From: Oceanirhabdus seepicola | Lineage (GTDB): Bacteria > Bacillota > Clostridia > Clostridiales > Clostridiaceae | Reading direction: 5' to 3' | Assembly (NCBI RefSeq): GCF_023684385.1 | Contig: NZ_JAGSOJ010000007.1 | Location: forward strand, 144,148-208,147 | DNA length: 64,000 bases | Shown here: piece after piece, positions 1-64,000 of the stretch | How positions within the stretch are numbered: the stretch's first letter is position 1 | How the letters are laid out: every line of letters starts with the position of its first letter | The notes under the pieces: model-generated | What the model was told of the DNA's origin: nothing | What the model saw: only the letters and a program-made list of their open reading frames with translations | The model's database searches: none | Position numbers and translations under genes: made by a program

Positions 1-61
1 TGACCCTAGAAGGATATATGAAAATCTTCAATCATATGAAAACGGTATAATAACACCGCCA

Positions 62-1102
62 ATGACAATTGTTGAGGTTAATAGAGTGTGTAATTATAAC
101 TGTCCTTGGTGTTATCTTGATAATATGATACAAGATGATGGGGTTTTATCCATTGAACAGATAGAACAGAGAATTGTTGAGCCGCTACTTAAGGCTGGGG
201 CAAACTACTGGGCAATAACAGGAGGAGAACCGTCAGTTACCCTTGATAGGACACTGAAGTTGATAACAAGTATAAAAGATAGAACTATTAGAGAATTTGG
301 GTATAGGCCATATATATTATTATTTACAAATGGGCATAAATTAAAAGAATATGCTGAATTATATAAAGAAGCTGGAGTCACAATAGTTCAGGTGAGTTTA
401 TCTTCTCCAGATGAAGAACAGGAAGTAGGTCTTAGACGTCCACCTGAAGGGATTAACTCATATAGAGAAGCAGTTCAGGGAATAAAGAAGTGTAAGGAGA
501 TTGGGTTAGAGGTAATTTTAAATTCAGTTATAACTTCTGATATTGGATATGGTTCAAATGTGGATTATATTCCAAAGATATATAAACTAGCGAAAGAGTT
601 GAAAATAAATACTCTTGATATAAACTTAGCATGTCCTTCAGGTCAGGCAAAGAAGAATAATATTGTGTTCTCAAAAGAAGAGTATTTTAAGATTAAAAAG
701 TATGTTCAATCTAATAACTTTGCAGAAGAAGATAGAATCCGTGAAGATTTACCGATAGATGATCTTGAAGAGCATCGTGAAATAAGATGTGGTGTAGGTA
801 TGCTTGAGTTTTATGTGGATTATAAGGGATATACATATCCATGTAATAACCTTATTCATAAAGAAATGTTATGTGCACCAAGGACAATATTAGAGGAGAA
901 TATCAAAGATATTTGGTTCACATCAGAAAAACTATCAGTTTTTAGAGAATATCAAGATAATAATATAAACGAAGAATGTGGTAGTTGCGAATATAGAGGA
1001 TTCTGCTTGGGTAGTTGCTTTGCTAGAGGGTGGCATCAATATGGAATGTTAAAAATGGATAAAAAGCCAGAGAATTGTTATAAGGATGTATATGCAAGAT
1101 AA
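62..1102 (+). CDS. Radical SAM / SPASM-domain peptide-modifying enzyme (RiPP maturase-like). The reading frame is also open from the window start, so the true start may lie upstream.
   Basis: The N-terminus carries the CxxxCxxC motif 'CNYNCPWC'. The C-terminus has Cys-rich SPASM-type motifs ('CGVGM..YPCNNL..', 'CGSCEYRGFCLGSC'). Frame 2 has no stop between nt 2 and 62. Confidence 0.8.
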   Translation: MTIVEVNRVCNYNCPWCYLDNMIQDDGVLSIEQIEQRIVEPLLKAGANYWAITGGEPSVTLDRTLKLITSIKDRTIREFGYRPYILLFTNGHKLKEYAELYKEAGVTIVQVSLSSPDEEQEVGLRRPPEGINSYREAVQGIKKCKEIGLEVILNSVITSDIGYGSNVDYIPKIYKLAKELKINTLDINLACPSGQAKKNNIVFSKEEYFKIKKYVQSNNFAEEDRIREDLPIDDLEEHREIRCGVGMLEFYVDYKGYTYPCNNLIHKEMLCAPRTILEENIKDIWFTSEKLSVFREYQDNNINEECGSCEYRGFCLGSCFARGWHQYGMLKMDKKPENCYKDVYAR

Positions 1103-1257
1103 TATCCAGCAATTTTTGAAAACGGTTTAAAGAACAACACTAAAACTTAAATCATAGCAGGAGAATAAATGCAAATAGTAATATCTTAGAGCTGCTGAGA
1201 GTAAGTTGAAGTGGTGTATGTTTAAATAAATATCTTAAATAATAGGGGGAAATTAAA

Positions 1258-1392
1258 ATGAGTTCATTGAAAGAAAAAGGGGCAAAGAAGAGAAAGCCTC
1301 TAATGAAAACTTTGAAAAATCAAAGTGATAAGAAATCAGTTGTATCTTGTAAAGCAGTAGGACCAGAGGAAGAGATTATAGTATGGCCATAA
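1258..1392 (+). CDS. Candidate 44-aa RiPP precursor peptide, MSSLKEKGAKKRKPLMKTLKNQSDKKSVVSCKAVGPEEEIIVWP. It is not in the ORF track because it is shorter than 60 aa.
   Basis: An intact ATG ORF has the RBS 'AATAGGGGGAAATT' 7 nt upstream. It sits between the rSAM/SPASM gene and the MFS exporter. It has a Lys-rich leader-like N-terminus and a C-terminal core with a single Cys and a K...W pair. A hairpin lies immediately downstream. Confidence 0.5.
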   Translation: MSSLKEKGAKKRKPLMKTLKNQSDKKSVVSCKAVGPEEEIIVWP

Positions 1393-1400
1393 CAATGATA

Positions 1401-1432
1401 AAGCTTCAGGAAATCCTGGAGCTTTTCATTTA
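1401..1432 (+). terminator. Hairpin plus T-rich tract after the precursor ORF, likely a partial terminator or attenuator ahead of the exporter
   Basis: 'AAGCTTCAGG-aaat-CCTGGAGCTT' is a 10-bp stem with one G-U pair, followed by 'TTCATTT'. Confidence 0.45.
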
Positions 1433-1488
1433 AAAAGATTTTAGTATTCAGAAAAATATCCATATATTTAGGCGATTGAGGTGTAATA

Positions 1489-2745
1489 ATGAATTTGTTT
1501 AAATCTGAAAAGAATACTTTTTTAAAGAATAAAAGATTTATGAATTTTTTGATAGGTTATGGTGTTTCTTCTTTAGGTGGTAGTATGGATAATATGATTT
1601 TTACTTTGCTAGCAATTGAACTTACTGGGTCACCAACATCAGTAGGAGTAATGCTAATGATATTATCGCTACCTAATTTATTATTTTCATTATTTGGAGG
1701 AACATTTGCTGATATGTTTGATAGAAAGAAAATTATGGTTTTTACGAACTATATAAGAGGTGGGTTAATAGGATTAATTTTAATATTATTCATTTTTAAT
1801 AAGCTGACTTTCTTTTTATTATGCGTAGTGTTATTTATTGTTGAGAGCTTATCTAGATTTAATGGACCTGCAATGGGGGCGACCATGCCAAGGTTGCTAA
1901 CAAAACAGGAGTTTTTTAAAGCTAGATCGTTTTATAGTGGAGTTATTAGAGGAATAGTGATGATTGGCCCTTCAATAAGTTCAGTTCTTGTAGCACTTAC
2001 AGGATATTGGGTGCCACTTACAGTTGACAGTTTAAGTTATTTATTTGCAGGGAAGATGGTTAGCATTACTGATTTGAGTGATGTTCAGGTGAAAAGTACT
2101 GAAAAGAAAGGTGTAAAGCAAGTAGTACATAATACAGTAGATGGTTTTAGGTATATAAAATCAAATAAATTCATGTTGAAATTAGTTGTAATAATGTTAT
2201 TTATGAACTTAATTCTTGGGCTTTTTGATGTTCCATTACCATTTATGATGAAACAGAATTTTAATTTGGATAAGACATATTATGCATACCTTAAATCAAT
2301 TTTTGCTGGTGCTGGTTTAGTAGCTACTATATTTCTTTCAAAATATGAGGTTAAGAAACCGGGTAAGACTATAATAATATTTATGTTTATAATGGGAGGA
2401 GCATTGATTTTATTTGGGTTATCAAAGAATTACTATCTAGCATGTATATTATCAGCAATATCAGCCTTTTTTAGAACATGTATTGCCATAACACTTTGGT
2501 CCTTCATAAGTATTATGGCTGAAGATAAATATAGAGGAAGAGTTTCAGCTACCATTGGAATGATTATTTCTTCTGTTGTTCCATTGTCGAATGGGTTATC
2601 AGGTGTATTTGTAGATAAGTTTCCCGCTGGTTTGATTTTTACATTTGGAGGGGTGTTTTTTATAATAATAAGTTTGATTTATTGTTTTGATTCATACGTA
2701 ATGAACTATCAGATATCAGATGAATCTAGCGCTGTAGGTGCTTAG
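1489..2745 (+). CDS. MFS transporter (putative exporter of the RiPP product)
   Basis: The 418-aa product has about 12 hydrophobic helices in an MFS-like arrangement and the motif 'GGTFADMFDRKK' in loop 2-3. Confidence 0.8.
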   Translation: MNLFKSEKNTFLKNKRFMNFLIGYGVSSLGGSMDNMIFTLLAIELTGSPTSVGVMLMILSLPNLLFSLFGGTFADMFDRKKIMVFTNYIRGGLIGLILILFIFNKLTFFLLCVVLFIVESLSRFNGPAMGATMPRLLTKQEFFKARSFYSGVIRGIVMIGPSISSVLVALTGYWVPLTVDSLSYLFAGKMVSITDLSDVQVKSTEKKGVKQVVHNTVDGFRYIKSNKFMLKLVVIMLFMNLILGLFDVPLPFMMKQNFNLDKTYYAYLKSIFAGAGLVATIFLSKYEVKKPGKTIIIFMFIMGGALILFGLSKNYYLACILSAISAFFRTCIAITLWSFISIMAEDKYRGRVSATIGMIISSVVPLSNGLSGVFVDKFPAGLIFTFGGVFFIIISLIYCFDSYVMNYQISDESSAVGA

Positions 2746-2775
2746 GTGGTATTATATAGGAAAGGAGGGGATTTT

Positions 2776-3576
2776 GTGAAAATTTTCATAAGTGCAGATA
2801 TTGAGGGAGTAACGGGGACAACTCATTGGAATGAGACTATTAAAGGAAAAGTAGAGAGTGAATTTTTTAGAGAACAGATGACAAGAGAAGTAAAGGCTGC
2901 ATGTGAAGCTGCTAATAAAGCTGGTGCAAAAGAAATATGGATTAAAGATGCTCACGGAACTGCAAGAAATATAGATTTTAGTCAGTTACCTAAAAATATA
3001 AAGATGGTTAGAGGTTGGGCAAGAGATCCATACTCTATGGTTCAAGGAATTGACGATTCATTTGATGCAGTTATGTTTATAGGATATCATTCAGCAGCGG
3101 GTAGTGATGGGAACCCGTTATCACATACTCTGAATCCCTCAAAGATATATGAGATGAGGATAAACGGGGAGAGAACATCAGAATTTATGCTTTACTCTTA
3201 TGCGTGTCAATATCATAGAGTTCCATCTGTTTTTCTAAGTGGGGATAAGAAGATGACTGAAGAAGCAAGGCGTATTAATAGTAATATTAATACAGTAGCT
3301 GTATTGGAGGGAGTAGGTAATTCTACAGTGAGTATTCATCCAGATGTAGCTGTTGATAGAATAGACAAGCAAGTTACAAGTGTCCTAAATGAAGATAGAA
3401 GTAAATTCAACATAGAACTTCCAAAGGAATTTAAACTAGAGATACAATATGTGAATCATTATGATGCATATACATATTCATTCTATCCAGGAGCGGAACT
3501 AGTAGATGAGAGAACAGTTAGATTTATCTCACAGGATTATTTTGATATAATTAGAGCAATTTTATTTATGAAATGA
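2776..3576 (+). CDS. M55 family D-aminopeptidase (DppA-like)
   Basis: The product begins 'VKIFISADIEGVTG', which matches the DppA N-terminal signature. A GTG start lies 5 nt after the RBS 'AAAGGAGGGG'. The ORF-track start at 2746 is probably too early. Confidence 0.75.
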   Translation: MKIFISADIEGVTGTTHWNETIKGKVESEFFREQMTREVKAACEAANKAGAKEIWIKDAHGTARNIDFSQLPKNIKMVRGWARDPYSMVQGIDDSFDAVMFIGYHSAAGSDGNPLSHTLNPSKIYEMRINGERTSEFMLYSYACQYHRVPSVFLSGDKKMTEEARRINSNINTVAVLEGVGNSTVSIHPDVAVDRIDKQVTSVLNEDRSKFNIELPKEFKLEIQYVNHYDAYTYSFYPGAELVDERTVRFISQDYFDIIRAILFMK

Positions 3577-3763
3577 TTCTAGTATGAAAATAATAACAAT
3601 TAAAATCATTTTCCAGATACATAAAGAATTTTCTATTAAGTATGAAACATAGATAAATTTATTAATCATTTTACGCATTAAATTATTTTCTTTTCTTTTG
3701 TATGTCACAAAATACAAACTATATAAATATTTTAATAGTGGAGAAAGATATAAGGAGATATTG

Positions 3764-4762
3764 ATGGGCTACCAGGTATATAAGTGTATTGATGCAGGAA
3801 CGGAATTCTGCCCCTGCCATCTGAGTGAGAATAATCAATGTATTTTGTGTTCTGCTTTGCAGGATAAAGATAAATGTGACTGCGAACACTGGAGTGGAGT
3901 ATGTATATATCAACGATTTATAGAAAATGGTAAAAAGGCAACAGAAACTAGAAAATACTATCAATGTGACATAGTAAAAAAAGATAAGATTGGAAAAGGA
4001 CTTCTAAAACTTATAATAAAGGTTCCAGAATACTTGAGTGACAGATTGACTGAGCCAGGTAGTTTTGTTTTTCTTAAAAACCCAAGTGATAAGGTTACAT
4101 TTGATGTGCCAATCGCAGTAATGGAAGTAAATAGGAAGAAATGTACTATAACTGTTGTGTTAAAAATACTAGGAGTTAAGACAAAGCGAATTGAACAACT
4201 TATGACAGGTGAAAAGATAACTGTGAAAGGACCATTCTGGAATGGAATATTAGGTTTGAGACATATTAAAAATCTTAAGGATAGTACTGTTTTGGTCATT
4301 GCAAGGGGCATAGGACAGGCTCCGATGATACCGCCATTGAAAGAATTATATAATAACAATAATAAAATTATTACAATAATAGACAAGGGAAAAGAAGGAG
4401 TAGAATTCATAAGACCTTACTTAGATAGGTTCTCCCATGTGAATATATATACATCAGTAATTGATAAAGGAATTGGCTCAAGAAAATTTGAAGATGTGTT
4501 CAAGAATATTGTTGTACACGATAAAGTGAGTTTGGTCCATTGTGATACAGGGGATTTTATTATAAAGAAAGTAATGAGATATATAAAGGAGATAGAAAAA
4601 GAAAAAGGATTGAATATAGATTTTTCTTGTTGTAACAATTTCAAGATGTGTTGTGGCGAAGGTATATGTGGATGCTGTACTAATAGGCGTGATAGCAACA
4701 TAAAAAGGATGTGCAAATATCAAGGAGATCCTAAGGATATCTTGGAGGAGTGTGAACATTAA
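3764..4762 (+). CDS. PyrK-like FAD/NAD(P)-binding iron-sulfur flavoprotein with an extra Cys-rich N-terminal domain
   Basis: The C-terminal [2Fe-2S] motif 'CCGEGICGCC' is typical of the dihydroorotate dehydrogenase electron-transfer subunit family. The N-terminus has 8 Cys in 50 aa ('CIDAGTEFCPCHLSENNQCILCSALQDKDKCDCEHWSGVC'). The ATG at 3764 follows the RBS 'AAGGAG'. Confidence 0.65.
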   Translation: MGYQVYKCIDAGTEFCPCHLSENNQCILCSALQDKDKCDCEHWSGVCIYQRFIENGKKATETRKYYQCDIVKKDKIGKGLLKLIIKVPEYLSDRLTEPGSFVFLKNPSDKVTFDVPIAVMEVNRKKCTITVVLKILGVKTKRIEQLMTGEKITVKGPFWNGILGLRHIKNLKDSTVLVIARGIGQAPMIPPLKELYNNNNKIITIIDKGKEGVEFIRPYLDRFSHVNIYTSVIDKGIGSRKFEDVFKNIVVHDKVSLVHCDTGDFIIKKVMRYIKEIEKEKGLNIDFSCCNNFKMCCGEGICGCCTNRRDSNIKRMCKYQGDPKDILEECEH

Positions 4763-6033
4763 TGAAAGTGATCATTATTGGAGGAGGTTGGGCAGGGGCC
4801 GCTGCTGCTCTGAGCGCCAGAAAACAAGGGGCAGAAGTTCATGTTTATGAGAAAACAGATCTGCTTCTTGGATTAGGTAATATTGGTGGAATTATAAGGA
4901 ATAATGGAAGATATACTGCAGCAGAAGAGCTGATTGCAATGGGATGTGGCGACCTTATAAATTTATGTGATGAGAATGCTGCTCATAAATCAGTAAACTT
5001 CCCAGGGCACCAGCATGCTACATTATATAACGTTAATAAGATTGAACCTGCAGTGAGAAATTACTTGATATCGAAGGGAATTAATCTTCATTTTGTTAAG
5101 AGAGTCAGTGGGGTTGAAGTAAAACAGAAGGAGATAAAAGGATTATATCTACATGATGGTACCTATGTAGAAGGTGATATATTTATTGAGACTACAGGTG
5201 GAACAGGGCCAATGGGAAATTGCATGAGATACGGAAATGGTTGTTCTATGTGTGTTTTAAGATGTCCCTCATATGGTCCAAGAGTAAGTATTACAGCAGC
5301 ATGTGGACTAGAAGATATAATGGGTGAGCGAGCTGATGGAGAATTTGGTGCCTTCAGTGGATCATGCAAATTAGCGAAGGATACACTATCTACTAAAATA
5401 CAAAAAGAACTTGAAGAGAAAGGTGTTGCTCTGTTAAAAATCCCAAAAGAGGATATAAACAAAGACAAGTTAAAGATAAAGGTATGTCAACAGTATGCAC
5501 TTGATGAATTTGCAGAGAATATAGTATTACTTGATACTGGTCATGCAAAGCTCATGACAAGTTACTATCCATTAGAGAAGCTTAGAAAAATTGAAGGATT
5601 GGAAAATGTCAAGTATATCGATCCTTACGGAGGCGGAAAAGGAAATTCAATAAGATATCTAAGTATCGCACGTAGAAAGAATGATATGAGAGTTATAGGA
5701 ATAAAGAATCTATTTGTGGGTGGAGAAAAAAGTGGCCTTTTTGTAGGTCACACAGAGGCCATATGCACTGGTACGCTAGCAGGATACAATGCTGTTAAGT
5801 ATGCTAAAGGTGAAAAAATGCTCATACTCCCAAGAAAGACTGCAATAGGTGATATAATATCTTACGCAAACTATAGAATGTTAAAGATGAAGGATCATAA
5901 AACTAGATACACCTTTGCTGGATCTGTTTATTTGAAGAGAATGGAGAAATTGAAACTTTACACTATAGATAAAGATGAGATTATTAAAAGAATAAAGGAC
6001 CTAGGTCTTGAGAATATTTTCAGTGAAAGATGA
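4762..6033 (+). CDS. FAD-dependent oxidoreductase, TrmFO/GidA-like fold
   Basis: The N-terminal dinucleotide-binding motif is 'VIIIGGGWAGAAAA'. The C-terminal 'GQ/GHTE..GYNAVKYAKGEKMLILPRKTAIGDI' resembles the TrmFO C-terminus. A TAATG overlap with the upstream gene suggests translational coupling. Confidence 0.6.
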   Translation: MKVIIIGGGWAGAAAALSARKQGAEVHVYEKTDLLLGLGNIGGIIRNNGRYTAAEELIAMGCGDLINLCDENAAHKSVNFPGHQHATLYNVNKIEPAVRNYLISKGINLHFVKRVSGVEVKQKEIKGLYLHDGTYVEGDIFIETTGGTGPMGNCMRYGNGCSMCVLRCPSYGPRVSITAACGLEDIMGERADGEFGAFSGSCKLAKDTLSTKIQKELEEKGVALLKIPKEDINKDKLKIKVCQQYALDEFAENIVLLDTGHAKLMTSYYPLEKLRKIEGLENVKYIDPYGGGKGNSIRYLSIARRKNDMRVIGIKNLFVGGEKSGLFVGHTEAICTGTLAGYNAVKYAKGEKMLILPRKTAIGDIISYANYRMLKMKDHKTRYTFAGSVYLKRMEKLKLYTIDKDEIIKRIKDLGLENIFSER

Positions 6034-6040
6034 GAAGTGA

Positions 6041-6160
6041 ATACAGAGTAAAAATCTGGTATCTTAGTGGTGGGATGTCAGATTTTTGTCGTTTAGAAAT
6101 TAGAATAGTCATAGTTACATATATGAGATTATGTTAACTAAATAATGTAAACAAAAACAT
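6041..6160 (+). repeat. Intergenic repeat copy A: terminator-like hairpin plus a conserved AT-rich module
   Basis: 'ATACAGAGTAAAAATCTGGTATC..GATGTCAGATTTTTG' is a 12-bp stem followed by a T-run. It is followed by 'TTACATATATGAGATTATGTTAACTAAATAATGTAAACAAAAACATT'. The same element recurs at 29758, 41201 and 59101. Confidence 0.8.
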
Positions 6161-6812
6161 TCAAACTGCAATAATAGTTAGAGCTTCTTTATAGATTGCT
6201 ACTTTAGCCAGTTTTCACCACTCTGTTAACTCAGTATTAAAGTCTTATTTTTGAATTATTATAACTCAATTCCAACATGAGATTTACATGTTGAGATAGG
6301 AATTGTTATTTGGGCCGACTGGGGTGAGTGTGACTTGGTTGGTTTGTTTTTCGTATGATAAAAACAATTTTTGGAATAAGTAGTTAAAACAGTTGAAAAA
6401 AAATTTTGGAAAAAGAGGAAAATGTTAATAAATGTAGAATATAATTAAATAAGTGGAATAAAATCAAAATTAAACTTTAATCACTCAATATGATAAAAGT
6501 AATAAATATTATCATATATAGCATAGGTTATAAGGTATACATATGACTTCGAGTATTTGCATTTATCAGAATTTTCGATATTATCTAAAGTTTGAATGAT
6601 ATAGTCTAAAGTTTATTTGCTTGCATTTGTTTTCAAGAGAATTTACCTTTCTTTTTGGGTTATTTATATATGTGGTGATATATTAATATTTCTACATTTT
6701 AATAATTCTACATTAAGTGGGGGAAATTTTTTTTGAAAGCATTTTAAAATATTTTTTTAGCGGTTGTAGTGTTCTGCAACTGACTATATTATCAAAAGGG
6801 GGAAATAAAGTA

Positions 6813-9134
6813 ATGAAAGGTAAATTACGCAAGGTTACTTCAGCTTTACTTGTTTCATTCATGTGCGCTAGCGCATTTACTGGGTGTGGTAATAGTGAAA
6901 CAAAAGAGACTGAAAAAGTAACAAACACACAAGGTGAGAAGGGCAACAAGGAAACACCTAAGACAGAAGCAGCAATTACGGGGGCAGATAATGTTTCTAT
7001 AAAGGAACTATCTGAGTTTGATCCACTTGAAGGTGTAACAGCAAAAGGTGCAGATGGCAAAGATGCAACTGCTAAAATTGAGGTTACTGGTGAAGTTGAT
7101 ACACTTAAAGAAGGTGAGTATGAATTAACTTATACATTAAAAGGTACTGACTTATCAGTTACTAGAGCTGTAACAGTTACAGGTATTGAGGCTGTTTTAG
7201 CAAATGGTACTTTCAACTATAAGTTTGCTACATCTGAAGTAAGGCATACTTTTTTTGCAGCTGCTGAAGACTACCTATTGCATAACCAATATGCGGGAAT
7301 ACCATTATTCGCAGATTCTGTATTTGCTCTTTATTCTGGTAGAATGCAGCTTGCAACAGAGGAATTTTTACCAGTCTTACAGTATGCTACAGAGTATTCA
7401 ACTATGGCTGCTGATGATAGCAAGGTATTGATGGAAGATGGGAAAAATGGTAATGCAGGCGAGTACACATATAGAACTGCTATTTCAGGTAATCCAAGTC
7501 AATGGAATCAATGGAAATATGATGATCAAACAACAGCTGGCATTATGGATGATTATCTTGGAACCTTGTTTTTATATGACTTTAATGAGGATAAGACAGG
7601 ATATGTTCTTGTTCCTTCCATGGCTTCTGAGGATCCAATACCTTTAGAAAGCCGTGAATTACCAAATGGTAAGGTAGTATCAAAAAAATGGCAACTTAAA
7701 ATTAAAGATGGTCTTAAGTGGAAGTTTAACGAAAAGACTGACACATCAATGATAACTGATGAAACTATCAATGCTGTTGATTTTTATGAGACTTATAAAC
7801 TTGCTTTGACAGAAAAATGGTTTAGAGCTACAAGTAGTGGATTTTCTGATGGACCACAAGCAGTTGTTAATGCTCAAGCGTTTGTTGATGGAACAGCTGA
7901 GTGGGATGATGTAGGTATTAAGTTTATTGACGATAATACTCTTGAATTTGAGTATGTTGATGAGCAATCAGAATGGAATGTTAAGTATTCATTATCTAGT
8001 TTCGTAATGACTCCAATTAACATTGAATTATATGAAGCTTTAGGCGAAAAATATGGTCTTGATGAAAACTCAATTGCATATCACGGTCCTTACTATGTTG
8101 ACTATTACGAAAGTGATAAAGTTTTAAGAATGAAGAAGAATGATGAATATCATCAAGCTGATAAATATTTCTACACAGGTAGGAATATAACTATTATCAA
8201 TGATGCGGAGATGCGTTTCCAAGAATTCGTAGCTGGTAAACTTGATGCAGTTACATTACCTGCAACACATTTTGAAGAGTATAAGAGCCATCCTGGTATA
8301 AAACGTCTTCCAGGAGAAACAACTTATAGAATGATGATTAACGGGACAGGATCAAAAGAGGGGCAACTTGCACAATTCCCAGATAGTGAATGGGATGCAG
8401 AACCTATTTTAGGAAATCAAGATTTTAAAATGGGGCTTTTCTATGCAATTGACAGAAAGAAACTTGCTGAGGAAGTTTTGAAGACTTCACAAACACAGAT
8501 GTATCTGTTCACTGATGCGTATTTAGTAGATGCTGAGACAGGTATACTTTTTAGGAATTGTCCACAAGGTATGTCAGTAGGCGCTGACCTTTCTCCTTCA
8601 ACTAATGGTTATAACTTAGATGCTTCAAGAGCTTATTTTGATAAAGCACTTGATACTCTAGTTGGCGAAGGCGTTTATAAGAATGGCGATGAGATTACAT
8701 TTGAGTTTAATTATTTCAGTGGAAGTGAAAATCAAGCTTTAATGGGTACTTACATTAAAGATGCTGTTGAAGAAGCGTTCCAGAGCGAGAAACACAATAT
8801 CAAAGTAAAAGTAGAGCCTATGCCAAAAGATTTCCCAGGAATCTACTATGATCACATGATGATTGGTGAGTTTGACACTTCAATTGGTGGAATCGGTGGT
8901 AATACTCTAGATGCAGCATCATTCCTAGATACTTACACTTCAGACAATAGATCAGGATTTACTCTAAACTGGGGTATTGATACTACTATACCAGAGATTG
9001 CTGTTTCGTATAAGAATGACGAAGGTAAGTTGGTTAAAGAGTTATGGTCATTTGACGCTATTTATTCAGTATTAAACGGTGAAATCGAAATAGTAGATGG
9101 TGCAGAAGTACCAGAGGAAGAAGCAGCAGAATAA
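6813..9134 (+). CDS. Large ABC transporter substrate-binding lipoprotein (peptide/oligopeptide family 5-like, 774 aa)
   Basis: The signal peptide has the lipobox 'AFTGC'. The RBS is 'AAAGGGGGAAATAAAG' ahead of the ATG at 6813. It heads a five-gene ABC operon. Confidence 0.75.
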   Translation: MKGKLRKVTSALLVSFMCASAFTGCGNSETKETEKVTNTQGEKGNKETPKTEAAITGADNVSIKELSEFDPLEGVTAKGADGKDATAKIEVTGEVDTLKEGEYELTYTLKGTDLSVTRAVTVTGIEAVLANGTFNYKFATSEVRHTFFAAAEDYLLHNQYAGIPLFADSVFALYSGRMQLATEEFLPVLQYATEYSTMAADDSKVLMEDGKNGNAGEYTYRTAISGNPSQWNQWKYDDQTTAGIMDDYLGTLFLYDFNEDKTGYVLVPSMASEDPIPLESRELPNGKVVSKKWQLKIKDGLKWKFNEKTDTSMITDETINAVDFYETYKLALTEKWFRATSSGFSDGPQAVVNAQAFVDGTAEWDDVGIKFIDDNTLEFEYVDEQSEWNVKYSLSSFVMTPINIELYEALGEKYGLDENSIAYHGPYYVDYYESDKVLRMKKNDEYHQADKYFYTGRNITIINDAEMRFQEFVAGKLDAVTLPATHFEEYKSHPGIKRLPGETTYRMMINGTGSKEGQLAQFPDSEWDAEPILGNQDFKMGLFYAIDRKKLAEEVLKTSQTQMYLFTDAYLVDAETGILFRNCPQGMSVGADLSPSTNGYNLDASRAYFDKALDTLVGEGVYKNGDEITFEFNYFSGSENQALMGTYIKDAVEEAFQSEKHNIKVKVEPMPKDFPGIYYDHMMIGEFDTSIGGIGGNTLDAASFLDTYTSDNRSGFTLNWGIDTTIPEIAVSYKNDEGKLVKELWSFDAIYSVLNGEIEIVDGAEVPEEEAAE

Positions 9135-9247
9135 TAATATAAAATAATTTGAAATGATTTATGTAGAAAGGATAGATTTATTCAAGTATTTTTTCTATCC
9201 TTTCTATAATAAGGTTCAAAATATTTATAGAGGAAAGGAAAGTGACA

Positions 9248-10324
9248 ATGGCTAGGTATATAAGGACAAGAATAATATGGATATTTGTATTGCTGTTTAC
9301 CATCTTATCATTAAACTTTATTTTGGTGAAGTTAGCGCCTGCTTATCCACCTACCACAAAGGAAGCGAAGCGCATGTACTTTGACAAGCAGGTTTCTGAT
9401 GGATATATGGAATTTAGATTGATTGATAATCCTCAAGAGATGAAAGAAATTAGAAAAAAGATGAAAACAGGAGAAACAATTAGATGTTCTTTTTATGAAG
9501 ATAAGGGAGATTTTATTCGAGCTTTTGAACCAATTCCAATAATTAAACAGTATTTCTCATGGGTAAAAAATATTGTAACAAAATGGGATTGGGGACTTTC
9601 TACTAAATTAGAAGCAGGTAGACCCGCATTTGATTTAATAAAAGAACGAATACCTACAACTATGACCATAAATATTATAGCGTTAATTTTCTATATTCCT
9701 ATAGGTCTAACACTGGGTATTATTGCAGCATTAAAAAAGAACAAATCTGCAGATAATGTTATTTCAGTCGCCGTAATGATTATGTATTCAATACCTGGTT
9801 TTGTTATTATGATCATGCTTGTTATGATATTTGGATACAATTTAGAGTGGGTACCATCAATATTTCCTGCAAAAGATGCAGATATGGCAGTTAGAATTCG
9901 TGGAATGATTTTGCCAGTATTAGCCATGACATTTGGACCAGTGGCAGGGTTAACAAGGCTAACTAGGGCTGAACTCACAGAGGTGTTGACTTCAGAATTC
10001 TTACTATTAGCTAGAACCAAAGGCTTAACTAGAAGACAAGCTGTCGTTAGACACGCTATGCGAAATTCCATGGTTCCCTTAGTGCCAAGTATTATATTTT
10101 CTTTTGTTGGAATATTATCAGGGTCGGTTATAATAGAAATGATTTATTCTATACCTGGTACAGGTCAAGTAGCTATAAGAGCGCTCACTAAAAATGCGTA
10201 TGATTATAACGTTATGTTGTGTTCCACTGCGTTTTATGCTACGATTTCACTATTTGCAATATTAATAGTTGATATTACATATGGAGTAATTGATCCAAGA
10301 ATTCGAATGGGAGGTAAAAAATGA
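9248..10324 (+). CDS. ABC transporter permease (OppB-like)
   Basis: The product is a multi-TM protein with an N-terminal TM and 'binding-protein-dependent' permease architecture. The ATG at 9248 follows 'GGAAAGGAAAG'. Confidence 0.8.
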   Translation: MARYIRTRIIWIFVLLFTILSLNFILVKLAPAYPPTTKEAKRMYFDKQVSDGYMEFRLIDNPQEMKEIRKKMKTGETIRCSFYEDKGDFIRAFEPIPIIKQYFSWVKNIVTKWDWGLSTKLEAGRPAFDLIKERIPTTMTINIIALIFYIPIGLTLGIIAALKKNKSADNVISVAVMIMYSIPGFVIMIMLVMIFGYNLEWVPSIFPAKDADMAVRIRGMILPVLAMTFGPVAGLTRLTRAELTEVLTSEFLLLARTKGLTRRQAVVRHAMRNSMVPLVPSIIFSFVGILSGSVIIEMIYSIPGTGQVAIRALTKNAYDYNVMLCSTAFYATISLFAILIVDITYGVIDPRIRMGGKK

Positions 10325-12219
10325 TGAATAATGTTAAAGACATTGTAAAACAAGATATCCCTAAAAATCAATTTGAATTTGTACAAAAGGGTCAAAAACT
10401 TTACGATCAGAAAATTCAAGGTAAGTCAATAAGCTACATGCAGGATGTTTGGATGAGATTCAAAAAAAATAGAGCAAACGTAACTGCATCAATAATTTTA
10501 TTAGTTTTAATACTATGCTCAATCTTTATGCCGGGATTATCAGGCAAAAATTATGAAAAGCTTGATGAAAAACTTTCTTTTTTACCTCCAAGAGTACCTT
10601 TCTTAGAGAAATTTGGAGTTATGGACGGTACTATATCTATAAAAGATAAGCCTATTGATTTAACAAAAATGGATGAAGAAACAGGATTGTATTTACCTTT
10701 GAATTATAACGAAAAAGCAATAGTTATGAAAACTCTTACTAATACACGTGTAGAAAGTTCAGAAAAATCTGAGTATGTTTTAAATGGACAATCTGTACTA
10801 AGGTTGGATTATGACTCCTCATCAATTACTGTTGAGTCTAATGAGTTTTATAATTTAGTTAAGGCTAATAATCCTAATATTGAAATTGATGTGTATGAGT
10901 TAGACAGTAGTTCTAATGGAAAAATAGAGGTTCTGTTACAATCAGATTTTGGTGGAGATTATACAGTTATTGACACTATAACAGAAACCGGTAAACACAG
11001 GGTTAAATTATTTGAGTTAAATCCAGATTTGTATGCTGATGTTGTATCTAAACTTCAACTACGCTATAGTTCAGATAATAAAGGGTCTTATGCTGCAGTC
11101 ACCAGCGTATCATTATTTGATGATAGTAGTAAAGAACCTGTTTTATTTCATGAAGGATATAATTTATGTAGTTATAAAGTAGTTGATGGAAAAGGTTCGT
11201 ATCAGAGACAAAATGGGGAGATGATCATTGCATCTTTTAAATACAATAAGTATATAGATGCATTTGATTTAACACATGAAACGGCTTTCTCAGCAAGTAA
11301 ATATGACAAACTATTAGCAGAGTGGGGCGACAAGGTAGAGAAGATTCCTAACCCTGATAATCCTGATGGATGGTTTTTTAGTGAAGGTTTTCCAATTCGT
11401 GAGGTTGTAAGAAAGAATGATACAGTTGAAGTGGATGGGGAAAAATATTCTTCATACGAGGTCTATCTTGATTATGCTGCATACTTAGGATATGATGAGT
11501 TACCATACTATTTGTTTGGAACGTCTCAAGCAGGTAGAGATTTATTCTCATTAGTTTGGGTAGGTTTGAGAACATCATTGTATATAGGTTTAGTTGTTAC
11601 CTTGATAAATGTAAGTATTGGAATTGTGTATGGTGCTATTTCTGGATATTATGGCGGAACTGTGGATTTGTTAATGCAGCGTTTTGCAGAGCTTATGGGT
11701 AGACTCCCATGGTTAGTTGTTTTGTCTATAATGGTTGCTTTGTTTGATCCAGGAATTAAAACATTAATATTAACTCTGGTGATAAATGGTTGGATAGCAA
11801 CGGCAAGTGTAACCAGAATGCAGTTTTATAGATATAAAGGACGAGAATATGTTCTTGCATCCAAGACAATGGGAGCTAAAGATCGACGCTTAATATTTAG
11901 GCATATTTTACCTAATGGTATTGGGACAATCATTACATCAAGTGTACTTTCAATACCGGCAGTAATTTTTTTAGAGGCTTCTCTCTCATACTTAGGATTT
12001 GGTATTGGGCATGGACAATCGTTCAACATCTTAGGAATGACTTTTTCAGGTGTATCAATAGGTGTATTGTTAGCTGATGCAAGAAATTTCTTGTCTACCT
12101 ATCCATATTTGACAGTATACCCTTGCGTAATAGTTTCGATATTAATGATTACATTTAATATGTTTGGTAATGCATTGAGAGATGCATTTAACCCATCACT
12201 GAGAGGGGTTGAAGATTAA
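10321..12219 (+). CDS. ABC transporter permease (OppC-like) with a roughly 330-aa N-terminal extracytoplasmic extension
   Basis: One N-terminal TM helix is followed by a long hydrophilic domain. A C-terminal permease core follows ('..LVWVGLRTSLYIGL..', EAA-like loop). The start overlaps the upstream stop (ATGA). Confidence 0.8.
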   Translation: MMNNVKDIVKQDIPKNQFEFVQKGQKLYDQKIQGKSISYMQDVWMRFKKNRANVTASIILLVLILCSIFMPGLSGKNYEKLDEKLSFLPPRVPFLEKFGVMDGTISIKDKPIDLTKMDEETGLYLPLNYNEKAIVMKTLTNTRVESSEKSEYVLNGQSVLRLDYDSSSITVESNEFYNLVKANNPNIEIDVYELDSSSNGKIEVLLQSDFGGDYTVIDTITETGKHRVKLFELNPDLYADVVSKLQLRYSSDNKGSYAAVTSVSLFDDSSKEPVLFHEGYNLCSYKVVDGKGSYQRQNGEMIIASFKYNKYIDAFDLTHETAFSASKYDKLLAEWGDKVEKIPNPDNPDGWFFSEGFPIREVVRKNDTVEVDGEKYSSYEVYLDYAAYLGYDELPYYLFGTSQAGRDLFSLVWVGLRTSLYIGLVVTLINVSIGIVYGAISGYYGGTVDLLMQRFAELMGRLPWLVVLSIMVALFDPGIKTLILTLVINGWIATASVTRMQFYRYKGREYVLASKTMGAKDRRLIFRHILPNGIGTIITSSVLSIPAVIFLEASLSYLGFGIGHGQSFNILGMTFSGVSIGVLLADARNFLSTYPYLTVYPCVIVSILMITFNMFGNALRDAFNPSLRGVED

Positions 12220-13664
12220 TGAATAAGAAATTGATAGTAGAAAATTTAAGTATTTCATTTAGAACAGTTACCGGAAAAGTTAAAGCGGTAAGAGATGTTA
12301 ATTTTGACCTAAACAAAGGTGAAACATTAGCAATAGTTGGAGAATCTGGCTCAGGGAAGTCGGTTACTACACGAGCTATTATGGGAATATTAGCAGGAAA
12401 CTCTATAGTTGAAAGTGGGAAAGTTATCTATGAAGGTGAGGATCTTCTTAAGATAACAGAAGAAGAGTTTCATAAAATACGTGGTAAGAAGATAGGAATG
12501 ATATATCAAGATCCCTTATCTAGTTTGAACCCAATAATGAGAATTGGTAAACAAATAACAGAAGGTTTGTTGCTAAATGGACATCATCTTAAAAATAAAA
12601 TAGAAGAGCTATATAACGAGGAAAGAGTTGCTTATTGTGTAATCAAGCGAGATGTAAGGGTCTTAAAAAAGAAGATTGCTGAAAACAAAAAGAATAAATT
12701 GCCATATAATGATCTAAAAAAACAGGTTGCTGAGTTAAAAAAGCAGTTACCAACAGCCAAAAAAACTATGAATATAGCTAAGAAAAAAGCTACTAAAGTA
12801 GTAATGAGCGAATATAAAGAGCAAAAGGCTAAATATCTTGAAGAGATAAAAAAGATTCGTGAAAATGCTGAGGGGCTAGAACCAAAGGTAGTTAAAGAGA
12901 AAATAGCAGATAAAAAGGAAGAGCTTAGACGTATTAAAAATGTTACCAAAACGGAAGCAAAAGAAAAGGCTTTAAAGGTTATGAGAGAGGTTGGAATTCC
13001 AGATCCTGAAAAAAGGTTTAGGCAGTTTCCATTCCAGTTCTCTGGTGGTATGCGCCAGCGTATAGTTATTGCCATAGTTTTGACTTCTAATCCAGATGTA
13101 TTAATATGTGACGAACCAACAACCGCTTTGGATGTAACTATTCAAGCACAGATCTTGGAACTTATTAATAAGTTAAAAGAAGAACGTGGATTAACTGTTA
13201 TTTTCATAACCCATGACTTAGGTGTTGTTGCTAATGTTGCGGATAGAATAGCTGTTATGTATGCTGGTAAGATTCAAGAGATTGGTACTAATGAAGAATT
13301 GTTCTACGATCCAAGACATCCATATACATGGGCTTTATTAGGATCAATGCCTGATTTAACTTCAAAGGACAAGCTACTAACTATACCTGGAACACCTCCA
13401 GATATGAGATTCCCTCCTAAGGGTGATGCTTTTGCACTTAGAAGTGATTATGCAATGAAAATAGATTTTGAAGAGCAACCGCCTATGTTCAAAATATCAG
13501 ATTCACACTATGTTGCTTCCTGGCTTTTACATAAAGATTGTCCAGATGTCCAAAGGCCAGCTATACTTGATGAAAGAATAGAAAGAATGAAGGAAATGAC
13601 AGAAGAATTGAAAAAGGAAATGGAAAAGGAGCATGTTACATATGAGAAACAGCTTAAATATTGA
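12219..13664 (+). CDS. ABC transporter ATP-binding protein (OppD-like) with a roughly 130-aa Lys/Glu-rich coiled-coil insertion
   Basis: The Walker A is 'GESGSGKS' and the signature is 'FSGGMRQR'. The Walker B/H-loop region reads 'LICDEPTTALD..ITHDL'. The insertion sits between Walker A and the signature motif. The protein has the Opp C-terminal domain. Confidence 0.85.
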   Translation: MNKKLIVENLSISFRTVTGKVKAVRDVNFDLNKGETLAIVGESGSGKSVTTRAIMGILAGNSIVESGKVIYEGEDLLKITEEEFHKIRGKKIGMIYQDPLSSLNPIMRIGKQITEGLLLNGHHLKNKIEELYNEERVAYCVIKRDVRVLKKKIAENKKNKLPYNDLKKQVAELKKQLPTAKKTMNIAKKKATKVVMSEYKEQKAKYLEEIKKIRENAEGLEPKVVKEKIADKKEELRRIKNVTKTEAKEKALKVMREVGIPDPEKRFRQFPFQFSGGMRQRIVIAIVLTSNPDVLICDEPTTALDVTIQAQILELINKLKEERGLTVIFITHDLGVVANVADRIAVMYAGKIQEIGTNEELFYDPRHPYTWALLGSMPDLTSKDKLLTIPGTPPDMRFPPKGDAFALRSDYAMKIDFEEQPPMFKISDSHYVASWLLHKDCPDVQRPAILDERIERMKEMTEELKKEMEKEHVTYEKQLKY

Positions 13665-14760
13665 TAATAAGATTGAAATAAAACAGAGTGAATTAGCACC
13701 CGTTGTCAGTATTAAGAATCTTAAAAAGCACTTTATATCAGGTGTTGGAAAGCAAAAGTTAGTTGTTAAGGCTGTAGACGGTGTAAGTTTTGATATTCAA
13801 AGTGGTGAAATATTTGGTTTGGTTGGTGAATCTGGTTGTGGAAAAACAACTTTGGGCAGAACCTTGATAAAGCTTCATGAACCAACAGATGGAACAATCG
13901 AATTTTTAGGAAGACCTATAACAGAAGGTATTCAATCTAATATTGAAGCAATCAATGAGGCGAAAGAAATTATTAAAAGCCATAAGGATGCTGAAAAGAA
14001 AGCTGAAGCAAAAAATACCATTAAGTTTAATAAAAAAGAGATTAGAAGGAAAAAACGTCAGAATGAAAAGAATGATTATGAGCTAACCAAGAAAATGCAG
14101 ATGATTTTTCAAGATCCTATCGCATCTCTAGACCCAAGGATGACGGTTAAAGAGATCATCGCTGAAGGTTTAAGAATTTCAGGTGTTAAGAAAGACGATG
14201 AAATTACCAAGCAAGTTCATGAGGTACTAGAAACCGTTGGATTAGTGCCTGAACATGCAAATAGATATCCTCATGAATTCAGCGGAGGTCAACGTCAGAG
14301 AATTGGTATTGGGAGAGCTTTGGTTCTTAATCCTACTTTCTTGATAGCAGATGAACCAATAAGTGCACTAGATGTATCTATACAGGCTCAAATAATCAAT
14401 CTCTTAAATGATTTGCGTAAGGAATATGGAATAACCATATTGTTTGTTGCCCATGATTTATCTGTAGTAAAGTATATTAGCGATAGAGTAGGAGTTATGT
14501 ATTTTGGTAATATGGTTGAACTTGCACCAGCTGATGAATTATTTGCGAACCCGCTACATCCTTATACAAAATCATTACTTTCTGCAGTTCCATTAGCTGA
14601 TCCAAATTATGAAAAGTACAGGAAAAGAGTAACCTACAATCCGCAAACAACTCATGATTACTCAGAAGAAAAACCGGTTTTTCAAGAAATAAAAGAGGGA
14701 CATTTTATTCTTGCCAACTCAAAAGAAATGGAAGAATATAGAAGAGAGTTGAAGGGCTAA
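13642..14760 (+). CDS. ABC transporter ATP-binding protein (OppF-like) with a roughly 60-aa charged insertion
   Basis: The Walker A is 'GESGCGKTT' and the signature is 'FSGGQRQRIGIGRA'. The ATG at 13642 lies 10 nt after 'GGAAAAGGAG'. Confidence 0.85.
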   Translation: MRNSLNIDNKIEIKQSELAPVVSIKNLKKHFISGVGKQKLVVKAVDGVSFDIQSGEIFGLVGESGCGKTTLGRTLIKLHEPTDGTIEFLGRPITEGIQSNIEAINEAKEIIKSHKDAEKKAEAKNTIKFNKKEIRRKKRQNEKNDYELTKKMQMIFQDPIASLDPRMTVKEIIAEGLRISGVKKDDEITKQVHEVLETVGLVPEHANRYPHEFSGGQRQRIGIGRALVLNPTFLIADEPISALDVSIQAQIINLLNDLRKEYGITILFVAHDLSVVKYISDRVGVMYFGNMVELAPADELFANPLHPYTKSLLSAVPLADPNYEKYRKRVTYNPQTTHDYSEEKPVFQEIKEGHFILANSKEMEEYRRELKG

Positions 14761-15137
14761 TGCATAGAAAGAGGATTTTTTTTACAATAGCTTTATCTAT
14801 TCTTATAATGTTACTATTATTGTTTTTAGTATATGATTTTGATATGAGCTTGATGAATCTATCTAATGTACTTTTCTTTATGGGTACAGTTTACTTCTTT
14901 CCTGGATTAATTATTGTAACTGGTGCCTCTGAAATATTCAGTAGTGTTGGATATTTAAATAGAAGAATGTTTCGCAAAAATAAAGGTGATGGAAATGACT
15001 TCAAAACATTCAACGATTATAAGGAATATAAGCATATAAAGAGTGCGAAGTATAATACCAAAGGTAAAGGAGTAAATATATTACTTGTTGGTGGGGGATA
15101 TGTTATAATATCCATTGTTATAAGTATGATTATTTGA
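14760..15137 (+). CDS. Small membrane protein with two TM segments and a Lys-rich loop (DUF3899-like)
   Basis: A TAATG overlap with the upstream ATPase places it as the last gene of the operon. It has two hydrophobic segments. Confidence 0.55.
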   Translation: MHRKRIFFTIALSILIMLLLLFLVYDFDMSLMNLSNVLFFMGTVYFFPGLIIVTGASEIFSSVGYLNRRMFRKNKGDGNDFKTFNDYKEYKHIKSAKYNTKGKGVNILLVGGGYVIISIVISMII

Positions 15138-15206
15138 TGGATGTATAAGTTAGAGTTAAAAAGTATACATCTATAGTCACTACAGAAATGAATAAATTAT
15201 ATCGCG

Positions 15207-15262
15207 TAAAAATCTCCAACTTGGTTTAATTTGAATAAAACCAAGTTGGAGATTTTATTTTG
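15207..15262 (+). terminator. Rho-independent terminator of the Opp-like operon
   Basis: 'AAAAATCTCCAACTTGGTTT-aatttgaata-AAACCAAGTTGGAGATTTT' is a perfect stem of about 19 bp, followed by 'ATTTTG'. Confidence 0.85.
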
Positions 15263-15970
15263 CATTGAAGCAGCTAACGATTCAATTATTACAATAGGAG
15301 CAATAGAATGATATATATAATAAGAATGGTAAAATAATTGATAACACTCTTTGATTATGTCAATATATAATAATTCAAAGAATAAAGTATTTAATAAAGA
15401 TATTTAAAAAGCAGTCTCAACATGAAAAGATATTTAATCGTAAGGAATTTAAATTTAGCAGTGGCAATAACATGTTTATTAGAAAGTAGACATGCTATTG
15501 CCACTGCCATGAGATATACAATACTTTGGAATAGTTTTAAGGATGTGAGGAACGAACATGGTTTAAGATAGTCCAAAGTTTCCATATAGAAATGGTGTCT
15601 TAAGGGGAGAGATAACTCTTCTTTTAAGAGGGGGGAAGGGGGGGGAGAAACTTATTGTTGTCAAATGAATAAATGGGGAATTTGATTTATTTGTAATATA
15701 CAATAAAAATTTAAATTATGATAACAGTAGGTTAAATAATGTTGCTTTAAAGGATAATAAAATAAAATCTTTGGAAAAGTTCAAGTGCTGATAAATAATA
15801 GAGTCTTTAGAAAGATAAATAAATATCACAATCTTATGAGAATAGTGAGCAGCTCTTGAGTTTGTCCAAAGCGACCATATAGAGAAATTGATTGGGAAGA
15901 TTAAAATCTTATAAGGGTTAAGGTTTTGTTGTCTTAGATTTATAGAAAATATATAAATATATAAGCTTCT

Positions 15971-16669
15971 TAATCAACTTCAGATAAAAGTCTATTGTAT
16001 AGAAGTATACTATTTGTAATCTTTAGAAGTTCCTTATCAAGTATGTCATTTCCTTTTAAATCACATATCATCTTGAACTTTTCAATAGAGCTTTTGGTTA
16101 TGGGCCCTATTATCCCATCAACAATAAGAGGTTTATTTTCATAAGCTAATATCCCAAGTGAATTTAAGTTCTCCTGGAGTTTATTAATTAGTTCATTGTT
16201 ACTTTTAGTAATCTTACTTTTAATTTAATCATATTTATATAGCTCATTCTCCTCAATTATATATAAGTTTATTAGGATAATCAGGGTCAGTGCAATATCC
16301 ACAAGTATAAAGATTATGACAGCCTTCATAATAGTCTTTTGAGTTAATAACAGGTATATATCTAGATGCTTTAGATAGAAGCTCAGCATAATCATCAAAA
16401 CTATCTTCATAGCTGTTATACTTTCTAAATAAGCACATCATAGGAGTTTTAACTCCATTTATCCATTCATAAGTTTGAAGTTCTTCATATTCAAAACCAG
16501 ATTTTCTAGTCCTTTTAATACCAAATAGATTATTCCCTTTACAGTATTTTAGCCATCCAGTTTCTAGTATTACTTGAGCGATAGTTACTGATGGCAAAAG
16601 TGAATATTTTTCGTCAATCTTTTTTGCATAAGGTAATAATAAAGAAATGACCTTTGACTTGAAACACAT
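15971..16669 (-). pseudogene. Endolysin-like cell-wall hydrolase: N-terminal glucosaminidase domain plus C-terminal PG_binding_1 domain, disrupted by a frameshift
   Basis: The glucosaminidase ORF runs 16253-16669 ('AQVILETGWLKYCKGNNLFGIK', 'YCTDPDYPNKLI'). It has no signal peptide and a 'GGAGGTG' RBS. The peptidoglycan-binding repeat ('LQENLNSLGIL..IVDGIIGPITKSSIEKFK') continues at 15971-16227 in a different frame with no start codon. Confidence 0.65.
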
Positions 16670-16885
16670 TTTATCACCTCCTTCAATATGAATATATGCA
16701 GTAAGTTATTTGGTTTGTAATTCTCATTAAAACTATCTCCTAGTATGAAGTTTTTTTTATAAGTCTATAAATATTTTAGTAGCAATAAAACTACAACATT
16801 TATAAACTCAATATGTTAAAATATAGTATATGTAAAAAAATAGGAATAAGGAATTTTTATAGGAGAGAAAAAAGGGGGGGAGTTC

Positions 16886-17506
16886 ATGCCTATTAAAGAA
16901 ACAAAGATAAGATTATTTTCAAGTGAATTTGAAGAAATGATTAATAAAAGGCAGGTTTCTTCAGATACTGTTTTCATAGATAAAAAAATATGGAATGAGT
17001 ATGGAAAAACCTATAGTATTATGGTTACTGATTTAAGCGGATTTACTAGTAATTCCATTGAGAGAGGAATTTTGAATTTTATTTCATTAATATATGAAGC
17101 TATGATTTTAACAGAGGCTATTGTAGAAGAAAACAATGGAGAGATTTTAAAAACAATTGGGGATACATTTGTAATTCTTTTTCCAAATCCTAAGGATTCA
17201 GTAAAGTGTGCTATAGAAATTCAAAATGCTTTGAGGGTAAGTAATAAAATAAAAGCTGAAAGTTTAAAGCTGCACATGAGTGTAGGTATTGGATATGGAC
17301 AAGTCTTAAAAGTAAGTAATAATGATATATTCGGTGTAGAGCTTAATATAGCTAGTAAACTTGGAGAAGATATAGGAATACCTAATGAAATTTTAATTTC
17401 AGAAGAGGTTAGGAATTATATAAATGAATACGAACTTCTATATAACTATGAATTAATTACCACAGAATATAATATTGGAAAAGTTTATAAATTAAAGTTT
17501 AAGTAA
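16886..17506 (+). CDS. Minimal class III nucleotidyl cyclase (adenylate/guanylate-cyclase fold, 206 aa)
   Basis: The catalytic motifs are 'VTDLSGFT' (metal-binding Asp), 'KTIGDTFVILF', 'VGIGYGQV' and 'GVELNIASKLGE'. A G7 tract forms the RBS. Confidence 0.8.
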   Translation: MPIKETKIRLFSSEFEEMINKRQVSSDTVFIDKKIWNEYGKTYSIMVTDLSGFTSNSIERGILNFISLIYEAMILTEAIVEENNGEILKTIGDTFVILFPNPKDSVKCAIEIQNALRVSNKIKAESLKLHMSVGIGYGQVLKVSNNDIFGVELNIASKLGEDIGIPNEILISEEVRNYINEYELLYNYELITTEYNIGKVYKLKFK

Positions 17507-17628
17507 CATAGGAAAAAAGAGAATAATATAAGATAAATAATAACCATAACTATGAATACTGCTGTTGATAATAAAGTCCTTGTAAATGACTTTTAAATTG
17601 GTAAAGTGACAAAATTAATTCTATTGTA

Positions 17629-17820
17629 AACCAAAATGATATTGTACTTATAGCTGGTAGTTTGCCAAATGGAGTTCCAAAAGATTTATACTATAAATTG
17701 ATACTAGAATGTAAAGAAAAGTGTGCTGAAGTTATACTTGATGCGAGATGAGAACAGATGAGATTAGCTTTAAAGGGTAAGCCTATGATAAACCAATCAT
17801 TGGACTTCAAATAAAGTAAC
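17629..17820 (+). pseudogene. PfkB-family sugar kinase remnant (1-phosphofructokinase / tagatose-6-P kinase-like)
   Basis: The fragment 'NDIVLIAGSLPNGVPKDLYYKLILECKEKCAEVILDAR' is followed by an in-frame TGA and then 'EQMRLALKGKPMINQSLDFK'. It has no start and an internal stop. Confidence 0.55.
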
Positions 17821-17869
17821 AGATAAAAGCTATTTAGCTAAAGTGTAAAGGAATAGAGGGGATGTTCTT

Positions 17870-18695
17870 ACAAGTCTTAGTTATAAATTAAAGGAATTAC
17901 CAAATGATTGGTTTAGATTAATAAAGATAAGAGAAATTATGGATAAAAAAGAAGAACTATCAGATAAGAGAGAATTAAAAAGTGAGAAATTAAATATATT
18001 AGAATGTGCATTAGAGGATTATAGAAAAGCATCTGAAATATTATTTAAATAGATTAGAAGAGGAATTAAAAGACTATCAAATAGCAATAGAAATAAGAGA
18101 AAGATTAGATAAAGAAGGAAAGCTCCCAGATAAAAATTATTTAGTTCAAGTGTACTATAATAGGGTCTTTGTACTTTTAAGGAAAAATCAATATAATGAA
18201 GTTTTAGAAGAAGCATTAAAAGGACTAACTATTTATGTTGATAATCTTCATAATGGAAGGTTTTTATATAATATTATAGTTACTTTAATGCATATGGTAA
18301 CAATGATTTCTAATAAACAAAAATGTTTAGAGAGGTATATTCCATTAGTTGTATCTTGTTTTAAAAGTATTAAAAATAAAGAAGTTACAGAGAAATCTCA
18401 AAAGATGCTAGAAGAAATTGCCTTTGTAATTAATGAAAGAATGGAAAAGGAAAATAAGAAAGATGTACAAGAGTTAATCAGTAGAATTAAAGAGATTTCA
18501 ATAAAAAGACAAGATGATACTAGTGATGAGTTTTTGTTAGCGGATATAATGGAGATTGAAGGTAGTCTTTATGGTTATTACTTTTCTAAGGCTCAGAAGG
18601 AGTTACTTGTATTAAGAATTGTAATATCACAAAATAATGTAAAGGTAGAATTTATTGAAGATGTTAAAGAAATTGAAAGCTATAGAGGAATATAG
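17870..18695 (+). pseudogene. Remnant of a TPR/helical-repeat transcriptional regulator (Rgg/RNPP-like C-terminal domain), frameshifted
   Basis: The ORF at 18150-18695 continues upstream in-frame as '..EEELKDYQIAIEIRERLDKEGKLPDKNYLVQVYYNRV..' with no start. Further upstream (..ECALEDYRKASEILFK*) the sequence continues in another frame. No HTH domain is present. Confidence 0.4.
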
Positions 18696-18811
18696 GAAAA
18701 AAGGGAACACAAAAAAATCGTAAAATGGTAAAAAAGTCTTAAATATTGATAATAGTTATGATTTCATATACGAGTTAATTAAAAGAATATGAAATTTGAA
18801 AGGAGAAGAGA

Positions 18812-21427
18812 ATGAAAAACGTACAATTTAAATTTATTGGACAAGGATCCACTGTTAGTAGTGAGTCAAAATCAGATATCTTAAAACCAAAGAGCAATAG
18901 AATATTCTTAGATGTAGGGAATGCCTTAGATTATAAAAATATAATTATTGATAATCATCAAGAATACTCTAAGTACGATAGTAATAAAGAGAGACCTATT
19001 AGTGTAGCAAGTATTTGTTACAATGAAAAAGACGATATAGAAGAATATCTTCAAAGAATAGAAGAGGACGAAGTTGAAATTGTACTTCATAGCGAACCAG
19101 ATATTGATTGTATTGTTTCTGCCTTCATTATTAGTAAGTACCTAAATAATGAAAAGTTACATAAGGATATGTCAATCATAGTAGATTGTGTTGAACAAAT
19201 TGATTCCGGAAGAATGGAATATAAAAACAATGAAATAATTAATCCTTGTTTCATACCATATGCACTAGATGAGGTTCTTAAAAGACAGAATAATCAAAAA
19301 AATAAATATGAAGAGAAAAAAGCTCAAGAGGCGAAAGAAAAAGGAGAAAGAACACATAAGTATGATATTAACGAAGAAGTAGTTCAAAAAGGTTTTAAGT
19401 TGATTGAAGTAATTCTAAAGTGCTTAAGTAAACTAGATAAAAAAGAAAAATTTTTAGATAATGTTGATATATCAAAAGAAACAGATCTTTTTGAAGAAGA
19501 ATTGATGCTTTTAAAGAAAGATTATGATCTTTACTTAGAAGAGAGAAAGAATGCTGAAATATGTTATGAAAGTAAAGTGAAGCTACCTATAAAAAATAGC
19601 TATGAGAATGAATTAAAAGAGGTGGATGCTTTATTTTGGAATGGAAAATCAAAGTGTATTCTTCATAAGTATTGGGCAAGACAAGATAAAACTGCTCCTT
19701 TAGGAGAAGGATTTATTTTTACATTTATTCTATCACAAATATTAAAAGGAGAGCATCAAGAAAAAAGAATTAAGCATAGGGACATTAATGTTAATAGAGT
19801 TATTATATCTGTAAATCCTAGAAGTGATGTTTCATTAAAAGGGTTAGGAGAGGCACTTGAAAAAGGAGAATGCTTTAAGGAGAAAGAATACTTTAAAAGT
19901 AGAGTAAGTTTATGGAGGAATAGGGGCAAGTCTAGGTTCCCAGAAGAATGGTGTGATAATGATGATCCATGGTATGATGGAAGAAATTTTGATTACACAA
20001 TAGTTGATTCTCCAAGAATAGGAAGTCTTATGAGTATTAGTGAAATAAAGCATATTGTTAATAATTTTACTGCTCCATTAGTAGAGGATTATTTAATAAA
20101 ATATGTTATACCATTCACAATTGATGAAAAGAAATATACTCAACTATGCAAAAAACTCAATAAGATTAAAGGAAATAATCTAGAAGAGGATGAAATTAAA
20201 GAATATTTTTGTAAACCAATACAAACATATTTATTTGAAAATTCCATTGAAGAAAGTAATTCTGGAAATCGTAGTTTTAACTGTAATAAATACTCTTATG
20301 ACATAAAAAGCTTGATAAGAGAAAATATGCTTAATGAAGTTAATGGAAAAACCCTGAATATATCAGATAATATCCTTAATATTATTGTGTTTAAATATGG
20401 AATAGGTTTCATTCATTTTGATATTGAAATTCAAAATGAAGAGAGCAATTTGCGTTTTGATGAGATTCTTAATATTAAGTATGATTTAAGCAATAATACT
20501 ATTGAAGAAAGAATATTCAATAAACTAATTGAAGGAATAAAAATAAAAGAATATGTTGTAGAGAAGAAAAAAGTAATGTTCTTCTCTGGCATTAGTATAA
20601 AATCGAATATATATTATGAAGAAAAGCATAAGAAAATGATATATAAGCAGATGAATTCTATGAACTGGAAAGGCGTTAATCATAATTCTAGATATATGAA
20701 TTATTTCATAGATAGAGATATTATTAAAGCAGACGAAAATACTTATTATGGTTTTAGTAAAAATGGAGGTGCACTACTTATTATTGACGATAATGATAAG
20801 TGTGAAAATTGTACAAGCGACCAGAATGGTGAATCAAATAAGTTGAAATGTATTAATGAATGTGGAAGAAATAAAAATAAAAAAAGTATTCATGATTATT
20901 TTGGAAAAAACGATTTTTATTTATTTTTAATAGCATTACAACAAAGATTGAGTTTACTAGCTTTTGACAATAAACTATCTGTATATGATAAAAAAAGCCA
21001 AAAAAGAGATATACAAAGATTAAGAGGGTTACTGGTTAATTTCACAACACAAGGGTGGTTCAGTGAGGTAACTGAAGATAAGATAGGAACTGTACTTTAT
21101 AAGAAATGGACAGAAATTTTTGAAAATACAGATTTATATAATGAGATTTATAGCCAGTTATCAGCAGTAGATGATTATTATAAAGCAAAAATGTCAAATC
21201 AATTAACACTTATATCAGCCATAACATTTCCTATGGTTTTTATAGGATCAATAGCAGGATTATATGATACAGGATATATGACAAGTGGTAGACAAGTATT
21301 TGAGTTAAAATGGATACCAGCTACAGAAGAGATGGTTGGAGCTTTAAGTATAGGTTGGGGATGTTTTTCTACATTCTCTCTTATGGTATTTTTAATTGTT
21401 ATAATATTTTTCTATCGGAAGAGATAA
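18812..21427 (+). CDS. 871-aa membrane protein with a divergent DHH-family-like N-terminal domain, a central helical region and a C-terminal CorA-like two-TM pore domain
   Basis: The N-terminal 'IVLHSEPDIDCIVSAFIISKYL' fits DHH motifs I/II (H..PDxD..S), and 'SIIVDCVEQ' fits the motif II Asp, but no canonical DHH triad follows. The C-terminus 'NQLTLISAITFPMVFIGSIAGLYDTGYM..ELKWIP..FFYRKR' aligns with the CorA TM1-GMN-TM2 region, with 'DTG' in place of GMN. The RBS is 'AAAGGAGAAGAG'. Confidence 0.65.
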   Translation: MKNVQFKFIGQGSTVSSESKSDILKPKSNRIFLDVGNALDYKNIIIDNHQEYSKYDSNKERPISVASICYNEKDDIEEYLQRIEEDEVEIVLHSEPDIDCIVSAFIISKYLNNEKLHKDMSIIVDCVEQIDSGRMEYKNNEIINPCFIPYALDEVLKRQNNQKNKYEEKKAQEAKEKGERTHKYDINEEVVQKGFKLIEVILKCLSKLDKKEKFLDNVDISKETDLFEEELMLLKKDYDLYLEERKNAEICYESKVKLPIKNSYENELKEVDALFWNGKSKCILHKYWARQDKTAPLGEGFIFTFILSQILKGEHQEKRIKHRDINVNRVIISVNPRSDVSLKGLGEALEKGECFKEKEYFKSRVSLWRNRGKSRFPEEWCDNDDPWYDGRNFDYTIVDSPRIGSLMSISEIKHIVNNFTAPLVEDYLIKYVIPFTIDEKKYTQLCKKLNKIKGNNLEEDEIKEYFCKPIQTYLFENSIEESNSGNRSFNCNKYSYDIKSLIRENMLNEVNGKTLNISDNILNIIVFKYGIGFIHFDIEIQNEESNLRFDEILNIKYDLSNNTIEERIFNKLIEGIKIKEYVVEKKKVMFFSGISIKSNIYYEEKHKKMIYKQMNSMNWKGVNHNSRYMNYFIDRDIIKADENTYYGFSKNGGALLIIDDNDKCENCTSDQNGESNKLKCINECGRNKNKKSIHDYFGKNDFYLFLIALQQRLSLLAFDNKLSVYDKKSQKRDIQRLRGLLVNFTTQGWFSEVTEDKIGTVLYKKWTEIFENTDLYNEIYSQLSAVDDYYKAKMSNQLTLISAITFPMVFIGSIAGLYDTGYMTSGRQVFELKWIPATEEMVGALSIGWGCFSTFSLMVFLIVIIFFYRKR

Positions 21428-21499
21428 GCTTCTAAAAGAGATTTTAAATTTGATTTGGAAAGAAAAAGTTAATATCACTTTTTCTTTCCACAATATGAT

Positions 21500-22453
21500 C
21501 TATTTTAAAGAATTTAGTTCTGAGTTTGTCCAAGACTTAACATGATCAAGGAACAAGTTTAACTCTTGTGAGTCTTCGTCTAAAGGAGTATTTATATCAG
21601 CCACTGTATAAGTGTTCCACACCCTATCGAAAATTCCATCACTGCATACATCGTGCTGACATAAAACAAAAACCTTTAAACCAAGTGCATTAGCAAGTCC
21701 ACCTTCTAGATGTAGCCAACCAGAAGTATATTTGCGATGAACCTCTTCAGTTTCATGACTTGTCCCTTCTTTTTCTCTTAAAAAATAAGCGTGACTTTTT
21801 TCAAGTCCTAATATTACGGCACCTTTACATTGGCTCATTAATTCTCTGATTTTGCCTATAGGATCATGTTTATCATATACAGTAAGGTTAGCACGAACTA
21901 TTTTTATTCCAATAGACTCAAGCTTGTATATAATAGTTTGAATAAAATACTCTTGTTCAGGAGTGTGAGGAGTAATAGTGCTTAGAAATACAGGAACTTT
22001 ATTATCGGGTTTTTCTATTATTTGTTCATTGATTTTTTCATGTTTAGGTGTAGAGAAAGTTTTGTACCAATTTAAGATTACTTCTATCCCAGCAGTTATA
22101 AATTTAGCATCTTCAACCAAAGTCGTCTTTGGTAATCCAGTATGATGAACTAATCTATTTCTGGTGCTTCGAATATTATCACATCTTTGTATAATTTCAT
22201 TTGGAATGGAAGGGAAAGTAGCAGAATGATTTTTATTATATTGATTTAATCTTTGTATTGAACCATTAAGGTCATATGATTTACTATTTGAAATATCTAA
22301 ATCATATGATAGTTGGTTTAAAAATGATTCTATAAAAACAGCACCCCATATTGCACATGAGAAATATTCCTTATTTTCATGGCTTAACATACAATTTTTT
22401 AAATGATAAAAAGATGTTTCTTGTAAATAATCTCTATAATCATTTATGTTCAT
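21500..22453 (-). CDS. Two-domain protein: N-terminal DUF4145/HEPN-like domain plus C-terminal nucleoside 2-deoxyribosyltransferase-like (NDT/Rossmann-like) domain
   Basis: 'IRSTRNRLVHHTG' fits the DUF4145 signature R-x2-(G/R)-N-x3-H and the HEPN Rx4-6H motif. The C-terminal 'KVPVFLS..' and 'SGWLHLEGGLANALGLKVFVL' match the NDT-like motif (D/S-G-T-x-x-E-x-G-x-A-x-A-x-G-K-P-V). The RBS is 'AGGAGGA'. Confidence 0.55.
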   Translation of the reverse strand: MNINDYRDYLQETSFYHLKNCMLSHENKEYFSCAIWGAVFIESFLNQLSYDLDISNSKSYDLNGSIQRLNQYNKNHSATFPSIPNEIIQRCDNIRSTRNRLVHHTGLPKTTLVEDAKFITAGIEVILNWYKTFSTPKHEKINEQIIEKPDNKVPVFLSTITPHTPEQEYFIQTIIYKLESIGIKIVRANLTVYDKHDPIGKIRELMSQCKGAVILGLEKSHAYFLREKEGTSHETEEVHRKYTSGWLHLEGGLANALGLKVFVLCQHDVCSDGIFDRVWNTYTVADINTPLDEDSQELNLFLDHVKSWTNSELNSLK

Positions 22454-22820
22454 AAAGACTTATCCTCCTAGGTAATATTTTTATAAATGTACACAATATC
22501 ATGAGTACATTATATCATTTCAGTAAAGTATTTACTATAAATACAAGTTATGTGTTGTTGTGTTATTAACGAATGTAATGGAAATATATTTCATTGAAAT
22601 ACCAAAACAAAAAAATAGTGATGAAAAGATATGCTAGTAGCATGGACTGAATTCTTAAAAAATACTGAAAGTGAGAAAGTTAGAATCTTAGAAATGAGAA
22701 GTATAATAATAAAAGATAAAGTAATTGCTCTAAATAAAACTAAAGAAGAATTTAGAAAAATGAGGGGTTATTATTAAAATCTTAAGGAGATAGTTTTATA
22801 GCTACATTTAAGAATCTTAA

Positions 22821-22949
22821 TATTGTGTTAAAACAGCTATTCAAATTCTAAGGAGACTAAGATTATACAATATAAATAGAACTGAAAATAACAAGCTTTT
22901 ATTAGGTGTTGGTATTGGCTATGGTGATGTTATAAAGATCGGAAATTAG
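22821..22949 (+). pseudogene. Fragment of a second class III nucleotidyl cyclase, a paralog of the gene at 16886
   Basis: 'TAIQILRRLRLYNINRTENNKLLLGVGIGYGDVIKIGN*' aligns with the cyclase segment 'CAIEIQNALRVSNKIKAESLKLHMSVGIGYGQVLKVSNN'. It has no start and a premature stop. Confidence 0.55.
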
Positions 22950-23316
22950 ATATTTCTTATAAAGAAGCTGAGCATGTCACTGTTGGATTTAAAAAAGCAT
23001 ATAAACTAATTTACAAACTTAAATATGTATAATAATTTCAATGTTAAAAGGAAAATAAAGCAAAAAAGATAGTAAAGGAACTAAGTAAGTGAGCAATAAG
23101 TGAAACTGAAATTTTAATATATATTACTGAAATGGTGCATTAATTATAGGAAAAAGTAATAGTATTATTAATGGATATATAATTTTTAAAATTTATTAAT
23201 AAATTAAGTTAGTTTAAGAATACTAAAGAGGGTGATAAAAATTAATGATATAACTTTTAAATAATGTTTCTTAGGGCATGGACCTCTGTACATAATATAA
23301 ATGAAGATATATTTGT

Positions 23317-23650
23317 TTAGATATTGGTAATAAATTACATTATGGTGTTATAGTCATCATCATTTGAAAAGAGATTTTCGTGTACAACTTCATTAGATAC
23401 AATATCAAAGGATTTGATTCCTGTACCTAAGGGAAAAGTTTATAATATTATTATACATTTTTCTACAGACTTTGACTCACTAGCATCAATTTATTTGGTA
23501 ACGGTATACTTAATAAATGGTGCGTTTCCTAAATATACAGATGATTTAATAGAGTATGTTGAAATAATAGATTCAGGGAGAATGAGTATAGATAAGTTAA
23601 ATTTAAAATGTCCTGCGACAGTTGCTAATTTTTTAGAAATGTCAGTATAG
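23317..23650 (+). pseudogene. Fragment of a second DHH-like/CorA effector gene, a paralog of the 18812 N-terminus, frameshifted
   Basis: 'LDIGNKLHYGVIVIII*' matches 'LDVGNALDYKNIIID'. In the ORF at 23414-23650, 'IIIHFSTDFDSLASIYLVTVYL...IEYVEIIDSGRM' matches 'IVLHSEPDIDCIVSAFIISKYL...IVDCVEQIDSGRM'. The two pieces are in different frames. Confidence 0.6.
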
Positions 23651-24102
23651 AAGCAATAAGGATGAATTAGGCATGAAGCTTTATAATTATTGGGATAATA
23701 TCTTTCAAAACAATATTTTATATGAAGAGGTAACAGAGCGATTAGCTTCAGTGGATGAATATAAAAGAATTGAATGAGATAGAAAAGTGAATAAAATAAC
23801 AGCGATATTTATACCTATAATTTTGTTAGATTAAATATTTGCCATTGGGATATTTGAGGGAATAAATCCAATCAAGATAAGTTTGTTAATAACAGTAATA
23901 ATAACTCGTGTATAATACCACTTATAAGATTTTATTTAGACTTCGAAAAAAATAAATAATGAAATGGGATATAAAATAGAATTTAAATTAAAGAATTTTA
24001 CACTAAGGCTAAAATGTTATTAAACTGTTTTAGTCTTTCTTTATGTAAAAATAAAAAGTATAAGTAAAGCATAAAATTAAAATATCAATAAAGGAGCTGA
24101 TT

Positions 24103-26862
24103 ATGGATAATAATCCTAAGTTAAAAGAAACACTTAATGAATTATGTTTTTATTTACCATTAGAAGTGCAAGTAGATATTGAAGCAGCTTATGATCATTT
24201 GTTAAGGGATAGCAAAAATTATTGTGATGCTATTCAAAGATTAAGGAAAGCAGGGGAAGCGATTACTGCATTAATGGTTGAAGCTTTAGAATACAAGCCA
24301 GCAGTATCAAGAAGTGGAAGTCCAAAGACAATTGCTAGTCAACTAAAATACATAGATGATAAAGATTTCGTTTTTAGTATGGAGGTTGTAAGAGAGAAAG
24401 GTAATGATGTATCACATTCTTCACTAGGAAAAGATAAAAATAGATACAATTTAGAGATGGTATATGAAATATTTAAAAACTTCATTAATTGTGTGATTAT
24501 CTATATTACTAGAGGGTTACATGAAGATGATATTACAGAAAAATTAAATGAAATCGAAAAGAAACACAGTAATAATAAATATAATAATTTGAGTCTTGAG
24601 CAACCAGATGCTTTTGAATCCGAAGATAAAAATCAAGAGTTAGATACTAAAGGTGAAAAAGAAGAGCAAGTTAAATATGATGAGACAAATGATGAAAATA
24701 AAAATTCCAATATGAGTGAAGCTATTGAAAACATGAATTTTCAAAAGTTCCATATTAAAAACGAGAGTTTTAACAATAATGAAATCTTAAAAGATTACTC
24801 ATTTATTAAGTCAGCTAGAAGTTATGATGAAAGAAGAATATATCAAAAGAAAACTTACTTTGATATTGATGGTATTGAAATTGAAAAATCATATATTACT
24901 ACTGATGATATAGGGGAAATAATTTCAACATATGAGGAAGGAGATAAATATAAACTAATAAAGGGAGATTTTGATAGAAATAAAAATAAAAGATTAATTA
25001 TAATAGGTTCAGAAAAATCCCGTGGTAAAAGATCAACAGCAATTAAACTTCTCAGGGAATTAAAAAAGAAAAATGAAATTTTTTATTTTTCTCAAGTAGA
25101 TGAAAGTATAAAACTATACAATTTAAAAAAATATTTGAAAGATAAAAATATTTCCTACAACAAATCTTACATTATTAGAATGCATATAAGCGATCTGTTT
25201 GACTTAAATAAAAAGAATACCTTAGATGAAATTAATCTAGAGTTGAAAAAAAAGCATTCGTACATGGTAATTATTTCGCAGGATAGCTTTGATGACAAAA
25301 AATACAATGAGTATTATTATTCTTGGAATATGGATATAAACTTAGAAAAGATCATGAAAAATAAGATAAAATTCTTTGAGAAATCCTCTAAAAAGTATAA
25401 AAAGTATATTGAAAAATTGAAAGAGGCTGAAATATTTGAAGAACTAAAGCAAGTTCCAATAAGTCCTAGCCTTATAGCTGTTTATGTAAGAAATATTTTG
25501 GAAAAAGATCCACAGCATCCTGAATTTGCTTCACAAGCTAAAAAAGCATACCCTGCAAATTTAAAAGAAGAGGCTAGAAATACAATAGAGAATAATAAAA
25601 ATGATTTAGATGTGCTTTGTAAATTGTTATGCTTAAGTTTATTTCGCAAATTAAACAAGCCTCTATTTAATGACTTAAGTGAAAGTCTGATGCTAAACTT
25701 TAGTGAACTTGTTAATGAAGAAGAAAGACAAGAATTCATGAGTAAAGAGCGCTTGTTAAAGAATGACTCATATGTGGCAGAGAAAATTAATGCTAAAAAA
25801 GAAGTACAAATTATAAAAAGCAATTATGGAGATATTGAAGAAAGTTTCATTGAATTTGAAAATACTCAATTTTACGAAAAAGTATTAGAAAATCTTCTTG
25901 AGAATTATACAAGTATATACAAAGTAATTAGAGAATGGATATTAAAGAGATTTTTATATTTCAATCCAGTATTGGTTCAACTATTTATACCGAGTTTTAA
26001 ATACTTATTTATCAATGATAAGAAAACTATAATAAATACAATTTTAAGTCCATTGGTTAAGAAGAATTCGAAGTACGGTATAAAAAATATATGCACACTC
26101 ATAAATGCTTTAATAGAGATTGATAATGAGAATTTTATAATCGAATTTATTGAAAGAGTTAAGGGAATTAAAAAGCAAAGAGTTAAGAAAATAGTGTTGA
26201 ATTCGATTCCTAAAACACTTCATAAAAAATATCCTTTTAGGACCATTATGATTTTAAGACATTACATTGAGAAAGCATCCTCAATAAAAGAGATTGATGA
26301 ATGTTCATTATGTTTAAGTTTAATGATTGATCATAAAGTAATAAGAGATAATAGGTACATTGCATTAGAAGCTCTGGAAAATTGGTGTTTTGATTGTGAA
26401 GAGGATGAATTTTTTAGAACTAAATCTAAATATATATATCTAAATGCTCTGTACTACAACATGTATAAGAGTGATTATTGCTTTGTGATTGAATATTCGG
26501 AAAATATCGACTTATTAGAGGAGCAAATACTGCCACTATATGAATTGATTTTAAAGGATAAATTTATGCTCAAGCATTTCATTGAGTATATATTCAATGA
26601 AATAAAGTTTATTGGTGAAAAAAAACAAGATCTAGATGAAAAAGTTGATATTATTGAAAATATTCTAACCTTAGTACTAAAGGAAATTAAATTAAGTGAT
26701 AAAAGATATAGGAAATCATTTTTCCCTAAAATTAATTACTGGTTAAGAAAATACAGTAGGGAGTTTAAAGCAGAGAAAAATTTAATTGATATAGTTTTAG
26801 ATAATGTTATTGAAGATAATTATGAAAGGAGAGAACTTTTAAATGAAGGACTTATTGATTAG
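24103..26862 (+). CDS. 919-aa protein with an N-terminal DUF4145/HEPN-like domain, an acidic linker, a possible degenerate P-loop and a C-terminal alpha-helical repeat region
   Basis: 'VVREKGNDVSHSSLG' matches the DUF4145 signature (R-x-x-G-N-x-x-x-H). 'LIIIGSEKSRGKRSTAIKLL' is Walker-A-like but off by one residue (Gx5GK). The RBS is 'AAAGGAG'. The 3' end overlaps the next gene by 20 nt. Confidence 0.55.
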   Translation: MDNNPKLKETLNELCFYLPLEVQVDIEAAYDHLLRDSKNYCDAIQRLRKAGEAITALMVEALEYKPAVSRSGSPKTIASQLKYIDDKDFVFSMEVVREKGNDVSHSSLGKDKNRYNLEMVYEIFKNFINCVIIYITRGLHEDDITEKLNEIEKKHSNNKYNNLSLEQPDAFESEDKNQELDTKGEKEEQVKYDETNDENKNSNMSEAIENMNFQKFHIKNESFNNNEILKDYSFIKSARSYDERRIYQKKTYFDIDGIEIEKSYITTDDIGEIISTYEEGDKYKLIKGDFDRNKNKRLIIIGSEKSRGKRSTAIKLLRELKKKNEIFYFSQVDESIKLYNLKKYLKDKNISYNKSYIIRMHISDLFDLNKKNTLDEINLELKKKHSYMVIISQDSFDDKKYNEYYYSWNMDINLEKIMKNKIKFFEKSSKKYKKYIEKLKEAEIFEELKQVPISPSLIAVYVRNILEKDPQHPEFASQAKKAYPANLKEEARNTIENNKNDLDVLCKLLCLSLFRKLNKPLFNDLSESLMLNFSELVNEEERQEFMSKERLLKNDSYVAEKINAKKEVQIIKSNYGDIEESFIEFENTQFYEKVLENLLENYTSIYKVIREWILKRFLYFNPVLVQLFIPSFKYLFINDKKTIINTILSPLVKKNSKYGIKNICTLINALIEIDNENFIIEFIERVKGIKKQRVKKIVLNSIPKTLHKKYPFRTIMILRHYIEKASSIKEIDECSLCLSLMIDHKVIRDNRYIALEALENWCFDCEEDEFFRTKSKYIYLNALYYNMYKSDYCFVIEYSENIDLLEEQILPLYELILKDKFMLKHFIEYIFNEIKFIGEKKQDLDEKVDIIENILTLVLKEIKLSDKRYRKSFFPKINYWLRKYSREFKAEKNLIDIVLDNVIEDNYERRELLNEGLID

Positions 26863-27979
26863 AGATTATGAAATTGATAAAAGCGTGACGAAGTTATTTT
26901 CTATTAACAGAAAGATTAATGATATTAATATTTCTATGGGAGAGTATCATGTATTACTAAATGAATCTACTGGAAAACACGATGTGTTTGAGTTTGGAAA
27001 TAAGATGCCTAAAACATCTGATTTGATAAAATTCAAGTACAATAAAGGATTTGTACTTAAAAAAAATGCACAGCATATTGATGGAGAATATAAATATAAT
27101 TGTTTAAAAACTAATGATGATTATTATGTGATTTATAGCTTGAAGTATAAAATTAATAATCCTTTAAAAGTTTGTGAAAATATAAATTTGGGTAAAGGCT
27201 CTAAAGAACTTATTAAAAATACAGTAATTCAATATATAAAAAAAGTCTTAGAAAGAAATATTAAATTTGATGTTTATGAATATGATTTGTGTAAGGATGT
27301 AATAGATAATTCATTTAGAGTTATATCATTTGAATCTTTAAATGAACAAATAGAGAACTATGGTATATTAATTGATAAGTGTGAAATAAATGTTACAGGT
27401 AGTAAGGCATTTAAAGAAGAAAGTCAGATGAGATTTAACAACAAAAGAAGTGTTAGGATATTAGAAAATGAAGTTATTACAAAAGATGAAATGAGTGGGT
27501 TAGAAGTTGAAAAGAATAAGATTGAGAATATAGTTAAAAAGAGTAGGGAAATTGAAGGTGTTAAAGTTGAAAATGAAATAGACAGGAAAAGAATAGAAGA
27601 GAGAGTCAAGGTTTTAGCATCAGTAGAACAATATATTGATGATCCTAAAAAATTAGCCTTGTTAAATGAAGAGTTTTATAATAAGGTTCAAGCAGCTGAT
27701 TCAAATGACATTGCTAAGAGAGTTGAAATTGAGAAAGCTAAACTGGAAATTAACAAACAAAAATTGGATATAATCTTAAAAATGAGAGAAGAAGGATTGG
27801 ATGATTATGAGATTGAATCTTTAACTAAGCAGGTGTTTGGATTAGATGATACTTCCAGTGATAACCATCTCAGTGGAAATAGCCGAGAGACAAAACGGTT
27901 AACCAATGAAAGTAAAGAGGAGGTAGAAGAAAGAAAGAATAAATATAAAGGGAAATTTGGAAAAAGGGAAAATGACTAA
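26843..27979 (+). CDS. Divergent SPFH/band-7-like domain protein with a C-terminal charged coiled-coil
   Basis: The fold pattern runs 'GEYHVLLNESTGKHDVFEFG..', then 'TNDDYYVIYSLKYKINNPLK', then '..SKELIKNTVIQYIKKVLERNIKFDVYEY..YGILIDKCEINV', and ends in a KE-rich coiled coil. The gene is translationally coupled to the 919-aa gene. Confidence 0.5.
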   Translation: MKDLLIRDYEIDKSVTKLFSINRKINDINISMGEYHVLLNESTGKHDVFEFGNKMPKTSDLIKFKYNKGFVLKKNAQHIDGEYKYNCLKTNDDYYVIYSLKYKINNPLKVCENINLGKGSKELIKNTVIQYIKKVLERNIKFDVYEYDLCKDVIDNSFRVISFESLNEQIENYGILIDKCEINVTGSKAFKEESQMRFNNKRSVRILENEVITKDEMSGLEVEKNKIENIVKKSREIEGVKVENEIDRKRIEERVKVLASVEQYIDDPKKLALLNEEFYNKVQAADSNDIAKRVEIEKAKLEINKQKLDIILKMREEGLDDYEIESLTKQVFGLDDTSSDNHLSGNSRETKRLTNESKEEVEERKNKYKGKFGKREND

Positions 27980-27995
27980 GAGGGGGTAGTTTGTA

Positions 27996-28865
27996 TTGTC
28001 GAACTTGTGGATTGAATTTGGGGCAATAATATTTATTACTTCGCTTATTTCAATAATATTATTATTGAAAATTTTTATAAAGCCCTTACTATTTATTTTT
28101 AAAATAGTAATTGCTATATTAACGAGCATATTGTATAAAATTGCTTCAATAGCAAATGGGTTAAGGGGATTATCAGATTTTTCAGATAATATTGCATCAA
28201 TATTTAATAAGAAATCTCAGAAGAGTGATAGTAAAAAAAAGGTGTTTAGAAAAAGTTTGCTTATATCTATAGGAATTACAGTTATAAGTTTATTTTTAGC
28301 TAAGCAGTCCAACTTAGATATAACTAAGTACCAATATTTCACTAAATTAATGAACATTGAATATGTGAAAGACTTTATAGGGAATGAAGATACAAGTAAT
28401 ACAAGTGCTAAGAGTGTAGAAAATAAATGGAATCATAATTTTAGTGAGGATGATTTGGTATACCTAAATAGTAGCGCAAAAGTATATGAATATGATGAAA
28501 ATAAAAAAGTACTAACTGTGGAAAGTAAAGTACAAAATAATAATACTAAAGCATATAAAGATGATTTTATTTTAGTTAAAGATGAATATTTTATAAAAAT
28601 TATATTTGATAATGGAGAAGAATTTTTTGTTAACCCTAAAGATATTATAAAAACCTCAAAATATGCAATAGTAAATGCGAAATCTTTAAATTTAAGAAAA
28701 GAACCTAAAGTTAGCAAAGGAAATATCTACTGTGCTATTCATAAGAACGAAAAAGTTAATGTTATATATGAAGATATTAGTGAAGAATGGATATTAGTGT
28801 CTACAGGGGAATATGCAGGATTTGTGTATAGTAAGTATATAGATATTAGTACAAATACTGAATGA
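27996..28865 (+). CDS. Membrane protein with two N-terminal TM helices and a C-terminal SH3b-like beta domain (NfeD-like partner?)
   Basis: The TM region is 'FGAIIFITSLISIILLLKIFIKPLLFIFKIVIAILTSIL'. The C-terminal 'AIVNAKSLNLRKEPKVSKGNIYCAIHKNEKVNVIYEDISEEWILVSTGEYAGFVYSKYI' fits the bacterial SH3 pattern. A TTG start follows the RBS 'GAGGGGGTAG'. Confidence 0.5.
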   Translation: MSNLWIEFGAIIFITSLISIILLLKIFIKPLLFIFKIVIAILTSILYKIASIANGLRGLSDFSDNIASIFNKKSQKSDSKKKVFRKSLLISIGITVISLFLAKQSNLDITKYQYFTKLMNIEYVKDFIGNEDTSNTSAKSVENKWNHNFSEDDLVYLNSSAKVYEYDENKKVLTVESKVQNNNTKAYKDDFILVKDEYFIKIIFDNGEEFFVNPKDIIKTSKYAIVNAKSLNLRKEPKVSKGNIYCAIHKNEKVNVIYEDISEEWILVSTGEYAGFVYSKYIDISTNTE

Positions 28866-29039
28866 GTATTTGTTTATATAGTATATTCGGGCGTAAATAT
28901 TATTTATAAGATTAGGGAATATTGCATTTTAGTCAAAAATAAATTACCTGACTTATTAAGATCTTAACAATAAATAAACATCTGTGTATTTAACTGAAGA
29001 TTTTGAAAACTATACCTGATATTAAAATTAGCCGCGTTA

Positions 29040-29070
29040 AGGAAAAAGGTTGTGTTCATTTTTCCTTTTA
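29040..29070 (+). terminator. Terminator-like hairpin after the three-gene operon
   Basis: 'AGGAAAAA-ggttgtgttca-TTTTTCCT' is followed by TTTTA. Confidence 0.5.
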
Positions 29071-29121
29071 TCGATGATATATAAATAATAAAAAGAAAAT
29101 AGAAGAACTAAGAAGCAATTA

Positions 29122-29262
29122 AAGTTCCTTAGTTCTTTTAAAGCTCAGTTTACCCCTAATCTTCTCAAAACTATCCCTCGAAACAACCATCTCACCCTTA
29201 TCCCACCTATAAATATTACTCCTATCAGTATCAAGAAGTTTAGCTTCATCGAGCACGGACAA
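29122..29262 (-). pseudogene. Truncated HTH (XRE-type) domain remnant, in-frame downstream of the TAG stop of the XRE gene
   Basis: 'LSVLDEAKLLDTDRSNIYRWDKGEMVVSRDSFEKIRGKLSF' resembles helices 2-5 of the HTH_3 fold. It lacks a start codon. Confidence 0.4.
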
Positions 29263-29562
29263 CTAATTTTTAATTCTCCATTCAAAAAGCATTTTACTAT
29301 AATCATTAATTATAAATTTCAAATACTCATCATCACCGATAATTAGGTCTTTACCTAAAAAAATGCAAAGTTTAAACATAACATCTCTTGAAGGAATAAC
29401 TTTATCATTTTCATACTCATCTATGGTGCGTCTTCCAATGTTAATCAGTTCACATAAGTCGCTTTGGGACAATCCTAATACCATCCTACCTTTTTTTATT
29501 CTTTTACCAAGGGTATCCTCTTGAAGGTGAGAATACAATGAATTATATAGATTGATAACCAT
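29263..29562 (-). CDS. XRE-family helix-turn-helix transcriptional regulator (99 aa)
   Basis: 'LGKRIKKGRMVLGLSQSDLCELINIGRRTIDEYENDKVIPSRDVMFKLCIFLG' is a canonical HTH_3 sequence. Confidence 0.7.
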   Translation of the reverse strand: MVINLYNSLYSHLQEDTLGKRIKKGRMVLGLSQSDLCELINIGRRTIDEYENDKVIPSRDVMFKLCIFLGKDLIIGDDEYLKFIINDYSKMLFEWRIKN

Positions 29563-29565
29563 AGT

Positions 29566-29766
29566 TTGACAAAAGTTCGCATTTTGGTAGGACGAGAAGA
29601 AGCAATATACACAGGAACATTTCCAGGATATAACGCAGTAAAATATGCTAAAGGTGAAAAAATACTGATACTCCCAAGAAAGAGTGCAATAGGCGATATA
29701 ATAGCTTATGCTAATTATAGAATGTTAAAGATGAAGGACCACAAAACAAGAAACACCCTAGAATAG
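29566..29766 (+). pseudogene. Duplicated 3' fragment of the TrmFO-like gene at 4762-6033
   Basis: '..EEAIYTGTFPGYNAVKYAKGEKILILPRKSAIGDIIAYANYRMLKMKDHKTR' is about 85% identical to residues ~330-385 of the 4762 protein. It is joined directly to repeat copy B, with about 190 nt deleted relative to the parental locus. Confidence 0.75.
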
Positions 29767-29820
29767 TCATATTTACATATATGAGATTATGTTAACTAAA
29801 ATAATGTAAACAAAAACATT
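29758..29820 (+). repeat. Intergenic repeat copy B, AT-rich module only
   Basis: 'TAGAATAGTCATATTTACATATATGAGATTATGTTAACTAAAATAATGTAAACAAAAACATT' is nearly identical to 6101-6160. Confidence 0.8.
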
Positions 29821-30379
29821 ATCAAACATGTCGATACAAGTTCTTGCAGCTATGTTTTCATGATCAAGCTGAACAAATATTGAGGCAATATATTTAGGGT
29901 GATGACTGTTAATGTTGGTATTTGGATAACAGACGGAGTGGAGGTGGGTATCAGTATTACAATTGGAAGAATGTTAGCATCTACAGGGGAAGAGATATAG
30001 ACAAAGTGGGAGCACAGTGTTACAGGCATAATATCCACACAGTCTTAATTTGAATTGAAGGGAATTACATGTTTGAGGAATGCCAGAGATTTAAAAACAA
30101 CGAGATATAAGTTTGTGTAACTATTTAAAAATATTAAAACTCTATTTCTTATGCATTTGTATTTACCTAATTATTAATATATTTCCATGATTTTCATTCT
30201 TATTATTTACATTTTATCTTTAATATAATAACATATATTTATAATTAAATTATATAATAGTAATATTGGGTCAACATTCCACGAATATGGAGAATTCATA
30301 GTGACCTTGGGAGAAGTGAAAAAAATGGAGTGGAAGATAGTAGTACATAGCTGTGGTGACGGTGATAAAGGGGGTTGTT

Positions 30380-31024
30380 ATGACTGAGTTGTTAAAAAAT
30401 GCTTTTACAGGGATAAATATTATTCCAACTGTGTTGTTGTTAATAGTAGTTTTCTATTGGATCGGCGTTATTTTCGGGGCATTAGGTTTTGATTTTTTAG
30501 ATTTTGAGCTAGATGGTGCTGATAATTCAGGTCCATTCTATGCAGTATTATCATTTCTAAATTTAGCGGAATTACCTTTTATGTTGGTCTTTAGTATTTT
30601 AATTTTAAATTTTTGGATAATAGCTATGTTGATGTATTATCTACCAATAGTCTCTGGAGGTCCAGTAAATGCGGTATTGCTGCTACCTGCTATGGTGGTT
30701 AGTATGTTTATCACAAAGTATGAGACGGTTCCCTTAAAGGGAATTTTCAATGACAGCAGTGTGCAGGAGGAAAGAGGGCGTGAAGTAATTGAACATGAAT
30801 GCATACTTAAGTGCGATTTGGAAAATGGACGATTAGGACAAGCGGAGATAAAAAGAGATGGAGCTTCAATAGTGATAAATGTGAAGTCGGAATTCCATGA
30901 AGAGTCATTCCATAAAGATGAGGTTGCATTTGTTATCAGAAAAGACACTGATAAAAATATATATTATATAGTTAAAATGGAGGAGAAGAAAAATGAGTTA
31001 TTTGATTCAGGTACTATTAGTTAG
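30380..31024 (+). CDS. YqiJ/NfeD-like inner-membrane protein (DUF1449-like), partner of flotillin
   Basis: It has three or four TM helices and a C-terminal soluble beta-rich domain. The ATG at 30380 follows 'AAAGGGGG'. It lies immediately upstream of, and overlaps, the flotillin gene. Confidence 0.6.
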   Translation: MTELLKNAFTGINIIPTVLLLIVVFYWIGVIFGALGFDFLDFELDGADNSGPFYAVLSFLNLAELPFMLVFSILILNFWIIAMLMYYLPIVSGGPVNAVLLLPAMVVSMFITKYETVPLKGIFNDSSVQEERGREVIEHECILKCDLENGRLGQAEIKRDGASIVINVKSEFHEESFHKDEVAFVIRKDTDKNIYYIVKMEEKKNELFDSGTIS

Positions 31025-33008
31025 TATTGTAGCAGTTATTGCAGTAGTCGCAGGATTACTGGCATTGTTTTCTTTGTTCTACCATAAGGTAGAGCAGGGT
31101 AAAGTTATAATAAGAAATGGTGTTGGTGGGCAGAAGGTATCCTTTGGTGGTATGTTTGTAGTACCAATCGTACACAAATACGAAGTTATGGATATTTCTG
31201 TTAAAAGAGTTGAGATTGCTAGAGAAGGTAAAGACGGTCTGATATGTAAAGACAACCTTAGAGCTGATATCAGAGTTGCATTCTTTGTAAGAGTAAATCA
31301 AACAAGAGAAGACGTACTTAAAGTTGCACAGCTTTTAGGATGTCAGAAGGCATCTGATCCTACAACTTTGATGGAATTCTTTGATGCTAAGTTCTCAGAA
31401 GCATTAAAAACGGTTGGTAAGAAGTTTGACTTTGTTCAGCTTTATACTGAAAGAGAGACTTTTAAAGATGAGATTCTTCAAATTATCGGAACTGACTTAA
31501 ACGGTTATGTTATGGATGATGCTGCCATCGATTATCTTGAACAAACTGACGTTAATCTCTTAAATAGTGATAATATTTTAGATTCAGAGGGAATTAAGAA
31601 AATAACTGAGCTTACTGCAAAACAGCTGATATTAGCTAACCAGATTGAGAGAGATAAAGAGAAAACTATAAAACAACAGGATGTATCTGCAAGAGAAGCA
31701 ATATTAGAACTTGAAAAGCAAAATGCAGAGGCTGAGGCTAAGCAGAAGCGAGAAATCTCTATTATTAATTCTAGAGAAACAGCAGAAGCGGAAAAAGTAG
31801 CTCAGGAAGAGAGATTTAAGTCAGAAATGGCAAGAGTTAAAGCAGATGAAGAAATTGAAGTTGCTGAGCAAAATAAAGAGAGACAAGTAATTGTAGCTAT
31901 GAAAGCAAAAGAAAGTACAGAAGCAGTTGAGAATGAAAGAGTTGATAGAAAAAGATTACTTGAAAGAACAGAGAAAGACAAATTAGTTGAACTTGCCGTT
32001 ATTGATAAGGAGAAAGAAGTCGAAGTTGAAAAGAAAAATATTCAGTCAGTTATTAGAGAGAGAGTAACAGTTGAGAAAGATACTGTTGTTGAAGAAGAGA
32101 GAATCAAAGATACACGTGCAATAGCAGAGGCAGAGCGTTATAAGACTGTAGCTATCAAAAAAGCTGAAGAAGAGGCTGAAAAGGAACGTATTATTAAAGT
32201 TAGAACAGCAGAGGCTTCAAAACAAGCTGCTGAATGCATTGCTGAGAAGACAATTATCGATGCGGATGCTAAACTTAAAGCTTCACAGAAAGAAGCAGAG
32301 TCAATTAAAGTTATCGTTGATGCTAAAGTTCTTGAGGAATCCACTAGTGGTATAGCAGAATCAAAAGTTATTGAAGCAAAAGCACTGGCACAGGCTAAAG
32401 GTGATACCGCTAAGATTGATGTAAAAGAGAAAGAGGGTACAGTTGAAGCTGATATACTGAAGAAGAAGTACATGGCAGAAGCAGAAGGTATCAAAGAAAA
32501 AGCTGAGAGCATGAAGGCTCTTGATGAAGTTGGTAGAGGACATGAGGAGTTCAAACTTAAGCTTGAAAAAGAGAAGGCGATTGAACTTGCTAATATCAAC
32601 ATCCAGAAGGATATTGCAGAATCTCAAGCTGCTGTTATCAACGAAGCTCTTAAATCAGCTAATATCGATATCGTTGGTGGAGAGACAATGTTCTTTGATA
32701 AAATTATTGGTTCTATCACTCAGGGTAAATCATTTGACCGTCTTGTAGATAACAGTGAAGTACTTACTGATATCAAAGAGACATTTATCACTGGTGATCC
32801 AGAATACTTTAAGAAACAATTACAGGAGTTAACAAATAGATTTAACCTTACATCAGAAGATCTAAAGAACCTGTCAATAGCTGGTGCAGTGAAAAAGATG
32901 ATGAAGGATGCTGACGGGTCTGATAAGACAATGCTGGGTAAATTATTAGATACAGTTAATAAAGCAGGGGTTGGTAATATTCCAGCAAATATGATACAAG
33001 GCAAGTAA
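30993..33008 (+). CDS. Flotillin-like SPFH/band-7 domain protein (YqiK/FloT-like, 671 aa)
   Basis: It has an N-terminal TM helix and the SPFH core ('GGQKVSFGGMFVVPIVHKYEVMDISVKRVEI..LICKDNLRADIRVAFFVRV'). A long flotillin-type EA-rich coiled coil follows ('EAEAKQKREISIINSRETAEAEKVAQEERF...'). Confidence 0.85.
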   Translation: MSYLIQVLLVSIVAVIAVVAGLLALFSLFYHKVEQGKVIIRNGVGGQKVSFGGMFVVPIVHKYEVMDISVKRVEIAREGKDGLICKDNLRADIRVAFFVRVNQTREDVLKVAQLLGCQKASDPTTLMEFFDAKFSEALKTVGKKFDFVQLYTERETFKDEILQIIGTDLNGYVMDDAAIDYLEQTDVNLLNSDNILDSEGIKKITELTAKQLILANQIERDKEKTIKQQDVSAREAILELEKQNAEAEAKQKREISIINSRETAEAEKVAQEERFKSEMARVKADEEIEVAEQNKERQVIVAMKAKESTEAVENERVDRKRLLERTEKDKLVELAVIDKEKEVEVEKKNIQSVIRERVTVEKDTVVEEERIKDTRAIAEAERYKTVAIKKAEEEAEKERIIKVRTAEASKQAAECIAEKTIIDADAKLKASQKEAESIKVIVDAKVLEESTSGIAESKVIEAKALAQAKGDTAKIDVKEKEGTVEADILKKKYMAEAEGIKEKAESMKALDEVGRGHEEFKLKLEKEKAIELANINIQKDIAESQAAVINEALKSANIDIVGGETMFFDKIIGSITQGKSFDRLVDNSEVLTDIKETFITGDPEYFKKQLQELTNRFNLTSEDLKNLSIAGAVKKMMKDADGSDKTMLGKLLDTVNKAGVGNIPANMIQGK

Positions 33009-33095
33009 AAGAAAATAACAAGTCAGTATACTCGTATATTTGACTTGTTATTTTCTTCAACATGCCAAAACTACACGTGAATGAGGTAGATAAAG

Positions 33096-36000
33096 TTGGG
33101 CGCTATTGAGAATAAAGATATAAATGGTAAAAATGAAAATAAAGATATGGAGAACAGCACATATGAGGTCATTAAGAATCGTCTTATAAAACACGGTAAT
33201 GATTTGACGGAACGTGTTGAAGGTCTTAACGCTGCGAGAAAAGAGGTTTTCGGTTCAATTGAAACGAAGCTTCTCAGCAGCGAGAGGATATTAACAGAGC
33301 ACAACTGTATACCTAGAGACATGGCTCCAGTGGATGATTGTTTCATCTTTGGTTACAATGTCCATATAGGTCTTAAATCTAAGGTTGAACTGAGTGATGT
33401 ATTTTCGATATATGAATATAAAGACCATTCATTTCAGAAGCAGTCCTTTGAGTTAATAAATGACGAGAAGTTCTTAAGAGATTTTGATGAGCTGTATAAG
33501 TATTATAAGAATACTTTTTTTGCAAAGTTTACTATAATAGAACCGTATTTCTACATGATTTTTCAAACTGGAAAGAATGCCACTGATATTAAAGCTTTTA
33601 AATGGCTGATGGAGGGTGGTAAGCTGATATATGTTGACTGCAGAAGTGAACATGAAGTTAAGTTTATCAATAAAAATGAATTCAATTTTGTTAAAGCAAC
33701 AAGGGATGATCAGCGGAGCGGTGTTTATCCTCATGTTTCAATTTTGGATAAGGTCTTTGTGGAAACCATTAATGGAGATCTAACAATCAAAGTTGAGGAT
33801 AATACTGAGATAGGTAAGGGAATTTATTCAGAAGATGTTGAGGATAAGGACCAGAACCTTGATGATGCTGAGATATTCTATGCTGATTTAGGTGAAATAA
33901 TAATTCTTAAAATTCGACCATTTAAGGAAAGTGATTATAGGTACTTCGTTTTTAACAACAAATTAAAGAATGTTGTAAGAATCGATTCAATTAAAGATAC
34001 TTGTATGCTCCTCCCCGGGAACCATGGACTCATTTTCCCAAAAGGATATTATCTGCAGAACGGTGAATATAAAATATTTGATGTTCCAACTGAGAATTCA
34101 GTATTTGATCAGATGATTAGTTCATCTAATGGTGAAGACTATCAGTATATTTTTTATAACATCGAAAGCGGTATATATTTAGTATATTCATATAACATTA
34201 TAGAGCAAACAATAGAAATGCCAATTGTTTGCAGCGGATACTCACATTTCAATAATGGAGAAATGATTGTATTTAAACATGAAAATGAACCAAGAAAGAA
34301 TCATATGATACAGATATGGCAAACACCTTATGTGGGTAAAAATTATGTAAGTGAAGGTAACACCGATTCAATCTTATTTAATATCGGTAATAAGGATATC
34401 GTCAACTGTATGGCTGATTGTAAGATTGTATACAAACTCATTCAAAAAGGTGAGAGCTATCAGAGTATCTACATTGATATAGTAAAAGAATCAGAACAAA
34501 TAATTGATACGTATTTTTGGTTAGATAAACAAGAAGCGTATAATTTAAAAGAAGTGCTTATACGTATAAAAGAGACATCAGCTTTTGCAATTGGTGAGTT
34601 TGAAAAAGTAGTAAGAATAAAGAATTCAACCCAAAAGCAAATAAGTGATGTAAAAAATGAATCAGAGGAACTCCTCAAAAAACTAGAATATGGAACATTT
34701 TATACAGTTGACGAATATGTAAGGGTATTAGCTGATATACGAAATCTTAGAGGTAAGATTGTCTCACTAAGGGATTTAAGATATACGGACCTTACAATCG
34801 TTGATTCACTTGACACTAGAGTTAAAGAAAAAAATGAGGAATTCTCTAAGAAGTGTGTTGAGTTCTTAATCCAGCCAGAAGGGCTTAAGATTTACTCTGA
34901 CAAAGTACAAGAGTTACAAGATGGCATTGACAAGGTTAATAAATCAAAAGAAGGAAAAGAACTTTCAGAAAAGATTGATGAAACCTCTAGCGATTTAGAA
35001 CTTCTCATAGATATTCTAGGTAACTTTAAGATTGATGATCCTACCATGACAACAGAGATAATAGAGAAGATTTCATCATTGTTCTCTTTGATTAATAATG
35101 CCAAGGCAAGGTTAAAAACAAGGGTAGAGGAATTTTCTAAAAGTGAAATGTCTACACAGTTCAACTCCCAAATGAAATTGCTTAGTCAAGCTGTAGTAAA
35201 TTATTTAGATGTTTCAGATACAGTAGATAAATGCGATCAGTATCTTAATAAGGTTATGGTTCAAATACAGGAATTAGAAGGAAAGTTTGCTGAATTTGAT
35301 GATTATGTACTAAAACTTAGTGAAAAAAGAGAAGAGTTATATAATGCCTTTGAAAGCAAGAAACAGTCGCTTTTAGATAAGTTAAATAAACGAATGGTTG
35401 GATTATTTACCTCATCTGAACGTATTATGAACGGAATAGCTAATAGGTTAAAGAGTTTCGATACTGTTGAGGGGATTAATGGATATCTAGCTACTGATAT
35501 AATGGCTGAGAAGGTTAGGGATATTATCTCTGAATTAAGAAATCTCGGAGATAGTGTTAAGGCTGATGAGATTAGTTCAAGATTAAAGACGCTAAAAGAG
35601 GATACCATTCGTCAGTTAAAGGATAAGCAAGAACTGTATGTAGATGGAGAAAATGTCATAAAATTGGGCAAGAATCACTTCTCGGTAAATACAAAAGCTA
35701 TAGATCTTTCCATGGTACAAAAGAATGATGAATTGTATTATCATATAACAGGAACAGATTTCTGGGATAAGGTAGTTCATAAGGATATAGAGAAGTACCA
35801 GAGTGTGTTTGAACAGAGTATCGTATCAGAGAATAGAGATGTTTATAGAGGTGAATATCTCGCTTATTCAATCTTTGAAGGAGCAAGAAATAAGCAATTT
35901 GAAAGCTTAGATATTTTGTATTCAAAGACAGATACCCAATTAGTTGAAGTTGTTCAAAGGTTTATGGAGCCGAGGTATCAAGAGGGATACACTAAAGGGG

Positions 36001-38033
36001 TACATGATAATGATGGTGCAAAGATATTAAAAGCATTGCTGGAATTACATCAGAATATAGATTTATTAATATATAAGAGTGAGGTTAGAGCTTTAGCGAG
36101 ATTGTTTTGGAATCGGTTAGTGGATGATGAAACTAAGGAGTTGCTAACAAGTAGGTTAAAAGAATTAGCTAAGGTTTCTATGCATTTTAACTCATCACCA
36201 AATTTGGAGAACTATCTTCCTTATATAATTGAAAAACTTGAAAATACCTATAAGGACATAACATTCTTTGATAACAAATATATCCCTGATGCGGCTGAAT
36301 ATCTCTGTAAGGAGATTATGAAAGGTGAAGAATTTGTAGTTAGTAAAGAAGCTAAGAGAATATATGATGAATTTATGAGTTTCCTACGAGATAAGAATGT
36401 CCTTGATGAATTCTCATTATCAGTAAAAAATAGTTTGAAGGACATAGAAGGGGTTTTCTATCTAATTAAAGAATGGGTTAACGCTTACAGGTTGAATGGT
36501 ATAAATAATATCAGTATATTTGAAGCTTTGGATGAGGAAGAATTATCAGGTGTGCTTGATGAAGTTATTGTTATGTTAATTGAGAATAATGCCAACTTAG
36601 GTAGAGTTATTAATGTAGATACGAAGACAACCATAACTGGATTGGTTGGAACTCACAGAACAATTGATGGAGGCAAATATGCCATAGCTTATACGAAGTT
36701 TATGCATAAGCTAAGATACTACAGTGAGTTTGTAGTTAATGATTATCTCAAGTTCCAAAATATTAAAAAGGAACTTGTACAACAGTTTAAAGATGAGCTC
36801 CATTTAGATGATTTCAAACCAAAAGTACTCTCATCATTTGTTAGAAATAAGTTAATAGATAAAGTTTATTTGCCATTAATAGGGGATAATCTAGCTAAAC
36901 AAATTGGTGTTGTGGGTGATAATAAGCGAACTGATTTAATGGGAATGTTATTGCTAGTATCTCCGCCGGGTTATGGTAAAACAACCTTGATGGAGTATAT
37001 AGCAAGCAGACTAGGTATTATCCTTGTTAAAATTAATGGTCCTTCATTAGGCAACGAAGTGACATCATTAGATCCAGAGAAGGCTAATAATACTAGTGCT
37101 AGGGATGAACTGAGAAAACTCAATCTTGCACTTAAGATGGGCAACAATGTAATGATATATGTTGATGATATTCAGCATTGTAATCCGGAATTTTTACAGA
37201 AATTCATATCATTATGTGATGGCCAACGAAAGATTGAAGGGGTGTACAATGGGGCTGGGCAGACTTATGATTTAAGAGATAAGAAGGTAGCTGTCGTTAT
37301 GGCTGGTAATCCTTATACAGAAAGTGGTGAAAAATTTAAGATACCAGATATGCTTTCTAATAGAGCTGATGTATATAATCTTGGAGATATGCTTAGAGAG
37401 AATGAAGAAGCATTTAAGCTTAGTTATATTGAAAATAGCTTAACCTCTAATCCTGTACTCAGTAAACTATCAAATAGAAGTCAGAAGGATTTATATGGCC
37501 TTATTGAAATGGCTAATGGGGTTGAAAGAGAAAATGTTAATTTTGAAGGTACTTACTCCATAGACGAGCTAAATGAATATATTTCTGTAATAGAAAAGCT
37601 CTTTACTGTAAGAGATGTGGTATTAAAGGTTAATATGGAATATATATATTCAGCAGCCCAAGCTGATGAGTATAGGAATGAACCACCTTTTAAACTTCAA
37701 GGTTCTTATAGAAATATGAATAAGATTACAGAGAAAGTTGTTTCTATTATGAATGAAGAAGAATTGTTTGAGCAAGTACTTGCAAGCTACGAGAATGACT
37801 CTCAAACGCTTACAACTGGAGCAGAGGCGAATATGCTTAAGTGGAAAGAGATTGTAGGTTGTTTAAATAGTGAAGAAGAAAAACGTTGGGATGAAATTAA
37901 AAAGATATTTGTCAAAAGCAAATTAGTAAAAGGTGATGATAAGATAGGCCAGGCAGTAATGGTTCTAAGTAACCTTACGGATAATTTAGAAATGATTAAG
38001 GATATACTGGCTAAAGGTAAAGAGGTATCGTGA
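33096..38033 (+). CDS. Very large (about 1645 aa) protein with a C-terminal AAA+ ATPase domain (MoxR/McrB/dynein-like AAA_5)
   Basis: The Walker A is 'LLVSPPGYGKTTLMEY' and the Walker B is 'NVMIYVDDIQHCNPE'. A sensor region follows ('VAVVMAGNPYTESGEKFKIPDMLSNRADV'). There is a long coiled-coil middle region. The start is either TTG at 33096 after 'GAGGT' or ATG at 33147. Confidence 0.7.
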   Translation: MGAIENKDINGKNENKDMENSTYEVIKNRLIKHGNDLTERVEGLNAARKEVFGSIETKLLSSERILTEHNCIPRDMAPVDDCFIFGYNVHIGLKSKVELSDVFSIYEYKDHSFQKQSFELINDEKFLRDFDELYKYYKNTFFAKFTIIEPYFYMIFQTGKNATDIKAFKWLMEGGKLIYVDCRSEHEVKFINKNEFNFVKATRDDQRSGVYPHVSILDKVFVETINGDLTIKVEDNTEIGKGIYSEDVEDKDQNLDDAEIFYADLGEIIILKIRPFKESDYRYFVFNNKLKNVVRIDSIKDTCMLLPGNHGLIFPKGYYLQNGEYKIFDVPTENSVFDQMISSSNGEDYQYIFYNIESGIYLVYSYNIIEQTIEMPIVCSGYSHFNNGEMIVFKHENEPRKNHMIQIWQTPYVGKNYVSEGNTDSILFNIGNKDIVNCMADCKIVYKLIQKGESYQSIYIDIVKESEQIIDTYFWLDKQEAYNLKEVLIRIKETSAFAIGEFEKVVRIKNSTQKQISDVKNESEELLKKLEYGTFYTVDEYVRVLADIRNLRGKIVSLRDLRYTDLTIVDSLDTRVKEKNEEFSKKCVEFLIQPEGLKIYSDKVQELQDGIDKVNKSKEGKELSEKIDETSSDLELLIDILGNFKIDDPTMTTEIIEKISSLFSLINNAKARLKTRVEEFSKSEMSTQFNSQMKLLSQAVVNYLDVSDTVDKCDQYLNKVMVQIQELEGKFAEFDDYVLKLSEKREELYNAFESKKQSLLDKLNKRMVGLFTSSERIMNGIANRLKSFDTVEGINGYLATDIMAEKVRDIISELRNLGDSVKADEISSRLKTLKEDTIRQLKDKQELYVDGENVIKLGKNHFSVNTKAIDLSMVQKNDELYYHITGTDFWDKVVHKDIEKYQSVFEQSIVSENRDVYRGEYLAYSIFEGARNKQFESLDILYSKTDTQLVEVVQRFMEPRYQEGYTKGVHDNDGAKILKALLELHQNIDLLIYKSEVRALARLFWNRLVDDETKELLTSRLKELAKVSMHFNSSPNLENYLPYIIEKLENTYKDITFFDNKYIPDAAEYLCKEIMKGEEFVVSKEAKRIYDEFMSFLRDKNVLDEFSLSVKNSLKDIEGVFYLIKEWVNAYRLNGINNISIFEALDEEELSGVLDEVIVMLIENNANLGRVINVDTKTTITGLVGTHRTIDGGKYAIAYTKFMHKLRYYSEFVVNDYLKFQNIKKELVQQFKDELHLDDFKPKVLSSFVRNKLIDKVYLPLIGDNLAKQIGVVGDNKRTDLMGMLLLVSPPGYGKTTLMEYIASRLGIILVKINGPSLGNEVTSLDPEKANNTSARDELRKLNLALKMGNNVMIYVDDIQHCNPEFLQKFISLCDGQRKIEGVYNGAGQTYDLRDKKVAVVMAGNPYTESGEKFKIPDMLSNRADVYNLGDMLRENEEAFKLSYIENSLTSNPVLSKLSNRSQKDLYGLIEMANGVERENVNFEGTYSIDELNEYISVIEKLFTVRDVVLKVNMEYIYSAAQADEYRNEPPFKLQGSYRNMNKITEKVVSIMNEEELFEQVLASYENDSQTLTTGAEANMLKWKEIVGCLNSEEEKRWDEIKKIFVKSKLVKGDDKIGQAVMVLSNLTDNLEMIKDILAKGKEVS

Positions 38034-38235
38034 ACCCTCCCACCAGTTGCTCACGCAGAACTGGGGGCTTCTAGTATCGTGTATTAGAATTTTTCCTGTT
38101 TCCTAGAACATCGCCATACAGGTCTTATGCGTTCTCCACAGGCTTGACTTTCCCTAGGACCTAGGGTAGTTACCGTTTTGCGGTATTCTAAGTTGCCTTA
38201 GATATTTTACGTGATGGAGGCTAAGTTTGGTTTTC
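38034..38235 (+). ncRNA. GC-rich (about 45% against about 30% background) structured intergenic region, a candidate non-coding RNA of unknown family
   Basis: It contains no ORF. Local hairpins include 'CCAGTT-gctcacgcag-AACTGG' and the palindrome 'CCCTAGGACCTAGGG'. The GC content is locally elevated, and further stem-loops follow at 38343-38372 and 38384-38413. Confidence 0.25.
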
Positions 38236-38523
38236 GCTTTATTTGTATACCCATCACAACCTTATATATCTAGTTATCAAAGAACATTTATACTTATAGT
38301 ATATACATTTTCTGATGATTTTACACTTGTAAGCTATAGTATCTTCAGAAGCATATCGAATCCTTCTGAAAATAGTATTATCCATCACCCACTTATAGAA
38401 GATGGGTGACTTCCATACAATTACGGTTAAAAGTAAAAAGAGCTGTTTTAAAATAAAGTTGATTTTGAATTAAAGAATAGGCTATTATGGGTATATACCT
38501 GTAATAGCCTATTTAGTGTATAT

Positions 38524-39039
38524 TTAATTAGTGAATAGTTCTTTTGTTTTTAATTCTGATCGTATATTTTCCCAATGTTCGATAGTATCTTCATAAGTCA
38601 TTTCTAAAATATTATTTTCAGCTAGGAACTTTGATAATACTCTAAAATCGTTATTTAATGCGCTAATATAATTCTTTTGTATCTCAGGGTCATCATGGTT
38701 TATTATTTTATGCTCCATTGTTATAATGGCATCTACATATAGTTTTAGTGGAGAAAAGTAATTGAGTGAATCAGACATTGAATAAAGTGCGGATACAAGT
38801 TCTACTTGAGCATCACCTAACAAATCCATCTTTTTTGTATTACTTAAACTATCCCATTGATAATTTAGTTTTCCAATATAATTAACTGCATCATCAATAG
38901 ATATAGTGGCACGGGCATATAAAATAAGTTCTCTTTGATGCTCTTTATTTCGTTTATCATAAAAGTTATATGCTAAGACGATATTTGATAATAGTAATAC
39001 AACAATTAAAGTTATAAGTATTCTAGTTTTTTTATACAT
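38524..39039 (-). CDS. Hypothetical membrane-anchored protein (171 aa from the ATG at 39039)
   Basis: It has the N-terminal TM 'ILITLIVVLLLSNIVLAY' and the RBS 'GGAGGTTTC'. Confidence 0.5.
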   Translation of the reverse strand: MYKKTRILITLIVVLLLSNIVLAYNFYDKRNKEHQRELILYARATISIDDAVNYIGKLNYQWDSLSNTKKMDLLGDAQVELVSALYSMSDSLNYFSPLKLYVDAIITMEHKIINHDDPEIQKNYISALNNDFRVLSKFLAENNILEMTYEDTIEHWENIRSELKTKELFTN

Positions 39040-39355
39040 GAAACCTCCAATTTCTCGTTGCACCGGGAGTGTTTATTGTTACCCTCATGTAACAATAAGG
39101 TACAAAGGTTTTAACTTGTAAGTAAGTTTTTTATGTCAGTATTTTCAATACATTAATTTTATTATAGCCTTTGGTGAATAATAAAACAATATATCGCTAA
39201 TATCAGTATTATTGAGTTCTTTAGAAATTTTAACAAAAATCCCTATGCACATTAATGTGTTTAATGGTATTATAACATTGTCTATATAAATTGTAATTTG
39301 AGTTATATTTTTTGAAGGAAAATATTAGATAAACTATAAAGGGTGTGATTGATAA

Positions 39356-39598
39356 ATGAAATTTATGATGTATGTTAAAGAGAATAATATGATGGATACC
39401 ATAAATCTAACAGCAGAAAATGAAGAGGAAGCATTATACATATTTATAGATGAAAAACTTCAGTTAATTAAAGGAATAAAATATGTTAATGACTTAAAAA
39501 AAGAGTTATACAAAGAATTTGATAAGTTCCTTGTTAATTTAGAAACAAAGAACAGATGCATATTAAATAAAGATGTAATGATAAAAAAATTAACTTAG
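39356..39598 (+). CDS. Hypothetical small protein (80 aa)
   Basis: The ORF has a strong intrinsic terminator immediately downstream. It has no recognisable motif. Confidence 0.35.
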   Translation: MKFMMYVKENNMMDTINLTAENEEEALYIFIDEKLQLIKGIKYVNDLKKELYKEFDKFLVNLETKNRCILNKDVMIKKLT

Positions 39599-39616
39599 AT
39601 TATTATAGAATAAACA

Positions 39617-39657
39617 AGGAAAATCACGTTTCTGAATTAGGAAACGTGATTTTTTAT
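39617..39657 (+). terminator. Rho-independent terminator
   Basis: 'AAAATCACGTTTC-tgaattag-GAAACGTGATTTT' is followed by TTATT. Confidence 0.8.
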
Positions 39658-39935
39658 TAGTAAAGAAATTTAAAATTTTCCTTAATAAATGATCACTTGT
39701 AATCTGCTTATATCAATATGTTACATATTAGTGTGAAATTGTACCAGTCATTTCACTTTAATGATTTTCACTGATTCACCAAGGGTGTCATAATTATTAG
39801 GTATGCAAATGATAATTATGAAAAATACAAAAATATTCGGATTTTATCTTGAAATTAATACTGCATTCTGTTAATATGTAAAAGTCGCTGATTTCAGATA
39901 GATTTTTTAAAACAAAAGAAAAGGGATGATAAGAT

Positions 39936-41021
39936 ATGAGACTTAAAAGAATTATGGCTAGCGTGGTTATGGCATCTATGATAGTAGGAGCACTTACTGC
40001 ATGCGGGAATGAAAATGTTCAGAATAATAATGAGACAAGCACAAAGAAGGCATTAGTAGGTTTAGTTACTACAGAAGGTGGGGTAAATGACAAGTCATTT
40101 AATCAAAGTGCAGATAAAGGAATAAAAAAAGCTGCAGAAGAATTTGATGTTAAGTATAGTGTTATAGAATCATTTAACAAAGAAGATTATGAAGAAAATA
40201 TGGAAGCTCTTATAGATGAAGAAGCAGATTTGATTTTTGCTACGGGATTCCAAATGGTAGATGCTGTTAAGAATGTTGCAGAAAATTATGAGAACAGTAA
40301 CTTTGCAATAGTAGATAATATTGTAGAATTAGATAATGTAAAGTCAATAGTTTTTAAGGAGCACGAAGGTTCTTTCTTAATGGGTGTAATAGCAGGAAAA
40401 ATGACAGAATCTAATAAAGTTGGATTTATGGGTGGAAGAGATATAGAACTAACTAATAGATTTGAAGTGGGATTTGCAGCAGGAGTGATGAGTGTTAATC
40501 CAGAAGCGGGAAAATACCTGATGGATAGAAAAACAGTTAAGTATGTTGAGAGTTTTGTAGATGTTAACAAAGGTTATGAAGTGGCAAAATCGCTATATGA
40601 TGAAGGTTGTGACGTTGTGTATCATGCTGCTGGTGGAGCAGGAATTGGTATGTTTTCAGCAGCACAGGAGTTAAGAAATAGTGGAAAAGATGTATGGTGT
40701 ATCGGAGTAGATATGGACCAAGCACAAACAATGCCAGAATACAAAAATGTTCTTTTATCAAGTATGGTAAAACGTGTTGATGTTGGTACATACGAAGTTG
40801 TTAAGGAAGTGGCTAATGGAGAATTTGAAGGTGGGAAAGTTGTGCAAATGGGATTAAAGGAAAATGCACTAGAAATAGCAGAATCCACATCAAATAATAC
40901 TCCTACTGAAGTAATTGAACTTGCAGAACAATACAAAGAAGCAATAGCAAAGGGTGAAATTAAAGTTCCAAGTAATTTTGATGAATTAATGAGCTTTAAA
41001 GGAGTAAGTTTAGAAAAATAA
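39936..41021 (+). CDS. BMP-family ABC transporter substrate-binding lipoprotein (PnrA/Med-like, nucleoside-binding)
   Basis: The signal peptide has the lipobox 'ALTAC'. 'GLVTTEGGVNDKSFNQSA' and 'GVDMDQA' are typical BMP-family motifs. Confidence 0.8.
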   Translation: MRLKRIMASVVMASMIVGALTACGNENVQNNNETSTKKALVGLVTTEGGVNDKSFNQSADKGIKKAAEEFDVKYSVIESFNKEDYEENMEALIDEEADLIFATGFQMVDAVKNVAENYENSNFAIVDNIVELDNVKSIVFKEHEGSFLMGVIAGKMTESNKVGFMGGRDIELTNRFEVGFAAGVMSVNPEAGKYLMDRKTVKYVESFVDVNKGYEVAKSLYDEGCDVVYHAAGGAGIGMFSAAQELRNSGKDVWCIGVDMDQAQTMPEYKNVLLSSMVKRVDVGTYEVVKEVANGEFEGGKVVQMGLKENALEIAESTSNNTPTEVIELAEQYKEAIAKGEIKVPSNFDELMSFKGVSLEK

Positions 41022-41046
41022 TAATAAAATATTTTTCATGTGAAGT

Positions 41047-41088
41047 AAAGCAGATCCAAACTTAAAAATTGGGTTTGCTTTTTTTATC
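41047..41088 (+). terminator. Rho-independent terminator
   Basis: 'AAAGCAGATCCAAA-cttaaaaa-TTTGGGTTTGCTTT' is a 14-bp stem with two G-U pairs, followed by TTTTTTT. Confidence 0.7.
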
Positions 41089-41200
41089 CACCAGAGTGAC
41101 TGGCATCACTGGAACATACATATAGGGCTGAAAGACGACTTAAATAAAGTATTGGGAAAAAATTTGTAGTTGTAAACCTACTTGGTTGTTTTTTAATGAA

Positions 41201-41330
41201 TACAGAATAGAAATCTGATATCTTGGGAGTGGGATGTCAGATTTTTGTATTTGGAAATACTTTTTGAAAATATATTTACATATATGAGATTATGTTAACT
41301 AAAGTAATGTAAACAACAAAACTAAAATTA
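41201..41330 (+). repeat. Intergenic repeat copy C, hairpin plus AT-rich module
   Basis: 'ATACAGAATAGAAATCTGATATC-ttgggagtgg-GATGTCAGATTTTTG ...TTACATATATGAGATTATGTTAACTAAAGTAATGTAAACAA' is collinear with copy A. Confidence 0.8.
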
Positions 41331-41470
41331 GCTAAATATGTTTACAGTTGAATAATATATAGAATTATTATATAATCTAACTTGTTTTGTTTCAAGAAAA
41401 ATATTCATTAAGGTGAAAATAATACATTTTAAGTATTCTTGACACAATTATAATCGGGGGGAGTTAACAA

Positions 41471-43492
41471 GTGAAAAAACTAAAGAAAATTACTATTAGA
41501 CAAAAAATTATCGGTTCTTGTTTAGCCATGTTTTTGATTATTATGAGTATATCAACTATATTTACTCAAAAGGTTGTAGATGAAAAAATTGAAGAACAAA
41601 TTTCACAACAAGGATTATATTTAGCAGAGGAAATGGTAAATGAATTAAATAAAATTGTAGTCGCTCAGGAATCAATTGAATCCTTATTAGGAACAAATAT
41701 GAAAACGATAGCTTATTTAATAGGAACGGATAAAGAAAATTATTCTAATGATAAATTAGTTGAATTAGAAAAAAAATTTAATATTGCAGAGATGAATATT
41801 ATAAATGACAAAAGAAAAATTGTTTACTCTAACATGTCTGCCAACGTTGGATGGGTATATGAGAAGGGAAGTACAATGGATCTTTTATTTGAAGGAAAAC
41901 TTAATGACTTGGTAACGGAAGTTAGTAAAAGTGATTCTGATGGTAAATACTACAAATATTGTAATGTGGATTTGGAGAATGGATATTTCATTCAAATGGG
42001 CGTTTCAGCTGAGGTAGTAGCTAATATAAAAGATAAAATGAATATACAAACTCTTGTTGATGAAGTGGGTAGTAAAGAAAATATAGAATATGCATTAGTT
42101 TATGACAATAAAGGTACTGCTATTGCCAGCAGTGATCATGAGGATTTAGGGAAAACATTTGATGATGAAGCAACGATTACAGCGGCAGTTAATGGTGAGA
42201 TATATAACAAGAAGATGTTATATGAAGGAAAATGGATTCATGATGTGCAAATTCCTATATATAAAGAGGGTAAACATATAGGGTCAATGGATGTTGCTTT
42301 ATCATTAGATCAACTTGATGCAGCGAAAAAAGAATTATGGATTAATAACTTATTATATACTATCATTTCTATCTTTATATTTATAGTTTTATTAATAGTA
42401 ATTATAAAAATTTCTTTAAAACCTTTAAAAGAATTAACGGGATACACTAAATTAATGGCAAAAGGTGATTTTACTTCAAAAATTCCAGAAAAACTAACTG
42501 GATTAAATGATGAAATTGGAGAAATAGCTAACACTACCTTAATGATGCAGTCAGATTTAAAAGGATTATTGGGAAATGTTAAATCCAGCGTTCATAACAT
42601 GGAGAATTCTTCAGAAGAATTAAACACTATTACTCAGAACTCTACACAAACAACTTCTGAAATAGCTGAATCAATTGAAATGTTAGCAAATGCAGCAACT
42701 GAGCAGACCGTTTATGGAGAAAATATTGTTAACAAAATAAATGAACTAGGTGATCAAATAGAACTTATTAATAATTTAGTTGTTGAGGTATTTAATATAA
42801 CAAATGAAACAAATAAGTTAAGTGATCAAGGTAAAATTATTATGGGAGAGTTAAATAGTATAACTTCAGAAAATACTGATGAAGCAATAAAAACAGCTAA
42901 AATAATAAAGGATGTTAGTGAATATTCTTATAATGCAGAATCAATTATTGAATTAATTAATAATATTTCAGATCAGACTAATTTATTAGCATTAAATGCA
43001 AGTATTGAGGCAGCAAGAGCAGGTGACGTAGGGAAAGGGTTTGCAGTTGTAGCTGACGAAATTAGAAAATTAGCAGAGCAAACTTCTAAAGCAACAGATG
43101 AAATTCAAACACTTATTAAAAATATTCAATATAAGGCTAATAACGCTGTTGAAACCATGGATAATATTAAAATAATAAGTACAAAACAAAAAAGTTCAAT
43201 AAATGATACTACGAATGTATTTAATAAGACCTCAAATACCTTAGCAAATCTAGTAGATAATATGAGTCAGTTAAAAGAAAAGGCAGGATTTATAGATATC
43301 AATAAAGATAAGATGATTGGAGATATTTCCAATATATCTTCTATTTTAGAAGAGACATCTGCTAGTACAGAGGAAGTGTCTGCTTCGGCAGAAGAACAAT
43401 TAGCTACGATACAGGAAATAGCTGATCAAGCTAAGAGGGCTAAAGAGTTATCAGAAGAACTTAACAATGAAATTGATAGATTTAAAATTTAA
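41471..43492 (+). CDS. Methyl-accepting chemotaxis protein with a Cache-type extracellular sensor
   Basis: It has an N-terminal TM, a periplasmic sensor, a second TM and a HAMP domain. The MCP signalling domain reads '[40 protein letters not shown]'. Confidence 0.85.
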
Positions 43493-43704
43493 TAATTAGA
43501 TGATGAGCCTAAGGGCTCATTTATTTTGCCCAAAGTTTTGTAGTAAATAATTTAATTAAGTTTATTAATTAACAATATGAATTTAGAATTAATAGCTGTT
43601 ACTTTATGAAAACTGAAATAATATAAACAATATTAAGCAACGTTCATTACTTAAAAGAATATAACTTCAATATATGAATACGTATTAATAAAGGGGGAGA
43701 TTTT

Positions 43705-44421
43705 ATGAAAAATCATTTAGTAATATGTGTTTTGATATTATTAATGGGGGGACTTGGAGGAACAATAAATTATCTTCTTAATAATGAATCCAGAGAAAAA
43801 AATAAGTTTTTTAACGACAAATATTTTTGGTCATGTTTTATCATTGGAATTGGAGCTTCAATCCTTGTTCCATTATTTCTTAATACGATTTCAAGTAATC
43901 TTATTAATGAAAGTGCTAATGATCCAAATAAACTGTACATTATAGCCGGATTTTTTCTGCTAGCAGCAATTTATTCAAAAAAATTTATAAACTCAATATG
44001 GGACAGGGTTACTAAACAAGTTAATGAAAACACCCAACAAATTAGAGCTATTAATAAAGAAACACAACCAATTATTGAAAAAGAAACGGAGGATGATTTT
44101 CTAGGGAAAGAAATTTTCACAACAATATCAGATGAGAGACGGTTAGCTTATAGTAAAAACAATGTAAATGATGAATTTAAAATTCTTAATAATATTATCA
44201 ATGGTAATTATACATTTAGATCAATTAAGGGAATCAGTGAAGAAATAAATATAAATGAGAGTACTGTAATTAAAATAATTGAAGAGTTAATACGAAAAGA
44301 TTATATAGGTATTAGAGATGGGAAAGATGGGGTTAAATATTACATTACTCAAAAAGGAAGAAGATATTATAAATCAGAATTAATGAAAGTAATATCATGG
44401 AATGAGAATAAGAAGGATTAA
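43705..44421 (+). CDS. Hypothetical membrane protein with three TM helices and a C-terminal winged-helix-like region
   Basis: It has N-terminal hydrophobic segments and the RBS 'AAAGGGGGAG'. Confidence 0.45.
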   Translation: MKNHLVICVLILLMGGLGGTINYLLNNESREKNKFFNDKYFWSCFIIGIGASILVPLFLNTISSNLINESANDPNKLYIIAGFFLLAAIYSKKFINSIWDRVTKQVNENTQQIRAINKETQPIIEKETEDDFLGKEIFTTISDERRLAYSKNNVNDEFKILNNIINGNYTFRSIKGISEEININESTVIKIIEELIRKDYIGIRDGKDGVKYYITQKGRRYYKSELMKVISWNENKKD

Positions 44422-44426
44422 AAATG

Positions 44427-44456
44427 CAAGAGCTGAAAAGATTTCTCAGCTCTTGC
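44427..44456. terminator. Bidirectional terminator hairpin between convergent genes
   Basis: 'CAAGAGCTGA-aaagatttc-TCAGCTCTTG'. Confidence 0.6.
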
Positions 44457-45030
44457 TATCTTTATTATCTTCTGTTCTTAAAAAATTTGGGGTATTTACA
44501 ACTAAAAATTTTGTATTCAGATTTGTGTTATTAACCCAGTTATGCTCAAGCATAGAATCAAAGTGTACGGAATCTCCGGGATATAATATATGTTTTTGAT
44601 GATCTATAAAAATAGTCAAAATTCCTTCTAATACATAAATGAATTCTTCACCTTCATGGTGATATTCTTCTATTTCTTCTGTTCCTTCGTGAGGTAAGAC
44701 TTGAACTAGTTTAGGTACTATGTTGCTTATGTTAAGTCTATTGGATAAATTGTAGTAAATTATATTCGAATTTATTATTTGAGAAACTTCTTGTTCATAG
44801 CTTTTGATAACAAGATTTTCTTTTTCTTTAGGTGATGAAAAGAAATAAGTTAATTTTACTCCTAAAACATCGGCGATTTTAGTTAAGCAATCAATCGAAA
44901 CACTAGTTAATCCTCTTTCTAATTGTGAGAAAAAAACTATTGAAAGACCGACTTGGTCACTTAAATCCTTTAAAGTCATTCCTTTGATTTGTCGTAATGC
45001 TTTTATTTTATTACCTATATCCTTATTCAT
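44446..45030 (-). CDS. XRE-family HTH plus cupin-domain transcriptional regulator
   Basis: The N-terminal HTH is 'IKALRQIKGMTLKDLSDQVGLSIVFFSQLERG'. The C-terminal cupin motif is 'EGEEFIYVLEG..GDSVHF'. It is divergent from the GRE operon. Confidence 0.75.
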   Translation of the reverse strand: MNKDIGNKIKALRQIKGMTLKDLSDQVGLSIVFFSQLERGLTSVSIDCLTKIADVLGVKLTYFFSSPKEKENLVIKSYEQEVSQIINSNIIYYNLSNRLNISNIVPKLVQVLPHEGTEEIEEYHHEGEEFIYVLEGILTIFIDHQKHILYPGDSVHFDSMLEHNWVNNTNLNTKFLVVNTPNFLRTEDNKDSKS

Positions 45031-45440
45031 GTTTTCCCTCTTTTCTAATCTGAAAATGTTTTTGTAGGAGTGATTATATATAGTATAATTTCACTTAATA
45101 ATATTATATCATCATTACATAAAAAAACAAAGATTAATCATCGAGTTTTCATATATATGAAATGAATTTTAGATATATTAATTTTATTATGAGTTTTACT
45201 AGACTTAATTATAATTCGAGACTATAATAATATTATGAAAAGTTAATTGTAACATTAAGAATGCAAGCGGTGAGCAAGAGCTGAATAACTTGTACACTTT
45301 GTTATAAGCAATTGATGTTCTTCTCTATTTTTGATAAAAGAATAGAATTTTATAATTATGAAATTTAATATTGAATAATTACTATTTTTTATGATAACGT
45401 ATACTTATATTATTATTGCCAATTAGGAAGTGATGAAATA

Positions 45441-46340
45441 ATGATAGGAACTATAATGAATATTCAAAAATATTCTATTCATGATGGTCCAGGGATTCGA
45501 ACGACAGTGTTTTTTAAAGGTTGTCCATTGAGATGCTGGTGGTGTCATAATCCTGAAAGTCAAAGATGTAAACATCAAATTATGTATTTTGAAGAAAGAT
45601 GTACATGTTGTGGTGTGTGTGAAAAAAGATGTACACAAAAAGCCATTACAATACAAAACTCCCGTGTTCTGATTGATAAGGATAAATGTAATAGTTGTGG
45701 AAAGTGTAGCGACTTTTGTCCTAATAATGCATTGGAATATGTGGGTAAGGATATGACTGTAATGGAGCTTATGAAAGAAATAAAAAAAGATGAGATATTT
45801 TATGAAGAATCTGGTGGAGGAGTTACTTTCTCAGGCGGTGAGCCAATGGTTCAAGCAGATTTCTTGAATGAAGTGCTAAAAGCTTGCAAAGAAAGAGAAT
45901 TACATACAGCGGTAGATGTAAGTGGATATGGAAGTTGGGATAATTTTAAGAAGATAGCAGATAAAGTAGACTTGTTTTTGTATGATCTTAAATTTATAAA
46001 TAATGAAAAGCACAAAAAATATATAGAGACATCTAATGAAGAAATCCTTGCAAATTTAAGAAGATTATCTGAAATTGGTGCAAATATATTTGTTAGGATG
46101 CCTATTATTAAAGGTATAAATGATGATGATGAACATATTAATGAAAGTATTAAATTTTTATCTGAATTAAATATTTTACAAGTTAATTTACTTCCATATC
46201 ATGAAATGGGTAAGGATAAATATAGAATGCTTGGATTAAGATATAAATTAACTGGTTTTGAAAGACCGACTGATGAAAAAATGAATGAAATAGCAATAAA
46301 ATTTAAGAAAGCTAATATAAAAGTGAAGATAGGAGGATGA
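45441..46340 (+). CDS. Glycyl-radical enzyme activating enzyme (PflA family with an extra ferredoxin-like domain)
   Basis: 'SIHDGPGIRTTVFFKGCPLRCWWCHNPES' is the radical-SAM CxxxCxxC motif. Two additional Cys clusters follow ('CTCCGVCEKRC', 'CNSCGKCSDFCP'). Confidence 0.85.
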   Translation: MIGTIMNIQKYSIHDGPGIRTTVFFKGCPLRCWWCHNPESQRCKHQIMYFEERCTCCGVCEKRCTQKAITIQNSRVLIDKDKCNSCGKCSDFCPNNALEYVGKDMTVMELMKEIKKDEIFYEESGGGVTFSGGEPMVQADFLNEVLKACKERELHTAVDVSGYGSWDNFKKIADKVDLFLYDLKFINNEKHKKYIETSNEEILANLRRLSEIGANIFVRMPIIKGINDDDEHINESIKFLSELNILQVNLLPYHEMGKDKYRMLGLRYKLTGFERPTDEKMNEIAIKFKKANIKVKIGG

Positions 46341-46344
46341 TATT

Positions 46345-48705
46345 TTGTTGACAGAAAGAGTAAAAAAACTTAGAGCTCAAAGTGTGAGTGCAGTACCTTA
46401 TATTTCTATGGAAAGAGCACAAATAGTTGATTCTGTATATAAAAAGTATGAGGGAAGTGTAGCTACACCTGTTTTAAGAGGACTAGCATTAAAAGAATTA
46501 ATGTCAAAGAAAACACTTTGTATCAATGACGGTGAACTTATTATTGGAGAAAGAGGAGAAAAGCCTGCAGCAACGCCAACTTATCCAGAATTATGCTGTC
46601 ATACAGTTGAAGATTTTCAGATTATGAATGATCGTGAAAAAATAAGTTTTAAAACAACTGAAGAATCAAAAATAATTCAAAAAGAGACTATTATCCCATA
46701 CTGGGAGAATAGATCAATGCGTCACCATATAGTAAGTAATATGACTAAAGAGTGGAATGAATGCTACAGTGCAGGAGTTTTTACAGAATTTATGGAGCAA
46801 AGAGGACCAGGACATACTGTTGCAGATGGAAAGATTTATGAAAAGGGGTTCTTAGAATTTAAGAAAGAAATTCAAGATTCTATTGCCAAACTTGATTTTC
46901 ATAATGATGATGAAGCATTAGATAAGAAAAATCAATTAGAGGGTATGAGTATTGCTTGTGATGCTATTATGATTTTAGGTAAGCGATATTGTGAACTAGC
47001 TATAAACATGGCTAATGAAGAAAAAGATCCTGTTAGAAAAGAAGAGCTTCTTCATATTGCAAAAATATGCAGCCATGTACCAGCTAATGCACCAAGAACA
47101 TTTGAAGAAGCACTGCAAATGTACTGGTTTGTTCATTTATGTGTTATTTCAGAACTTAACCCTTGGGATGCATTTAATCCAGGTAGACTAGACCAGCATT
47201 TATATCCATTTTATAAAAAAGAAATTGAAGAAGGAACATTAACCCGTGATAAAGCAGAAGAACTTTTACAGTGTTTTTGGGTGAAATTTAATAATCAACC
47301 AGCTCCGCCAAAAGTAGGTATAACTTTAAAGGAAAGTGGGACATATACTGATTTTGCAAACATAAATAGTGGTGGATTAAAGGAAGACGGTTCTGATGGT
47401 GTAAATGAAGTAAGTTATATTGTGCTTGATGTAATTGACGAAATGAAATTATTACAGCCAAGTTCAAATGTACAAATTAGTAAAAAGACGCCACAAAAAT
47501 TTCTAAAAAGAGCATTAAAGATAACGAGAAAAGGATGGGGGCAACCTTCATTATTTAATACAGATGTTGTAATTCAAGAAATGCTCAGATCTGGTAAAAC
47601 TATTGAAGATGCAAGATGTGGTGGAAACAGTGGATGCATAGAAACAGGAGCCTTTGGAAAAGAAGCATATATCCTTACAGGGTATATGAATTTACCAAAA
47701 ATATTAGAAATTACTTTGAATAATGGTGTTGATCCCACGACTTGTAGAAAACTAGGTATTGAAACCGGGGATCCAACAAAATTCGTAAGCTATGATGAGT
47801 TATATGAAGCATATAGAAAACAATTAAAGCATTTTGTAGATATAAAAGTAAGAGGAAATAGAGTTATTGAAAGATTATATGCTAAAAAAATGCCTGTACC
47901 ATTTTTATCAGTTATTATAGATGATTGTATTACAGAAGGAAAAGATTATAATTCAGGTGGAGCAAGATATAACACATCATATATTCAAGGGGTAGGTATT
48001 GGGAATATCACAGATATGTTATCATCTATTAAATACAATGTATTTGATAATAAGAAACTAGAACTGACTGATCTTTTAGATGCAACAAAAGCTAACTTTG
48101 AAGGATATGAAGATATTTTAAACTTAGTTAAGTTTAAAACACCAAAATACGGTAATGATATTGATTATGCTGATGAAATTATGAAGGAAGTTTTTCAGGA
48201 CTACTATAATGAAGTAACAGGAAGACCCAATGTAAAAGGGGGAGTTCATAGAATAAACATGCTTCCAACTACATGTCATGTATATTTTGGATCAGTAATA
48301 GGAGCAACGCCTGATGGCAGATTAGCTAATAAACCTCTTGCAGATGGTATTTCTCCTTCTAAGGGAGCTGATACAAACGGTCCTACTGCGGTTATAAAAT
48401 CAGCGGCAAAAATGGATCATGTACTTACTGGAGGAACTCTTCTAAATCAAAAGTTCACTCCAAATCTTGTGGCGGGAGAAGAAGGATTAGATAATTTAGC
48501 TCATCTAGTAAGGTCTTATTTTAAATTAGATGGTCATCATATTCAATTTAATATTATAAGCAGGGATACGCTTTTAAAAGCGCAACAGAATCCAGATGAG
48601 TACAAAAATCTTATTGTTCGTGTTGCAGGATATAGTGATTATTTCTGTAATCTTAGTAAAGCTTTACAAGATGAAATCATAGAAAGAACTGAACAAACAT
48701 TTTAA
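46345..48705 (+). CDS. Glycyl radical enzyme (PFL fold, 786 aa), likely trans-4-hydroxy-L-proline dehydratase (HypD-like)
   Basis: The C-terminal Gly-radical motif is 'IVRVAGYSDYF'. The active-site Cys loop is 'CGGNSGCIE'. At about 786 aa it matches the size of HypD and glycerol dehydratase. The P5C reductase gene follows immediately. The TTG start follows 'AGGAGGA'. Confidence 0.6.
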   Translation: MLTERVKKLRAQSVSAVPYISMERAQIVDSVYKKYEGSVATPVLRGLALKELMSKKTLCINDGELIIGERGEKPAATPTYPELCCHTVEDFQIMNDREKISFKTTEESKIIQKETIIPYWENRSMRHHIVSNMTKEWNECYSAGVFTEFMEQRGPGHTVADGKIYEKGFLEFKKEIQDSIAKLDFHNDDEALDKKNQLEGMSIACDAIMILGKRYCELAINMANEEKDPVRKEELLHIAKICSHVPANAPRTFEEALQMYWFVHLCVISELNPWDAFNPGRLDQHLYPFYKKEIEEGTLTRDKAEELLQCFWVKFNNQPAPPKVGITLKESGTYTDFANINSGGLKEDGSDGVNEVSYIVLDVIDEMKLLQPSSNVQISKKTPQKFLKRALKITRKGWGQPSLFNTDVVIQEMLRSGKTIEDARCGGNSGCIETGAFGKEAYILTGYMNLPKILEITLNNGVDPTTCRKLGIETGDPTKFVSYDELYEAYRKQLKHFVDIKVRGNRVIERLYAKKMPVPFLSVIIDDCITEGKDYNSGGARYNTSYIQGVGIGNITDMLSSIKYNVFDNKKLELTDLLDATKANFEGYEDILNLVKFKTPKYGNDIDYADEIMKEVFQDYYNEVTGRPNVKGGVHRINMLPTTCHVYFGSVIGATPDGRLANKPLADGISPSKGADTNGPTAVIKSAAKMDHVLTGGTLLNQKFTPNLVAGEEGLDNLAHLVRSYFKLDGHHIQFNIISRDTLLKAQQNPDEYKNLIVRVAGYSDYFCNLSKALQDEIIERTEQTF

Positions 48706-48783
48706 TTTGTACAAGTAACAAAATAGTTGATAAGTTGATAGTTAGAATATGTACAAATGAATATTTAGAGGGGGTAATTCAAT

Positions 48784-49584
48784 ATGTCAAAAGTATTAGG
48801 ATTCATAGGATGTGGAAATATGTGTCAAGCCATGATGGGTGGAATTGTTAATGCAAAATTATTTTCTCCAGAAAATATAATAGTAGCTGATTTATCTGAA
48901 GAAAAATTAAAAGAAGCTTCAGAGAAATATGGAGTAAAAACAACAACAGACAATAATGAAATTGCAAAAAATGCAGATATCTTAATTTTATCTATTAAGC
49001 CAAATTTATACTCCATAGTTATTGAAGGAATAAAGGATATAGTAAAAGAGGATGCAATTGTTGTAACAATCGCTGCTGGAAAAGATATGATAGGGACAGA
49101 AAAAATGTTTAGTAAGAAAGTTAAAGTGGTAAGAGTAATGCCAAACACACCAGCACTTGTTGGAGAAGGTATGTCTGGTATATGTGCTAATGAATCAGTA
49201 ACAAAAGAAGAATTACATCAAGTTATAAATATATTTGAAAGCTTTGGAAAAGCTGAAATTGTAAGTGAAAAAATGATGGACGTAGTTACAGCAGTTAGTG
49301 GATCTGCCCCAGCGTATATTTATATGTTTATTGAAGCGATGGCAGATGCTGCTGTGCTTGACGGAATGCCAAGAGAAAAAGCATATAAATTTGCAGCTCA
49401 AACAGTATTGGGTTCAGCTAAGATGGTAATTGACACAGGAATGCATCCAGGTGCTTTAAAAGACATGGTTTGTTCACCAGGAGGAACAACCATAGAAGCC
49501 GTAGCAGTTCTTGAAAAAGAAGGATTAAGAAATACTGTAATCTCAGCTATGAGAGAATGTAGAAAAAAAGCTAATCAATTGTAA
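48784..49584 (+). CDS. proC: Pyrroline-5-carboxylate reductase
   Basis: The Rossmann motif is 'LGFIGCGNMCQAMMGG', and '..MPNTPALVGEGMSG..' matches the ProC family. Confidence 0.85.
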   Translation: MSKVLGFIGCGNMCQAMMGGIVNAKLFSPENIIVADLSEEKLKEASEKYGVKTTTDNNEIAKNADILILSIKPNLYSIVIEGIKDIVKEDAIVVTIAAGKDMIGTEKMFSKKVKVVRVMPNTPALVGEGMSGICANESVTKEELHQVINIFESFGKAEIVSEKMMDVVTAVSGSAPAYIYMFIEAMADAAVLDGMPREKAYKFAAQTVLGSAKMVIDTGMHPGALKDMVCSPGGTTIEAVAVLEKEGLRNTVISAMRECRKKANQL

Positions 49585-49656
49585 AAATATATGAGATTTT
49601 ATATAAGTAAAAATTAACGAATTTTTGTATGTTTCTAAATTAAAATTTTTTAAATA

Positions 49657-49705
49657 AAAAAACAGGTCATAAACAAATTTATGTTTATGACCTGTTTTTT
49701 ATTCT
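49657..49705 (+). terminator. Rho-independent terminator
   Basis: 'AAAAACAGGTCATAAACA-aattt-ATGTTTATGACCTGTTTTTTATT'. Confidence 0.85.
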
Positions 49706-50382
49706 ATAGGAAATTGAAAAATTTGATAAAGAAATTATCATATGTAATGTTGATTATATCAATGAGTTTCATTAGCGAAGCGCCAAGCGCCTTTTTTATG
49801 ACTATATAAATTAACACATAATTTTTAAAGTAAATTGAATGTAGAATAATCGAAAAATATGTAAAAATAACTACAAATACCAAAAAAAGTAGCATGAGTG
49901 TTAAATAATTAATTAAGTATCAAGGCTTTTTATAAAATTCCTTTAATGAAATTCACATAAATACATTTTTGAAACTAAAATATTTCATAACGATAAAATT
50001 AATTATTGAGATTTGCTTTGGGAATAAGATATAACATTATTTAGAAATTACATAAATATAAAATATAATTCACCAATATGAATAATATATAGCTAAAATA
50101 GAATAAATTTTACTAAAATACAAAATTTGTTTGTAATTTTTAATGCAACAATGTATAATTAGATTATAAATTGAGAAAATTCTTATTATTCATATTAATT
50201 GAATTTATAATATTGAAAGTTGTTTTATATATATGAATTTATTTGAAATGTACTTTAAAAGTATGAATCAAGAATAAATAGTTAAAATATAAACAATCTT
50301 TCGTTTCATGAAGAATATGATTTCTCGAATTAGTTTTATGATTTTATATCAATTACTCAAATGAAAAGTTGGGAGGGGTAAA

Positions 50383-51318
50383 ATGTTAAAATTTATTTTA
50401 AAAAGGGTTGGGTATGGATTAATAACATTATTTTTTATTGTATCAGCTACTTTTTTCCTAATAGCTGGTGCACCAGGAGATCCGATAGCTGCAAAATGTA
50501 AGCAGATGCCTGAAAAAACTCAAAAAATTATGCAAGCAAAATATGGCTTAGATAAGCCGGTATATGTAAGATATTTTATTTATATGAAAAATCTTATAAC
50601 AAAAGGTGATTTAGGAGATTCAATAATTTATACTGGAAGATCCGTAAATGAAGTTATTAAAAATAACGCACCAATATCTGCGAAAATAGGTGGTATTGCA
50701 TTAGTTCTACAATTAATCATCGGAGTTCTTTTAGGGCTTATTTCAGCTCTGAAAAGAGAAAAAGTAGCAGATCATATTATTAGGGTTTTAGTAGTGTTAG
50801 CCATATGTATACCAAGTTTTGTATTTGCAGCAGTATTACAATATTTCGTAGCATTTAAATGGAAGTTTGTGCCGGTCTTTGGGTGGGGGAAACCTATACA
50901 TTATATATTGCCAGTTATAGCAATGACTTTAGGTGGTATAGCATCATATTGTAAATATATGAGAAATAGCACAATTGGTGTTTTAAATGAAGATTACATA
51001 ATAACAGCAAAATCTAAAGGTGTTAAAACAAAAAGATTAATAAAAAAACATATATTAAGAAATTCCATGATACCTATTGTAACAATGATAGGACCAGCTA
51101 TAGCAGGAATATTTGGGGGAGCATTTATTTTAGAAAAAATGTTTGGTATACCTGGTTTAGGTAGTTATTATGTTAAAGCAGTAGCAGATAATGATTATAC
51201 AATGATATTAGGACAAACTGTATTTTTCGCTGGTCTATATATTGTTTCCTTGATAATTGTAGATATTCTATACAGTTTAGTTGATCCAAGAATTAGAGTA
51301 GCTAAAGGAGCAAAATAG
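50383..51318 (+). CDS. oppB: Oligopeptide ABC transporter permease
   Basis: It has a typical OppB N-terminus ('MLKFILKRVGYGLITLFFIV..') and is the first gene of the oppBCDFA operon. Confidence 0.85.
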   Translation: MLKFILKRVGYGLITLFFIVSATFFLIAGAPGDPIAAKCKQMPEKTQKIMQAKYGLDKPVYVRYFIYMKNLITKGDLGDSIIYTGRSVNEVIKNNAPISAKIGGIALVLQLIIGVLLGLISALKREKVADHIIRVLVVLAICIPSFVFAAVLQYFVAFKWKFVPVFGWGKPIHYILPVIAMTLGGIASYCKYMRNSTIGVLNEDYIITAKSKGVKTKRLIKKHILRNSMIPIVTMIGPAIAGIFGGAFILEKMFGIPGLGSYYVKAVADNDYTMILGQTVFFAGLYIVSLIIVDILYSLVDPRIRVAKGAK

Positions 51319-51330
51319 AGGAGGGGTATA

Positions 51331-52302
51331 ATGTCAGAGTTGAAAACAAATAAAACTGAAACTAGTATGGAATTTCATAATGAAGAGATAGAGTTAACTG
51401 ATGAGCTATTTGAAAAAATAGGGACTGTTGGTTTAGATGCTGAAGAGATTTCAAAGCCTACTTTAACTTATTGGCAAGATGTATGGAGAAGATTTAAGAA
51501 AAATAAATTAGCTTTCACAGGATTACTTATTCTGATGTTTGTTGTAATATGTGTGGGTATAGGTCCAAGGATTACAGGTTACGATTATACCTATATTGAT
51601 ACTAGTATAAAGAATCAAGGTCCTAACTTGCAACATTGGTTTGGAACAGATGATTTAGGTAGAGACATTTTCACAAGAGTGTGCATAGGTGGAAGAGTTT
51701 CAATATTAATCGGATTAGTATGTACATTTGTTATGTTTACCATTGGTTCAGTGATAGGTGGTATAGCTGGATTAAAAGGTGGAATAGTTGATGATTTATT
51801 AATGAGATTCGTTGAACTAATAGGAAATTTACCATATTTGGTTATAGTAATAATATTATCAGTTGTTTTAGGTAGAAGTATGTTTTCCTTAGTATTTGCC
51901 ATGAGTTTAATATCTTGGGTAGGTACAGCTAGGATGGTTAGAGGTCAAATACTTCAAATAAAAGAACAAGATTTCGTAGAAGCCGCTAGTGCGCTAGGAG
52001 CAGATACTAAAAGGATTATTTTAAAGCATTTACTTCCTAATACTTTGGGTATTATTATGGTAACAGTTACAATGTCAGTACCTGGATTCATATTCGGAGA
52101 AGCATTTTTAAGTTATATAGGTTTAGGGATTCAACCTCCTGGAACAAGCTGGGGAGCATTAGCATCAGCAGGACAACAAAAATTAATGTTCTATCCATAT
52201 CAATTATTTTTCCCATGCCTTTTCATTATATTGACTATATTGGCATTCCATTTAATAGGTGATGGATTAACAGATGCTTTAGATCCTAAGTTAAGAAAAT
52301 AA
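51331..52302 (+). CDS. oppC: Oligopeptide ABC transporter permease
   Basis: It has the OppC-type permease core ('..TYWQDVWRRFKKNKLAF..', EAA loop). Confidence 0.85.
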   Translation: MSELKTNKTETSMEFHNEEIELTDELFEKIGTVGLDAEEISKPTLTYWQDVWRRFKKNKLAFTGLLILMFVVICVGIGPRITGYDYTYIDTSIKNQGPNLQHWFGTDDLGRDIFTRVCIGGRVSILIGLVCTFVMFTIGSVIGGIAGLKGGIVDDLLMRFVELIGNLPYLVIVIILSVVLGRSMFSLVFAMSLISWVGTARMVRGQILQIKEQDFVEAASALGADTKRIILKHLLPNTLGIIMVTVTMSVPGFIFGEAFLSYIGLGIQPPGTSWGALASAGQQKLMFYPYQLFFPCLFIILTILAFHLIGDGLTDALDPKLRK

Positions 52303-52314
52303 GGAGGGAGAATA

Positions 52315-53343
52315 ATGACTAAGAAAAAAATTTTAGAAGTAAAAAATTTGCATGTGTCATTTAATACATATGCAGGAGAAAGCCAAGCAGTTAGAGGAGT
52401 AAGTTTTCATTTGAATGAAGGAGAAACTCTAGCTATAGTTGGAGAGTCAGGTTGTGGTAAGACTGTAACATCTAAATCTATTTTGGGTATTTTACCAAAA
52501 CCACAATCGATTATTAAAGAAGAATCGGAAGTATTATTAGAAAATAAAAATTTGTTAAAGGTAAGCGAAAGAGAAATGGCAAAAGTCAGAGGAGAAGAAA
52601 TATCAATGATATTCCAAGATCCCATGACATCTTTAAATCCTACTATGAGAGTTGGAGAACAAATAGCAGAGAGTATTATTATACATACCAATATAAGTAA
52701 GAAAGATGCAATGAAAAAGGCTGTGGAAATGCTTCAGCTTGTTAAAATACCTAATCCTGAGAAGAGAGCTAAACAGTATCCACATGAATTTTCAGGTGGT
52801 ATGAGACAAAGAGCTATGATAGCAATAGCTTTGGCTTGTAATCCGAAAATATTAATTGCAGATGAGCCGACAACAGCTTTGGATGTAACAATACAAGCGC
52901 AAATAATGAATTTAATAAGAGAGCTTCAAAAGAAGCTTAACACTGCAGTTATTCTTGTTACACATGACTTAGGGGTAGTTGCAAGCTGTGCTGACAGAAT
53001 ACAAGTTATGTATGCAGGTAAGGTTGTTGAAAGAGGTACAGTAAACGAGATCTTCTATAATCCAAAGCATCCATATACATGGGCACTTTTGAAATCAGTG
53101 CCAAGATTAGGCACGGCAAATAAAGAAGAATTATATTCCTTACAAGGAACACCACCAGATTTACTAAATCCACCAAAGGGGTGTCCTTTTGCAGCAAGAT
53201 GTGAGCATGGAATGAAAATATGTAGAGTTAAAATACCAGACGTTACTACAGTTAGTGAAACTCAAAAAGTTTCATGCTGGCTGCATCATGAGATGGCACC
53301 AAAAGTAGGTGTGCCAGAGGAATTACTAGTGGAGGTGAAATAA
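52315..53343 (+). CDS. oppD: Oligopeptide ABC transporter ATP-binding protein
   Basis: The Walker A is 'GESGCGKT' and the signature is 'FSGGMRQR'. It has the Opp C-terminal domain. Confidence 0.85.
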   Translation: MTKKKILEVKNLHVSFNTYAGESQAVRGVSFHLNEGETLAIVGESGCGKTVTSKSILGILPKPQSIIKEESEVLLENKNLLKVSEREMAKVRGEEISMIFQDPMTSLNPTMRVGEQIAESIIIHTNISKKDAMKKAVEMLQLVKIPNPEKRAKQYPHEFSGGMRQRAMIAIALACNPKILIADEPTTALDVTIQAQIMNLIRELQKKLNTAVILVTHDLGVVASCADRIQVMYAGKVVERGTVNEIFYNPKHPYTWALLKSVPRLGTANKEELYSLQGTPPDLLNPPKGCPFAARCEHGMKICRVKIPDVTTVSETQKVSCWLHHEMAPKVGVPEELLVEVK

Positions 53344-53344
53344 A

Positions 53345-54316
53345 TTGGAGCAAAATCAAAATAGAGAAGTGCTAGTTCAAGTAAAAGACCTTAAGAAACA
53401 TTTTAAAGTGAACAGTAAGGCTACTTTAAAAGCAGTAGATGGAGTTAGCTTTGATATATTTCGAGGAGAAACTTTTGGTTTGGTTGGTGAATCAGGGTGT
53501 GGAAAGACAACTTGTGGTAAAACCGTCATGGGACTTTATCATGCTACTGATGGAGAAGTGATTTTCGATGGAATAAATGTTCATAAGCTAAGAAAAAAAG
53601 AAAAGAAAGCATTTACGAGAAGAGCTCAAATTATTTTTCAAGATCCATATGCATCTTTAAATCCTAGAATGACAGTAGGTGAAATTATTGGGGAAGGTAT
53701 TGATATTCATCAGTTGTATAAAAGGAAAGAAAGAACTGATAGAATCAATCAATTACTACAAATTGTTGGATTAAACAAAGAGCACTCATCAAGATTTCCA
53801 CACGAATTCTCAGGTGGGCAAAGACAAAGAATTGGTATAGCTAGAGCACTTGCAATAGAGCCAGATTTCATTGTTTGCGACGAACCAATATCAGCTCTTG
53901 ATGTATCTATACAAGCACAGGTTGTAAACTTATTAATAAAATTGCAAGAAGATTTGGGCTTAACATATTTATTTATAGCTCATGATTTATCAATGGTTAA
54001 ACATATTTCAGACAGAGTTGGAGTTATGTATCTAGGTAATATGGTGGAACTTACCAGTAGTGAAGATTTATACGAAACACCATTACACCCCTATACAAAA
54101 GCTTTAATGTCAGCAATTCCAATTCCTGATCCGGAATTGGAAAAAAACAAAACAATGATTGATATTGACGGAGAAATACCTAGTCCTATTAATCCAAAAC
54201 CAGGATGTCGATTTGCTAGTAGATGTAAGTATACAAAAGATATTTGCACTAAGGAAAGACCAGAATTGAAAGAAGTAAAAAAAGGACATTTTGTAGCGTG
54301 CCATATAGTTGACTAA
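53345..54316 (+). CDS. oppF: Oligopeptide ABC transporter ATP-binding protein
   Basis: The Walker A is 'GESGCGKTT' and the signature is 'FSGGQRQR'. Confidence 0.85.
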   Translation: MEQNQNREVLVQVKDLKKHFKVNSKATLKAVDGVSFDIFRGETFGLVGESGCGKTTCGKTVMGLYHATDGEVIFDGINVHKLRKKEKKAFTRRAQIIFQDPYASLNPRMTVGEIIGEGIDIHQLYKRKERTDRINQLLQIVGLNKEHSSRFPHEFSGGQRQRIGIARALAIEPDFIVCDEPISALDVSIQAQVVNLLIKLQEDLGLTYLFIAHDLSMVKHISDRVGVMYLGNMVELTSSEDLYETPLHPYTKALMSAIPIPDPELEKNKTMIDIDGEIPSPINPKPGCRFASRCKYTKDICTKERPELKEVKKGHFVACHIVD

Positions 54317-54392
54317 TTAAATGTTATTTTCAGTCTACATTATGACTGTTTATATAATAATTATTGCTAAAAAATATCAAGGGGGAAATTTC

Positions 54393-56165
54393 ATGAGGAA
54401 TAAAAAAATATTAGGTATAACACTTGCAGTGTTATTTATTACTTTTTCTTTTTTAACAGGCTGTGGTTCTAATGAAAAGAAAAATACGGGAAACAATTCA
54501 GCTAAAAACACTACGGCTGAAAGTACAAGTAAGGATGATAGTAAGAAAAATGATGATTCTAAGGGATTATCTATGGATGAAGTTCAAGAGTATACTTTTG
54601 TGAGAACATCACCAATACAAACTTTAGACCCACAAAGATCTGGTTCTACACCAAACTGGGCTGTACAATCACCTATTTATGAAGGATTAACAAGATATAT
54701 TGCGACTCCAGATGGTGGGGCTGAGATTGTTGAAGGTGTGGCTAAATCATGGACAATCAGTGAAGATGGTCTAACATACACATTCAATTTAAGAGATAAT
54801 GCTAAGTGGAGCGATGGAACTCCTGTAACAGCAAAGGATTTTGAATACTCATTTAAAAGAGTGTTTGACCCAGCAGTTGCTTCTGACTATTCTTGGATGT
54901 TAGAAGGTATAATCAAAAATGGTAGTGAGTACTTAAATGACAAAGCATCTAGAGATGATGTAGGAGTAAAGGCATTAGATGAATATACACTTGAATTTGT
55001 TTTAGAAAGACCATGCGGGTATTTCTTAACATTAACTGCATTTCCAACTTATAAGCCAGTAAAACAAGAAGCTGTAGAAAAATGGGGCGAAGAGTATGGT
55101 TCTTCTGGGGATAAGGTTCTTGGTAATGGTCCATTCATGTTAAATGTATGGGAACAAAATGTTAAAATTGAATATGTTCCTAACCCATATTATTGGGATA
55201 AAGAGAATGTACACTTAACTAAGATAACAAGAAAAGTAATTCAAGAAACAGCTGCAGCAGCACAATCTTTACTAAATGGTGAAGTTGACTCAGCTGGAAT
55301 AAATGAACCAGAGTGGAAAAGCTTACTTAAAGATGATGGAAGATTTAATCATATAGATGGTGCGGGCGCTGACAATGAATTCTTAATGTTTAACACTAAA
55401 AATAAGTATTTAAAGAATAATAAAATCAGAAAAGCTATATCTATTGCAATAGACAGGGAAGCTTATAATGAAGATGTATGTAACGGAAATTATTTCCCAT
55501 CATATTCAATGGTTGCACCTGTTACTTCAATAGGAAACGAAGTATACACTAAAAAAGTTAATGAAAAGAACCAACATGTAAAAACAATGATAGAAGCAAA
55601 TAAAGATCCAAAAGCATTATTAATTCAAGGACTAAAAGAAGAAGGTTTTGACACAGATCCATCAAACGTAATTATAACTCTTAATACAAGAGGTACTTCA
55701 GAGTTTTCTAAAAAATCTGCTGAGTGGTTACAACAAAAGTTTAGAGAAACTTTAGGAATTGAGTTAAATATTGAAATGACTGAATGGAATATTATGTGGG
55801 ATAAAGTAGATGCAGGAGAGTATGAAATTGCAGTAGGTGGATGGTCAGCCGACTATAATGACCCAAGTACTTTCTTGGATTGTTTCCATACTAAAAAAGG
55901 GTATTATGGTGAAAAGAAAACAGGTTGGACTGGTGAGCAAGCTGAGAAATTTAATCAATTAATTGATAAAGCTCAAATGTCAACTGATAATGATGAAAGA
56001 GCTCAATTATTCTTAGAAGCAGAAAAAGTTTTATTAGAGGAAGCTGTTGTTACACCACTTTACTCAGGTAAATTCTCAACTTTCGTAGGAAAGTATGTTA
56101 AGAATTATAATAGTAATCCATTTGTTTATGGGGATTTCAAAGGAAGGTATATTCAAGGTAGATAA
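54393..56165 (+). CDS. oppA: Oligopeptide-binding lipoprotein (SBP family 5)
   Basis: The ATG at 54393 follows 'AAGGGGGAAATT'. The signal peptide has the lipobox 'FLTGC'. It has typical family-5 length and motifs. Confidence 0.85.
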   Translation: MRNKKILGITLAVLFITFSFLTGCGSNEKKNTGNNSAKNTTAESTSKDDSKKNDDSKGLSMDEVQEYTFVRTSPIQTLDPQRSGSTPNWAVQSPIYEGLTRYIATPDGGAEIVEGVAKSWTISEDGLTYTFNLRDNAKWSDGTPVTAKDFEYSFKRVFDPAVASDYSWMLEGIIKNGSEYLNDKASRDDVGVKALDEYTLEFVLERPCGYFLTLTAFPTYKPVKQEAVEKWGEEYGSSGDKVLGNGPFMLNVWEQNVKIEYVPNPYYWDKENVHLTKITRKVIQETAAAAQSLLNGEVDSAGINEPEWKSLLKDDGRFNHIDGAGADNEFLMFNTKNKYLKNNKIRKAISIAIDREAYNEDVCNGNYFPSYSMVAPVTSIGNEVYTKKVNEKNQHVKTMIEANKDPKALLIQGLKEEGFDTDPSNVIITLNTRGTSEFSKKSAEWLQQKFRETLGIELNIEMTEWNIMWDKVDAGEYEIAVGGWSADYNDPSTFLDCFHTKKGYYGEKKTGWTGEQAEKFNQLIDKAQMSTDNDERAQLFLEAEKVLLEEAVVTPLYSGKFSTFVGKYVKNYNSNPFVYGDFKGRYIQGR

Positions 56166-56302
56166 TATATAGAACTTTCATATGAAATTTTATATATGTT
56201 TTAAAAACAAATTTTAGATAATGAAGAACAAAGGACAAATTGGAGGCCATAATAATTTGTTCTTTGTTCTTTTAAATATAGGTTATGAACGGGGGAATTT
56301 TT

Positions 56303-59062
56303 ATGTTAAAAAAATTTGTTGCTTTTATAACAGCAGCGACACTTCTATTTTCAACGTCAGTTTCGGCAAAAGATGTGAATGAAAATATCAAAAAAGCATT
56401 TATTGATGCTCCAAATGTAGTTGAGAATAAAGACTGGGATGGTGAAACTTTCAAAGCAAAACCTTTAATAGTATTAATGAACTTCAAGGATTACAAATAT
56501 ACGGATTTAGACGAAAAAGAATCTTGGACTATTAATGAAAGAAAGGGTGAAGAATTTACACCGGAACTATATGAGAAAATGTTCTTTGGGGAAAATGTAT
56601 ATACTGCTGCTGATGGGAATGAATATGTTACAGTAAATAAATATTTTTTAGAAGAATCTGGTGGAAGTTATTCCTTTGATGGGGAAATTTTTGGTTGGTA
56701 TGAAGCACAAAATGGATATGAGTTTTATGGGGCTAATACTGACCCATATGGCACTGATCAGCAAAATGCTGCAGAGTTAGTAAAAGAAGCACTTACAGCA
56801 GTTTCAAATGATCATAATATTGATTTATCTGAGTTTGATGTTGAAGATAAATATGATTATGACAGTGATGGAAATTACCTTGAGCCTGATGGAATAATAG
56901 ATTCAATAATTGTTATACATGCAGGTAGAGGTGAGGAGTGGGATAATGCTCTAGGAGAAAATGCTATATGGCCATTTAGACATAAGTTTATTGATTTTGG
57001 TGAGTTTAAATGTTATGAATTTAAAGATCACAATGATAAGGAATGGAAAGCTAATGATTTTGCAGTATTTGAACAAGATTTACCATTAGATTTATTTATT
57101 CATGAATATGGTCATATTTTAGGACTACCAGATTTATATGGTTCAGAGCCACCTGTGGAGTACTGGTCAGTAATGGGTGGAAGTTACACAGGGAAAATTA
57201 GAGGAACAATGCCAAATGGTTATGGAGCGTATTGTAGAAATTACTTGCAAAAAGAGTTTGAATCTAAGGGAATGGAACGTAACTGGGAAAACTTAAAGAC
57301 TATTTCTTTAGAAGAAATAAATGAAAATGGCTTAGATTTTGAGTTGGATCAAGCATCTTTAAGAGGAGAAAATCATAATACTATAAAAATAGAACTTCCT
57401 AAACGGGAGTATGAAAGAGTAAGTCCTTATGAAGGTGAGAATCTGTTCTTTAGTGGAAAAGGAGATTATCTAAACAACAATATGATAGCAGAGGTTGATT
57501 TATCTAATGTAAACAATGCACTGTTAACATTTAAGACATGGTATGATATTGATCCAGAATTTGATTATGCATCTGTTCAGGTTAGAGAAAAAGGAACTGA
57601 AAAATGGAATTCTGTTAAAGGAAACATTACTACAGATGTAAATCCAAATGATGAAACTCCAGATGATCCAACAGATAGAAATCCTGGATTTGGGATAACA
57701 TATGACTCGGGAAATGAGTGGGTAGATGCGGAGTTTGATTTGAGTATGTATTCTGGTAAAACTGTTGAATTTAAATTCAATTGGTGGACAGACACAAATA
57801 CTCCTGAAGAAGGTATTTATATAGACAACATTAAGATTTTATCAGGTGAAGAAGTTATATTTGAAGATAATGCAGAAGAGGAATCTAAATTTGTTTTAAA
57901 TGGTTTCATAAAGTCTAATGGAAAAGAATATGCAACTCACTATTATTTGTTAGAGTGGAGAAATGGAAATAATGGATTAACTGATCAAGGATTAAATTAT
58001 GGATGGAAAGGTATCCAATACGATCCTGGTCTTGTAATATGGTATATAAATGAGAAATGGACAGATGCATACGGAAGACCAGATCAATATACAAAAGGAC
58101 ATCCAGGAGAAGCTTTTGCGGCAGTTGTTGATGCAGATCAATCCCCAGTAGTTTATAAATATGATAGTGGTAAAGGTGGTGCGGATTATTCTAAGTTCCA
58201 AATGCATGATGCTGCATTTAGTTTAAATGAACATTCACAGTTTTTCTTTAGAGGTGATAAATATAAGTATATTAGTGTGGACAATAACACTATAATGAAT
58301 CCAGCTTTTGATGATAGTATGGATTATTCTAATAAAGAAAAAGAATCTCTTGGTGTTAAATTATCTAATTATGGATTAAATATATTTGTTACTGATGAAA
58401 GCAAAGATAGAAGTACGGCTAAAATCCATATTGCTAAAAAAGGTGACAATCAATTAGAAGTTCAAAAAATGGAAGAAGAATATATAAAAGATATTGTAGT
58501 GAAGGGTGATAAAATCTCTGTACAAGCTCATGAAGCTATTGATTCTATGGAAATTGTATATAAACTTTCAGGTGACGAGGATGAACTAACAAATTTAGTT
58601 AATATGAAGAAGGAAGGTAATCGTTTTGAAGGTAACATAGATTTTATTGATGGTTTAAATAATGGAAAATACGAAATCAGTTTCATTCAGATTAAAGATG
58701 GAGAAGGAAATACGAAAGGGATTTATAATTCATCTTTAAATAATGGGTTTGGGGTTGATCTTAGCAATGGAAATATAAGTACATTATTTGGATTTAATGA
58801 TTTAAAAATTGAAGAAAAGAATAACTCATATACTTTTAAAATTGATTCTTATAATCGTACTGCTTATACACAAAAGTTGAGTATAGTTATAGGTAAGGAG
58901 TTTGAAAATGGAGATATAAAATATGATACAAAGTCATTTAATATAAAATCCTTTGGTGAATTTAAAGATAATATTAAAGTAGAAAAGAATGATCAAGTAA
59001 AATCAATTAGAATATTCATTCTTGATAAAGACATGAATATTTTGAAAGATATTAATAGTTAA
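56303..59062 (+). CDS. Secreted M6-family metalloprotease (immune inhibitor A / InhA-like)
   Basis: It has a signal peptide ('..LLFSTSVSAKD'). The HExxH zinc motif 'FIHEYGHILGLPDLYG' is characteristic of the M6 family. The ATG at 56303 follows 'GGGGGAA'. Confidence 0.8.
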   Translation: MLKKFVAFITAATLLFSTSVSAKDVNENIKKAFIDAPNVVENKDWDGETFKAKPLIVLMNFKDYKYTDLDEKESWTINERKGEEFTPELYEKMFFGENVYTAADGNEYVTVNKYFLEESGGSYSFDGEIFGWYEAQNGYEFYGANTDPYGTDQQNAAELVKEALTAVSNDHNIDLSEFDVEDKYDYDSDGNYLEPDGIIDSIIVIHAGRGEEWDNALGENAIWPFRHKFIDFGEFKCYEFKDHNDKEWKANDFAVFEQDLPLDLFIHEYGHILGLPDLYGSEPPVEYWSVMGGSYTGKIRGTMPNGYGAYCRNYLQKEFESKGMERNWENLKTISLEEINENGLDFELDQASLRGENHNTIKIELPKREYERVSPYEGENLFFSGKGDYLNNNMIAEVDLSNVNNALLTFKTWYDIDPEFDYASVQVREKGTEKWNSVKGNITTDVNPNDETPDDPTDRNPGFGITYDSGNEWVDAEFDLSMYSGKTVEFKFNWWTDTNTPEEGIYIDNIKILSGEEVIFEDNAEEESKFVLNGFIKSNGKEYATHYYLLEWRNGNNGLTDQGLNYGWKGIQYDPGLVIWYINEKWTDAYGRPDQYTKGHPGEAFAAVVDADQSPVVYKYDSGKGGADYSKFQMHDAAFSLNEHSQFFFRGDKYKYISVDNNTIMNPAFDDSMDYSNKEKESLGVKLSNYGLNIFVTDESKDRSTAKIHIAKKGDNQLEVQKMEEEYIKDIVVKGDKISVQAHEAIDSMEIVYKLSGDEDELTNLVNMKKEGNRFEGNIDFIDGLNNGKYEISFIQIKDGEGNTKGIYNSSLNNGFGVDLSNGNISTLFGFNDLKIEEKNNSYTFKIDSYNRTAYTQKLSIVIGKEFENGDIKYDTKSFNIKSFGEFKDNIKVEKNDQVKSIRIFILDKDMNILKDINS

Positions 59063-59100
59063 GAGTATCTTAAGTGAAAAAATGAGAATTTAATATAGAA

Positions 59101-59160
59101 TAGAAATCTGATATCTTTTGGGAGATATCAGATTTTTCTTGAAATAATTTTCAAATATAT
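59101..59160 (+). repeat. Intergenic repeat copy D, hairpin module only
   Basis: 'TAGAAATCTGATATC-ttttgggag-ATATCAGATTTTTCTTGAAATAATTTTCAAATATAT' has a perfect 12-bp stem followed by a T-run. The sequence after the hairpin resembles copy C. Confidence 0.75.
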
Positions 59161-59212
59161 ATTAACTTATCTTAGGTAGAGAAAAAATCTTAGAATAAAC
59201 ATATTCAGTTCA

Positions 59213-60007
59213 TTATTTAAGTTGAGATATGATTGAGGGTTGAATTACATTATATTGCTCAAAAGTTTTATTGTTAGCTCGATAAGCGTTTTGAGGACAC
59301 ATATTTAGACATTTTGCACATGCTAGACAATAATCAGAAAACACGATTTTGGAATCTTCAATTTTGATATTTTGATTAGGACACTGCCTGACACACATCT
59401 TACATAGAATGCACTTCTTATTATCAATAGATAAGTATTTGTTAGCAAAATTTGGAATCCAACTCTTACTCAATGCTTTGTACATCGTTTCAAATATAGC
59501 TTGTTTCACCACTGATTTTTTATCAATTTGTGATTGACTATTAAAATAGGCATCCATCATATTTTTGACTTTTTCCATAACGTTACGATGCAGGGCTTCA
59601 ATTTCTGTTTCTGTATTTTTTTCGTGATTCATCATATAGAATCCATTGGGCATTAAGAAGGGTTGTGCGTTGATAACGTTATAGACTAACTTACTTAAGT
59701 GCTTTTTTAAGGTTATGTGACCATAAGCTTCACCCCAACTATGAGTGATATAGGTTATAAAATCCTTGCTTTTATTTTGTTCATCATCAATATACTCATG
59801 GATGAAATCAACAACTTTTTTAGATGCAGCTTTTGAATATGTTGGTGAACCAATAATAAAGAGATCATAACCCCTCAGCTTAATAGTTTGTCTATTGACA
59901 TTAATTAAATCTACCTCATGATTTGTAGAGAGTAAATGCTCTTTAAAAACTTCTCCTACCCTATAGGTATTACCTGTTCCAGAAAAATAAACAATAGCTA
60001 CTTTCAT
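59213..60007 (-). CDS. Flavodoxin-like domain fused to a 2x[4Fe-4S] ferredoxin domain (EFR1-type)
   Basis: The N-terminal 'MKVAIVYFSGTGNT' is a flavodoxin motif. The C-terminal 'CILCKMCVRQCP' and 'CLACAKCLNMCP' are ferredoxin motifs. Confidence 0.8.
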   Translation of the reverse strand: MKVAIVYFSGTGNTYRVGEVFKEHLLSTNHEVDLINVNRQTIKLRGYDLFIIGSPTYSKAASKKVVDFIHEYIDDEQNKSKDFITYITHSWGEAYGHITLKKHLSKLVYNVINAQPFLMPNGFYMMNHEKNTETEIEALHRNVMEKVKNMMDAYFNSQSQIDKKSVVKQAIFETMYKALSKSWIPNFANKYLSIDNKKCILCKMCVRQCPNQNIKIEDSKIVFSDYCLACAKCLNMCPQNAYRANNKTFEQYNVIQPSIISQLK

Positions 60008-60239
60008 TTATATTACCTCCGTATATATACTTTAAATTTCTCCTTATTTAACATATTTCAATATTGGCTAATAGAAAATAAATAGTTCAAGATTGAACTT
60101 ATGGTAATTATAGTCCAAATTTGAACTATCGTCAATAGAATATTTGAAACAAGTTGTAAAAAGAAACTATTGTACTATAATGAGACTTATTTATTTGATA
60201 TAATAGATTGATAAAATGATGATACGGGAGTGACAAATA

Positions 60240-60680
60240 GTGGAAGATTGTTTAATAAGTATGTATTTAGCTACCATTGAAAGAGATTATAATTATTATA
60301 TTAATAAAAAATTAAGACAATATAATTTAGGTAAGCATGATATAAGGGTTTTGAAAGAAATTAATGCCAATAAAGGATTAAGTCAAAATGACATATGTAA
60401 TATTCTTAAAGAAGATAAAATAACAGTTAATAAGTCTGTAAAAAACTTAGTGTCACAAGGATATGTAGAAAAAATTAAAGATAGTGAAGATAAAAGAATA
60501 ACGAGACTATATATTACAGAACAGGGAAAAGTTAATAGAAAAGAAATTTTAAACATTCTAAATCAAGCAAATGATATTTTTGTAAAAGGTTTTTCAGAGG
60601 AAGATAAAGAAAACGTTTTTGAGCTACTAAAAGAAATGTCTGAAAATATACATAAGGAAGCTGTAAGACTAAAAGATTAA
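60240..60680 (+). CDS. MarR-family transcriptional regulator
   Basis: The winged helix is 'LSQNDICNILKEDKITVNKSVKNLVSQGYVEKIKDSEDKRITRLYITEQGK'. The start is either GTG at 60240 or ATG at 60261. Confidence 0.75.
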   Translation: MEDCLISMYLATIERDYNYYINKKLRQYNLGKHDIRVLKEINANKGLSQNDICNILKEDKITVNKSVKNLVSQGYVEKIKDSEDKRITRLYITEQGKVNRKEILNILNQANDIFVKGFSEEDKENVFELLKEMSENIHKEAVRLKD

Positions 60681-60865
60681 AAATAAAGAGGAGTTTTACC
60701 AACGGTAGACATCGTTAAAATTATTAAATAGGAATGTACTTTCATAAAGAAAGACATTGCTATTTTTATAACAATAAAGTTGCAAAGTGAAACTAATTAT
60801 GATAATATAAAGTTGCAAAATGAAACTAATTCAAATGTATTGTTTTTTATAAGTGGGGTGAAATA

Positions 60866-62074
60866 ATGGAAAATATAAAATATGAAGTAATGAAGAAAAT
60901 CATGAATAAGAAAATGAAAAATCTTAAATATGATGATTTGGTAAAGGAATGGAATAAAGAAAAAAGACAGATGATTAAAGAAACTTCAGACCATAGAATA
61001 TATAGATGGGATCCTGAAGGTATGTACAAGATTTTAGAAAATACAGGTAAGGTTATTACAGATACTAACCCGTATGTGAATTTGGTTGACATTGAAGAAT
61101 TTGATCTTGTTATAGAAAATGAACCTTATCCAGTTGCTCCTCCGCCTATGAACAAAGTCAAAGGCAAAAAGAGTAAAGGTGCTAGTTTTTTTGGAGTGAT
61201 GCACAAAGAGATAACTGGAGATGCAATGTACTATATGAAGGATCAAATGATTTCCATGGAAAGAATCAATAAAGAAGCACAAGGTATTAATATTCCTGAA
61301 CCTAATAAAGAAAAAGAAAAAGATTTAATAAAGTTAAAAAAAGAAATCTTCGAATATGCAAAGAGTTTAGGCTTTGCAAGTATGGGTGTAACAAAGGTAG
61401 ATAGAAGGTATGTATCAATGGGCGTTGATGATGAGATTATATTTGATAACATAATTCTTCTTGGATATGAAATGCCTAAAGAAGTTTTAGATAATTACCC
61501 GAAGCCTAAAGGAGAATTAGGAGCTTTTGGAGCATATACAGGTTGCGCACGAAATGTACATAAAGTAGCTGATTTTATTAGATCAAAGGGACATGATTGT
61601 AGATCAAGAGATTGGGGTGGTGGTATTAAATATTCACCACATGCAGTAAATGCTGGATTAGGTAATTATTCAACTTATGGAGTGTGTGTAACTCCTGAAG
61701 CAGGAACAAGGTTAAAATACTGTTCCATTTTAATAGATGCGGATCTACCATTGGATAAACCGAAAGATTTCAACATTGAGGAATTCTGTTCAAGATGTAG
61801 AATGTGTCAAAAATCATGTCCATCCAACTCAATACCAAAAGAAGAGAAGCAATATAAAGGGGCAGTAAAACGTCAAACACGTTTTTCAGGCTGTCTGGAA
61901 TTAATGACAACATCAAGAGAATGTTTAAAATGTGTAAGAGTCTGTCCTTTTAGTATGATTGGATATGAACAGTGCATGGAATCATTACCTCAATACTATA
62001 TGTACAATTTACAAATAGATGAACTTGATAAAGAATTTTTATTATCTAAAAAAGAAGGTGAGTATATTGAATAA
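60866..62074 (+). CDS. Iron-sulfur protein with two C-terminal 4Fe-4S motifs (reductive dehalogenase / epoxyqueuosine-reductase-like fold)
   Basis: The Cys motifs are 'CSRCRMCQKSCP' and 'CLKCVRVCPF'. The RBS is 'GGGGTGAAAT'. Confidence 0.55.
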   Translation: MENIKYEVMKKIMNKKMKNLKYDDLVKEWNKEKRQMIKETSDHRIYRWDPEGMYKILENTGKVITDTNPYVNLVDIEEFDLVIENEPYPVAPPPMNKVKGKKSKGASFFGVMHKEITGDAMYYMKDQMISMERINKEAQGINIPEPNKEKEKDLIKLKKEIFEYAKSLGFASMGVTKVDRRYVSMGVDDEIIFDNIILLGYEMPKEVLDNYPKPKGELGAFGAYTGCARNVHKVADFIRSKGHDCRSRDWGGGIKYSPHAVNAGLGNYSTYGVCVTPEAGTRLKYCSILIDADLPLDKPKDFNIEEFCSRCRMCQKSCPSNSIPKEEKQYKGAVKRQTRFSGCLELMTTSRECLKCVRVCPFSMIGYEQCMESLPQYYMYNLQIDELDKEFLLSKKEGEYIE

Positions 62075-62075
62075 A

Positions 62076-64000
62076 ATGATTAACATACTTGGAGATGTTA
62101 ATGAAAAAGGTAAATTTGAAATTCCTTCTAATAAAACAATTAAAGAGATTTTAAAAGAATATGCAGGTGGAATGAAAAACTGGAGAAAAGTTAAATTAGT
62201 TCAAATTGGAGGACCTTTAGGATTATGTGTTAGAGGAAAAGAGTTAAACAACAAGTTAAGTGATTATGAAAAATATATGAGTGGAAATATGATTATATTT
62301 TTAAGTGATCTTTTATGTCCAGTAGATTATTTAAGATATTTAACTAGATTTATGGTTAGAGAACTTCATATTGATAATGAGCATATTAGAAAATTAAATC
62401 AAATAGTAGAAAATATTGCTCAAGGTAAAGCAAAAGAAGGTGATTTTCAAGAATTAATTAACGAAGTAAATAAAGATTCTCAAACTAACGCAGAAAATAA
62501 TCTTCATAAAATATTTAGGTATATAATGTCTGAATTTAAGAATGAATTTATGGAGCATATAATAGATAAAAAATGTGAAAATGGTATATGTAGAACATTG
62601 ATGGTTACTCAGTGTATGAATGCATGTCCTGCAGAAGTGTATATTCCAGGATATATTGAACTTATGAAGCATGATAAAGTAGAAGAAGCTTATAGTTTAA
62701 TGAGAAAAAGTAATCCACTTTCATTTGTATGTGGTAAAGTGTGTGCACGTCCATGTGAAGCAAGATGTAGAAGAGGAGAAATTGAAAGTACAGTAGGAGT
62801 TAGAGCATTAAAGAGATATGCCTCTGATGTAACCCTTAATACATCAGATTTTAAAGAAGATAAATTAGTTAGTAAGGGTAAAAGAATAGCAATTATTGGA
62901 TCGGGACCAGCAGGACTGACAGCTGCATATTATCTAGCAAGAACAGGATATGAAGTAGTTATTTATGAGGCAGCTAAAGTTGTTGGTGGAATGCTTGCTA
63001 TGGGAATCCCAGAGTATAGATTGCCTCAAGAAACTATAGACAAAGAGGTTAAATTAATTGAAGATTTAGGAGTAAAGATTATAACAAATACAAGAGTTGG
63101 ACTGGATATTCCTCTTAAAGAATTAAGAGAAAAATTTGATTCAGTACTTTTAGCAACAGGATGCCACATAGGTAATAAATTTGGTCCTGCTGTTAAAGAA
63201 ATAGAAACAGCAGTGGATTTATTAAGAGAAGTAAAAGTACAAGGAAGAAAAGAAATTGGAGAAAATGTATTAGTAATCGGTGGTGGAGATGTTGCCATGG
63301 ATGCTGCAAGAACTTCTATTAGATTAGGAGCTAAAAAGATAATAGCAGCTTCACTTGAAACATTTGAGACAATGCCAGCAAGTGATGAAGAAAAACATGA
63401 AGCAGTAGAAGAAGGAGTTCAATTTATCAGTGGATATGGAACAAAGGATATACATACAGAAAATGGGAAATTAAAAGGGATAACTTTAAAAAAATGTTTA
63501 TCAGTTTTTGATGATGAAGGAAGATTTAGTCCGGTATATAATGAAGAAGATGAGAAATCATTTGAAATAGATGGTTTGATATTAGCCGTGGGACAGAGAC
63601 CGGATAACAGCTATTTAGATGAAGATATTGAACTTAGTGAAAGAGGATGGATAAAAGTAAATCAATATACATTTGAAACAAATGTAGAAGGAGTATTTGC
63701 AGCAGGAGATATATACAAACCAGGTATAGCTATAAAAGCTATAGTGGAAGGTAAAAAAGCAGCATTATCTATAGATAAATACTTAGGTGGCAATGGATTA
63801 TACTTAGGTGAAGAAATAGAAATACCTGAAAAACCATTAAATTGTACCATTTGGGATATTGAAAAAGTTGAGGAAAAACATGAAAATCCTTTAGAAAGAA
63901 AAGTAAACTTTGATATAGTATCTAGAGTATATACAAAAGATGAAGCAAAGCAGGAAGCTTCAAGATGTATGAGATGTGATAGGAATTCGAGAAAACCATT
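62076..64000 (+). CDS. NAD(P)H-dependent oxidoreductase (glutamate synthase small-subunit/GltD-SudA-like) with an N-terminal NuoF-like SLBB domain, 3'-truncated by the window end
   Basis: The ORF is open to the window end. The dinucleotide-binding motifs are 'RIAIIGSGPAGLTAAYYLA' and 'VLVIGGGDVAMDAA'. The Cys clusters are 'CMNACPAEV' and 'CGKVCARPCEARC'. The N-terminal 'VQIGGPLGLC' is NuoF-like. Confidence 0.7.
   Translation, partial: MINILGDVNEKGKFEIPSNKTIKEILKEYAGGMKNWRKVKLVQIGGPLGLCVRGKELNNKLSDYEKYMSGNMIIFLSDLLCPVDYLRYLTRFMVRELHIDNEHIRKLNQIVENIAQGKAKEGDFQELINEVNKDSQTNAENNLHKIFRYIMSEFKNEFMEHIIDKKCENGICRTLMVTQCMNACPAEVYIPGYIELMKHDKVEEAYSLMRKSNPLSFVCGKVCARPCEARCRRGEIESTVGVRALKRYASDVTLNTSDFKEDKLVSKGKRIAIIGSGPAGLTAAYYLARTGYEVVIYEAAKVVGGMLAMGIPEYRLPQETIDKEVKLIEDLGVKIITNTRVGLDIPLKELREKFDSVLLATGCHIGNKFGPAVKEIETAVDLLREVKVQGRKEIGENVLVIGGGDVAMDAARTSIRLGAKKIIAASLETFETMPASDEEKHEAVEEGVQFISGYGTKDIHTENGKLKGITLKKCLSVFDDEGRFSPVYNEEDEKSFEIDGLILAVGQRPDNSYLDEDIELSERGWIKVNQYTFETNVEGVFAAGDIYKPGIAIKAIVEGKKAALSIDKYLGGNGLYLGEEIEIPEKPLNCTIWDIEKVEEKHENPLERKVNFDIVSRVYTKDEAKQEASRCMRCDRNSRKP

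What the first reader, a model, noticed from the sequence alone, without database searches (positions are those of the whole stretch)
62..3576. Probable novel rSAM-modified RiPP cluster with an unannotated 44-aa precursor
The cluster has four parts.
- A radical-SAM/SPASM enzyme (62-1102).
- A tightly spaced small ORF at 1258-1392 (MSSLKEKGAKKRKPLMKTLKNQSDKKSVVSCKAVGPEEEIIVWP), with a strong RBS and a hairpin attenuator just downstream.
- An MFS exporter.
- An M55 D-aminopeptidase.

The peptide has a Lys-rich leader and a short core with one Cys plus Lys/Trp residues. This recalls the Lys-Trp crosslinked streptide-type and other rSAM-SPASM RiPPs from Firmicutes, although the order rSAM-peptide-transporter differs from the streptide strABC order. 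The adjacent D-aminopeptidase is intriguing, because some rSAM enzymes epimerise residues to D-configuration.
Basis: partly seen in the sequence, partly recalled or inferred. Interest (0 to 1): 0.65.

Follow-up and report, generated by a model that had tools for sequence, protein, structure and literature searches.

The report
Orphan radical-SAM peptide natural-product cluster
The small gene at 1258-1392 is real and conserved, and it most likely encodes the substrate peptide of two neighbouring radical-SAM enzymes in a rare, uncharacterised peptide natural-product cluster; the proposed streptide-like chemistry and the link to the neighbouring D-aminopeptidase are not supported.

Summary
The window is from Oceanirhabdus seepicola. 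All four described features exist, but the radical-SAM/SPASM gene is cut by the window edge. The real protein has 451 aa. Its first 85 residues, and a 42%-identical paralogue upstream, lie outside the window. In a model, the missing N-terminus folds as a RiPP recognition element (RRE).

The 44-aa ORF is conserved. Eight distinct variants were found, each directly downstream of the second radical-SAM gene. They share an invariant Q-S-x-K-x-S-V-V-S-C-K block behind a conserved Met. DNA variation in this block falls mainly on third codon positions. A reverse search with the peptide motif found only loci of this kind.

More distant enzyme homologues (30-39% identity) also carry tiny adjacent ORFs with a [V/Y/F]-[S/C]-C motif.

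The conserved core is rSAM1, rSAM2, peptide, an optional GNAT-like gene, and an MFS_3 exporter. The M55 peptidase is an Oceanirhabdus-specific neighbour and is absent at the same position in an 87-90% identical locus. Trp is not conserved, so a streptide-type Lys-Trp link is unlikely. No curated family claims the enzymes or the peptide, and no paper mentions the motif.

Verdict: a genuine, apparently undescribed member of the RRE-dependent radical-SAM RiPP kind. The chemistry is unknown; a Cys-based thioether is the best guess.

The parts
2..1102 (+). 3' part of rSAM2, covering residues 86-451 of a 451-aa RRE / radical-SAM / SPASM protein. It carries the CNYNCPWC radical-SAM cluster motif and a complete SPASM cysteine set. 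The RRE domain and the upstream paralogue rSAM1 lie outside the window.
1245..1250 (+). Shine-Dalgarno sequence GGGGGA, 7 nt upstream of the ATG at 1258.
   Evidence: Read directly from the sequence. The G-run is conserved in L001 and L007.
1258..1392 (+). Putative precursor peptide of 44 aa: MSSLKEKGAKKRKPL-MKTLKNQSDKKSVVSCK-AVGPEEEIIVWP. Residues 1-15 are an Oceanirhabdus-clade N-terminal extension. The Met at 1303 is the start codon in the other clades.
   Evidence: ORF found. Eight in-register variants lie next to rSAM2 homologues. Annotated at NCBI as hypothetical protein WP_276576115.1.
1321..1353 (+). Invariant block Q-S-x-K-x-S-V-V-S-C-K, the predicted site of modification, with a single invariant Cys (codon 1348-1350).
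   Evidence: Alignment A5 gives invariant columns Q22 S23 K25 S27 V28 V29 S30 C31 K32. Over the 17 conserved codons (1303-1353), variable DNA columns number 5, 4 and 15 at codon positions 1, 2 and 3.
1394..1430 (+). Stem-loop directly after the peptide stop codon, probably a partial terminator or RNA-stabilising hairpin.
   Evidence: Free energy -19.3 kcal/mol, z = -5.6. Both arms are conserved in L001 and L007. Analogous hairpins were seen by eye after the peptide ORF in L005 and L003. Not called by the consensus terminator scan.
1489..2745 (+). MFS_3 / DHA3-type transporter of 418 aa, the putative exporter of the product.
   Evidence: Pfam MFS_1 E 1e-25 and MFS_3 E 2.3e-18. TIGR00900 scores 164 bits, below its cut-off. 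Homologues lie downstream of the peptide in L001, L007, L002/L009, L003, L010, and weakly L011.
2776..3576 (+). M55 (DppA-like) D-aminopeptidase. It is adjacent and on the same strand, but it is not part of the conserved cluster. It is listed only because the finding included it.
   Evidence: Pfam PF04951 E 1.8e-89. The start was re-assigned from the Shine-Dalgarno sequence. It is present only in the window and L001. L007 goes from the MFS gene straight to homologues of window genes 3698-6033.

Best explanation
This is the downstream half of a small biosynthetic gene cluster for a ribosomally made, radical-SAM-modified peptide (a RiPP).

Proposed steps:
1. Two paralogous enzymes, rSAM1 (outside the window) and rSAM2 (2-1102), each consist of an N-terminal RRE peptide-binding domain, a radical-SAM barrel and a SPASM domain with two auxiliary Fe-S clusters.
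2. Their RREs bind the short basic N-terminal segment of the peptide (M-K-x-[I/L]-[K/R]-x-Q-S).
3. The enzymes use 5'-deoxyadenosyl radical chemistry to modify the invariant S-V-V-S-C-K block.
4. The product leaves the cell through the MFS_3 transporter (1489-2745).
5. The hairpin after the peptide gene probably gives the peptide message a different abundance from the transporter message.

Shown here: the domain architecture, the conservation and coding nature of the ORF, its strict linkage to the enzymes, and the conserved gene set.

Inferred: that the peptide is the substrate, which part is leader and which is core, and export by the MFS.

Guessed (about 40% given that this is a RiPP): the key modification is a thioether from the single invariant Cys to a nearby residue. 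The second enzyme would add a further modification or act cooperatively, as TrnC and TrnD do for thuricin CD.

For: 2. Peptide. There are 8 distinct variants from Oceanirhabdus spp., Clostridium guangxiense, a Tissierellaceae MAG and metagenomes. All lie directly after rSAM2, and 10 columns are invariant. Variation is concentrated on third codon positions (5, 4 and 15 variable columns). In four clades a strong Shine-Dalgarno sequence sits before the conserved Met.

3. Reverse test. A degenerate DNA pattern for the motif found 2 places in 241 million metagenome records, and both lie directly downstream of an rSAM2 homologue.

4. Distant homologues at 30-39% identity also have tiny adjacent ORFs with a related motif:
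- L012: MKTIKKQSSTKGEYCCH
- L021/L027: MKCVEKRKPAEPYGTEYSCMMMVK
- L028: ...EPFGTEYSCMM...
- L006/L011: ...SVEFSCMYLC...

5. The gene set rSAM1, rSAM2, peptide, optional GNAT-like gene and MFS_3 is conserved.
Against: - No experiment shows any modification.
- No leader protease is conserved in the cluster.
- The conserved part of the peptide is the N-terminal two thirds and the variable part is the C-terminal tail. This is unusual for a leader-then-core layout, so the leader/core boundary is uncertain.
- The precursor has only one conserved Cys, unlike typical sactipeptides and ranthipeptides.
- 25 of 28 family members have an eighth SPASM-region Cys, which could fully ligate auxiliary cluster I. 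In CteB an open site on that cluster binds the substrate Cys (as summarised in PMC10878394).
- The SPASM part of the full-length model is low confidence (pLDDT below 50), so this could not be examined.
- No NCBIfam model for a thioether-forming maturase comes near its cut-off: 44-70 bits against cut-offs of 300-850.
- In this genome the peptide gene sits 155 nt from rSAM2 and may have its own promoter. That is compatible with a RiPP but was not shown.
Confidence: 0.75

Rival explanations
1. The peptide is a sacrificial scaffold for a small molecule or cofactor, as PqqA is for PQQ and MftA is for mycofactocin, rather than a modified peptide that is itself exported. The radical-SAM enzymes would crosslink or modify residues in the S-V-V-S-C-K block, and unlinked proteases would then excise a small product, which the EntS-like MFS exports.
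For: In most clades the precursor has only 17-24 aa, which is PqqA/MftA size. No protease is conserved in the cluster. The transporter family is MFS_3/EntS-like, typical of small-molecule export. PqqE and MftC are among the generic NCBIfam hits (58-66 bits). A GNAT-like gene and a NIF3-like gene accompany the cluster in other clades.
Against: The distribution is sparse and patchy, and the accessory genes vary, which looks like secondary metabolism rather than a cofactor pathway. PqqE and MftC score no better than many other SPASM families, and all are far below their cut-offs. No redox enzyme that would use a cofactor is conserved nearby.
Confidence: 0.13
2. One reading: a streptide-type product with a Lys-Trp carbon-carbon crosslink, possibly with epimerised residues that the adjacent M55 D-aminopeptidase processes.
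For: The window peptide contains Lys residues and one Trp. The best-scoring NCBIfam model for the truncated enzyme is the Trp-Lys crosslinking maturase WgkB, but at 78 bits against a cut-off of 650. The four Oceanirhabdus-like tails all contain a W-P pair. The epimerase EpeE appears among the Foldseek hits (rank 12).
Against: Trp is absent from 4 of the 8 peptide variants and from all the distant-clade peptides, while the enzymes stay conserved. M55 is missing between the same flanking genes in L007, is separated from the cluster in L001, and is absent elsewhere. WgkB is not the top hit for the full-length protein.
Confidence: 0.04
3. The small ORF is a regulatory leader peptide. Ribosome stalling on it would control read-through of the downstream hairpin and so the expression of the Mef/Tet(V)-like MFS efflux pump. 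On this reading it has no connection to the radical-SAM enzymes.
For: A stable hairpin sits 2 nt after the stop codon and about 60 nt before the MFS start. The MFS has weak similarity to Mef(A) and Tet(V) efflux pumps (68-76 bits), and from general knowledge some pumps of that kind are controlled by leader peptides. The peptide ends in Pro-stop.
Against: In four of the eight loci the next gene is a GNAT-like gene rather than the MFS. The ORF overlaps or abuts the rSAM2 stop codon in several clades. In the L006/L011 clade it moves to the upstream side of the rSAM gene, with no MFS next to it. The C-terminal Pro-stop is not conserved, whereas an internal 11-residue block is. The motif search found the peptide only beside rSAM2.
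Confidence: 0.04
4. The enzymes are non-RiPP SPASM enzymes of the haem or sulfatase-maturation type (AhbD, NirJ, anSME), and the small ORF is a conserved but unrelated micro-protein.
For: For the truncated query, the nearest proteins outside the family are annotated as haem b synthase (25% identity). AhbD and NirJ2 are among the top NCBIfam hits (about 74 bits).
Against: Those hits are far below their cut-off of 500 bits and cover only the radical-SAM/SPASM core. The family has an N-terminal RRE fold that AhbD and anSME lack. The peptide has no C/S-x-P/A-x-R sulfatase motif. No haem-pathway genes lie nearby.
Confidence: 0.02

Closest known systems
Thioether-forming RRE / radical-SAM / SPASM maturases and their peptides (SCIFF/CteB, AlbA-subtilosin, SkfB, PapB, and thuricin CD TrnC/TrnD)
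   Same: The three-domain architecture is the same. SkfB and CteB are the best full-length structural matches. rSAM1 aligns end to end, RRE included, with the SCIFF-maturase model TIGR03974 (E 3e-13). The short precursor has an invariant Cys. Two tandem radical-SAM genes also occur in thuricin CD (PMC12093266, title and abstract only).
   Different: All curated models score far below their cut-offs: 44-70 bits against 300-850. There is one conserved Cys rather than several, and no hairpin-type donor/acceptor pattern. There is one peptide for two enzymes. The precursor lies downstream of the enzymes. The exporter is an MFS rather than an ABC transporter or peptidase. The precursors are much shorter (22-45 aa, with about 10 aa ahead of the invariant block).
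Cyclopropylglycine synthases TvgB/TigE and the TIGSVS cluster (PMC10878394; PDB 8VPO)
   Different: The GYW motif that defines the family, whose Tyr ligates auxiliary cluster I, is absent from all 28 members; they have G-Y-T, G-N-T, G-F-A and similar. The precursor has a single motif copy rather than 3-5 repeats. Identity to TigE is only about 15%.
Streptide (StrA/StrB-SuiB/StrC) and related streptococcal radical-SAM RiPPs (WgkB etc.)
   Different: There is no conserved Trp. WgkB scores 72-78 bits against a cut-off of 650. The gene order differs, and there are two maturases.
PQQ (PqqA/PqqD/PqqE) and mycofactocin (MftA/B/C)
   Same: The precursors are very short (17-24 aa in most clades), recognition is RRE-mediated, the enzyme is a SPASM radical-SAM protein, and no dedicated protease sits in the core cluster.
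   Different: PqqE and MftC models score 58-66 bits against cut-offs of 265-381. There is no Glu/Tyr or C-terminal Val-Tyr motif. The RRE is fused rather than separate. The exporter and the sparse distribution point to a secreted secondary metabolite.

Membership tests
RRE-dependent radical-SAM/SPASM RiPP system | Radical-SAM CxxxCxxC cluster motif | tested here: met
   CNYNCPWC lies at window 89-112 (residues 115-122 of P0001). PF04055 scores E 1e-23. The motif is present in 28 of 28 family members.
RRE-dependent radical-SAM/SPASM RiPP system | C-terminal SPASM domain with the seven-Cys motif (CX9-15GX4C ... CX2CX5CX3C ... C) | tested here: met
   PF13186 scores E 2.5e-5 and TIGR04085 E 2.3e-10. 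All the motifs are present in 28 of 28 members, with the first spacing at 12-17 residues, and 25 of 28 have an extra eighth Cys.
RRE-dependent radical-SAM/SPASM RiPP system | RiPP recognition element (a PqqD-like winged helix of three beta-strands and three helices), fused or adjacent | tested here: met
RRE-dependent radical-SAM/SPASM RiPP system | Short precursor ORF conserved next to the maturase | tested here: met
   All 8 distinct variants are adjacent to rSAM2. The codon-position pattern is 5, 4 and 15 variable columns. Both hits of the reverse motif search lie next to rSAM2.
RRE-dependent radical-SAM/SPASM RiPP system | Peptide is actually modified by the enzyme | not testable with these tools
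   This needs co-expression and mass spectrometry.
Streptide / KxxxW-type Lys-Trp crosslinked peptides | Conserved Lys and Trp in the core at fixed spacing | tested here: not met
   Trp is present only in the 4 Oceanirhabdus-like tails, at varying distance from the invariant block, and is absent from the other 4 variants and from the distant clades.
Streptide / KxxxW-type Lys-Trp crosslinked peptides | Maturase matches the curated family model | tested here: not met
   No streptide-family model is among the NCBIfam hits. The related WgkB model scores 72-78 bits against a cut-off of 650.
Cyclopropylglycine synthases (TvgB/TigE) | Strictly conserved GYW motif, whose Tyr ligates auxiliary cluster I (PMC10878394) | tested here: not met
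   0 of 28 family members contain GYW.
Cyclopropylglycine synthases (TvgB/TigE) | Precursor with a tandemly repeated Val/Ile-containing motif | tested here: not met
   Each peptide has a single copy of SVVSCK.
Sactipeptide / ranthipeptide maturases | Cys donor(s) in the core peptide | tested here: met
   One Cys is invariant in all 8 variants, and a [S/C]-C pair is present in all the distant-clade peptides.
Sactipeptide / ranthipeptide maturases | Match to a curated maturase family (SCIFF, AlbA, SkfB, PapB, StsB, CefB) | tested here: not met
   The best scores are 44-70 bits against cut-offs of 300-850.
Sactipeptide / ranthipeptide maturases | Sulfur-to-carbon thioether in the product | not testable with these tools
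   This needs MS/MS, alkylation tests and desulfurisation.
   M55 is found only in the window and L001. L007 has the MFS gene followed directly by homologues of window genes 3698-6033.
Non-RiPP SPASM enzymes (anSME, AhbD/NirJ) | No RRE, and a protein or tetrapyrrole substrate (sulfatase C/S-x-P/A-x-R motif, haem-pathway neighbours) | tested here: not met
   An RRE is present. The peptide has no sulfatase motif. There are no haem-pathway genes in any locus. The models score about 74 bits against a cut-off of 500.

The most novel reading that the evidence does not exclude
The SVVSCK cluster and its distant relatives, whose peptides carry GEYCC, GTEYSCMM or SVEFSCMYLC, would make up a new RiPP class. 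An unusually short recognition segment of about 8-10 residues (MKxIKKQS) would suffice for RRE binding. Two paralogous radical-SAM/SPASM enzymes would install a modification not yet described on a [V/Y/F]-[S/C]-C motif. One possibility is a short-range crosslink involving the Ser-Cys pair, or a Cys-derived heterocycle, rather than a standard sactionine or ranthionine.
Probability: 0.3. Interest if true: 0.7.

Novelty: new member of a known kind. Interest (0 to 1): 0.5.

Why it matters
Radical-SAM RiPPs have repeatedly yielded new peptide chemistry and antibiotics, such as darobactin, streptide and the cyclopropylglycines.

This family is not covered by any curated enzyme or precursor model. 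It is rare: about 20 enzyme clusters among 5.8 billion proteins. It has twin maturases and some of the shortest precursors seen for an RRE-dependent system.

The substrate motif and the enzyme pair are now defined, and two cultured carriers of the cluster are identified: Oceanirhabdus seepicola and Clostridium guangxiense WZ_1. The chemistry can therefore be tested directly by co-expression.

If the chemistry turns out to be an ordinary thioether, the result is an incremental addition to the sactipeptide/ranthipeptide landscape.

Tried and rejected
1. Rfam scan of 1-8000 at E up to 1 found nothing, so the 155-nt spacer and the hairpin are not a known riboswitch or leader.
2. The consensus terminator scan did not call the hairpin, so a free-energy fold was used instead.
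3. Pfam and PDB sequence searches with the N-terminal domain alone found no PqqD/RRE match; only fold comparison did (against 78). A weak 'DpyY' similarity to BtrH_N proteins (E 0.36) was judged to be chance.
4. The search for related loci with the 18-sequence alignment failed because no stretch was conserved enough. The 6-sequence alignment was used instead.
5. Exact look-ups of P0001 and P0045 found no contig on record, so the upstream half of the cluster in this genome was inferred from P0188, which is on the same contig.
6. Literature searches for the peptide motifs, the accession numbers and the genus found nothing relevant.
7. Membership of the cyclopropylglycine synthases was considered because TigE is the closest solved structure. 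It was rejected because the GYW motif is absent.
8. The catalytic-site-proximity method of PMC10288494 could have predicted thioether formation. It was not applied because its reference residue tables are in figures and supplements, and the SPASM part of the model is low confidence.
9. The third protein-database search, with the peptide profile, was not spent. A 17-residue profile cannot reach significance in 5.8 billion sequences, and no context look-ups remained.

Full report
**What is in the window.**
The ORF list and sequence confirm four co-directional genes.
- A radical-SAM/SPASM ORF ends at 1102 (PF04055 E 1e-23, PF13186, TIGR04085).
- The 44-aa ORF at 1258-1392 has the stated translation. 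It sits behind a GGGGGA Shine-Dalgarno sequence at 1245-1250.
- An MFS_1/MFS_3 transporter occupies 1489-2745.
- A Peptidase_M55 gene follows (E 1.8e-89). Its real start is probably the GTG at 2776, behind AGGAGGGG.
- A hairpin at 1394-1430 follows the small ORF. Its free energy is -19.3 kcal/mol, z = -5.6 against shuffles. It is conserved in two related loci.
- Rfam finds nothing in 1-8000.

**The enzyme is truncated, and there are two of them.**
The reading frame of the radical-SAM gene is open back to window base 2. The database holds a 100%-identical 451-aa protein from Oceanirhabdus seepicola (P0001). The ATG at 62 is therefore Met106, and the window lacks the first 85 residues.

Every related locus carries two tandem paralogues, rSAM1 (about 435-441 aa) and rSAM2 (about 450 aa), which are 42% identical to each other. 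The rSAM1 orthologue of O. seepicola (P0188) is on the same 252-kb contig as P0001.

**The missing N-terminus is an RRE.**
- further down, TbtB, PbtF, SuiB, LynD and PqqD

All of these are RiPP recognition elements. Sequence-only searches miss the domain. However, a profile of the whole family aligns to TigE from its RRE onward (E 3.6e-6). The full-length model (pLDDT 68, with a poor SPASM region) best matches the RiPP maturases SkfB, CteB and TigE.

All 28 family members examined have the radical-SAM motif and the complete SPASM cysteine set, and 25 have an eighth Cys. The enzyme has the RRE / radical-SAM / SPASM maturase architecture rather than the RRE-less anSME/AhbD type. The AhbD-like database hits at 25% identity cover only the catalytic core.

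**The small ORF is conserved and coding.**
The enzyme family is tiny. Six 90%-identity clusters lie above 48% identity to rSAM2 among 5.8 billion proteins. An exhaustive profile search of 1.8 billion cluster representatives gives 18 hits below E 1e-30, followed by a score gap.

In every locus with sequence downstream of rSAM2 there is an in-register small ORF. The eight distinct variants align as follows:

| Locus | Peptide |
|---|---|
| window | MSSLKEKGAKKRKPL MKTLKNQSDKKSVVSCK AVGPEEEIIVWP |
| L001 | ...MKTLKKQSNKKSVVSCKAVGPHNEPGVWP |
| L007 | ...MKTIRNQSDKKSVVSCKSLGPGQDWPTIPD |
| L026 | ...MKTLRNQSDKKSVVSCKSLGPGEDWPTLPY |
| L002/L009 (Clostridium guangxiense) | MKRIRKQSKKMSVVSCKVITGEEITISPKVNKN |
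| L003 | MVVIKKQSKKMSVVSCKCGPIGD |
| L004/L025 | (M)KVIKKQSKKKSVVSCKVGPNL |
| L005/L010 (Tissierellaceae MAG) | MKVIKKQSKKKSVVSCKIIGIC |

Ten columns are invariant: M16, Q22, S23, K25 and S27-K32. Across the 17 conserved codons, variable DNA columns number 5, 4 and 15 at codon positions 1, 2 and 3. This is the signature of selection on the protein.

In the four non-Oceanirhabdus clades a strong Shine-Dalgarno sequence sits directly before the conserved Met. In L003-L005 the ORF overlaps or abuts the rSAM2 stop codon; in L002 it starts about 170 nt after the stop. The Oceanirhabdus clade has added a 15-residue Lys-rich extension with its own Shine-Dalgarno sequence.

The reverse test also holds. 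A degenerate DNA pattern for QSxK[KM]SVVSCK hit two places in 241 million metagenome records, and both lie immediately after an rSAM2 homologue.

**Distant relatives say which residues matter.**
Enzymes 30-39% identical also have tiny adjacent ORFs.
- L012 has MKTIKKQSSTKGEYCCH, overlapping the rSAM stop. It shares the N-terminal MKTIKKQS with the window peptide but has a different C-terminal half. This points to the N-terminal segment as the recognition (leader) element.
- L021/L022/L027 have MKCVEKRKPAEPYGTEYSCMMMVK.
- L028 has an 81-aa ORF beginning MKIQTIRENSEPFGTEYSCMM.
- L006 and L011 (Anaerobacterium chartisolvens) have ...SVEFSCMYLC[VF]DE... directly upstream of the enzyme.

The common denominator is [V/Y/F]-[S/C]-C. 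The invariant Cys, with its preceding Ser, is therefore the most likely reaction site.

**What belongs to the cluster.**
tblastn across the loci gives a conserved core of rSAM1, rSAM2, peptide, an optional roughly 300-aa double-GNAT-like gene (absent in Oceanirhabdus) and an MFS_3 transporter. A NIF3-like gene follows in two clades.

The M55 peptidase occurs only in O. seepicola and Oceanirhabdus sp. W0125-5.
- In W0125-5 an opposite-strand acetyltransferase gene and a 386-aa gene separate it from the MFS gene.
- In L007 (87-90% identical rSAM2) the MFS gene is followed directly by homologues of window genes 3698-4762 and 4762-6033, with no M55 between them.

The D-aminopeptidase is therefore a lineage-specific neighbour at a variable junction and not a cluster component.

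**Mechanism proposed.**
The two RRE-bearing maturases bind the basic N-terminal segment of the peptide and modify the SVVSCK block by radical chemistry. The MFS exports the product. The post-ORF hairpin probably differentiates peptide and transporter transcript levels.

The architecture, the linkage and the coding conservation are shown. Substrate identity and export are inferred. The nature of the modification is a guess. A Cys-derived thioether is favoured for three reasons:
- Cys is the only residue conserved across all clades.
- The best structural matches are thioether-forming enzymes.
- rSAM1 aligns end to end with the SCIFF-maturase model (E 3e-13).

Against this, all curated models score far below their cut-offs, there is only one Cys, and an eighth SPASM-region Cys might occupy the cluster site that binds the substrate thiolate in CteB.

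**Rivals.**
- A PQQ- or mycofactocin-like scaffold peptide for a small molecule remains possible. The precursors have 17-24 aa, no protease is conserved and the MFS is EntS-like.
- A streptide-like Lys-Trp link is disfavoured because Trp is not conserved.
- A leader-peptide attenuator for the efflux pump is disfavoured because the ORF tracks the radical-SAM gene and not the MFS. In half of the loci a GNAT-like gene follows the ORF, and in one clade the ORF lies upstream of the rSAM gene.
- Non-RiPP SPASM functions are disfavoured by the RRE.

**Comparison with known systems.**
The closest solved structure by sequence is TigE, a methyl-cyclopropylglycine synthase whose cluster also has two radical-SAM genes and a transporter (PMC10878394). 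The GYW motif that defines that family is absent from all 28 members here, and the precursor motif is not repeated, so this is not a cyclopropyl synthase.

No NCBIfam model reaches its cut-off for either enzyme, and none matches the peptide. NCBI calls the peptide a hypothetical protein. Full-text searches for the motifs, the accession numbers and the genus returned nothing relevant.

**Verdict.**
This is a genuine, apparently undescribed member of the RRE-dependent radical-SAM RiPP kind. The streptide analogy, the D-aminopeptidase link, the gene boundaries and the 'unannotated' label do not.

Interest is moderate. Orphan radical-SAM RiPP clusters are common finds in genome mining. This one has twin maturases, very short precursors, no curated family and a clearly defined, directly testable substrate motif.

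Noticed in passing
window 2746-3700 compared with L007 7997-8315: The M55 peptidase gene is an insertion or deletion between the MFS gene and the PRK05802-like gene. The closely related Clostridiaceae MAG locus L007 has the same flanking genes with about 320 nt between them and no M55.
   Followed up: yes
window 3698-6033: A sulfide/dihydroorotate-dehydrogenase-like FAD/NAD-binding protein (NF004470, 394 bits, above its cut-off) is followed by a GIDA/TrmFO-like FAD oxidoreductase. The ATG of the second gene (4762) directly follows the first gene's TGA stop (4760-4762), sharing its last base. The pair is also conserved in L007. It is probably an unrelated two-gene redox operon.
   Followed up: partly
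L010 3031-4142: A two-ORF insertion (93 aa and 262 aa, resembling an IS3-type transposase by eye) sits between the peptide gene and the GNAT-like gene in the Tissierellaceae MAG. The otherwise near-identical metagenome locus L005 lacks it.
   Followed up: partly
L003 9350-9441: In this locus the rSAM2 ORF runs on for about 20 extra residues (…MEGGEIDGSNKKAKQENVSCIL). This overlaps the whole start of the peptide ORF in another frame. The peptide ORF's Shine-Dalgarno sequence, GGAGGGAGG, lies inside that tail.
   Followed up: partly
P0037 (Clostridium sp. DMHC 10, 251 aa): The rSAM2 orthologue is annotated as a 251-aa hypothetical protein, while rSAM1 (P0189) is full length in the same genome. 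It may be a frameshifted or decaying copy of the cluster.
   Followed up: no
L021 3689-4876 and 6530-9252; L027 likewise: The distant GTEYSCMM clade is flanked by three genes: a 395-aa FemAB-like Acetyltransf_6 protein with a faint PqqD/RRE hit, an OPT-family oligopeptide transporter on the opposite strand, and a second small (295-aa) radical-SAM gene. This suggests a different tailoring and transport set around the same enzyme-peptide pair.
   Followed up: no
L006 7392-13371; L011 542-2017 and 3938-6328: The SVEFSCMYLC clade places the peptide upstream of a single radical-SAM gene. In L006 it is accompanied by a conserved 312-366-aa protein, an acyl-carrier-protein-like gene, two TldD/PmbA-type proteases and a BtrH_N/C39-like gene. 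In L011 it is accompanied by an MFS and ABC-2-type permeases.
   Followed up: no
L028 5419-5664: An 81-aa ORF starts with the same EP[F/Y]GTEYSCMM motif as the 24-aa peptides of L021 and L027. Either the precursor has a long C-terminal extension here, or the stop codon differs.
   Followed up: no
L003 4955-6573: Upstream of rSAM1 and transcribed divergently is a 424-438-aa HTH_3 + TPR protein, which resembles an RRNPP/Rgg-type regulator, followed by a 68-87-aa ORF. It hints at peptide-quorum-sensing control in that locus only.
   Followed up: no
L001 14108-17356: Just beyond the M55 gene in Oceanirhabdus sp. W0125-5 lie a large serine recombinase and a SIR2/TIR-domain gene. This fits with the region downstream of the cluster being a variable, mobile or defence-island junction.
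   Followed up: no
window 1103-1257, L001 and L007 (alignment A3): The 155-nt spacer between rSAM2 and the peptide gene contains conserved blocks (GTTTAA.GA.CAACACT, TTAGAGCTG, TTAAGTG, TCTTTAAATA.AT). A weak sigma-70-like match (TTGTTA-17-GATAAT) lies at 1075-1103. A separate promoter or regulatory site for the peptide gene is possible but untested.
   Followed up: partly

Follow-up and report, generated by a model that had tools for sequence, protein, structure and literature searches.

The locus examined here places a membrane-pore protein of the kind known from type III CRISPR systems in a stretch of an Oceanirhabdus genome that carries no CRISPR genes, beside a cyclase that may make a signal, and so raises the question of what such an effector does there and what might supply its ligand. 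The window is the whole 64-kb stretch of DNA that was analysed. An original prediction had located reading frames of 206 and 871 amino acids on its plus strand, and both were found where it had placed them, with the motifs that it quoted. The features on which the argument draws are as follows.

16886..17506, plus strand: stand-alone class III nucleotidyl cyclase, 206 aa, intact (Pfam Guanylate_cyc, PDB Ma1120)
17537..17800, plus strand: frameshifted fragments of a pfkB (fructose-1-P / tagatose-6-P kinase) pseudogene (three-frame translation)
17864..18695, plus strand: frameshifted remnant of a helical ORF, comprising a 181-aa ORF (18150-18695) and an upstream piece
18812..20101, plus strand: N-terminal domain (aa 1-430) of the 871-aa protein, a divergent DHH/DHHA1-fold phosphoesterase-like 'DPWYDG' domain
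20102..21427, plus strand: C-terminal half (aa 431-871) of the same protein, a CRISPR-type CorA-like module (PADLOC, Foldseek)
21500..22453, minus strand: 317-aa protein whose N-terminus carries a DUF4145/HEPN-like domain; its gene and the 871-aa gene are convergent (hhalign)
22750..22949, plus strand: second small cyclase, a relic that covers HMM positions 80-146 and has several stop codons (tblastn E=3e-6, hmmsearch E=1.6e-11)
23299..23906, plus strand: relic of a second DHH-CorA gene, of which N-domain and CorA C-terminal pieces remain
24103..26862, plus strand: 919-aa protein straight after the relic (weak Pfam P-loop matches)

The 871-aa ORF (18812-21427) encodes a two-part protein, divided between residues 1-430 and 431-871. 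The C-terminal half combines a cytoplasmic alpha/beta domain with long stalk helices and a membrane hairpin of two helices (approximately aa 797-819 and 845-870). The PADLOC 'CorA-like' profile PDLC01043 matches aa 689-846 with E=6.6e-21, and when the AlphaFold check proposed with the prediction was carried out, T. maritima CorA emerged as the top Foldseek match of the AF2 model (prob 0.99). The predicted CorA likeness is thus sound, but its extent had been underestimated: the Foldseek alignment covers ~340 columns and therefore spans the whole C-terminal half, rather than just the last 80 residues. Pfam CorA gives no match to the protein at E<=1, and the GMN motif is absent, with DTG in its place; the 871-aa protein is therefore not a housekeeping Mg2+ channel.

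The N-terminal half is DHH-like, albeit with a Pfam DHH match below threshold (18.2 bits versus 28.1). It had been described as lacking the canonical triad, yet the family does possess one at aa 47-49, which reads DNH in the 871-aa protein and DHH in many homologues, D47 and H49 being invariant. Six residues in all, D34, H93, D97 and D99 as well as these two, are invariant in a set of 27 sequences, in a pattern resembling an active site. Contrary to the canonical DHH order, the triad precedes the HxxxDxD motif, and this arrangement, along with the DNH triad itself, means that catalysis by the domain is not assured.

Full-length homologues of the 871-aa protein, at ~30% identity, were found inside type III CRISPR loci of other genomes. 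In L013, L053 and L054 the gene order is Cmr6-Cas10-Cmr4-Cmr5-Cmr3-homologue-Cas6, and in L056 the full-length homologue is flanked by a Csm3/Cas7 fusion and Cas6. These placements identify the 871-aa protein as a known NrN-CorA fusion effector, fusions of this kind having been described in type III-B loci (PMC10600005; bioRxiv 10.1101/270033), so that what had been offered as an analogy to NrN and CorA proteins of type III CRISPR is in fact more than one. The prediction that cas genes are missing was likewise confirmed: none occurs among all 39 window ORFs, nor was a repeat array found in the 64-kb window. As judged from its sequence, the 871-aa gene belongs to the NrN(DHH-fold)-CorA family of fusion effectors, and the effector is orphaned here in a decaying, low-GC, defence-type island without cas genes.

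The explanation that we consider probable, drawn by analogy, is that of an orphan NrN-CorA effector in a cas-less island, which would be gated by a ligand and reset by its DHH-fold domain. As in the CRISPR CorA and NrN proteins, a nucleotide-derived ligand would be bound by the CorA-like half in its cytoplasmic part, whereupon the two-helix hairpin at the C-terminus would open or disrupt the membrane and the infected cell would be arrested or killed. The fused, metal-dependent DHH-fold domain would hydrolyse the ligand and so tune or reset the response.

The 206-aa protein is hypothesized to be the best local candidate for the source of such a ligand. Its predicted identity as a class III cyclase was borne out by Pfam Guanylate_cyc (E=1.9e-12; score 47.6 bits, cut-off 21.9) and by a PDB search, in which the minimal cyclase Ma1120 was the nearest solved relative (E=7e-13). 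In the alignment with Ma1120, the metal-binding aspartates D49 and D93, as well as K89 and N154, are all matched; Lys158 stands in place of the transition-state Arg and is invariant in 8 aligned family members. The class III cyclase, DHH-like and CorA-like calls thus all survived profile and fold tests.

It is possible, if unlikely, that the 871-aa protein and the cyclase act as a dedicated two-gene abortive-infection system of Pycsar-like type, in which infection would activate the cyclase, the nucleotide that it makes would open the pore, and the fused DHH domain would degrade the signal. In a possible Panoptes-like variant, the constitutively made nucleotide of the sensor-less cyclase would keep the pore shut until phage counter-defences depleted it. 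Both intact genes hold full ORFs amid pseudogenes, but they are parted by 1.3 kb of pseudogene debris. This debris had been attributed to pfkB and a TPR regulator, and the former attribution stands (phmmer against the PDB finds FruK/LacC at E ~1e-4, with no Pfam match), whereas the latter does not: the helical ORF remnant matches no significant Pfam or PADLOC family and does not resemble the 715-736-aa TPR proteins that neighbour the effector homologues. The island contains many pseudogenes, and the system may therefore be partly defunct.

The degraded cyclase-then-effector pair that had been predicted ~5 kb downstream is also present. The relic effector retains an N-domain piece (23366-23737, hmmsearch E=1e-21) and a CorA C-terminal piece (23658-23906, hmmsearch E=3.5e-23), ~600 internal codons having been deleted, and extrapolation places it ~80 nt from the relic cyclase gene, closer spacing that favours a pair. 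The relic effector is 48-51% identical to its closest relative, P0011, versus 32% to the intact copy. The relic cyclase is ~31-39% identical to all family members compared, save for one 47-residue match at 47%, and the intact cyclase is no closer to it than the others are. The relic pair therefore belongs to a different subclade and is not a recent duplicate of the intact one. Two tandem pairs of different subclades argue for a functional link, as does the recurrence of the effector's DHH-like domain in fusions with class III cyclase domains (P0040, P0044, and 3/38 representatives having the DHH-like domain only). The homologues in CRISPR loci, moreover, presumably answer to a Cas10 product. 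Cas10 itself is an enzyme with a palm domain and is related to class III cyclases. A precedent is also provided by Panoptes (PMC12657218).

Against this stands the neighbourhood survey, for which ORFs and six-frame translations of 118 fetched loci (~1.4 Mb, flanks up to 10 kb) were searched with family HMMs. Beyond the present locus, 28 non-redundant loci carry a full-length homologue, and their fetched flanks contain no family cyclase. Among them are L001, L113, L114 and L115, which are the closest relatives, and L117, the one nearest to the relic. The sole instance among the 118 loci is L043, a distant Myxococcales homologue with a family cyclase 1.7 kb away, and by a rough estimate the probability of one such chance adjacency in ~1.4 Mb is ~0.1. 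The pairing was thus found in this genome only, as two tandem, deeply diverged pairs. Furthermore, the cyclase family comprises at least 6,566 clusters, and in 5 of the 5 members whose contexts were read, the surroundings are unrelated or housekeeping, without a defence link. The PADLOC PycC matches of the cyclase are weak (E=4e-7), and no cNMP-binding domain is detectable in the effector by Pfam search. The proposed linkage between the genes is therefore partly supported, by the second pair and the fusions but not by co-occurrence in the fetched flanks, and the undescribed Pycsar-like two-gene system of the original prediction is not established; a Cas10-independent, cyclase-driven CorA system is possible but doubtful. 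The prediction was to be abandoned if homologues of the two genes never co-occurred in other genomes, or if the cyclase proved to be a housekeeping adenylate cyclase whose broadly conserved synteny has nothing to do with the 871-aa gene, and the neighbourhood result comes close to this.

Also unlikely is a reading in which the effector partners with the 317-aa protein, a STAND-type NTPase, or both, and the cyclase is a bystander at the island edge. Such partners are present in most non-CRISPR loci of the effector family, in whose neighbourhood STAND NTPases, DUF4145/HEPN proteins and type III cas genes recur. STAND NTPases accompany effector homologues in L015, L020, L022, L069, L002, L012, L113 and L114, and immediately adjoin a full-length homologue in at least 7 non-redundant loci; DUF4145 proteins adjoin the effector in L001, L010 and L014, the one from L010 having homologues in L025 and L066. 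The 317-aa protein, which is a candidate partner of the effector, and its L046 homologue resemble these DUF4145 neighbours (hhalign prob 88%, E=3e-6). In L046, from Verrucomicrobiae, the homologue (E=2e-32; Pfam HEPN match, E ~1e-3) lies directly 3' of DHH-like-domain genes and beside a 1,577-aa STAND protein. NACHT, TIR and kinase domains are further fusion partners of the DHH-like domain. However, no one partner family occurs throughout, the 317-aa gene converges on the effector gene instead of sharing its orientation, and the cyclase ahead of both effector copies is left unexplained. The 919-aa protein is possibly a P-loop NTPase whose N-terminus resembles DUF4145, and a putative partner, but the NTPase and DUF4145 assignments are both weak (DUF4145 by hhalign, E=1.4e-3, prob 17%), as is its similarity to L001_726 (E=0.017). 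Solitary insertions of effector homologues among housekeeping genes (L008, L009, L011, L055) mean that a self-contained sensor-effector without a dedicated signal generator is a further possibility.

It is improbable that the 871-aa protein is an ancillary effector left as an orphan, answering in trans to the signal of a type III Cas10 encoded at another site in the Oceanirhabdus genome. In other genomes the family does occur within type III loci, and SAM-AMP, a Cas10 product, is the ligand known for CorA/NrN pairs (Chi et al. 2023, PMC10600005), but the window is without a cas gene and many homologues lie on long contigs with no cas genes nearby. Finally, an ancient block duplication of unrelated neighbours, with the 871-aa protein an ordinary or defunct membrane protein and the adjacency meaningless decay, would suit a pseudogene-filled island in which gene order survives duplication regardless of function, but is very improbable given that neither relic is closest to its intact counterpart, that both intact ORFs run to full length with the invariant residues of their families conserved, and that the effector, having neither a Pfam CorA match nor the GMN motif, is not a housekeeping Mg2+ channel.

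The preferred reading, an orphan NrN-CorA effector, can be placed among known systems. Canonical CorA Mg2+ channels (Pfam PF01544; T. maritima structures) share the overall fold of its C-terminal half, including the alpha/beta cytoplasmic domain, stalk helix, two-helix hairpin and a conserved F-P in TM1, but the 871-aa protein differs in its DTG, its long and variable loop and its 430 additional N-terminal residues. Type III-B and III-D CRISPR-Cas systems contain NrN-CorA fusions as well as separate CorA and NrN pairs (PMC10600005; Shmakov et al. 2018, bioRxiv 10.1101/270033). With these fusions the 871-aa protein shares an N-terminal DHH-fold phosphoesterase joined to a divergent CorA-like module that ends in a two-helix membrane hairpin, and matches to the PADLOC CRISPR 'CorA-like' profiles; it is set apart by its cas-less locus, its divergent N-domain (sub-threshold in Pfam, DNH, triad before HxxxDxD) and its neighbours, a class III cyclase and a HEPN-like protein in place of Cas10.

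The 206-aa cyclase, for its part, resembles the Ma1120-type minimal class III adenylyl cyclases (PDB 4wp8/4wp9) in its single catalytic domain, both metal-binding Asp residues, the Lys of 'K-x-x-GD' and the Asn, but has an invariant Lys ('N-x-A-S-K-L-G-E-D') for the transition-state Arg and a family-specific N-terminal 'IDKKIW' segment. As in Pycsar, where a PycC cyclase is combined with a cNMP-activated TM or TIR effector, a sensor-less small cyclase adjoins a putative membrane-spanning effector in a defence-type island. Yet the likeness to PycC profiles is weak, the effector lacks a cNMP-binding domain, the genes lie 1.3 kb apart, their pairing is not conserved among homologues, and the cyclase comes from a very large family whose members, where contexts were read, are not defence-linked. 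Panoptes consists of the minimal CRISPR polymerase mCpol and a TM effector restrained by a constitutively made nucleotide (PMC12657218, PMC13577387). Here the synthase is a class III cyclase rather than mCpol, the effector is of the CorA type with a fused phosphoesterase, and a guard mechanism is conjectural; what the two have in common is a sensor-less, minimal palm-type nucleotide synthase paired with a membrane effector, and a CRISPR-derived effector logic outside CRISPR.

The 871-aa protein represents, outside CRISPR, a known kind of effector, in which a DHH-like domain is joined to a CorA-like membrane half. It is encoded within about 15 kb (roughly 15.2-30 kb) where the GC content of the window falls to 0.25-0.28, against 0.32-0.35 on both sides; O. 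seepicola is itself a low-GC clostridial organism. The opp ABC-transporter operon is the left neighbour of this stretch, and an HTH gene, a Band_7 protein and a 1,645-aa DUF3686/AAA protein lie to its right. The features discussed, in the island and beyond it, are:

15620-15650: G-rich runs, within the low-GC island
16253-16669, minus strand: truncated 138-aa glucosaminidase, part of the island's pseudogene debris
16886-17506, plus strand: 206-aa cyclase
18812-21427, plus strand: 871-aa effector, with the DHH-like domain at aa 1-430 and the CorA-like half at aa 431-871
21500-22453, minus strand: 317-aa HEPN-like gene, convergent with the effector
22750-22949: cyclase fragment of the relic pair, a degraded second cyclase-effector copy
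23366-23737: effector N-domain fragment of the relic pair
23658-23906: CorA C-terminal fragment of the relic pair
30353-38033: co-oriented trio encoding a 223-aa protein, a 671-aa Band_7/SPFH protein and a 1,645-aa DUF3686 + DUF7902 + AAA protein
43705-44421: 238-aa ORF

In NCBI, a "hypothetical protein" of O. seepicola is 100% identical to the 871-aa product, and an "adenylate/guanylate cyclase domain-containing protein" of the same organism is 100% identical to the 206-aa product.

Over aa 431-871, the effector matches the PADLOC CRISPR CorA-like profiles PDLC01043 (E=6.6e-21) and PDLC01174 (E=1.7e-12), both of which are also matched by the CRISPR-embedded homologue in locus L054. With the full-length AF2 model (pLDDT 78.9) as Foldseek query, T. 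maritima CorA chains ranked first (prob 0.99, ~340 aligned columns), and the protein has a CorA-type fold with a C-terminal two-helix membrane hairpin. The C-terminus is thus CorA-like, as the original prediction had proposed, and the replacement of GMN by DTG that it described is also borne out, with "GLYDTGYM" standing at the GMN position. Since the effector has no Pfam CorA (PF01544) match at E<=1 and no GMN, it is to be regarded as a divergent CRISPR-type CorA and not as a Mg2+ channel. Pfam likewise detected no cNMP-binding domain in it at E<=1. A sequence search of the PDB with the effector returned only kinesin matches, which are spurious.

When 27 full-length homologues (22-53% identity) are aligned, two modules emerge in the effector, and in aa 1-430 the residues D34, G36, D47, H49, H93, P96, D97, D99 and G133 are invariant, together with the "DPWYDG" block. 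This N-terminal domain missed the Pfam DHH gathering score (18.2 bits vs 28.1, E=0.0031, over aa 89-126 only); it has a DHH/DHHA1 fold and carries H93-x3-D97-x-D99 and D131. The DHH-like N-terminus of the original prediction therefore stands as far as its fold is concerned, but the statement that a canonical DHH triad is lacking needs correction, in that a D-x-H triad with invariant D and H is present at residues 47-49, reading DNH in the window protein and DHH in many homologues. Unlike in the canonical order, the triad lies N-terminal to motif I (H-x3-D-x-D), and the GGGH of DHHA1 was not identified in the domain, the invariant DPWYDG being present instead. Given the DNH triad and the non-canonical motif order, catalytic competence is no more than plausible.

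Two collection scans and several look-ups yielded 118 loci, among which 37 full-length ORFs combine the DHH-like domain with the CorA half and form 29 groups at 90% identity. A family profile run over every cluster representative gave 3,446 matches at E<=1e-3, 1,475 at 1e-10 and 457 at 1e-30, and no effector homologue was found in the plasmid and viral collections. In L013, L053 and L054, a 900-aa homologue (~30% identity) lies between Cmr3 and Cas6, within the gene order Cmr6, Cas10, Cmr4, Cmr5, Cmr3, homologue, Cas6 (PADLOC E down to 2e-141); in L056, a Csm3/Cas7 fusion is upstream of the homologue and Cas6 downstream. The presence of homologues inside type III loci indicates that the family has the architecture of the described type III-B NrN-CorA fusion effectors (PMC10600005; bioRxiv 10.1101/270033). 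In those systems, Cas10-made SAM-AMP activates CorA and NrN degrades SAM-AMP (PMC10600005), and CRISPR CorA effectors are obligately tied to a signal-degrading enzyme, be it NrN, DEDD or SAM-AMP lyase (PMC10600005).

Within the type III locus at 3117-13146 of L013/L053/L054, Cas10 gives its best match to the PADLOC "Cas10c / CAS-III-C" models (E=2e-141). Type III-C Cas10 is usually described with a degenerate cyclase domain. If its cyclase is degenerate in these loci, a CorA-type effector that depends on a signal would be a strange companion for it.

In non-CRISPR loci, the commonest immediate neighbour is a large STAND NTPase, which adjoins the homologue in L015, L020, L022, L069/L071, L002, L012, L113 and L114. 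A DUF4145 protein adjoins it in L001, L010 and L014 (homologues of the L010 protein occur in L025 and L066), and its neighbours in L002 and L010 include a 715-736-aa TPR protein, a homologue of which is encoded in the CRISPR locus L013/L054 as well. In L008, L009, L011 and L055, the family member stands alone, inserted amid housekeeping genes. In L002 (1837-22589, identical with L003), a stand-alone 407-aa DHH-like-domain protein is encoded directly 5' of the 862-aa fusion, and the locus also holds a Lon-like AAA protease, a 715-aa TPR protein, a 1,767-aa STAND NTPase and two dynamin-like GTPases. The homologue in L117, the locus of the relic's closest relative, likewise has a Lon-like protease downstream of it.

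Many family matches consist of the N-terminal DHH-like domain only. In a tally of 38 such representatives, this domain is fused to TIR in 10/38, to a Ser/Thr kinase in 6/38, to a class III cyclase in 3/38, and to HD-CE, TCAD9 and NACHT + TPR in 2/38 each, and the domain is thus found in the company of signalling and effector domains of the immune type. To regard the CorA half as the promiscuous module would be wrong, as it is the N-terminal domain that is fused to TIR, kinase and cyclase. In P0040 and P0044, a helical N-terminal region without a Pfam match is followed by the cyclase (aa 365-505) and then the DHH-like domain. The cyclase domains of these fusions fall outside the small-cyclase family of the window, and their recurrence lends generic support to the idea that a nucleotide cyclase and this phosphoesterase-like domain are linked. 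P0025 (974 aa) keeps the DHH-like domain and the greater part of the CorA cytoplasmic/stalk region and has a TIR domain (aa 845-948) in place of the hairpin; this exchange of effectors on one scaffold suggests that regulation resides in the cytoplasmic part. A further subfamily of ~1,316-1,420 aa (P0047, P0057, P0269, P0284-P0301) also has the DHH-like domain at its N-terminus, and in the two sequences read, P0047 and P0057, several transmembrane helices are predicted at the C-terminal end; these would form a membrane module distinct from CorA.

The 206-aa product matches Pfam PF00211 (Guanylate_cyc) over aa 43-183 (E=1.9e-12) with 47.6 bits, above the curated gathering score of 21.9, and is thus the stand-alone class III cyclase that it had been taken for. 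Among solved structures, it comes closest to the minimal class III cyclase Ma1120 (E=7e-13), with which the metal-binding aspartates D49 and D93, the Lys of "KTIGD" and Asn N154 all align; Lys158 stands in place of the transition-state Arg. The motif "N-x-A-S-K-L-G-E-D", which includes Lys158, is invariant in 8/8 aligned members of the small-cyclase family (~205-210 aa; the window ORF and P0070-P0188), and the N-terminal segment "IDKKIW" is conserved in it. Judging from these sequences, the product of the family may be other than cAMP; no characterised member was found.

A single-sequence search with the cyclase retrieved only 7 relatives, and a profile search at E<=1e-10 at least 6,566 clusters, nearly all of them stand-alone proteins of 203-215 aa and many from large chromosomal contigs. 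The organism names on a few members include Syntrophales, Spirochaetales, Thermodesulfobacteriota and Sericytochromatia. Surroundings were read for five members, including the one in L043. In three of the five, the cyclase is accompanied by an opposite-strand 161-180-aa protein and a ~340-380-aa protein, with an NTP_transferase/DUF6564 gene further on and then, on two longer contigs, Aminotran_5, a synteny unrelated to the effector. Downstream of the closest homologue (46% identity) lie a GATase gene and then a gene read as DusA-like. The PADLOC PycC matches of the window cyclase are weak (best E=4e-7, 27.7 bits, partial coverage) and no better than generic class III similarity, and the family's matches in the plasmid and viral collections are generic. 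An IMG/VR viral contig (L119) encodes at 9929-10393 a 154-aa distant relative (28% identity, HMM E=3e-16), near which no DHH-like domain or CorA-half homologue was found.

Is this cyclase the partner of the effector? In favour of such a pairing, the original prediction had invoked a degraded copy of both genes downstream, and this relic is real, all three of its fragments having been located; extrapolation would put its two genes only ~80 nt from each other. The nearest relative of the relic effector is P0011, with 48-51% identity, against only ~32% for the intact copy, and the relic cyclase shows ~31-39% identity to the family members compared, except for one 47-residue match at 47%. The tandem pairs are therefore deeply diverged and do not stem from a recent duplication. 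Between the intact genes lie 1.3 kb of debris, in which the pfkB fragments foreseen by the prediction are present; its supposed TPR-regulator remnant is a frameshifted helical ORF without a match to any family. This ORF shows no similarity to the 715-736-aa TPR neighbour of the homologues, of which it might have been a decayed copy, nor does the pfkB fragment resemble the pfkB neighbour in L009. Several pseudogene fragments, the pfkB fragments and the relic pair among them, lie within the island.

The iterated cyclase HMM was run on six-frame translations of 117-118 loci. Apart from loci fetched with cyclase queries, only L043 (Myxococcales) matched, in which a family cyclase lies 1.7 kb from a 723-aa DHH-like-domain protein with a membrane hairpin. 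The cyclase family is so common that one chance adjacency of this kind in ~1.4 Mb has an estimated probability of ~10%. The co-occurrence that the original prediction called for was absent elsewhere: 0/28 other non-redundant full-length loci, among them those of the closest relatives (L001, L113, L114 and L115; 48-53% identity) and L117, contain a family cyclase in fetched flanks of up to 10 kb. Weighing the tandem pairs and L043 against these loci, the debris and the missing cNMP-binding domain, we consider a dedicated cyclase-effector system rather unlikely, and the partnership is a testable local hypothesis, not a demonstrated system.

Another candidate partner is the 317-aa gene. With hhalign, its N-terminal part could be aligned to the DUF4145 proteins encoded next to other family members (prob 88%, E=3e-6), an R-x4-H-type motif being shared, and a homologue with a weak Pfam HEPN match directly follows DHH-like-domain genes in Verrucomicrobiae L046 (E=2e-32). 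That locus (3431-12035) runs from a 1,577-aa STAND NTPase through a TCAD9 kinase-like/DHH-like fusion, split into 727 + 272 aa and possibly frameshifted, to the 317-aa HEPN-like homologue, and resembles the "ternary" conflict systems (PMC7159879). In the window, the 919-aa protein after the relic may, on faint indications, be an NTPase.

The low-GC stretch contains no detectable tRNA, CRISPR-like repeat array or cas gene, and across the window 0/39 ORFs are cas genes and no repeat array was detected, in agreement with the prediction. The PADLOC "CARF" and "Csa3" matches among window ORFs fall on the C-terminal stretch of the 238-aa ORF, which is read as a winged-helix DNA-binding region and not as cas, and the "AbiLi" and "CARF3--CARF_TM" matches, traced to no window ORF, are not cas genes either. 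The co-oriented trio at 30353-38033 looks like a defence-type module and has no PADLOC match; a Band_7 protein is also found near the effector homologue in L001.

On the model of B. fragilis CorA/NrN (PMC10600005, PMC12255297), the cytoplasmic CorA-like domain would bind a ligand derived from a nucleotide, the membrane hairpin would then compromise the membrane, and the fused DHH-fold domain would hydrolyse the ligand. Candidate sources of the ligand would be the adjacent cyclase, Cas10 elsewhere, or a STAND/HEPN partner. As the cyclase has no sensor domain, one can conceive equally well of a Pycsar-like logic and of that of Panoptes, in which the signal is constitutive and its depletion acts as trigger (PMC12657218). 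Mentions of "CorA" in a 2026 DAC/Panoptoo preprint proved to be false word matches. It is unlikely, in our estimation, that the locus is a Cas10-independent second-messenger defence system in which the signal of the Arg-to-Lys cyclase (cNMP or SAM-AMP-like) gates an NrN-CorA-type pore, with the DPWYDG domain as a widely reused module. In such a system, gating could proceed either in the Pycsar manner, with the signal made on infection, or in the Panoptes manner, and the DPWYDG domain would be a previously undescribed signal-degrading or signal-sensing module, found on CorA, TIR, kinase, HD, NACHT and cyclase proteins in immune-type loci.

The observation underlying the original prediction is thus confirmed and its interpretation partly supported. 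To our knowledge, all descriptions of CorA-type effectors and SAM-AMP signalling to date present them as type III CRISPR accessories. What is added here is that members of the NrN-CorA fusion family are also widely distributed beyond CRISPR loci, where their neighbours are STAND NTPases and HEPN-like proteins and, in the present genome, a class III cyclase, and that the family's DHH-fold domain is a mobile module on TIR, kinase, HD, NACHT and cyclase domains. The CorA pore may therefore be a general immune effector driven by several sensor systems, and the family offers concrete candidates for new ligands and bears on the unexplained need for signal degradation in CorA-mediated immunity. Were the local cyclase to feed the effector, this would be the first CRISPR-independent activation route for a CorA-type effector.

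Of the known systems compared, the canonical CorA Mg2+ transporter (PF01544) has both the Pfam match and GMN, and the window effector has neither. With Pycsar the locus shares a small cyclase near a putative membrane effector; yet Pycsar cyclases, which make cCMP or cUMP in phage defence, form an operon with an adjacent effector that joins a cNMP-binding domain to TM or TIR, whereas here the effector has no such domain, 1.3 kb of pseudogene debris separates the genes, and their pairing is not conserved in the fetched flanks of the homologues. CRISPR CorA effectors belong to type III loci with cas10, which the homologues in L013/L053/L054 and L056 have and the window effector does not; in keeping with the association of those effectors with a signal-degrading enzyme, the window effector carries a DHH-fold domain fused at its own N-terminus.

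Follow-up and report, generated by a model that had tools for sequence, protein, structure and literature searches.

A HEPN and NDT-like fusion protein of Oceanirhabdus seepicola and its recurrent CorA-like neighbour: a candidate CRISPR-independent abortive-infection cassette

What a protein that joins a HEPN domain to a nucleoside 2-deoxyribosyltransferase-like (NDT-like) domain might do, and whether it does so alone, is the question raised by a gene of Oceanirhabdus seepicola. It lies within a window of 64,000 nucleotides, by which we mean the whole stretch of DNA analysed here. The 317-aa product is labelled hypothetical at NCBI and “TIR domain-containing protein” in UniRef, and a sequence-only reading of the window had described it as a fusion of a DUF4145/HEPN-like and an NDT-like domain. 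The open reading frame was found exactly where that reading had put it, intact and running from an ATG to a TAG stop codon (21500–21502), and all the motif strings that it had cited were recovered in their places (Table 1). This is far beyond a chance open reading frame, because the identical protein of O. seepicola is on record (WP_250861957.1) and has 82 homologs, with E-values down to 1e-117, in Bacillaceae, Oscillospiraceae and other Clostridia, Planctomycetota, Nitrospirales and metagenomes. A search of 2.9 million viral contigs returned no relatives, an absence that neither supports nor refutes a role in defence.

The gene is situated in a low-GC block. Judged by their match to consensus, an AGGAGG sequence and an extended -10 element would provide it with a ribosome binding site and a promoter of its own, and a perfect inverted repeat in the short gap between this gene and its convergent neighbour is likely to act as a bidirectional terminator, one that a G+C-dependent terminator scan did not call.

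Table 1. Features of the locus, with positions counted from the first nucleotide of the window
Feature	Position	Strand	Basis or remark
Small class III nucleotidyl cyclase	16886..17506	+	Pfam Guanylate_cyc 1.9e-12; PADLOC PycC 4e-7
Conserved CorA-like partner, 871 aa	18812..21427	+	Convergent with the 317-aa gene
Perfect 13-bp inverted repeat with 7-nt loop	21457..21489	.	Inside the 72-bp gap between the convergent genes
Complete gene for the 317-aa HEPN and NDT-like fusion protein (WP_250861957.1)	21500..22453	-	Open reading frame list; exact database match
NDT-superfamily (NDT/DRHyd/TIR-like) alpha/beta module, residues 151-317	21503..22003	-	No Pfam model
Invariant loop DGIFDRVWN after strand 4 (G273, F275, D276, R277, W279)	21614..21640	-	
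Active-site helix and strand SGWLHLEGGLANALGLKVFVL, residues 244-264	21662..21724	-	E250 codon at 21704-21706
E218 (end of strand 3) and 25-residue insert 219-243	21725..21802	-	Alignment and hhalign
Interdomain linker, residues 134-150	22004..22054	-	Low confidence; length and sequence variable in the alignment
HEPN domain, residues 1-133, five helices	22055..22453	-	
HEPN catalytic motif R95-S-T-R98-N99-R-L-V-H103 (Rx4H, Asn after Arg)	22145..22171	-	Holds the codons of R95, R98, N99 and H103
Ribosome binding site AGGAGG	22464-22469	-	10 nt before the ATG of the 317-aa gene; consensus match
Extended -10 element TGATATAAT	22509-22517	-	Upstream of the 317-aa gene; consensus match
Decayed second DHH-CorA-like gene with internal stops	23381..23846	+	tblastn E 6e-5 and 1.5e-6

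The two-domain layout proposed earlier is confirmed by an AlphaFold2 model of the protein (mean pLDDT 89), which consists of an all-helical domain (residues 1–133), a disordered linker (pLDDT <50 at residues 144–147) and an alpha/beta domain (residues 153–317). Single-sequence scans against Pfam, NCBIfam and PADLOC gave no match to the protein, a point that counts against the functional reading given below, and searches of PDB sequences with the protein and with family profiles returned chance matches only. Both domain assignments are based on structure comparison and profile–profile alignment, with no curated threshold passed. In an alignment of 45 sequences the residues R98, N99, H103, W246, E250, G273, F275, D276, R277 and W279 are invariant.

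The N-terminal domain is a helical bundle with the HEPN fold. Within IRSTRNRLVHHTG (residues 94–106) it carries an Rx4-6H motif in which a polar residue follows the Arg, R98-N99-R-L-V-H103, and 108 of the 111 HEPN-plus-module proteins that were collected show the corresponding pattern R[NHQD]xxxH. From this conserved R-N-x3-H and the chemistry known for HEPN domains (PMC3710099), the RNase site is likely to be active. The sequence-only reading had assigned the domain to DUF4145; the motif residues are as cited and the fold is that of HEPN, but Pfam DUF4145 (PF13643, gathering threshold 23.1 bits) gave no match at a cut-off as lax as E≤10, whether the full protein or its first 133 residues were scanned. 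Sub-threshold matches occur in 25 of 45 homologs (best E 5.7e-4). When the HEPN family was compared by hhalign with a 194-aa Neobacillus protein, a genuine DUF4145 reference that passes the gathering score, the alignment was weak (107 columns, E 1.2e-3, probability 19%), with the motifs in register (RNRLVH vs GNFASH) and an ILDWY helix common to both. “DUF4145-like HEPN” is a fair label for the domain, while membership of PF13643 is not established.

The C-terminal domain has a flavodoxin-like alpha/beta fold, the nearest structures being NDT-family enzymes (Foldseek E 7.5e-4). Its first strand corresponds to residues 153–158 of the model, within the string KVPVFLS (residues 152–158). Four solved NDT/Rcl sequences from the PDB were aligned as a reference set, and profile–profile comparison with the family of the C-terminal domain (hhalign, E 1.1e-4, probability 57%, 80 columns) placed E250 on the invariant Glu of the NDT enzymes, the nucleophile of VASEIGVAYAKGIPVVAL, and G252, A254 and A256 on their invariant G/A/A, with the hydrophobic strand that follows A256 also matching. 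E250 thus lies at the N-terminus of a helix, in an E-x-G-x-A-x-A motif. A second acidic residue, E218, aligns to the Asp in the “LLDG” strand of the NDT enzymes; its conservation is 90% or more within the close family and does not extend to distant relatives. The insert after it is family-specific, contains the invariant residues Y223 and H239, and is modelled at a pLDDT of 55–62. The DGIFDRVWN loop is a putative substrate-binding loop, and its G273 is the sole invariant column across 44 distant relatives. What was earlier claimed about this domain stands with respect to the fold and the catalytic-type Glu but not with respect to PF05014 (NDT), which did not match the protein even at E≤10 and gave faint matches, short of the gathering score, in 3 of 45 homologs (best E 0.082); the NDT link is statistically modest, in hhalign as in Foldseek, and this too counts against the functional reading given below.

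The UniRef label points to a different reading, in which the module would be a genuine TIR domain that hydrolyses or cyclises NAD+ in the manner of ThsB or SARM1. The domain does have a TIR-like fold, and NDT and TIR domains share one fold group. Even so, we regard a true TIR domain as very unlikely, since neither the protein nor any of 45 homologs matched Pfam TIR or TIR_2 (PF01582 and PF13676), and the TIR_2 domains of those relatives that have one lie apart from the module, as a second domain. Aligned by hhalign with four TIR_2 domains, the module matched in strand A and helix A only (29 columns, probability 18%), and the alignment did not extend through the catalytic alphaC Glu, as opposed to the 80 columns including the catalytic motif obtained with NDT. 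The motif E-x-G-x-A-x-A-x-G-K-x-V is also of the NDT type. By these comparisons the module is better described as NDT-like than as TIR, and the UniRef label is probably imprecise.

Recurrent neighbours of the HEPN-NDT gene were sought by clustering all open reading frames in 23 loci, a set that was later extended. The only such neighbour is a CorA-like protein, the gene for which adjoins the HEPN-NDT gene in 8 of 27 distinct loci (six Bacillaceae genomes, one metagenome contig and the Oceanirhabdus window). An HMM built from six of these CorA-like proteins found the gene in two loci outside the training set, on the same strand with a 5-bp gap in one (L035, E 3e-158) and convergent, as in the window, in Bacillus sp. 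MKU004 (L034, E 8e-112). Across the CorA-linked loci the order and orientation of the genes vary and the flanks are unrelated; three of those from Bacillaceae also hold a gene for a CBS-domain protein. The partners match the CRISPR CorA models of PADLOC with E-values from 8.7e-5 to 2e-22, two of them over model positions 75–385, and show the build of CorA-family effectors, with a soluble N-domain and C-terminal transmembrane helices. Two such helices are predicted in all partners but one, and two have the GMN signature.

In the window, the 871-aa partner (PADLOC CorA, E 6.6e-21) begins with a DHH-like domain, continues with a soluble domain like that of CRISPR-type CorA and ends in two predicted transmembrane helices (residues 797–818 and 844–870). 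Its DHH-like domain scores below threshold (Pfam DHH, E 3.7e-4) and possesses motif I, the DHH and GGGH motifs not being found; the Bacillaceae partners have neither this domain nor a signal-degrading enzyme of the sort that accompanies CorA in type III CRISPR (NrN, DEDD or a lyase). The decayed second gene of this type, which matches residues 69–136 and 755–817, occupies the other flank of the 317-aa gene. The 64-kb window contains no CRISPR arrays, cas genes or tRNAs, and in the seven other CorA-linked loci there are no arrays and no cas match among the proteins scanned.

A CorA-like neighbour is missing in 19 of the 27 loci, where other genes stand nearby, among them those for a 2,597-aa ATPase, a kinase-TPR protein and TPR-S and, in some Clostridia, for a protein of 660–715 aa that weakly resembles the soluble domain of CorA and has a C-terminal HEPN motif of its own. 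This, and the fact that the two window genes are convergent and not co-transcribed, argues against a joint function. Both observations would suit a single-gene abortive-infection toxin (an RNase plus a nucleotide glycosidase) that is uncoupled from CorA, the adjacency being due to co-location in defence islands or co-transfer; the 317-aa gene has its own promoter-like element and ribosome binding site, and many HEPN Abi proteins work alone (PMC3710099). Nevertheless, we consider this explanation unlikely, as the CorA-like gene is adjacent in all seven Bacillaceae-type loci that have an intact HEPN-NDT gene, with gaps of 5–105 bp on the same strand despite a shifting gene order and unrelated flanks. 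The window adds a case from another bacterial class, with relics of a second CorA-like copy on the opposite flank, and those two Bacillaceae loci that have a broken HEPN-NDT gene are without the CorA-like gene.

The partner that the sequence-only reading had suggested was a different one, the 919-aa gene at 24103, taken to be a further member of the DUF4145 family. Family membership is not established, and partnership found no support, since the 919-, 378- and 289-aa genes have no relatives in other HEPN-NDT loci. Just one homolog of the 919-aa protein exists in 5.8 billion sequences, and the AlphaFold2 model of the protein has a pLDDT of 45, too low for use. Its N-terminus gave no Pfam match at E≤10; hhalign comparisons with the HEPN-NDT proteins were not significant (E 0.12 and 0.73), and one with the genuine DUF4145 protein was in register at E 0.15. 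The sole argument for DUF4145 is a “GN.VSH” motif, conserved and identically spaced. Matching sizes and an SH3 domain had given rise to the idea that the 919/378/289-aa operon corresponds to a Neobacillus set of 194 (DUF4145), 690, 376 and 246 (SH3) residues; it was rejected because BLASTP and phmmer found no similarity between the two.

The C-terminal module is much more widespread than its fusion to HEPN, and no Pfam model covers it. An exhaustive HMMER search with the profile of this domain found 1,342 cluster representatives (clusters defined at 50% identity) at E≤1e-3, of which 908 remain at E≤1e-10. Among 128 new, distant representatives, the module is N-terminal to another part in 43 and C-terminal to a non-HEPN partner in 25, while 41 are stand-alone modules of about 170 aa, 17 have the HEPN-plus-module architecture and 2 have further sequence on either side of the module; all but one of the 128 keep the W-x3-E pair. 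Its fusion partners include TIR_2 (as a separate domain), CHAT, trypsin, a DUF676 esterase, DUF4231/SLATT, pentapeptide repeats, Sel1 and EAD7 with EAD1, and the module also follows Ser/Thr kinase and class III cyclase domains. According to Kaur et al. (PMC7159879), EAD1 and EAD7 recruit effectors, and proteins of the TIR–deoxyribonucleotide hydrolase (DRHyd)–SLOG fold are predicted to generate second messengers through base release. The module behaves like this class of predicted messenger generators; in one protein it takes the effector slot beside EAD7 and EAD1. One stand-alone copy was seen in an operon between two ThsB_TIR genes, together with a caspase, a DUF1353 protein and a membrane protein, and with McrBC next door; the contigs of two others (P0152 and P0172) were too short for an informative context.

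A conserved Glu at an E250-like position also occurs in non-catalytic ligand-binding relatives, for example SLOG, and the NDT-like module might itself be a non-catalytic sensor of a messenger that is made elsewhere, for example by the class III cyclase nearby in the window. This cyclase is 25% identical (E 2e-17) to one that is fused to an NDT-like module in a planctomycete locus (L026), which hints that it may belong to the wider HEPN-NDT locus. The bound module would then switch on the HEPN RNase, as CARF does in Csm6 or SLOG in ThsA, and the CorA-like protein would be a parallel effector of the same signal. A sensor of this kind appears improbable to us, as about a third of the representatives are stand-alone modules without any output domain, and as a module beside EAD7 and EAD1 holds the place of an effector. 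Moreover, the two- to three-gene cassettes of Bacillaceae lack a recognisable signal synthase, and the conserved acidic residues coincide with catalytic positions of NDT.

Classical NDT and DNPH1 enzymes are metabolic, which raises the alternative of a housekeeping enzyme that serves nucleoside salvage or RNA turnover and takes no part in conflict. It is extremely unlikely that the 317-aa protein is such an enzyme. The family is patchy across phyla, and its flanks are variable and often rich in defence genes or mobile elements, including patatin, transposases, SLFN, McrBC, methyltransferases and STAND-like ATPases. Fusion partners of the module are conflict-type domains, copies have become pseudogenes in two genomes, and the low-GC block surrounding the 317-aa gene speaks against a housekeeping function too.

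Both domain types, the CorA effector and the use of glycosidase-fold enzymes in immune signalling are already known. With respect to the NDT enzymes, DNPH1 (Rcl) and the MilB-BcmB CMP N-glycosidases, the protein has no sequence-level match to any solved structure, and it differs from NDT/DRHyd enzymes by the 25-residue insert (invariant Tyr and His) before the Glu helix, the invariant DGIFDRxWN loop, the fusion to HEPN and a conflict-system context in place of a metabolic one. The HEPN domain resembles the DUF4145-type domains linked to Abi and R-M systems (PMC3710099) in its fold and, in the weak alignment with a genuine DUF4145 protein, in an R/G-N-x3-H in register and the ILDWY helix. It differs from them in staying below the Pfam gathering threshold and in having W36 and E42 in place of the usual N-terminal helix signature. 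Fusions of DUF4145 with TIR and other effectors are known, and an NDT-like fusion with a CorA partner does not appear in that survey (PMC3710099).

In type III CRISPR systems, SAM-AMP gates the membrane effector CorA, which has the DHH phosphodiesterase NrN as a companion, either as a separate protein or in a fusion (PMC10600005). The partners described here match the CRISPR CorA models over soluble and transmembrane parts, and the window protein with its DHH-like domain recalls the nrn-corA fusions of Aliarcobacter (PMC10600005). Unlike type III-B CorA-NrN, the HEPN-NDT loci have no Cas10/Cmr and no CRISPR array (in the 64 kb and the seven other loci), the catalytic DHH motif of the window protein is unrecognisable, and the associated gene is of the HEPN-NDT type. 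A genetic link between CorA and a HEPN RNase with a Rossmann-like second domain also exists in Actinomyces type III systems, where CorA is coupled or fused to Csm6-2 (PMC11229360). However, the second domain of Csm6 and Csm6-2 is an N-terminal CARF, as opposed to a C-terminal NDT-like module with catalytic-type residues, and the HEPN-NDT/CorA system would be CRISPR-independent.

Thoeris offers parallels in logic (bioRxiv 10.64898/2025.12.03.692087). Type VIII has ThsI, a CMP-hydrolase effector of the NDT superfamily, and so uses for an immune effector the fold found in our protein; type X has a TIR protein and an ion channel, with an unknown signal, and shares the two-gene arrangement of a glycosidase-fold enzyme with a membrane or ion-channel effector. 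A single Thoeris operon can also contain both kinds of effector, membrane and CMP-hydrolase. The HEPN-NDT cassette differs in having no TIR/ThsB gene and no TPR fusion, in the fused HEPN domain and in a partner that is a CRISPR-type CorA. As the cassettes contain no TIR gene, only the NDT-like module could fill the role of a ThsB-type TIR synthase. HEPN, CorA or DHH in this combination are absent from the text of the Thoeris preprint and from PADLOC.

Of the several explanations, we tentatively favour, at somewhat less than an even chance, one where the HEPN-NDT protein, with both of its heads enzymatically active, forms a CRISPR-independent cassette of the abortive-infection type with the CorA-like membrane protein. 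The HEPN domain, with its intact R-N-x3-H site, would be a metal-independent endoribonuclease, and the NDT/DRHyd-type module an N-glycosidase that breaks a base–sugar bond with E250 as nucleophile, candidate substrates being NAD+, a (d)NMP or a similar nucleotide-like molecule. Phage infection would activate the protein, probably via oligomerisation, because HEPN sites and sites of the NDT/TIR type span subunit interfaces. Once activated it would cut RNA, while the glycosidase would either drain an essential nucleotide or liberate a nucleotide derivative that causes the CorA-like channel to open. In O. seepicola, the DHH-like domain fused to CorA would destroy the signal product and so reset the system. 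This reset is speculative, because the Pfam match to DHH is at an E-value of 3.7e-4 and the DHH and GGGH motifs are unrecognisable.

The two outcomes of the glycosidase reaction make up two versions of the proposed cassette. In one, the NDT-like module is a non-TIR synthase of an immune signal, and a product of base cleavage or base exchange gates the CRISPR-type CorA channel, a version that is conceivable but rather doubtful when taken for itself. In the other, the protein is purely a nucleotide-depleting and RNA-cutting effector beside CorA, which we would also call unlikely. We slightly favour channel gating, because the minimal cassette of Bacillaceae contains no other candidate synthase, and because relatives of CorA are ligand-gated and the copy in the window carries a DHH-like domain.

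Neither a HEPN and NDT-like fusion family, nor the unmodelled module family, nor a recurrent pairing with CRISPR-type CorA outside CRISPR was found in PADLOC, Pfam or the literature searched, and the HEPN-NDT/CorA pair may well form a two-gene anti-phage module not described before. Until now, effectors of the CorA family had been described solely as accessories of type III CRISPR systems, gated by SAM-AMP that is made by Cas10 (PMC10600005, PMC11229360), and here, in at least eight CRISPR-free loci, a CorA-type effector travels with a HEPN and NDT-like protein. If the pair is functional, either CorA channels can respond to a messenger from a source other than Cas10, possibly an NDT-fold enzyme, or CorA and a HEPN/glycosidase toxin constitute a new, signal-free abortive-infection pair. 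An NDT-fold synthase, if real, would be a new enzyme class beside the TIR, CD-NTase, Cas10 and Pycsar cyclases, the pathway would be a Thoeris-like one that combines this enzyme with CorA/NrN components known to date only in type III CRISPR, and the module family of more than 1,300 clusters would hold many more synthases. A curated model for the C-terminal module, with its 1,342 clusters, would improve the annotation of defence islands, and the HEPN-NDT/CorA pair makes the gating of CorA without Cas10 a testable question.

The gene adjoining the HEPN-NDT gene encodes a protein in which a DHH-like domain precedes a CorA-like effector, the same architecture as that of an NrN-CorA fusion. Its DHH-like domain has no recognisable DHH/GGGH catalytic motifs, and no CRISPR or cas genes occur in the 64-kb window around it. 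Upstream of the HEPN-NDT gene, an "empty" region of 1.65 kb holds the decayed relic of a second DHH-CorA-like gene, with internal stop codons and a deletion of about 600 residues from its middle.

Both the DHH-CorA and HEPN-NDT genes, together with the cyclase gene and the genes for the 919-, 378- and 289-aa proteins, are found in a block of low GC content that ends near a gene for an HTH_3 regulator; neither an integrase nor a tRNA was found for this block. Among 5.8 billion sequences the near-orphan 919-aa protein has a single homolog (44% identity), and its N-terminus may carry a DUF4145-like motif (GN.VSH). Beyond the block lie three co-directional genes, which may represent a further conflict or stress system: the SPFH/Band-7 protein contains a long coiled coil, and the ATPase combines DUF3686, DUF7902 and AAA ATPase domains. 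Further along, a YLATT (YEATS-like-associating three-TM) domain is fused to a winged-helix DNA-binding domain.

Features in the window and in other loci carrying HEPN-NDT homologs or the NDT-like module
Feature	Position (strand)	Description
Low-GC block	window ~15000-29000	24-29% GC vs 31-36% in flanks
Class III nucleotidyl cyclase	window 16886-17506 (+)	small, 206 aa; weak similarity to Pycsar PycC
181-aa gene	window 18150-18695	
DHH-CorA gene	window 18812-21427 (+)	871 aa; N-terminal DHH-like domain, CRISPR-type CorA-like 2-TM effector
DHH-CorA-like relic	window 23381-23846 (+)	matches intact copy at residues 69-136 and 755-817
Operon	window 24103-28865 (+)	919-aa, 378-aa and 289-aa genes; 289-aa product SH3_3 with N-terminal TM
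HTH_3 regulator	window 29263-29562 (-)	
Gene trio	window 30353-38033 (+)	223-aa membrane protein; 671-aa SPFH/Band-7 protein; 1,645-aa ATPase
YLATT-domain protein	window 43705-44421 (+)	238 aa
Soluble proteins, Clostridia	L021:2303-4447, L025:6033-8180, L029:7679-9667	660-715 aa; upstream of HEPN-NDT homolog
CBS-domain proteins, Bacillaceae	L009:11050-11775, L010:12560-13309, L019:17165-17920	241-251 aa; adjoin HEPN-NDT + CorA-like pair
P0139 operon	L036:4617-8031	stand-alone NDT-like module, 170 aa
Short direct repeats	L019:5032-5326	flagged in CRISPR-like scan

Elsewhere, the soluble proteins of the three Clostridia loci weakly resemble the CorA-like family in its N-terminal soluble domain (E 1e-8 to 6e-6), lack TM helices, and possess a C-terminal HEPN motif of their own (YRNxAAH). 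In three Bacillaceae loci, the N-terminus of the CBS-domain protein gives faint matches to HEPN families (MtlR/HepT). The repeats in one of these (L019) fall within a 479-aa ORF and so probably represent a tandem repeat in coding sequence rather than a CRISPR array.

The stand-alone module resides in an operon of the order ThsB_TIR, Peptidase_C14, module, DUF1353, ThsB_TIR and 8xMP, adjoined by a McrBC restriction system. In planctomycete proteins (P0080, P0081, and at locus L026) the NDT-like module is fused to a cyclase domain homologous to the window cyclase (25% identity, E 2e-17). This cyclase, the 181-aa gene and the DHH-CorA gene may constitute one locus.

What the first reader, a model, noticed from the sequence alone, without database searches (positions are those of the whole stretch)
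22600..23650. Degraded second copy of the cyclase / DHH-CorA pair in the same gene order
The region contains two collinear gene remnants.
- 22821-22949 translates to 'TAIQILRRLRLYNINRTENNKLLLGVGIGYGDVIKIGN*'. This is a clear paralog of the cyclase C-terminal half ('CAIEIQNALRVSN...SVGIGYGQVLKV').
- 23317-23650 contains frameshifted pieces matching the N-terminus of the 871-aa effector ('LDIGNKLHYGVIVIII', 'IIIHFSTDFDSLASIYLVTVYL..VEIIDSGRM').

A second, decayed copy of the same two-gene unit is independent evidence that cyclase plus DHH/CorA is an inherited module. It also indicates rapid turnover of a defence-island locus.
Basis: seen in the sequence. Interest (0 to 1): 0.6.

Follow-up and report, generated by a model that had tools for sequence, protein, structure and literature searches.

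The report
Decayed second cyclase–NrN/CorA gene pair
This stretch is the dead, heavily deleted relic of a second cyclase plus membrane-effector gene pair sitting 1 kb downstream of an intact pair; it is real but an ordinary pseudogene, and it came from a different branch of the family rather than from a recent copy of its neighbour.

Summary
Window 22.6-23.95 kb (Oceanirhabdus seepicola, Clostridiaceae) carries collinear, same-strand relics of a ~205-aa class III cyclase and an ~830-870-aa DHH(NrN-like)/CorA-like effector. They lie in the same order as the intact pair at 16886-17506 and 18812-21427. tblastn scores exceed all 300 dinucleotide shuffles.

The effector relic is therefore head plus tail, with about 582 codons deleted between them. 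At least 10 other lesions are present, including a lost ATG, nonsense codons, three 1-nt deletions and one 22-nt deletion. The cyclase relic has stops and frameshifts and lacks about 39 codons of the catalytic region.

It is not a decayed duplicate of the neighbouring pair. The effector relic is 49% identical to metagenomic protein P0011 and only 26-32% identical to the resident effector (nearest neighbour in 999/1000 bootstraps). No intact orthologue exists among the ~15 billion proteins searched.

The "inherited module" idea is only partly supported:
- About 20 loci with full-length effector relatives show no detectable cyclase.
- The DHH-like domain is nevertheless fused or adjacent to class III cyclases in distant phyla.

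Decay is shown; its speed is not. Interest is modest.

The parts
22617..23029 (+). Cyclase pseudogene as a whole. About 410-460 nt are retained of a ~620-nt gene. It is a relic of a ~205-aa stand-alone class III cyclase.
   Evidence: tblastn; family-profile hmmsearch on three-frame translations (HMM positions 80-146 and 185-206); DNA alignment A5.
22617..22640 (+). Tentative N-terminal landmark. SDEKIC is aligned to the family motif IDKKIW and is followed by two in-frame stops (TAG TAG, 22635-22640).
   Evidence: The spacing to the next piece (about 139 nt) fits the roughly 50 codons expected. One search also offers a weaker alternative register (HMM 118-147), so this part is uncertain.
22756..22815 (+). 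Cyclase aa ~82-101 (KNEGLLLKS*GDSFIATFKN). It has a nonsense codon TAA at 22783-22785. The second metal-binding GDxF motif is retained.
   Evidence: 11.4 bits, HMM 80-106. A frameshift lies between this piece and the next.
22824..22949 (+). Cyclase aa ~105-145 (CVKTAIQ...GVGIGYGDVIKIGN), ending in the stop TAG at 22947-22949. The next ~39 codons of the family are missing. They contain the conserved FGxxVNxASKLGED segment.
   Evidence: (35.3 bits).
22949..23020 (+). Cyclase C-terminal tail (ISYKEAEHVTVGFKKAYKLIYKL) in a third frame. It matches the last ~24 residues of P0070.
   Evidence: (46% over 24 aa, joint E 3.8e-9).
23225..23237 (+). Former translation start of the effector. A Shine-Dalgarno-like AAAGAGGG is aligned to AAAGGAGG of the P0011 gene. 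The ATG is replaced by ATA (23235-23237), and a GTG lies 3 nt upstream.
   Evidence: DNA alignment A3.
23232..23365 (+). Effector pseudogene, codons 1-52, badly damaged. Lesions are TAT->TAA at 23262-23264, 1-nt deletions after 23281, 23311 and 23350, and a 22-nt deletion after 23364. The deletion after 23350 splits the conserved G-I-I-D-H-H motif.
23366..23650 (+). Effector codons 53-146, 94 codons with no lesion, then TAG at 23648-23650. This is the DHH-like core with HxxPDxD (here HFSTDFD, where the family-invariant Pro is Thr) and IDSG. It contains the 78-aa ORF 23414-23650, which public databases list as a protein (P0078).
   Evidence: 48% identity to P0011, E 1e-24; invariant columns.
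23645..23662 (+). Junction of the large internal deletion. About 582 codons (~1.75 kb; P0011 codons ~150-731) are missing, and the frame changes.
23658..23955 (+). Effector codons ~735-833: the end of the CorA-like stalk and the two transmembrane helices. Lesions are AGG->TGA at 23775-23777, TCA->TAA at 23832-23834, and a 1-nt deletion after 23910.
   Evidence: E 1.5e-6 to the resident effector; 48% identity to P0011, E 7e-22; helices 752-796 and 810-832 in the model.
16886..17506 (+). Intact comparator: 206-aa class III cyclase.
   Evidence: PF00211 1.9e-12; PADLOC PycC 4e-7; 100% identical to the O. seepicola protein.
18812..21427 (+). Intact comparator: 871-aa DHH-like/CorA-like effector.
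   Evidence: PADLOC CorA-like 6.6e-21 for aa 689-846; weak DHH hit; 100% identical to the O. seepicola protein.

Best explanation
The stretch from about 22.6 to 23.95 kb is a non-functional relic of a second two-gene unit.

**What the unit was**
- A small stand-alone class III nucleotide cyclase, followed about 200 bp later on the same strand by a membrane effector.
- The effector has an NrN-like DHH phosphodiesterase-fold N-terminal half and a complete CorA-like C-terminal half (cytoplasmic domain, stalk and two TM helices).

**Where it came from**
- The unit belonged to a different subfamily (P0011-like) from the intact pair 1 kb upstream.
- It was therefore either acquired separately into this low-GC island or split from the resident pair long ago. 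It is not a recent duplicate.

**How it decayed (shown)**
- One deletion of about 1.75 kb removed the middle of the effector.
- A deletion of about 117 nt removed part of the cyclase catalytic region.
- A 22-nt deletion, several 1-nt deletions, the lost ATG and at least five nonsense substitutions complete the damage.

**What the ancestral unit probably did (inferred, not shown)**
- It probably worked as a signalling defence pair. The cyclase makes a nucleotide signal.
- The effector's cytoplasmic part binds that signal and/or its DHH domain hydrolyses it, gating a CorA-like membrane pore.
- This is by analogy with Pycsar and with the SAM-AMP/CorA/NrN arm of type III CRISPR.

**Present state**
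- The relic itself does nothing, beyond perhaps supplying promoter or spacer DNA.
For: **Homology and collinearity**

**Lesion map**
- It comes from DNA alignments to the P0011 gene and to intact cyclase genes.

**Subfamily placement**
- P0011 is 48.9% identical against 26.4% for the resident effector, and is the nearest neighbour in 999/1000 bootstraps.
- An exhaustive phmmer search over 1.84 billion cluster representatives found nothing closer than P0011, apart from the 78-aa ORF itself.
- The cyclase relic is equally distant from the resident cyclase and from P0070.
- There are no nucleotide repeats between the copies.

**Architecture of the intact relatives**
- The AlphaFold model of P0011 has mean pLDDT 81 and pTM 0.73.
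- Foldseek matches about 326 columns to full-length T. maritima CorA with probability 1.0.
- PADLOC finds CorA-like at 6.6e-21.

**Setting**
- The relic lies in a low-GC island at 15-30 kb.
- Other relics and defence-type genes are nearby.

**Cyclase linkage elsewhere**
- The DHH-like domain is fused to PF00211 in P0040, P0044 and L072.
- It is adjacent to cyclase genes in L054, L071, L030 and L056.
Against: - No orthologue of the second copy exists in the databases. The order and timing of the lesions, and relaxed selection, therefore cannot be measured.
- The retained 94-codon and 82-codon stretches still keep almost all family-invariant residues (only Pro86->Thr is changed). Decay is thus not ancient relative to the family's divergence.
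- The functional model for the ancestral unit is analogy only.
- About 20 loci with full-length effector relatives have no detectable cyclase. The cyclase may therefore not be an obligate partner.
- The N-terminal third of the cyclase relic is barely recognisable, and its register is ambiguous.
Confidence: 0.85

Rival explanations
1. Recent in-place duplication of the neighbouring cyclase-effector pair, followed by decay. This is the simplest reading of 'degraded second copy'.
For: - The order, strand and island are the same, and the copies are only 1.1 kb apart across one reversed gene.
Against: - The effector relic is 26-32% identical to the resident effector but 48-49% identical to P0011. 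The resident effector was never as close as P0011 in 1000 bootstraps.
- The cyclase relic is no closer to the resident cyclase than to P0070.
- No DNA-level repeat links the two.
- Long lesion-free stretches with conserved motifs mean the divergence arose under selection, not by drift after duplication.
Confidence: 0.04
2. The similarity is chance or AT-rich low-complexity matching, and there is no second copy.
For: - The region is 25% GC, and individual HSPs to the resident proteins are short.
Against: - All real scores exceed 300 of 300 dinucleotide shuffles.
- E-values reach 1e-24 and 7e-22 against P0011.
- Five or six pieces are collinear and correctly spaced, including the ribosome-binding site and the stop region.
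Confidence: 0.01
3. The genes are intact in the organism, and the lesions are sequencing or assembly errors.
For: - Four of the small lesions are shifts in the same direction (-1) within 90 nt. This can look like systematic indel error.
Against: - The 1-nt gaps are not in homopolymer runs.
- About 1.75 kb and about 117 nt are simply absent.
- Five or more nonsense substitutions and an ATG->ATA change are not indel errors.
- Neighbouring long genes (871, 919 and 1645 aa) read through cleanly in the same assembly.
Confidence: 0.03
4. The relic retains a function. Examples are a translated 78-aa DHH-core fragment (23414-23650) or 48-aa ORF (22631-22777) acting as a decoy or regulator, or relic DNA serving as the promoter or leader for the 919-aa gene at 24103.
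For: - A 94-codon stretch is free of lesions, and gene callers predict a 78-aa protein (P0078).
- A promoter-like site lies at 23889-23916 upstream of the 919-aa gene.
Against: - The ORF starts at TTG, and its only purine-rich element (AAGGA) sits 2 nt upstream (read from the sequence).
- Promoter-like sites are fewer than in shuffles (16 against 22.3).
- There is no Rfam match.
- The fragment lacks most of the fold seen in the model.
Confidence: 0.06

Closest known systems
NrN-CorA fusions and NrN+CorA pairs of type III-B CRISPR (SAM-AMP signalling; Chi et al. 2023, PMC10600005)
   Same: - Intact relatives of the relic combine a CorA-like membrane module (PADLOC 6.6e-21; Foldseek to T. maritima CorA) with an N-terminal DHH-fold domain.
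- The best structural matches of that domain are PggH and NrN. The paper names PggH as one of the closest predicted structural matches of B. fragilis NrN.
- Fusion of nrn and corA is described there for A. butzleri and related species.
   Different: - No cas10, cas genes or CRISPR-like repeat families appear in the window.
- The adjacent putative signal generator is a ~205-aa class III cyclase, not Cas10.
- Sequence similarity to DHH is below Pfam's cut-off.
- The copy examined here is a dead relic.
Pycsar (PycC cyclase plus PycTM/PycTIR effector)
   Same: - It is a two-gene unit of a small class III-type cyclase followed by a membrane effector.
- The resident cyclase hits a PADLOC PycC model (4e-7).
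   Different: - The PycC hit is weak (27.7 bits).
- The effector has no cyclic-nucleotide-binding domain in Pfam, and its architecture is DHH plus CorA-like.
- Most effector relatives have no detectable cyclase neighbour.
P0011, an 833-aa metagenomic protein (Logan SRR29036721, locus L001)
   Same: - It is the closest intact relative of the effector relic: 48-49% amino-acid identity in both retained pieces and 65-72% DNA identity.
- The ribosome-binding site and the stop region align.
   Different: - It is intact.
- Its contig shows no detectable cyclase. Its neighbours are a radical SAM gene and a Lon-like AAA protease.
Ordinary bacterial pseudogenes and gene relics in defence islands
   Same: - It shows multiple frameshifts, nonsense codons and internal deletions.
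- It lies in a low-GC variable island beside other fragments.
   Different: - Nothing essential differs. The only unusual point is that a whole two-gene unit is still recognisable end to end.

Membership tests
Pseudogene (decayed gene relic) | Significant homology to a family with intact members | tested here: met
Pseudogene (decayed gene relic) | Disabling lesions (frameshifts, premature stops, loss of the start codon, large deletions), so that no near-full-length ORF remains | tested here: met
   The longest ORFs are 78 aa and 48 aa, against expected lengths of ~830 aa and ~205 aa.
Pseudogene (decayed gene relic) | Relaxed selection since inactivation (dN/dS near 1 against an orthologue) | not testable with these tools
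   No orthologue exists in the collections. The only hint is the family-invariant Pro86 replaced by Thr.
Class III nucleotide cyclase (PF00211), applied to the relic | Complete catalytic domain, including the conserved FGxxVNxASKLGED segment | tested here: not met
   Codons ~146-184 are absent and stops are present. The intact neighbour passes PF00211.
Pycsar | PycC-type cyclase | tested here: inconclusive
   The resident cyclase hits PADLOC PycC at 4e-7 and 27.7 bits over part of the model. The relic is too short to score.
Pycsar | Effector with a cyclic-nucleotide-binding domain fused to a TM or TIR domain | tested here: not met
   Pfam gives no cNMP-binding hit in the resident effector or in P0011.
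Pycsar | Production of cCMP or cUMP, and phage defence | not testable with these tools
   This needs biochemistry and infection assays.
Type III CRISPR CorA/NrN (SAM-AMP) ancillary module | CorA-like membrane protein with a soluble N-terminal domain | tested here: met
   PADLOC CorA-like 6.6e-21. Foldseek probability 1.0 to CorA over ~326 columns. This applies to the intact relatives; the relic keeps only the last ~100 codons.
Type III CRISPR CorA/NrN (SAM-AMP) ancillary module | Associated or fused DHH-family phosphodiesterase (NrN) | tested here: met
Type III CRISPR CorA/NrN (SAM-AMP) ancillary module | Genomic association with cas10 or a type III CRISPR locus | tested here: not met
   No CRISPR-like repeat family appears in the 64-kb window. 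None of the 32 window ORFs scanned with Pfam, 6 of them also with PADLOC, is a Cas protein. About 9 of the 37 ORFs of 150 aa or more were not scanned. The rest of the genome was not examined.
Type III CRISPR CorA/NrN (SAM-AMP) ancillary module | Activation by SAM-AMP | not testable with these tools
   This needs biochemistry.

The most novel reading that the evidence does not exclude
The small class III cyclase and the NrN-like/CorA-like fusion protein may form a CRISPR-independent signalling defence system. A cyclase-made nucleotide, rather than Cas10-made SAM-AMP, would gate a CorA-type pore, and the fused DHH domain would clear it.

The relic would then be a second, independently evolved instance of that system. 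Together with the cyclase-DHH fusions and adjacencies in Planctomycetota and Myxococcota, it would show that the pairing is old and recurrent.
Probability: 0.3. Interest if true: 0.65.

Novelty: new member of a known kind. Interest (0 to 1): 0.33.

Why it matters
The relic itself has no function. Its value is as comparative evidence.

- **Repeated arrangement.** The cyclase-then-NrN/CorA arrangement occurred twice, in two divergent lineages, in one island. This modestly strengthens the case that the intact pair upstream is a functional unit and not a chance adjacency.
- **Decay around the intact pair.** Other relics lie nearby, including a STAND-TPR fragment between the intact cyclase and its effector.
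- **Annotation.** The 78-aa "protein" listed in public databases is a pseudogene fragment.

If the pairing proves functional, CorA/NrN effectors would no longer be tied only to type III CRISPR.

Tried and rejected
**Searches for an intact version of the second copy**
- A word-indexed search with a reconstructed 226-aa relic protein found only two weak 335-aa hits.
- An exhaustive phmmer search with the 94-aa clean piece found nothing closer than P0011.
- Exact-sequence look-ups of the resident cyclase and effector found no other contig. No sister strains are available.

**Search for cyclases near effector relatives**
- A family-specific HMM on all ORFs of the 82 loci then held found none next to full-length relatives.
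- tblastn with the resident cyclase against all 85 loci, including the three fetched later, agreed.
- A Pfam census of 40 immediate neighbours also showed no cyclase among the families listed. The narrow HMM may miss divergent cyclases, and the census lists only the top 25 families.

**Search for effectors near cyclase relatives**
- None was found.

**Other checks**
- DNA repeats linking the two copies or marking deletion ends: only short, probably chance, matches. Microhomology at the big deletion cannot be assessed without the ancestor.
- Rfam: no hits. The promoter and terminator scan was uninformative.
- A PDB sequence search with the family profile found nothing significant. NCBIfam was uninformative.
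- Pfam does not recognise the relic pieces on their own.
- A Biopython NJ bootstrap timed out. I replaced it with a nearest-neighbour bootstrap.

**Unresolved register**
- Reading 22596-22685 as a further cyclase fragment (HMM 118-147; 3.5 bits) is not excluded.
- I judged it weaker than the collinear IDKKIW reading.

Full report
**Source and setting.** The resident cyclase and effector are 100% identical to proteins of Oceanirhabdus seepicola, a member of the Clostridiaceae. The finding lies in a low-GC stretch. GC is 25-28% between about 15 and 30 kb, against 32-35% on either side. The stretch sits between ABC-transporter operons.

Genes in order:
- An intact 206-aa class III cyclase at 16886-17506 (PF00211 1.9e-12; PADLOC PycC 4e-7).
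- A 1.3-kb spacer.
- An intact 871-aa effector at 18812-21427 (PADLOC CorA-like 6.6e-21 for aa 689-846; a sub-threshold DHH hit at aa 89-126).
- A reversed 317-aa gene at 21500-22453.
- The region in question.
- A 919-aa gene and a 378-aa gene at 24103-27979.

**Checking the observation.** The quoted translations are in the sequence. I ran tblastn with the intact proteins against the rest of the window, with the source genes masked. The best hits for each query fall here and are collinear:
- Cyclase aa 82-101 and 105-145 match 22756-22815 and 22824-22946 (49% identity, joint E 5e-7).
- Effector aa 69-136 matches 23381-23587 (E 6e-5).
- Effector aa 755-817 matches 23658-23846 (E 1.5e-6).

In 300 dinucleotide-preserving shuffles of 22500-24110, the best bit score never exceeded 25.0-27.7. 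The real values were 38.1-43.1 for the resident proteins and 86.7-95.5 for the relative P0011.

**Anatomy of the effector relic.** The closest intact relative is P0011 (833 aa, metagenome contig L001). It matches at 48% identity over codons 53-149 (E 1e-24) and 48% over codons 735-816 (E 7e-22). DNA alignments to the P0011 gene, with lesion positions computed, give the following map:
- A Shine-Dalgarno-like AAAGAGGG aligns with AAAGGAGG of the P0011 gene.
- The start ATG is now ATA (23235-23237).
- TAT has become TAA at 23262-23264.
- Single-base deletions follow 23281, 23311 and 23350.
- A 22-nt deletion follows 23364.
- Then come 94 clean codons (23366-23647) and a TAG.
- A junction at about 23645-23662 joins codon ~150 to codon ~731. 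That is roughly 582 codons, or 1.75 kb, lost with a frame change.
- The C-terminal piece runs to about 23955. It carries AGG->TGA (23775-23777), TCA->TAA (23832-23834) and a 1-nt deletion after 23910.

The relic is therefore head plus tail of the gene, about 720 of 2,500 nt.

**Anatomy of the cyclase relic.** The evidence is tblastn with the seven family members, a family HMM run on the three forward frames and a DNA alignment.
- Codons ~80-103 are in one frame, with a TAA at 22783-22785.
- Codons ~105-145 are in another frame and end in TAG at 22947-22949.
- About 39 codons are then lost. They hold the conserved FGxxVNxASKLGED segment.
- The last ~24 codons (22949-23020) are in a third frame.
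- An SDEKIC string at 22617-22634, followed by two stops, aligns with the family's IDKKIW motif at the expected distance. This part is weak, and offers an alternative register.

The cyclase relic ends about 200 bp before the effector relic's former start. In the ancestor the two genes were therefore adjacent on the same strand.

**Not a recent duplicate of the neighbour.** I compared the 224 alignment columns that the relic retains.
- The relic is 48.9% identical to P0011, 33.9% to the next best protein, and 26.4% to the resident effector.
- P0011 is the nearest neighbour in 999 of 1000 bootstraps. The resident protein was never as close.
- The cyclase relic is 40.5% identical to the resident cyclase and 44.7% to metagenomic P0070.
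- No nucleotide-level repeat links the two copies.
- An exhaustive phmmer search with the clean 94-residue piece ran against 1.84 billion cluster representatives. It returned only the 78-aa ORF itself (P0078) and then P0011 at 49%.
- A word-indexed search with a reconstructed relic protein found nothing closer.

No intact orthologue is known. The second unit belonged to a different subfamily from the resident one. Whether it arrived by separate horizontal transfer or by an ancient split cannot be decided here.

**What the ancestral genes encoded.** I modelled P0011 from a 23-sequence alignment (mean pLDDT 81, pTM 0.73).
- Foldseek matches about 326 columns to full-length Thermotoga maritima CorA with probability about 1.0. 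I assign this match to the C-terminal half, on the basis of the PADLOC CorA-like hit to the homologous C-terminal region of the resident effector and the long C-terminal helices of the model.
- Chi et al. name PggH as one of the closest predicted structural matches of B. fragilis NrN. They also describe nrn-corA fusions in A. butzleri and related species (PMC10600005).

The effector family is thus, in architecture, an NrN-CorA fusion. No CRISPR-like repeats or cas genes were seen in this window, and the neighbouring candidate signal generator is a small class III cyclase. Pfam finds no cyclic-nucleotide-binding domain, so it is not a canonical Pycsar effector.

**Is cyclase plus effector an inherited module?**

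Evidence against:
- None of the roughly 20 distinct loci encoding full-length effector relatives shows a detectable cyclase. This includes the closest relatives of the resident copy (P0002-P0005) and of the relic (P0011).
- The checks were precomputed Pfam annotation, a family HMM, tblastn, and a Pfam census of 40 neighbours.
- Their recurrent neighbours are instead DUF4145 proteins, STAND-type NTPases with TPR repeats, and Lon-like AAA proteases.
- Three loci carrying close cyclase relatives have no effector.

Evidence for:
- Two divergent lineages share the arrangement within this one island.
- The ~400-aa DHH-like domain, which also travels separately from the CorA half, is fused to PF00211 cyclases in P0040, P0044 and L072.
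- It lies 3 nt upstream of TPR-cyclase genes in two Planctomycetota MAGs (L054, L071), within ~0.8 kb of one in L030, and about 1.7 kb from a close relative of this very cyclase family in a Myxococcales MAG (L056; E 2.7e-48).

My reading is that the association is real and recurrent but facultative. The relic adds one data point and is not proof.

**Turnover.** Decay in this island is evident beyond the relic. The spacer between the intact cyclase and effector holds a frameshifted TPR-like ORF (18015-18692, with an upstream piece at 17849-18049). It matches the C-terminal TPR repeats of the 1334-aa STAND NTPase that follows effector relative P0005 in L084 (E 1e-9 to 4e-8). A faint PfkB-like piece is also present.

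Nothing measures the rate of this turnover. The relic carries at least 15 independent lesions. Yet it keeps all but one of the family-invariant residues in its retained stretches; the exception is Pro86->Thr. This suggests a relic of intermediate age, neither fresh nor ancient.

**Rivals considered.**
- Chance similarity is refuted.
- Recent duplication is contradicted.
- Sequencing artefact is unlikely. The large deletions and nonsense substitutions are not indel errors, and the 1-nt gaps are not in homopolymers.
- Residual function of the 78-aa ORF or of the relic DNA has no positive evidence.

**Verdict.** The finding is a real, well-delimited relic of a pseudogenised gene pair. It is ordinary as a biological object. 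Its interest is borrowed from the uncharacterised cyclase plus NrN/CorA pairing that it weakly corroborates.

Noticed in passing
window 17507-18811: The 1.3-kb spacer between the intact cyclase and the intact effector is itself made of relics. A frameshifted TPR-like ORF (18015-18692, with an upstream piece at 17849-18049 in another frame) matches the C-terminal TPR repeats (aa 872-1212) of the 1334-aa STAND NTPase next to effector relative P0005 in L084. A faint PfkB-like piece lies at 17605-17748 (E 0.077). A 33-nt imperfect direct repeat (17502-17534 and 18686-18718) brackets 1184 bp. This could mark an insertion or could be chance.
   Followed up: partly
window 21500-22453 (-) and L077 11187-11915: The reversed 317-aa gene between the two copies has a RxxxxH (HEPN-like) motif by eye and no Pfam hit. 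It has a 29%-identical homologue (E 4e-31) directly downstream of a DHH-like-domain gene in a Verrucomicrobiae MAG. It may be a further partner of this domain family.
   Followed up: partly
L001 10281-11978, L003 1837-3372, L005 3712-6480: Lon-like AAA+ proteases (AAA plus Lon_C) recur near full-length effector relatives. The L001 and L005 ones are 30% identical to each other. STAND NTPases with TPR repeats and DUF4145 proteins also recur.
   Followed up: partly
window 23414-23650: The 78-aa ORF inside the effector relic is present in public protein collections as a predicted protein (P0078, 99% identical). It is a pseudogene fragment that has been annotated as a gene.
   Followed up: yes
window 29571-29821; also 5727-6163 and 41197-41324: An 81%-identical 187-nt copy of the 3' end of the GIDA-like gene (5727-5913) sits at 29571-29757. 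It is followed by a 53-nt intergenic repeat that occurs three times in the window. It lies at the right edge of the low-GC island and may mark an old boundary or recombination site.
   Followed up: no
window 30353-38033: A three-gene cluster: a 223-aa protein, a 671-aa SPFH/Band_7 protein, and a 1645-aa DUF3686/DUF7902/AAA ATPase. It is probably another island cargo. A Band_7 protein also lies near effector relative P0002 in L002.
   Followed up: no
P0025-P0067 and L010-L082: The ~400-aa DHH-like domain is a mobile module. It is found alone, with the CorA-like half, with TIR domains (PF13676), with protein kinases and with cyclases. L003 has a stand-alone copy (407 aa) immediately upstream of the full-length effector.
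   Followed up: partly
window 15137-16886: There are no long ORFs except a 138-aa glucosaminidase-domain ORF on the minus strand (16253-16669; PF01832 1.3e-26). This may be another truncated gene at the left edge of the island.
   Followed up: no
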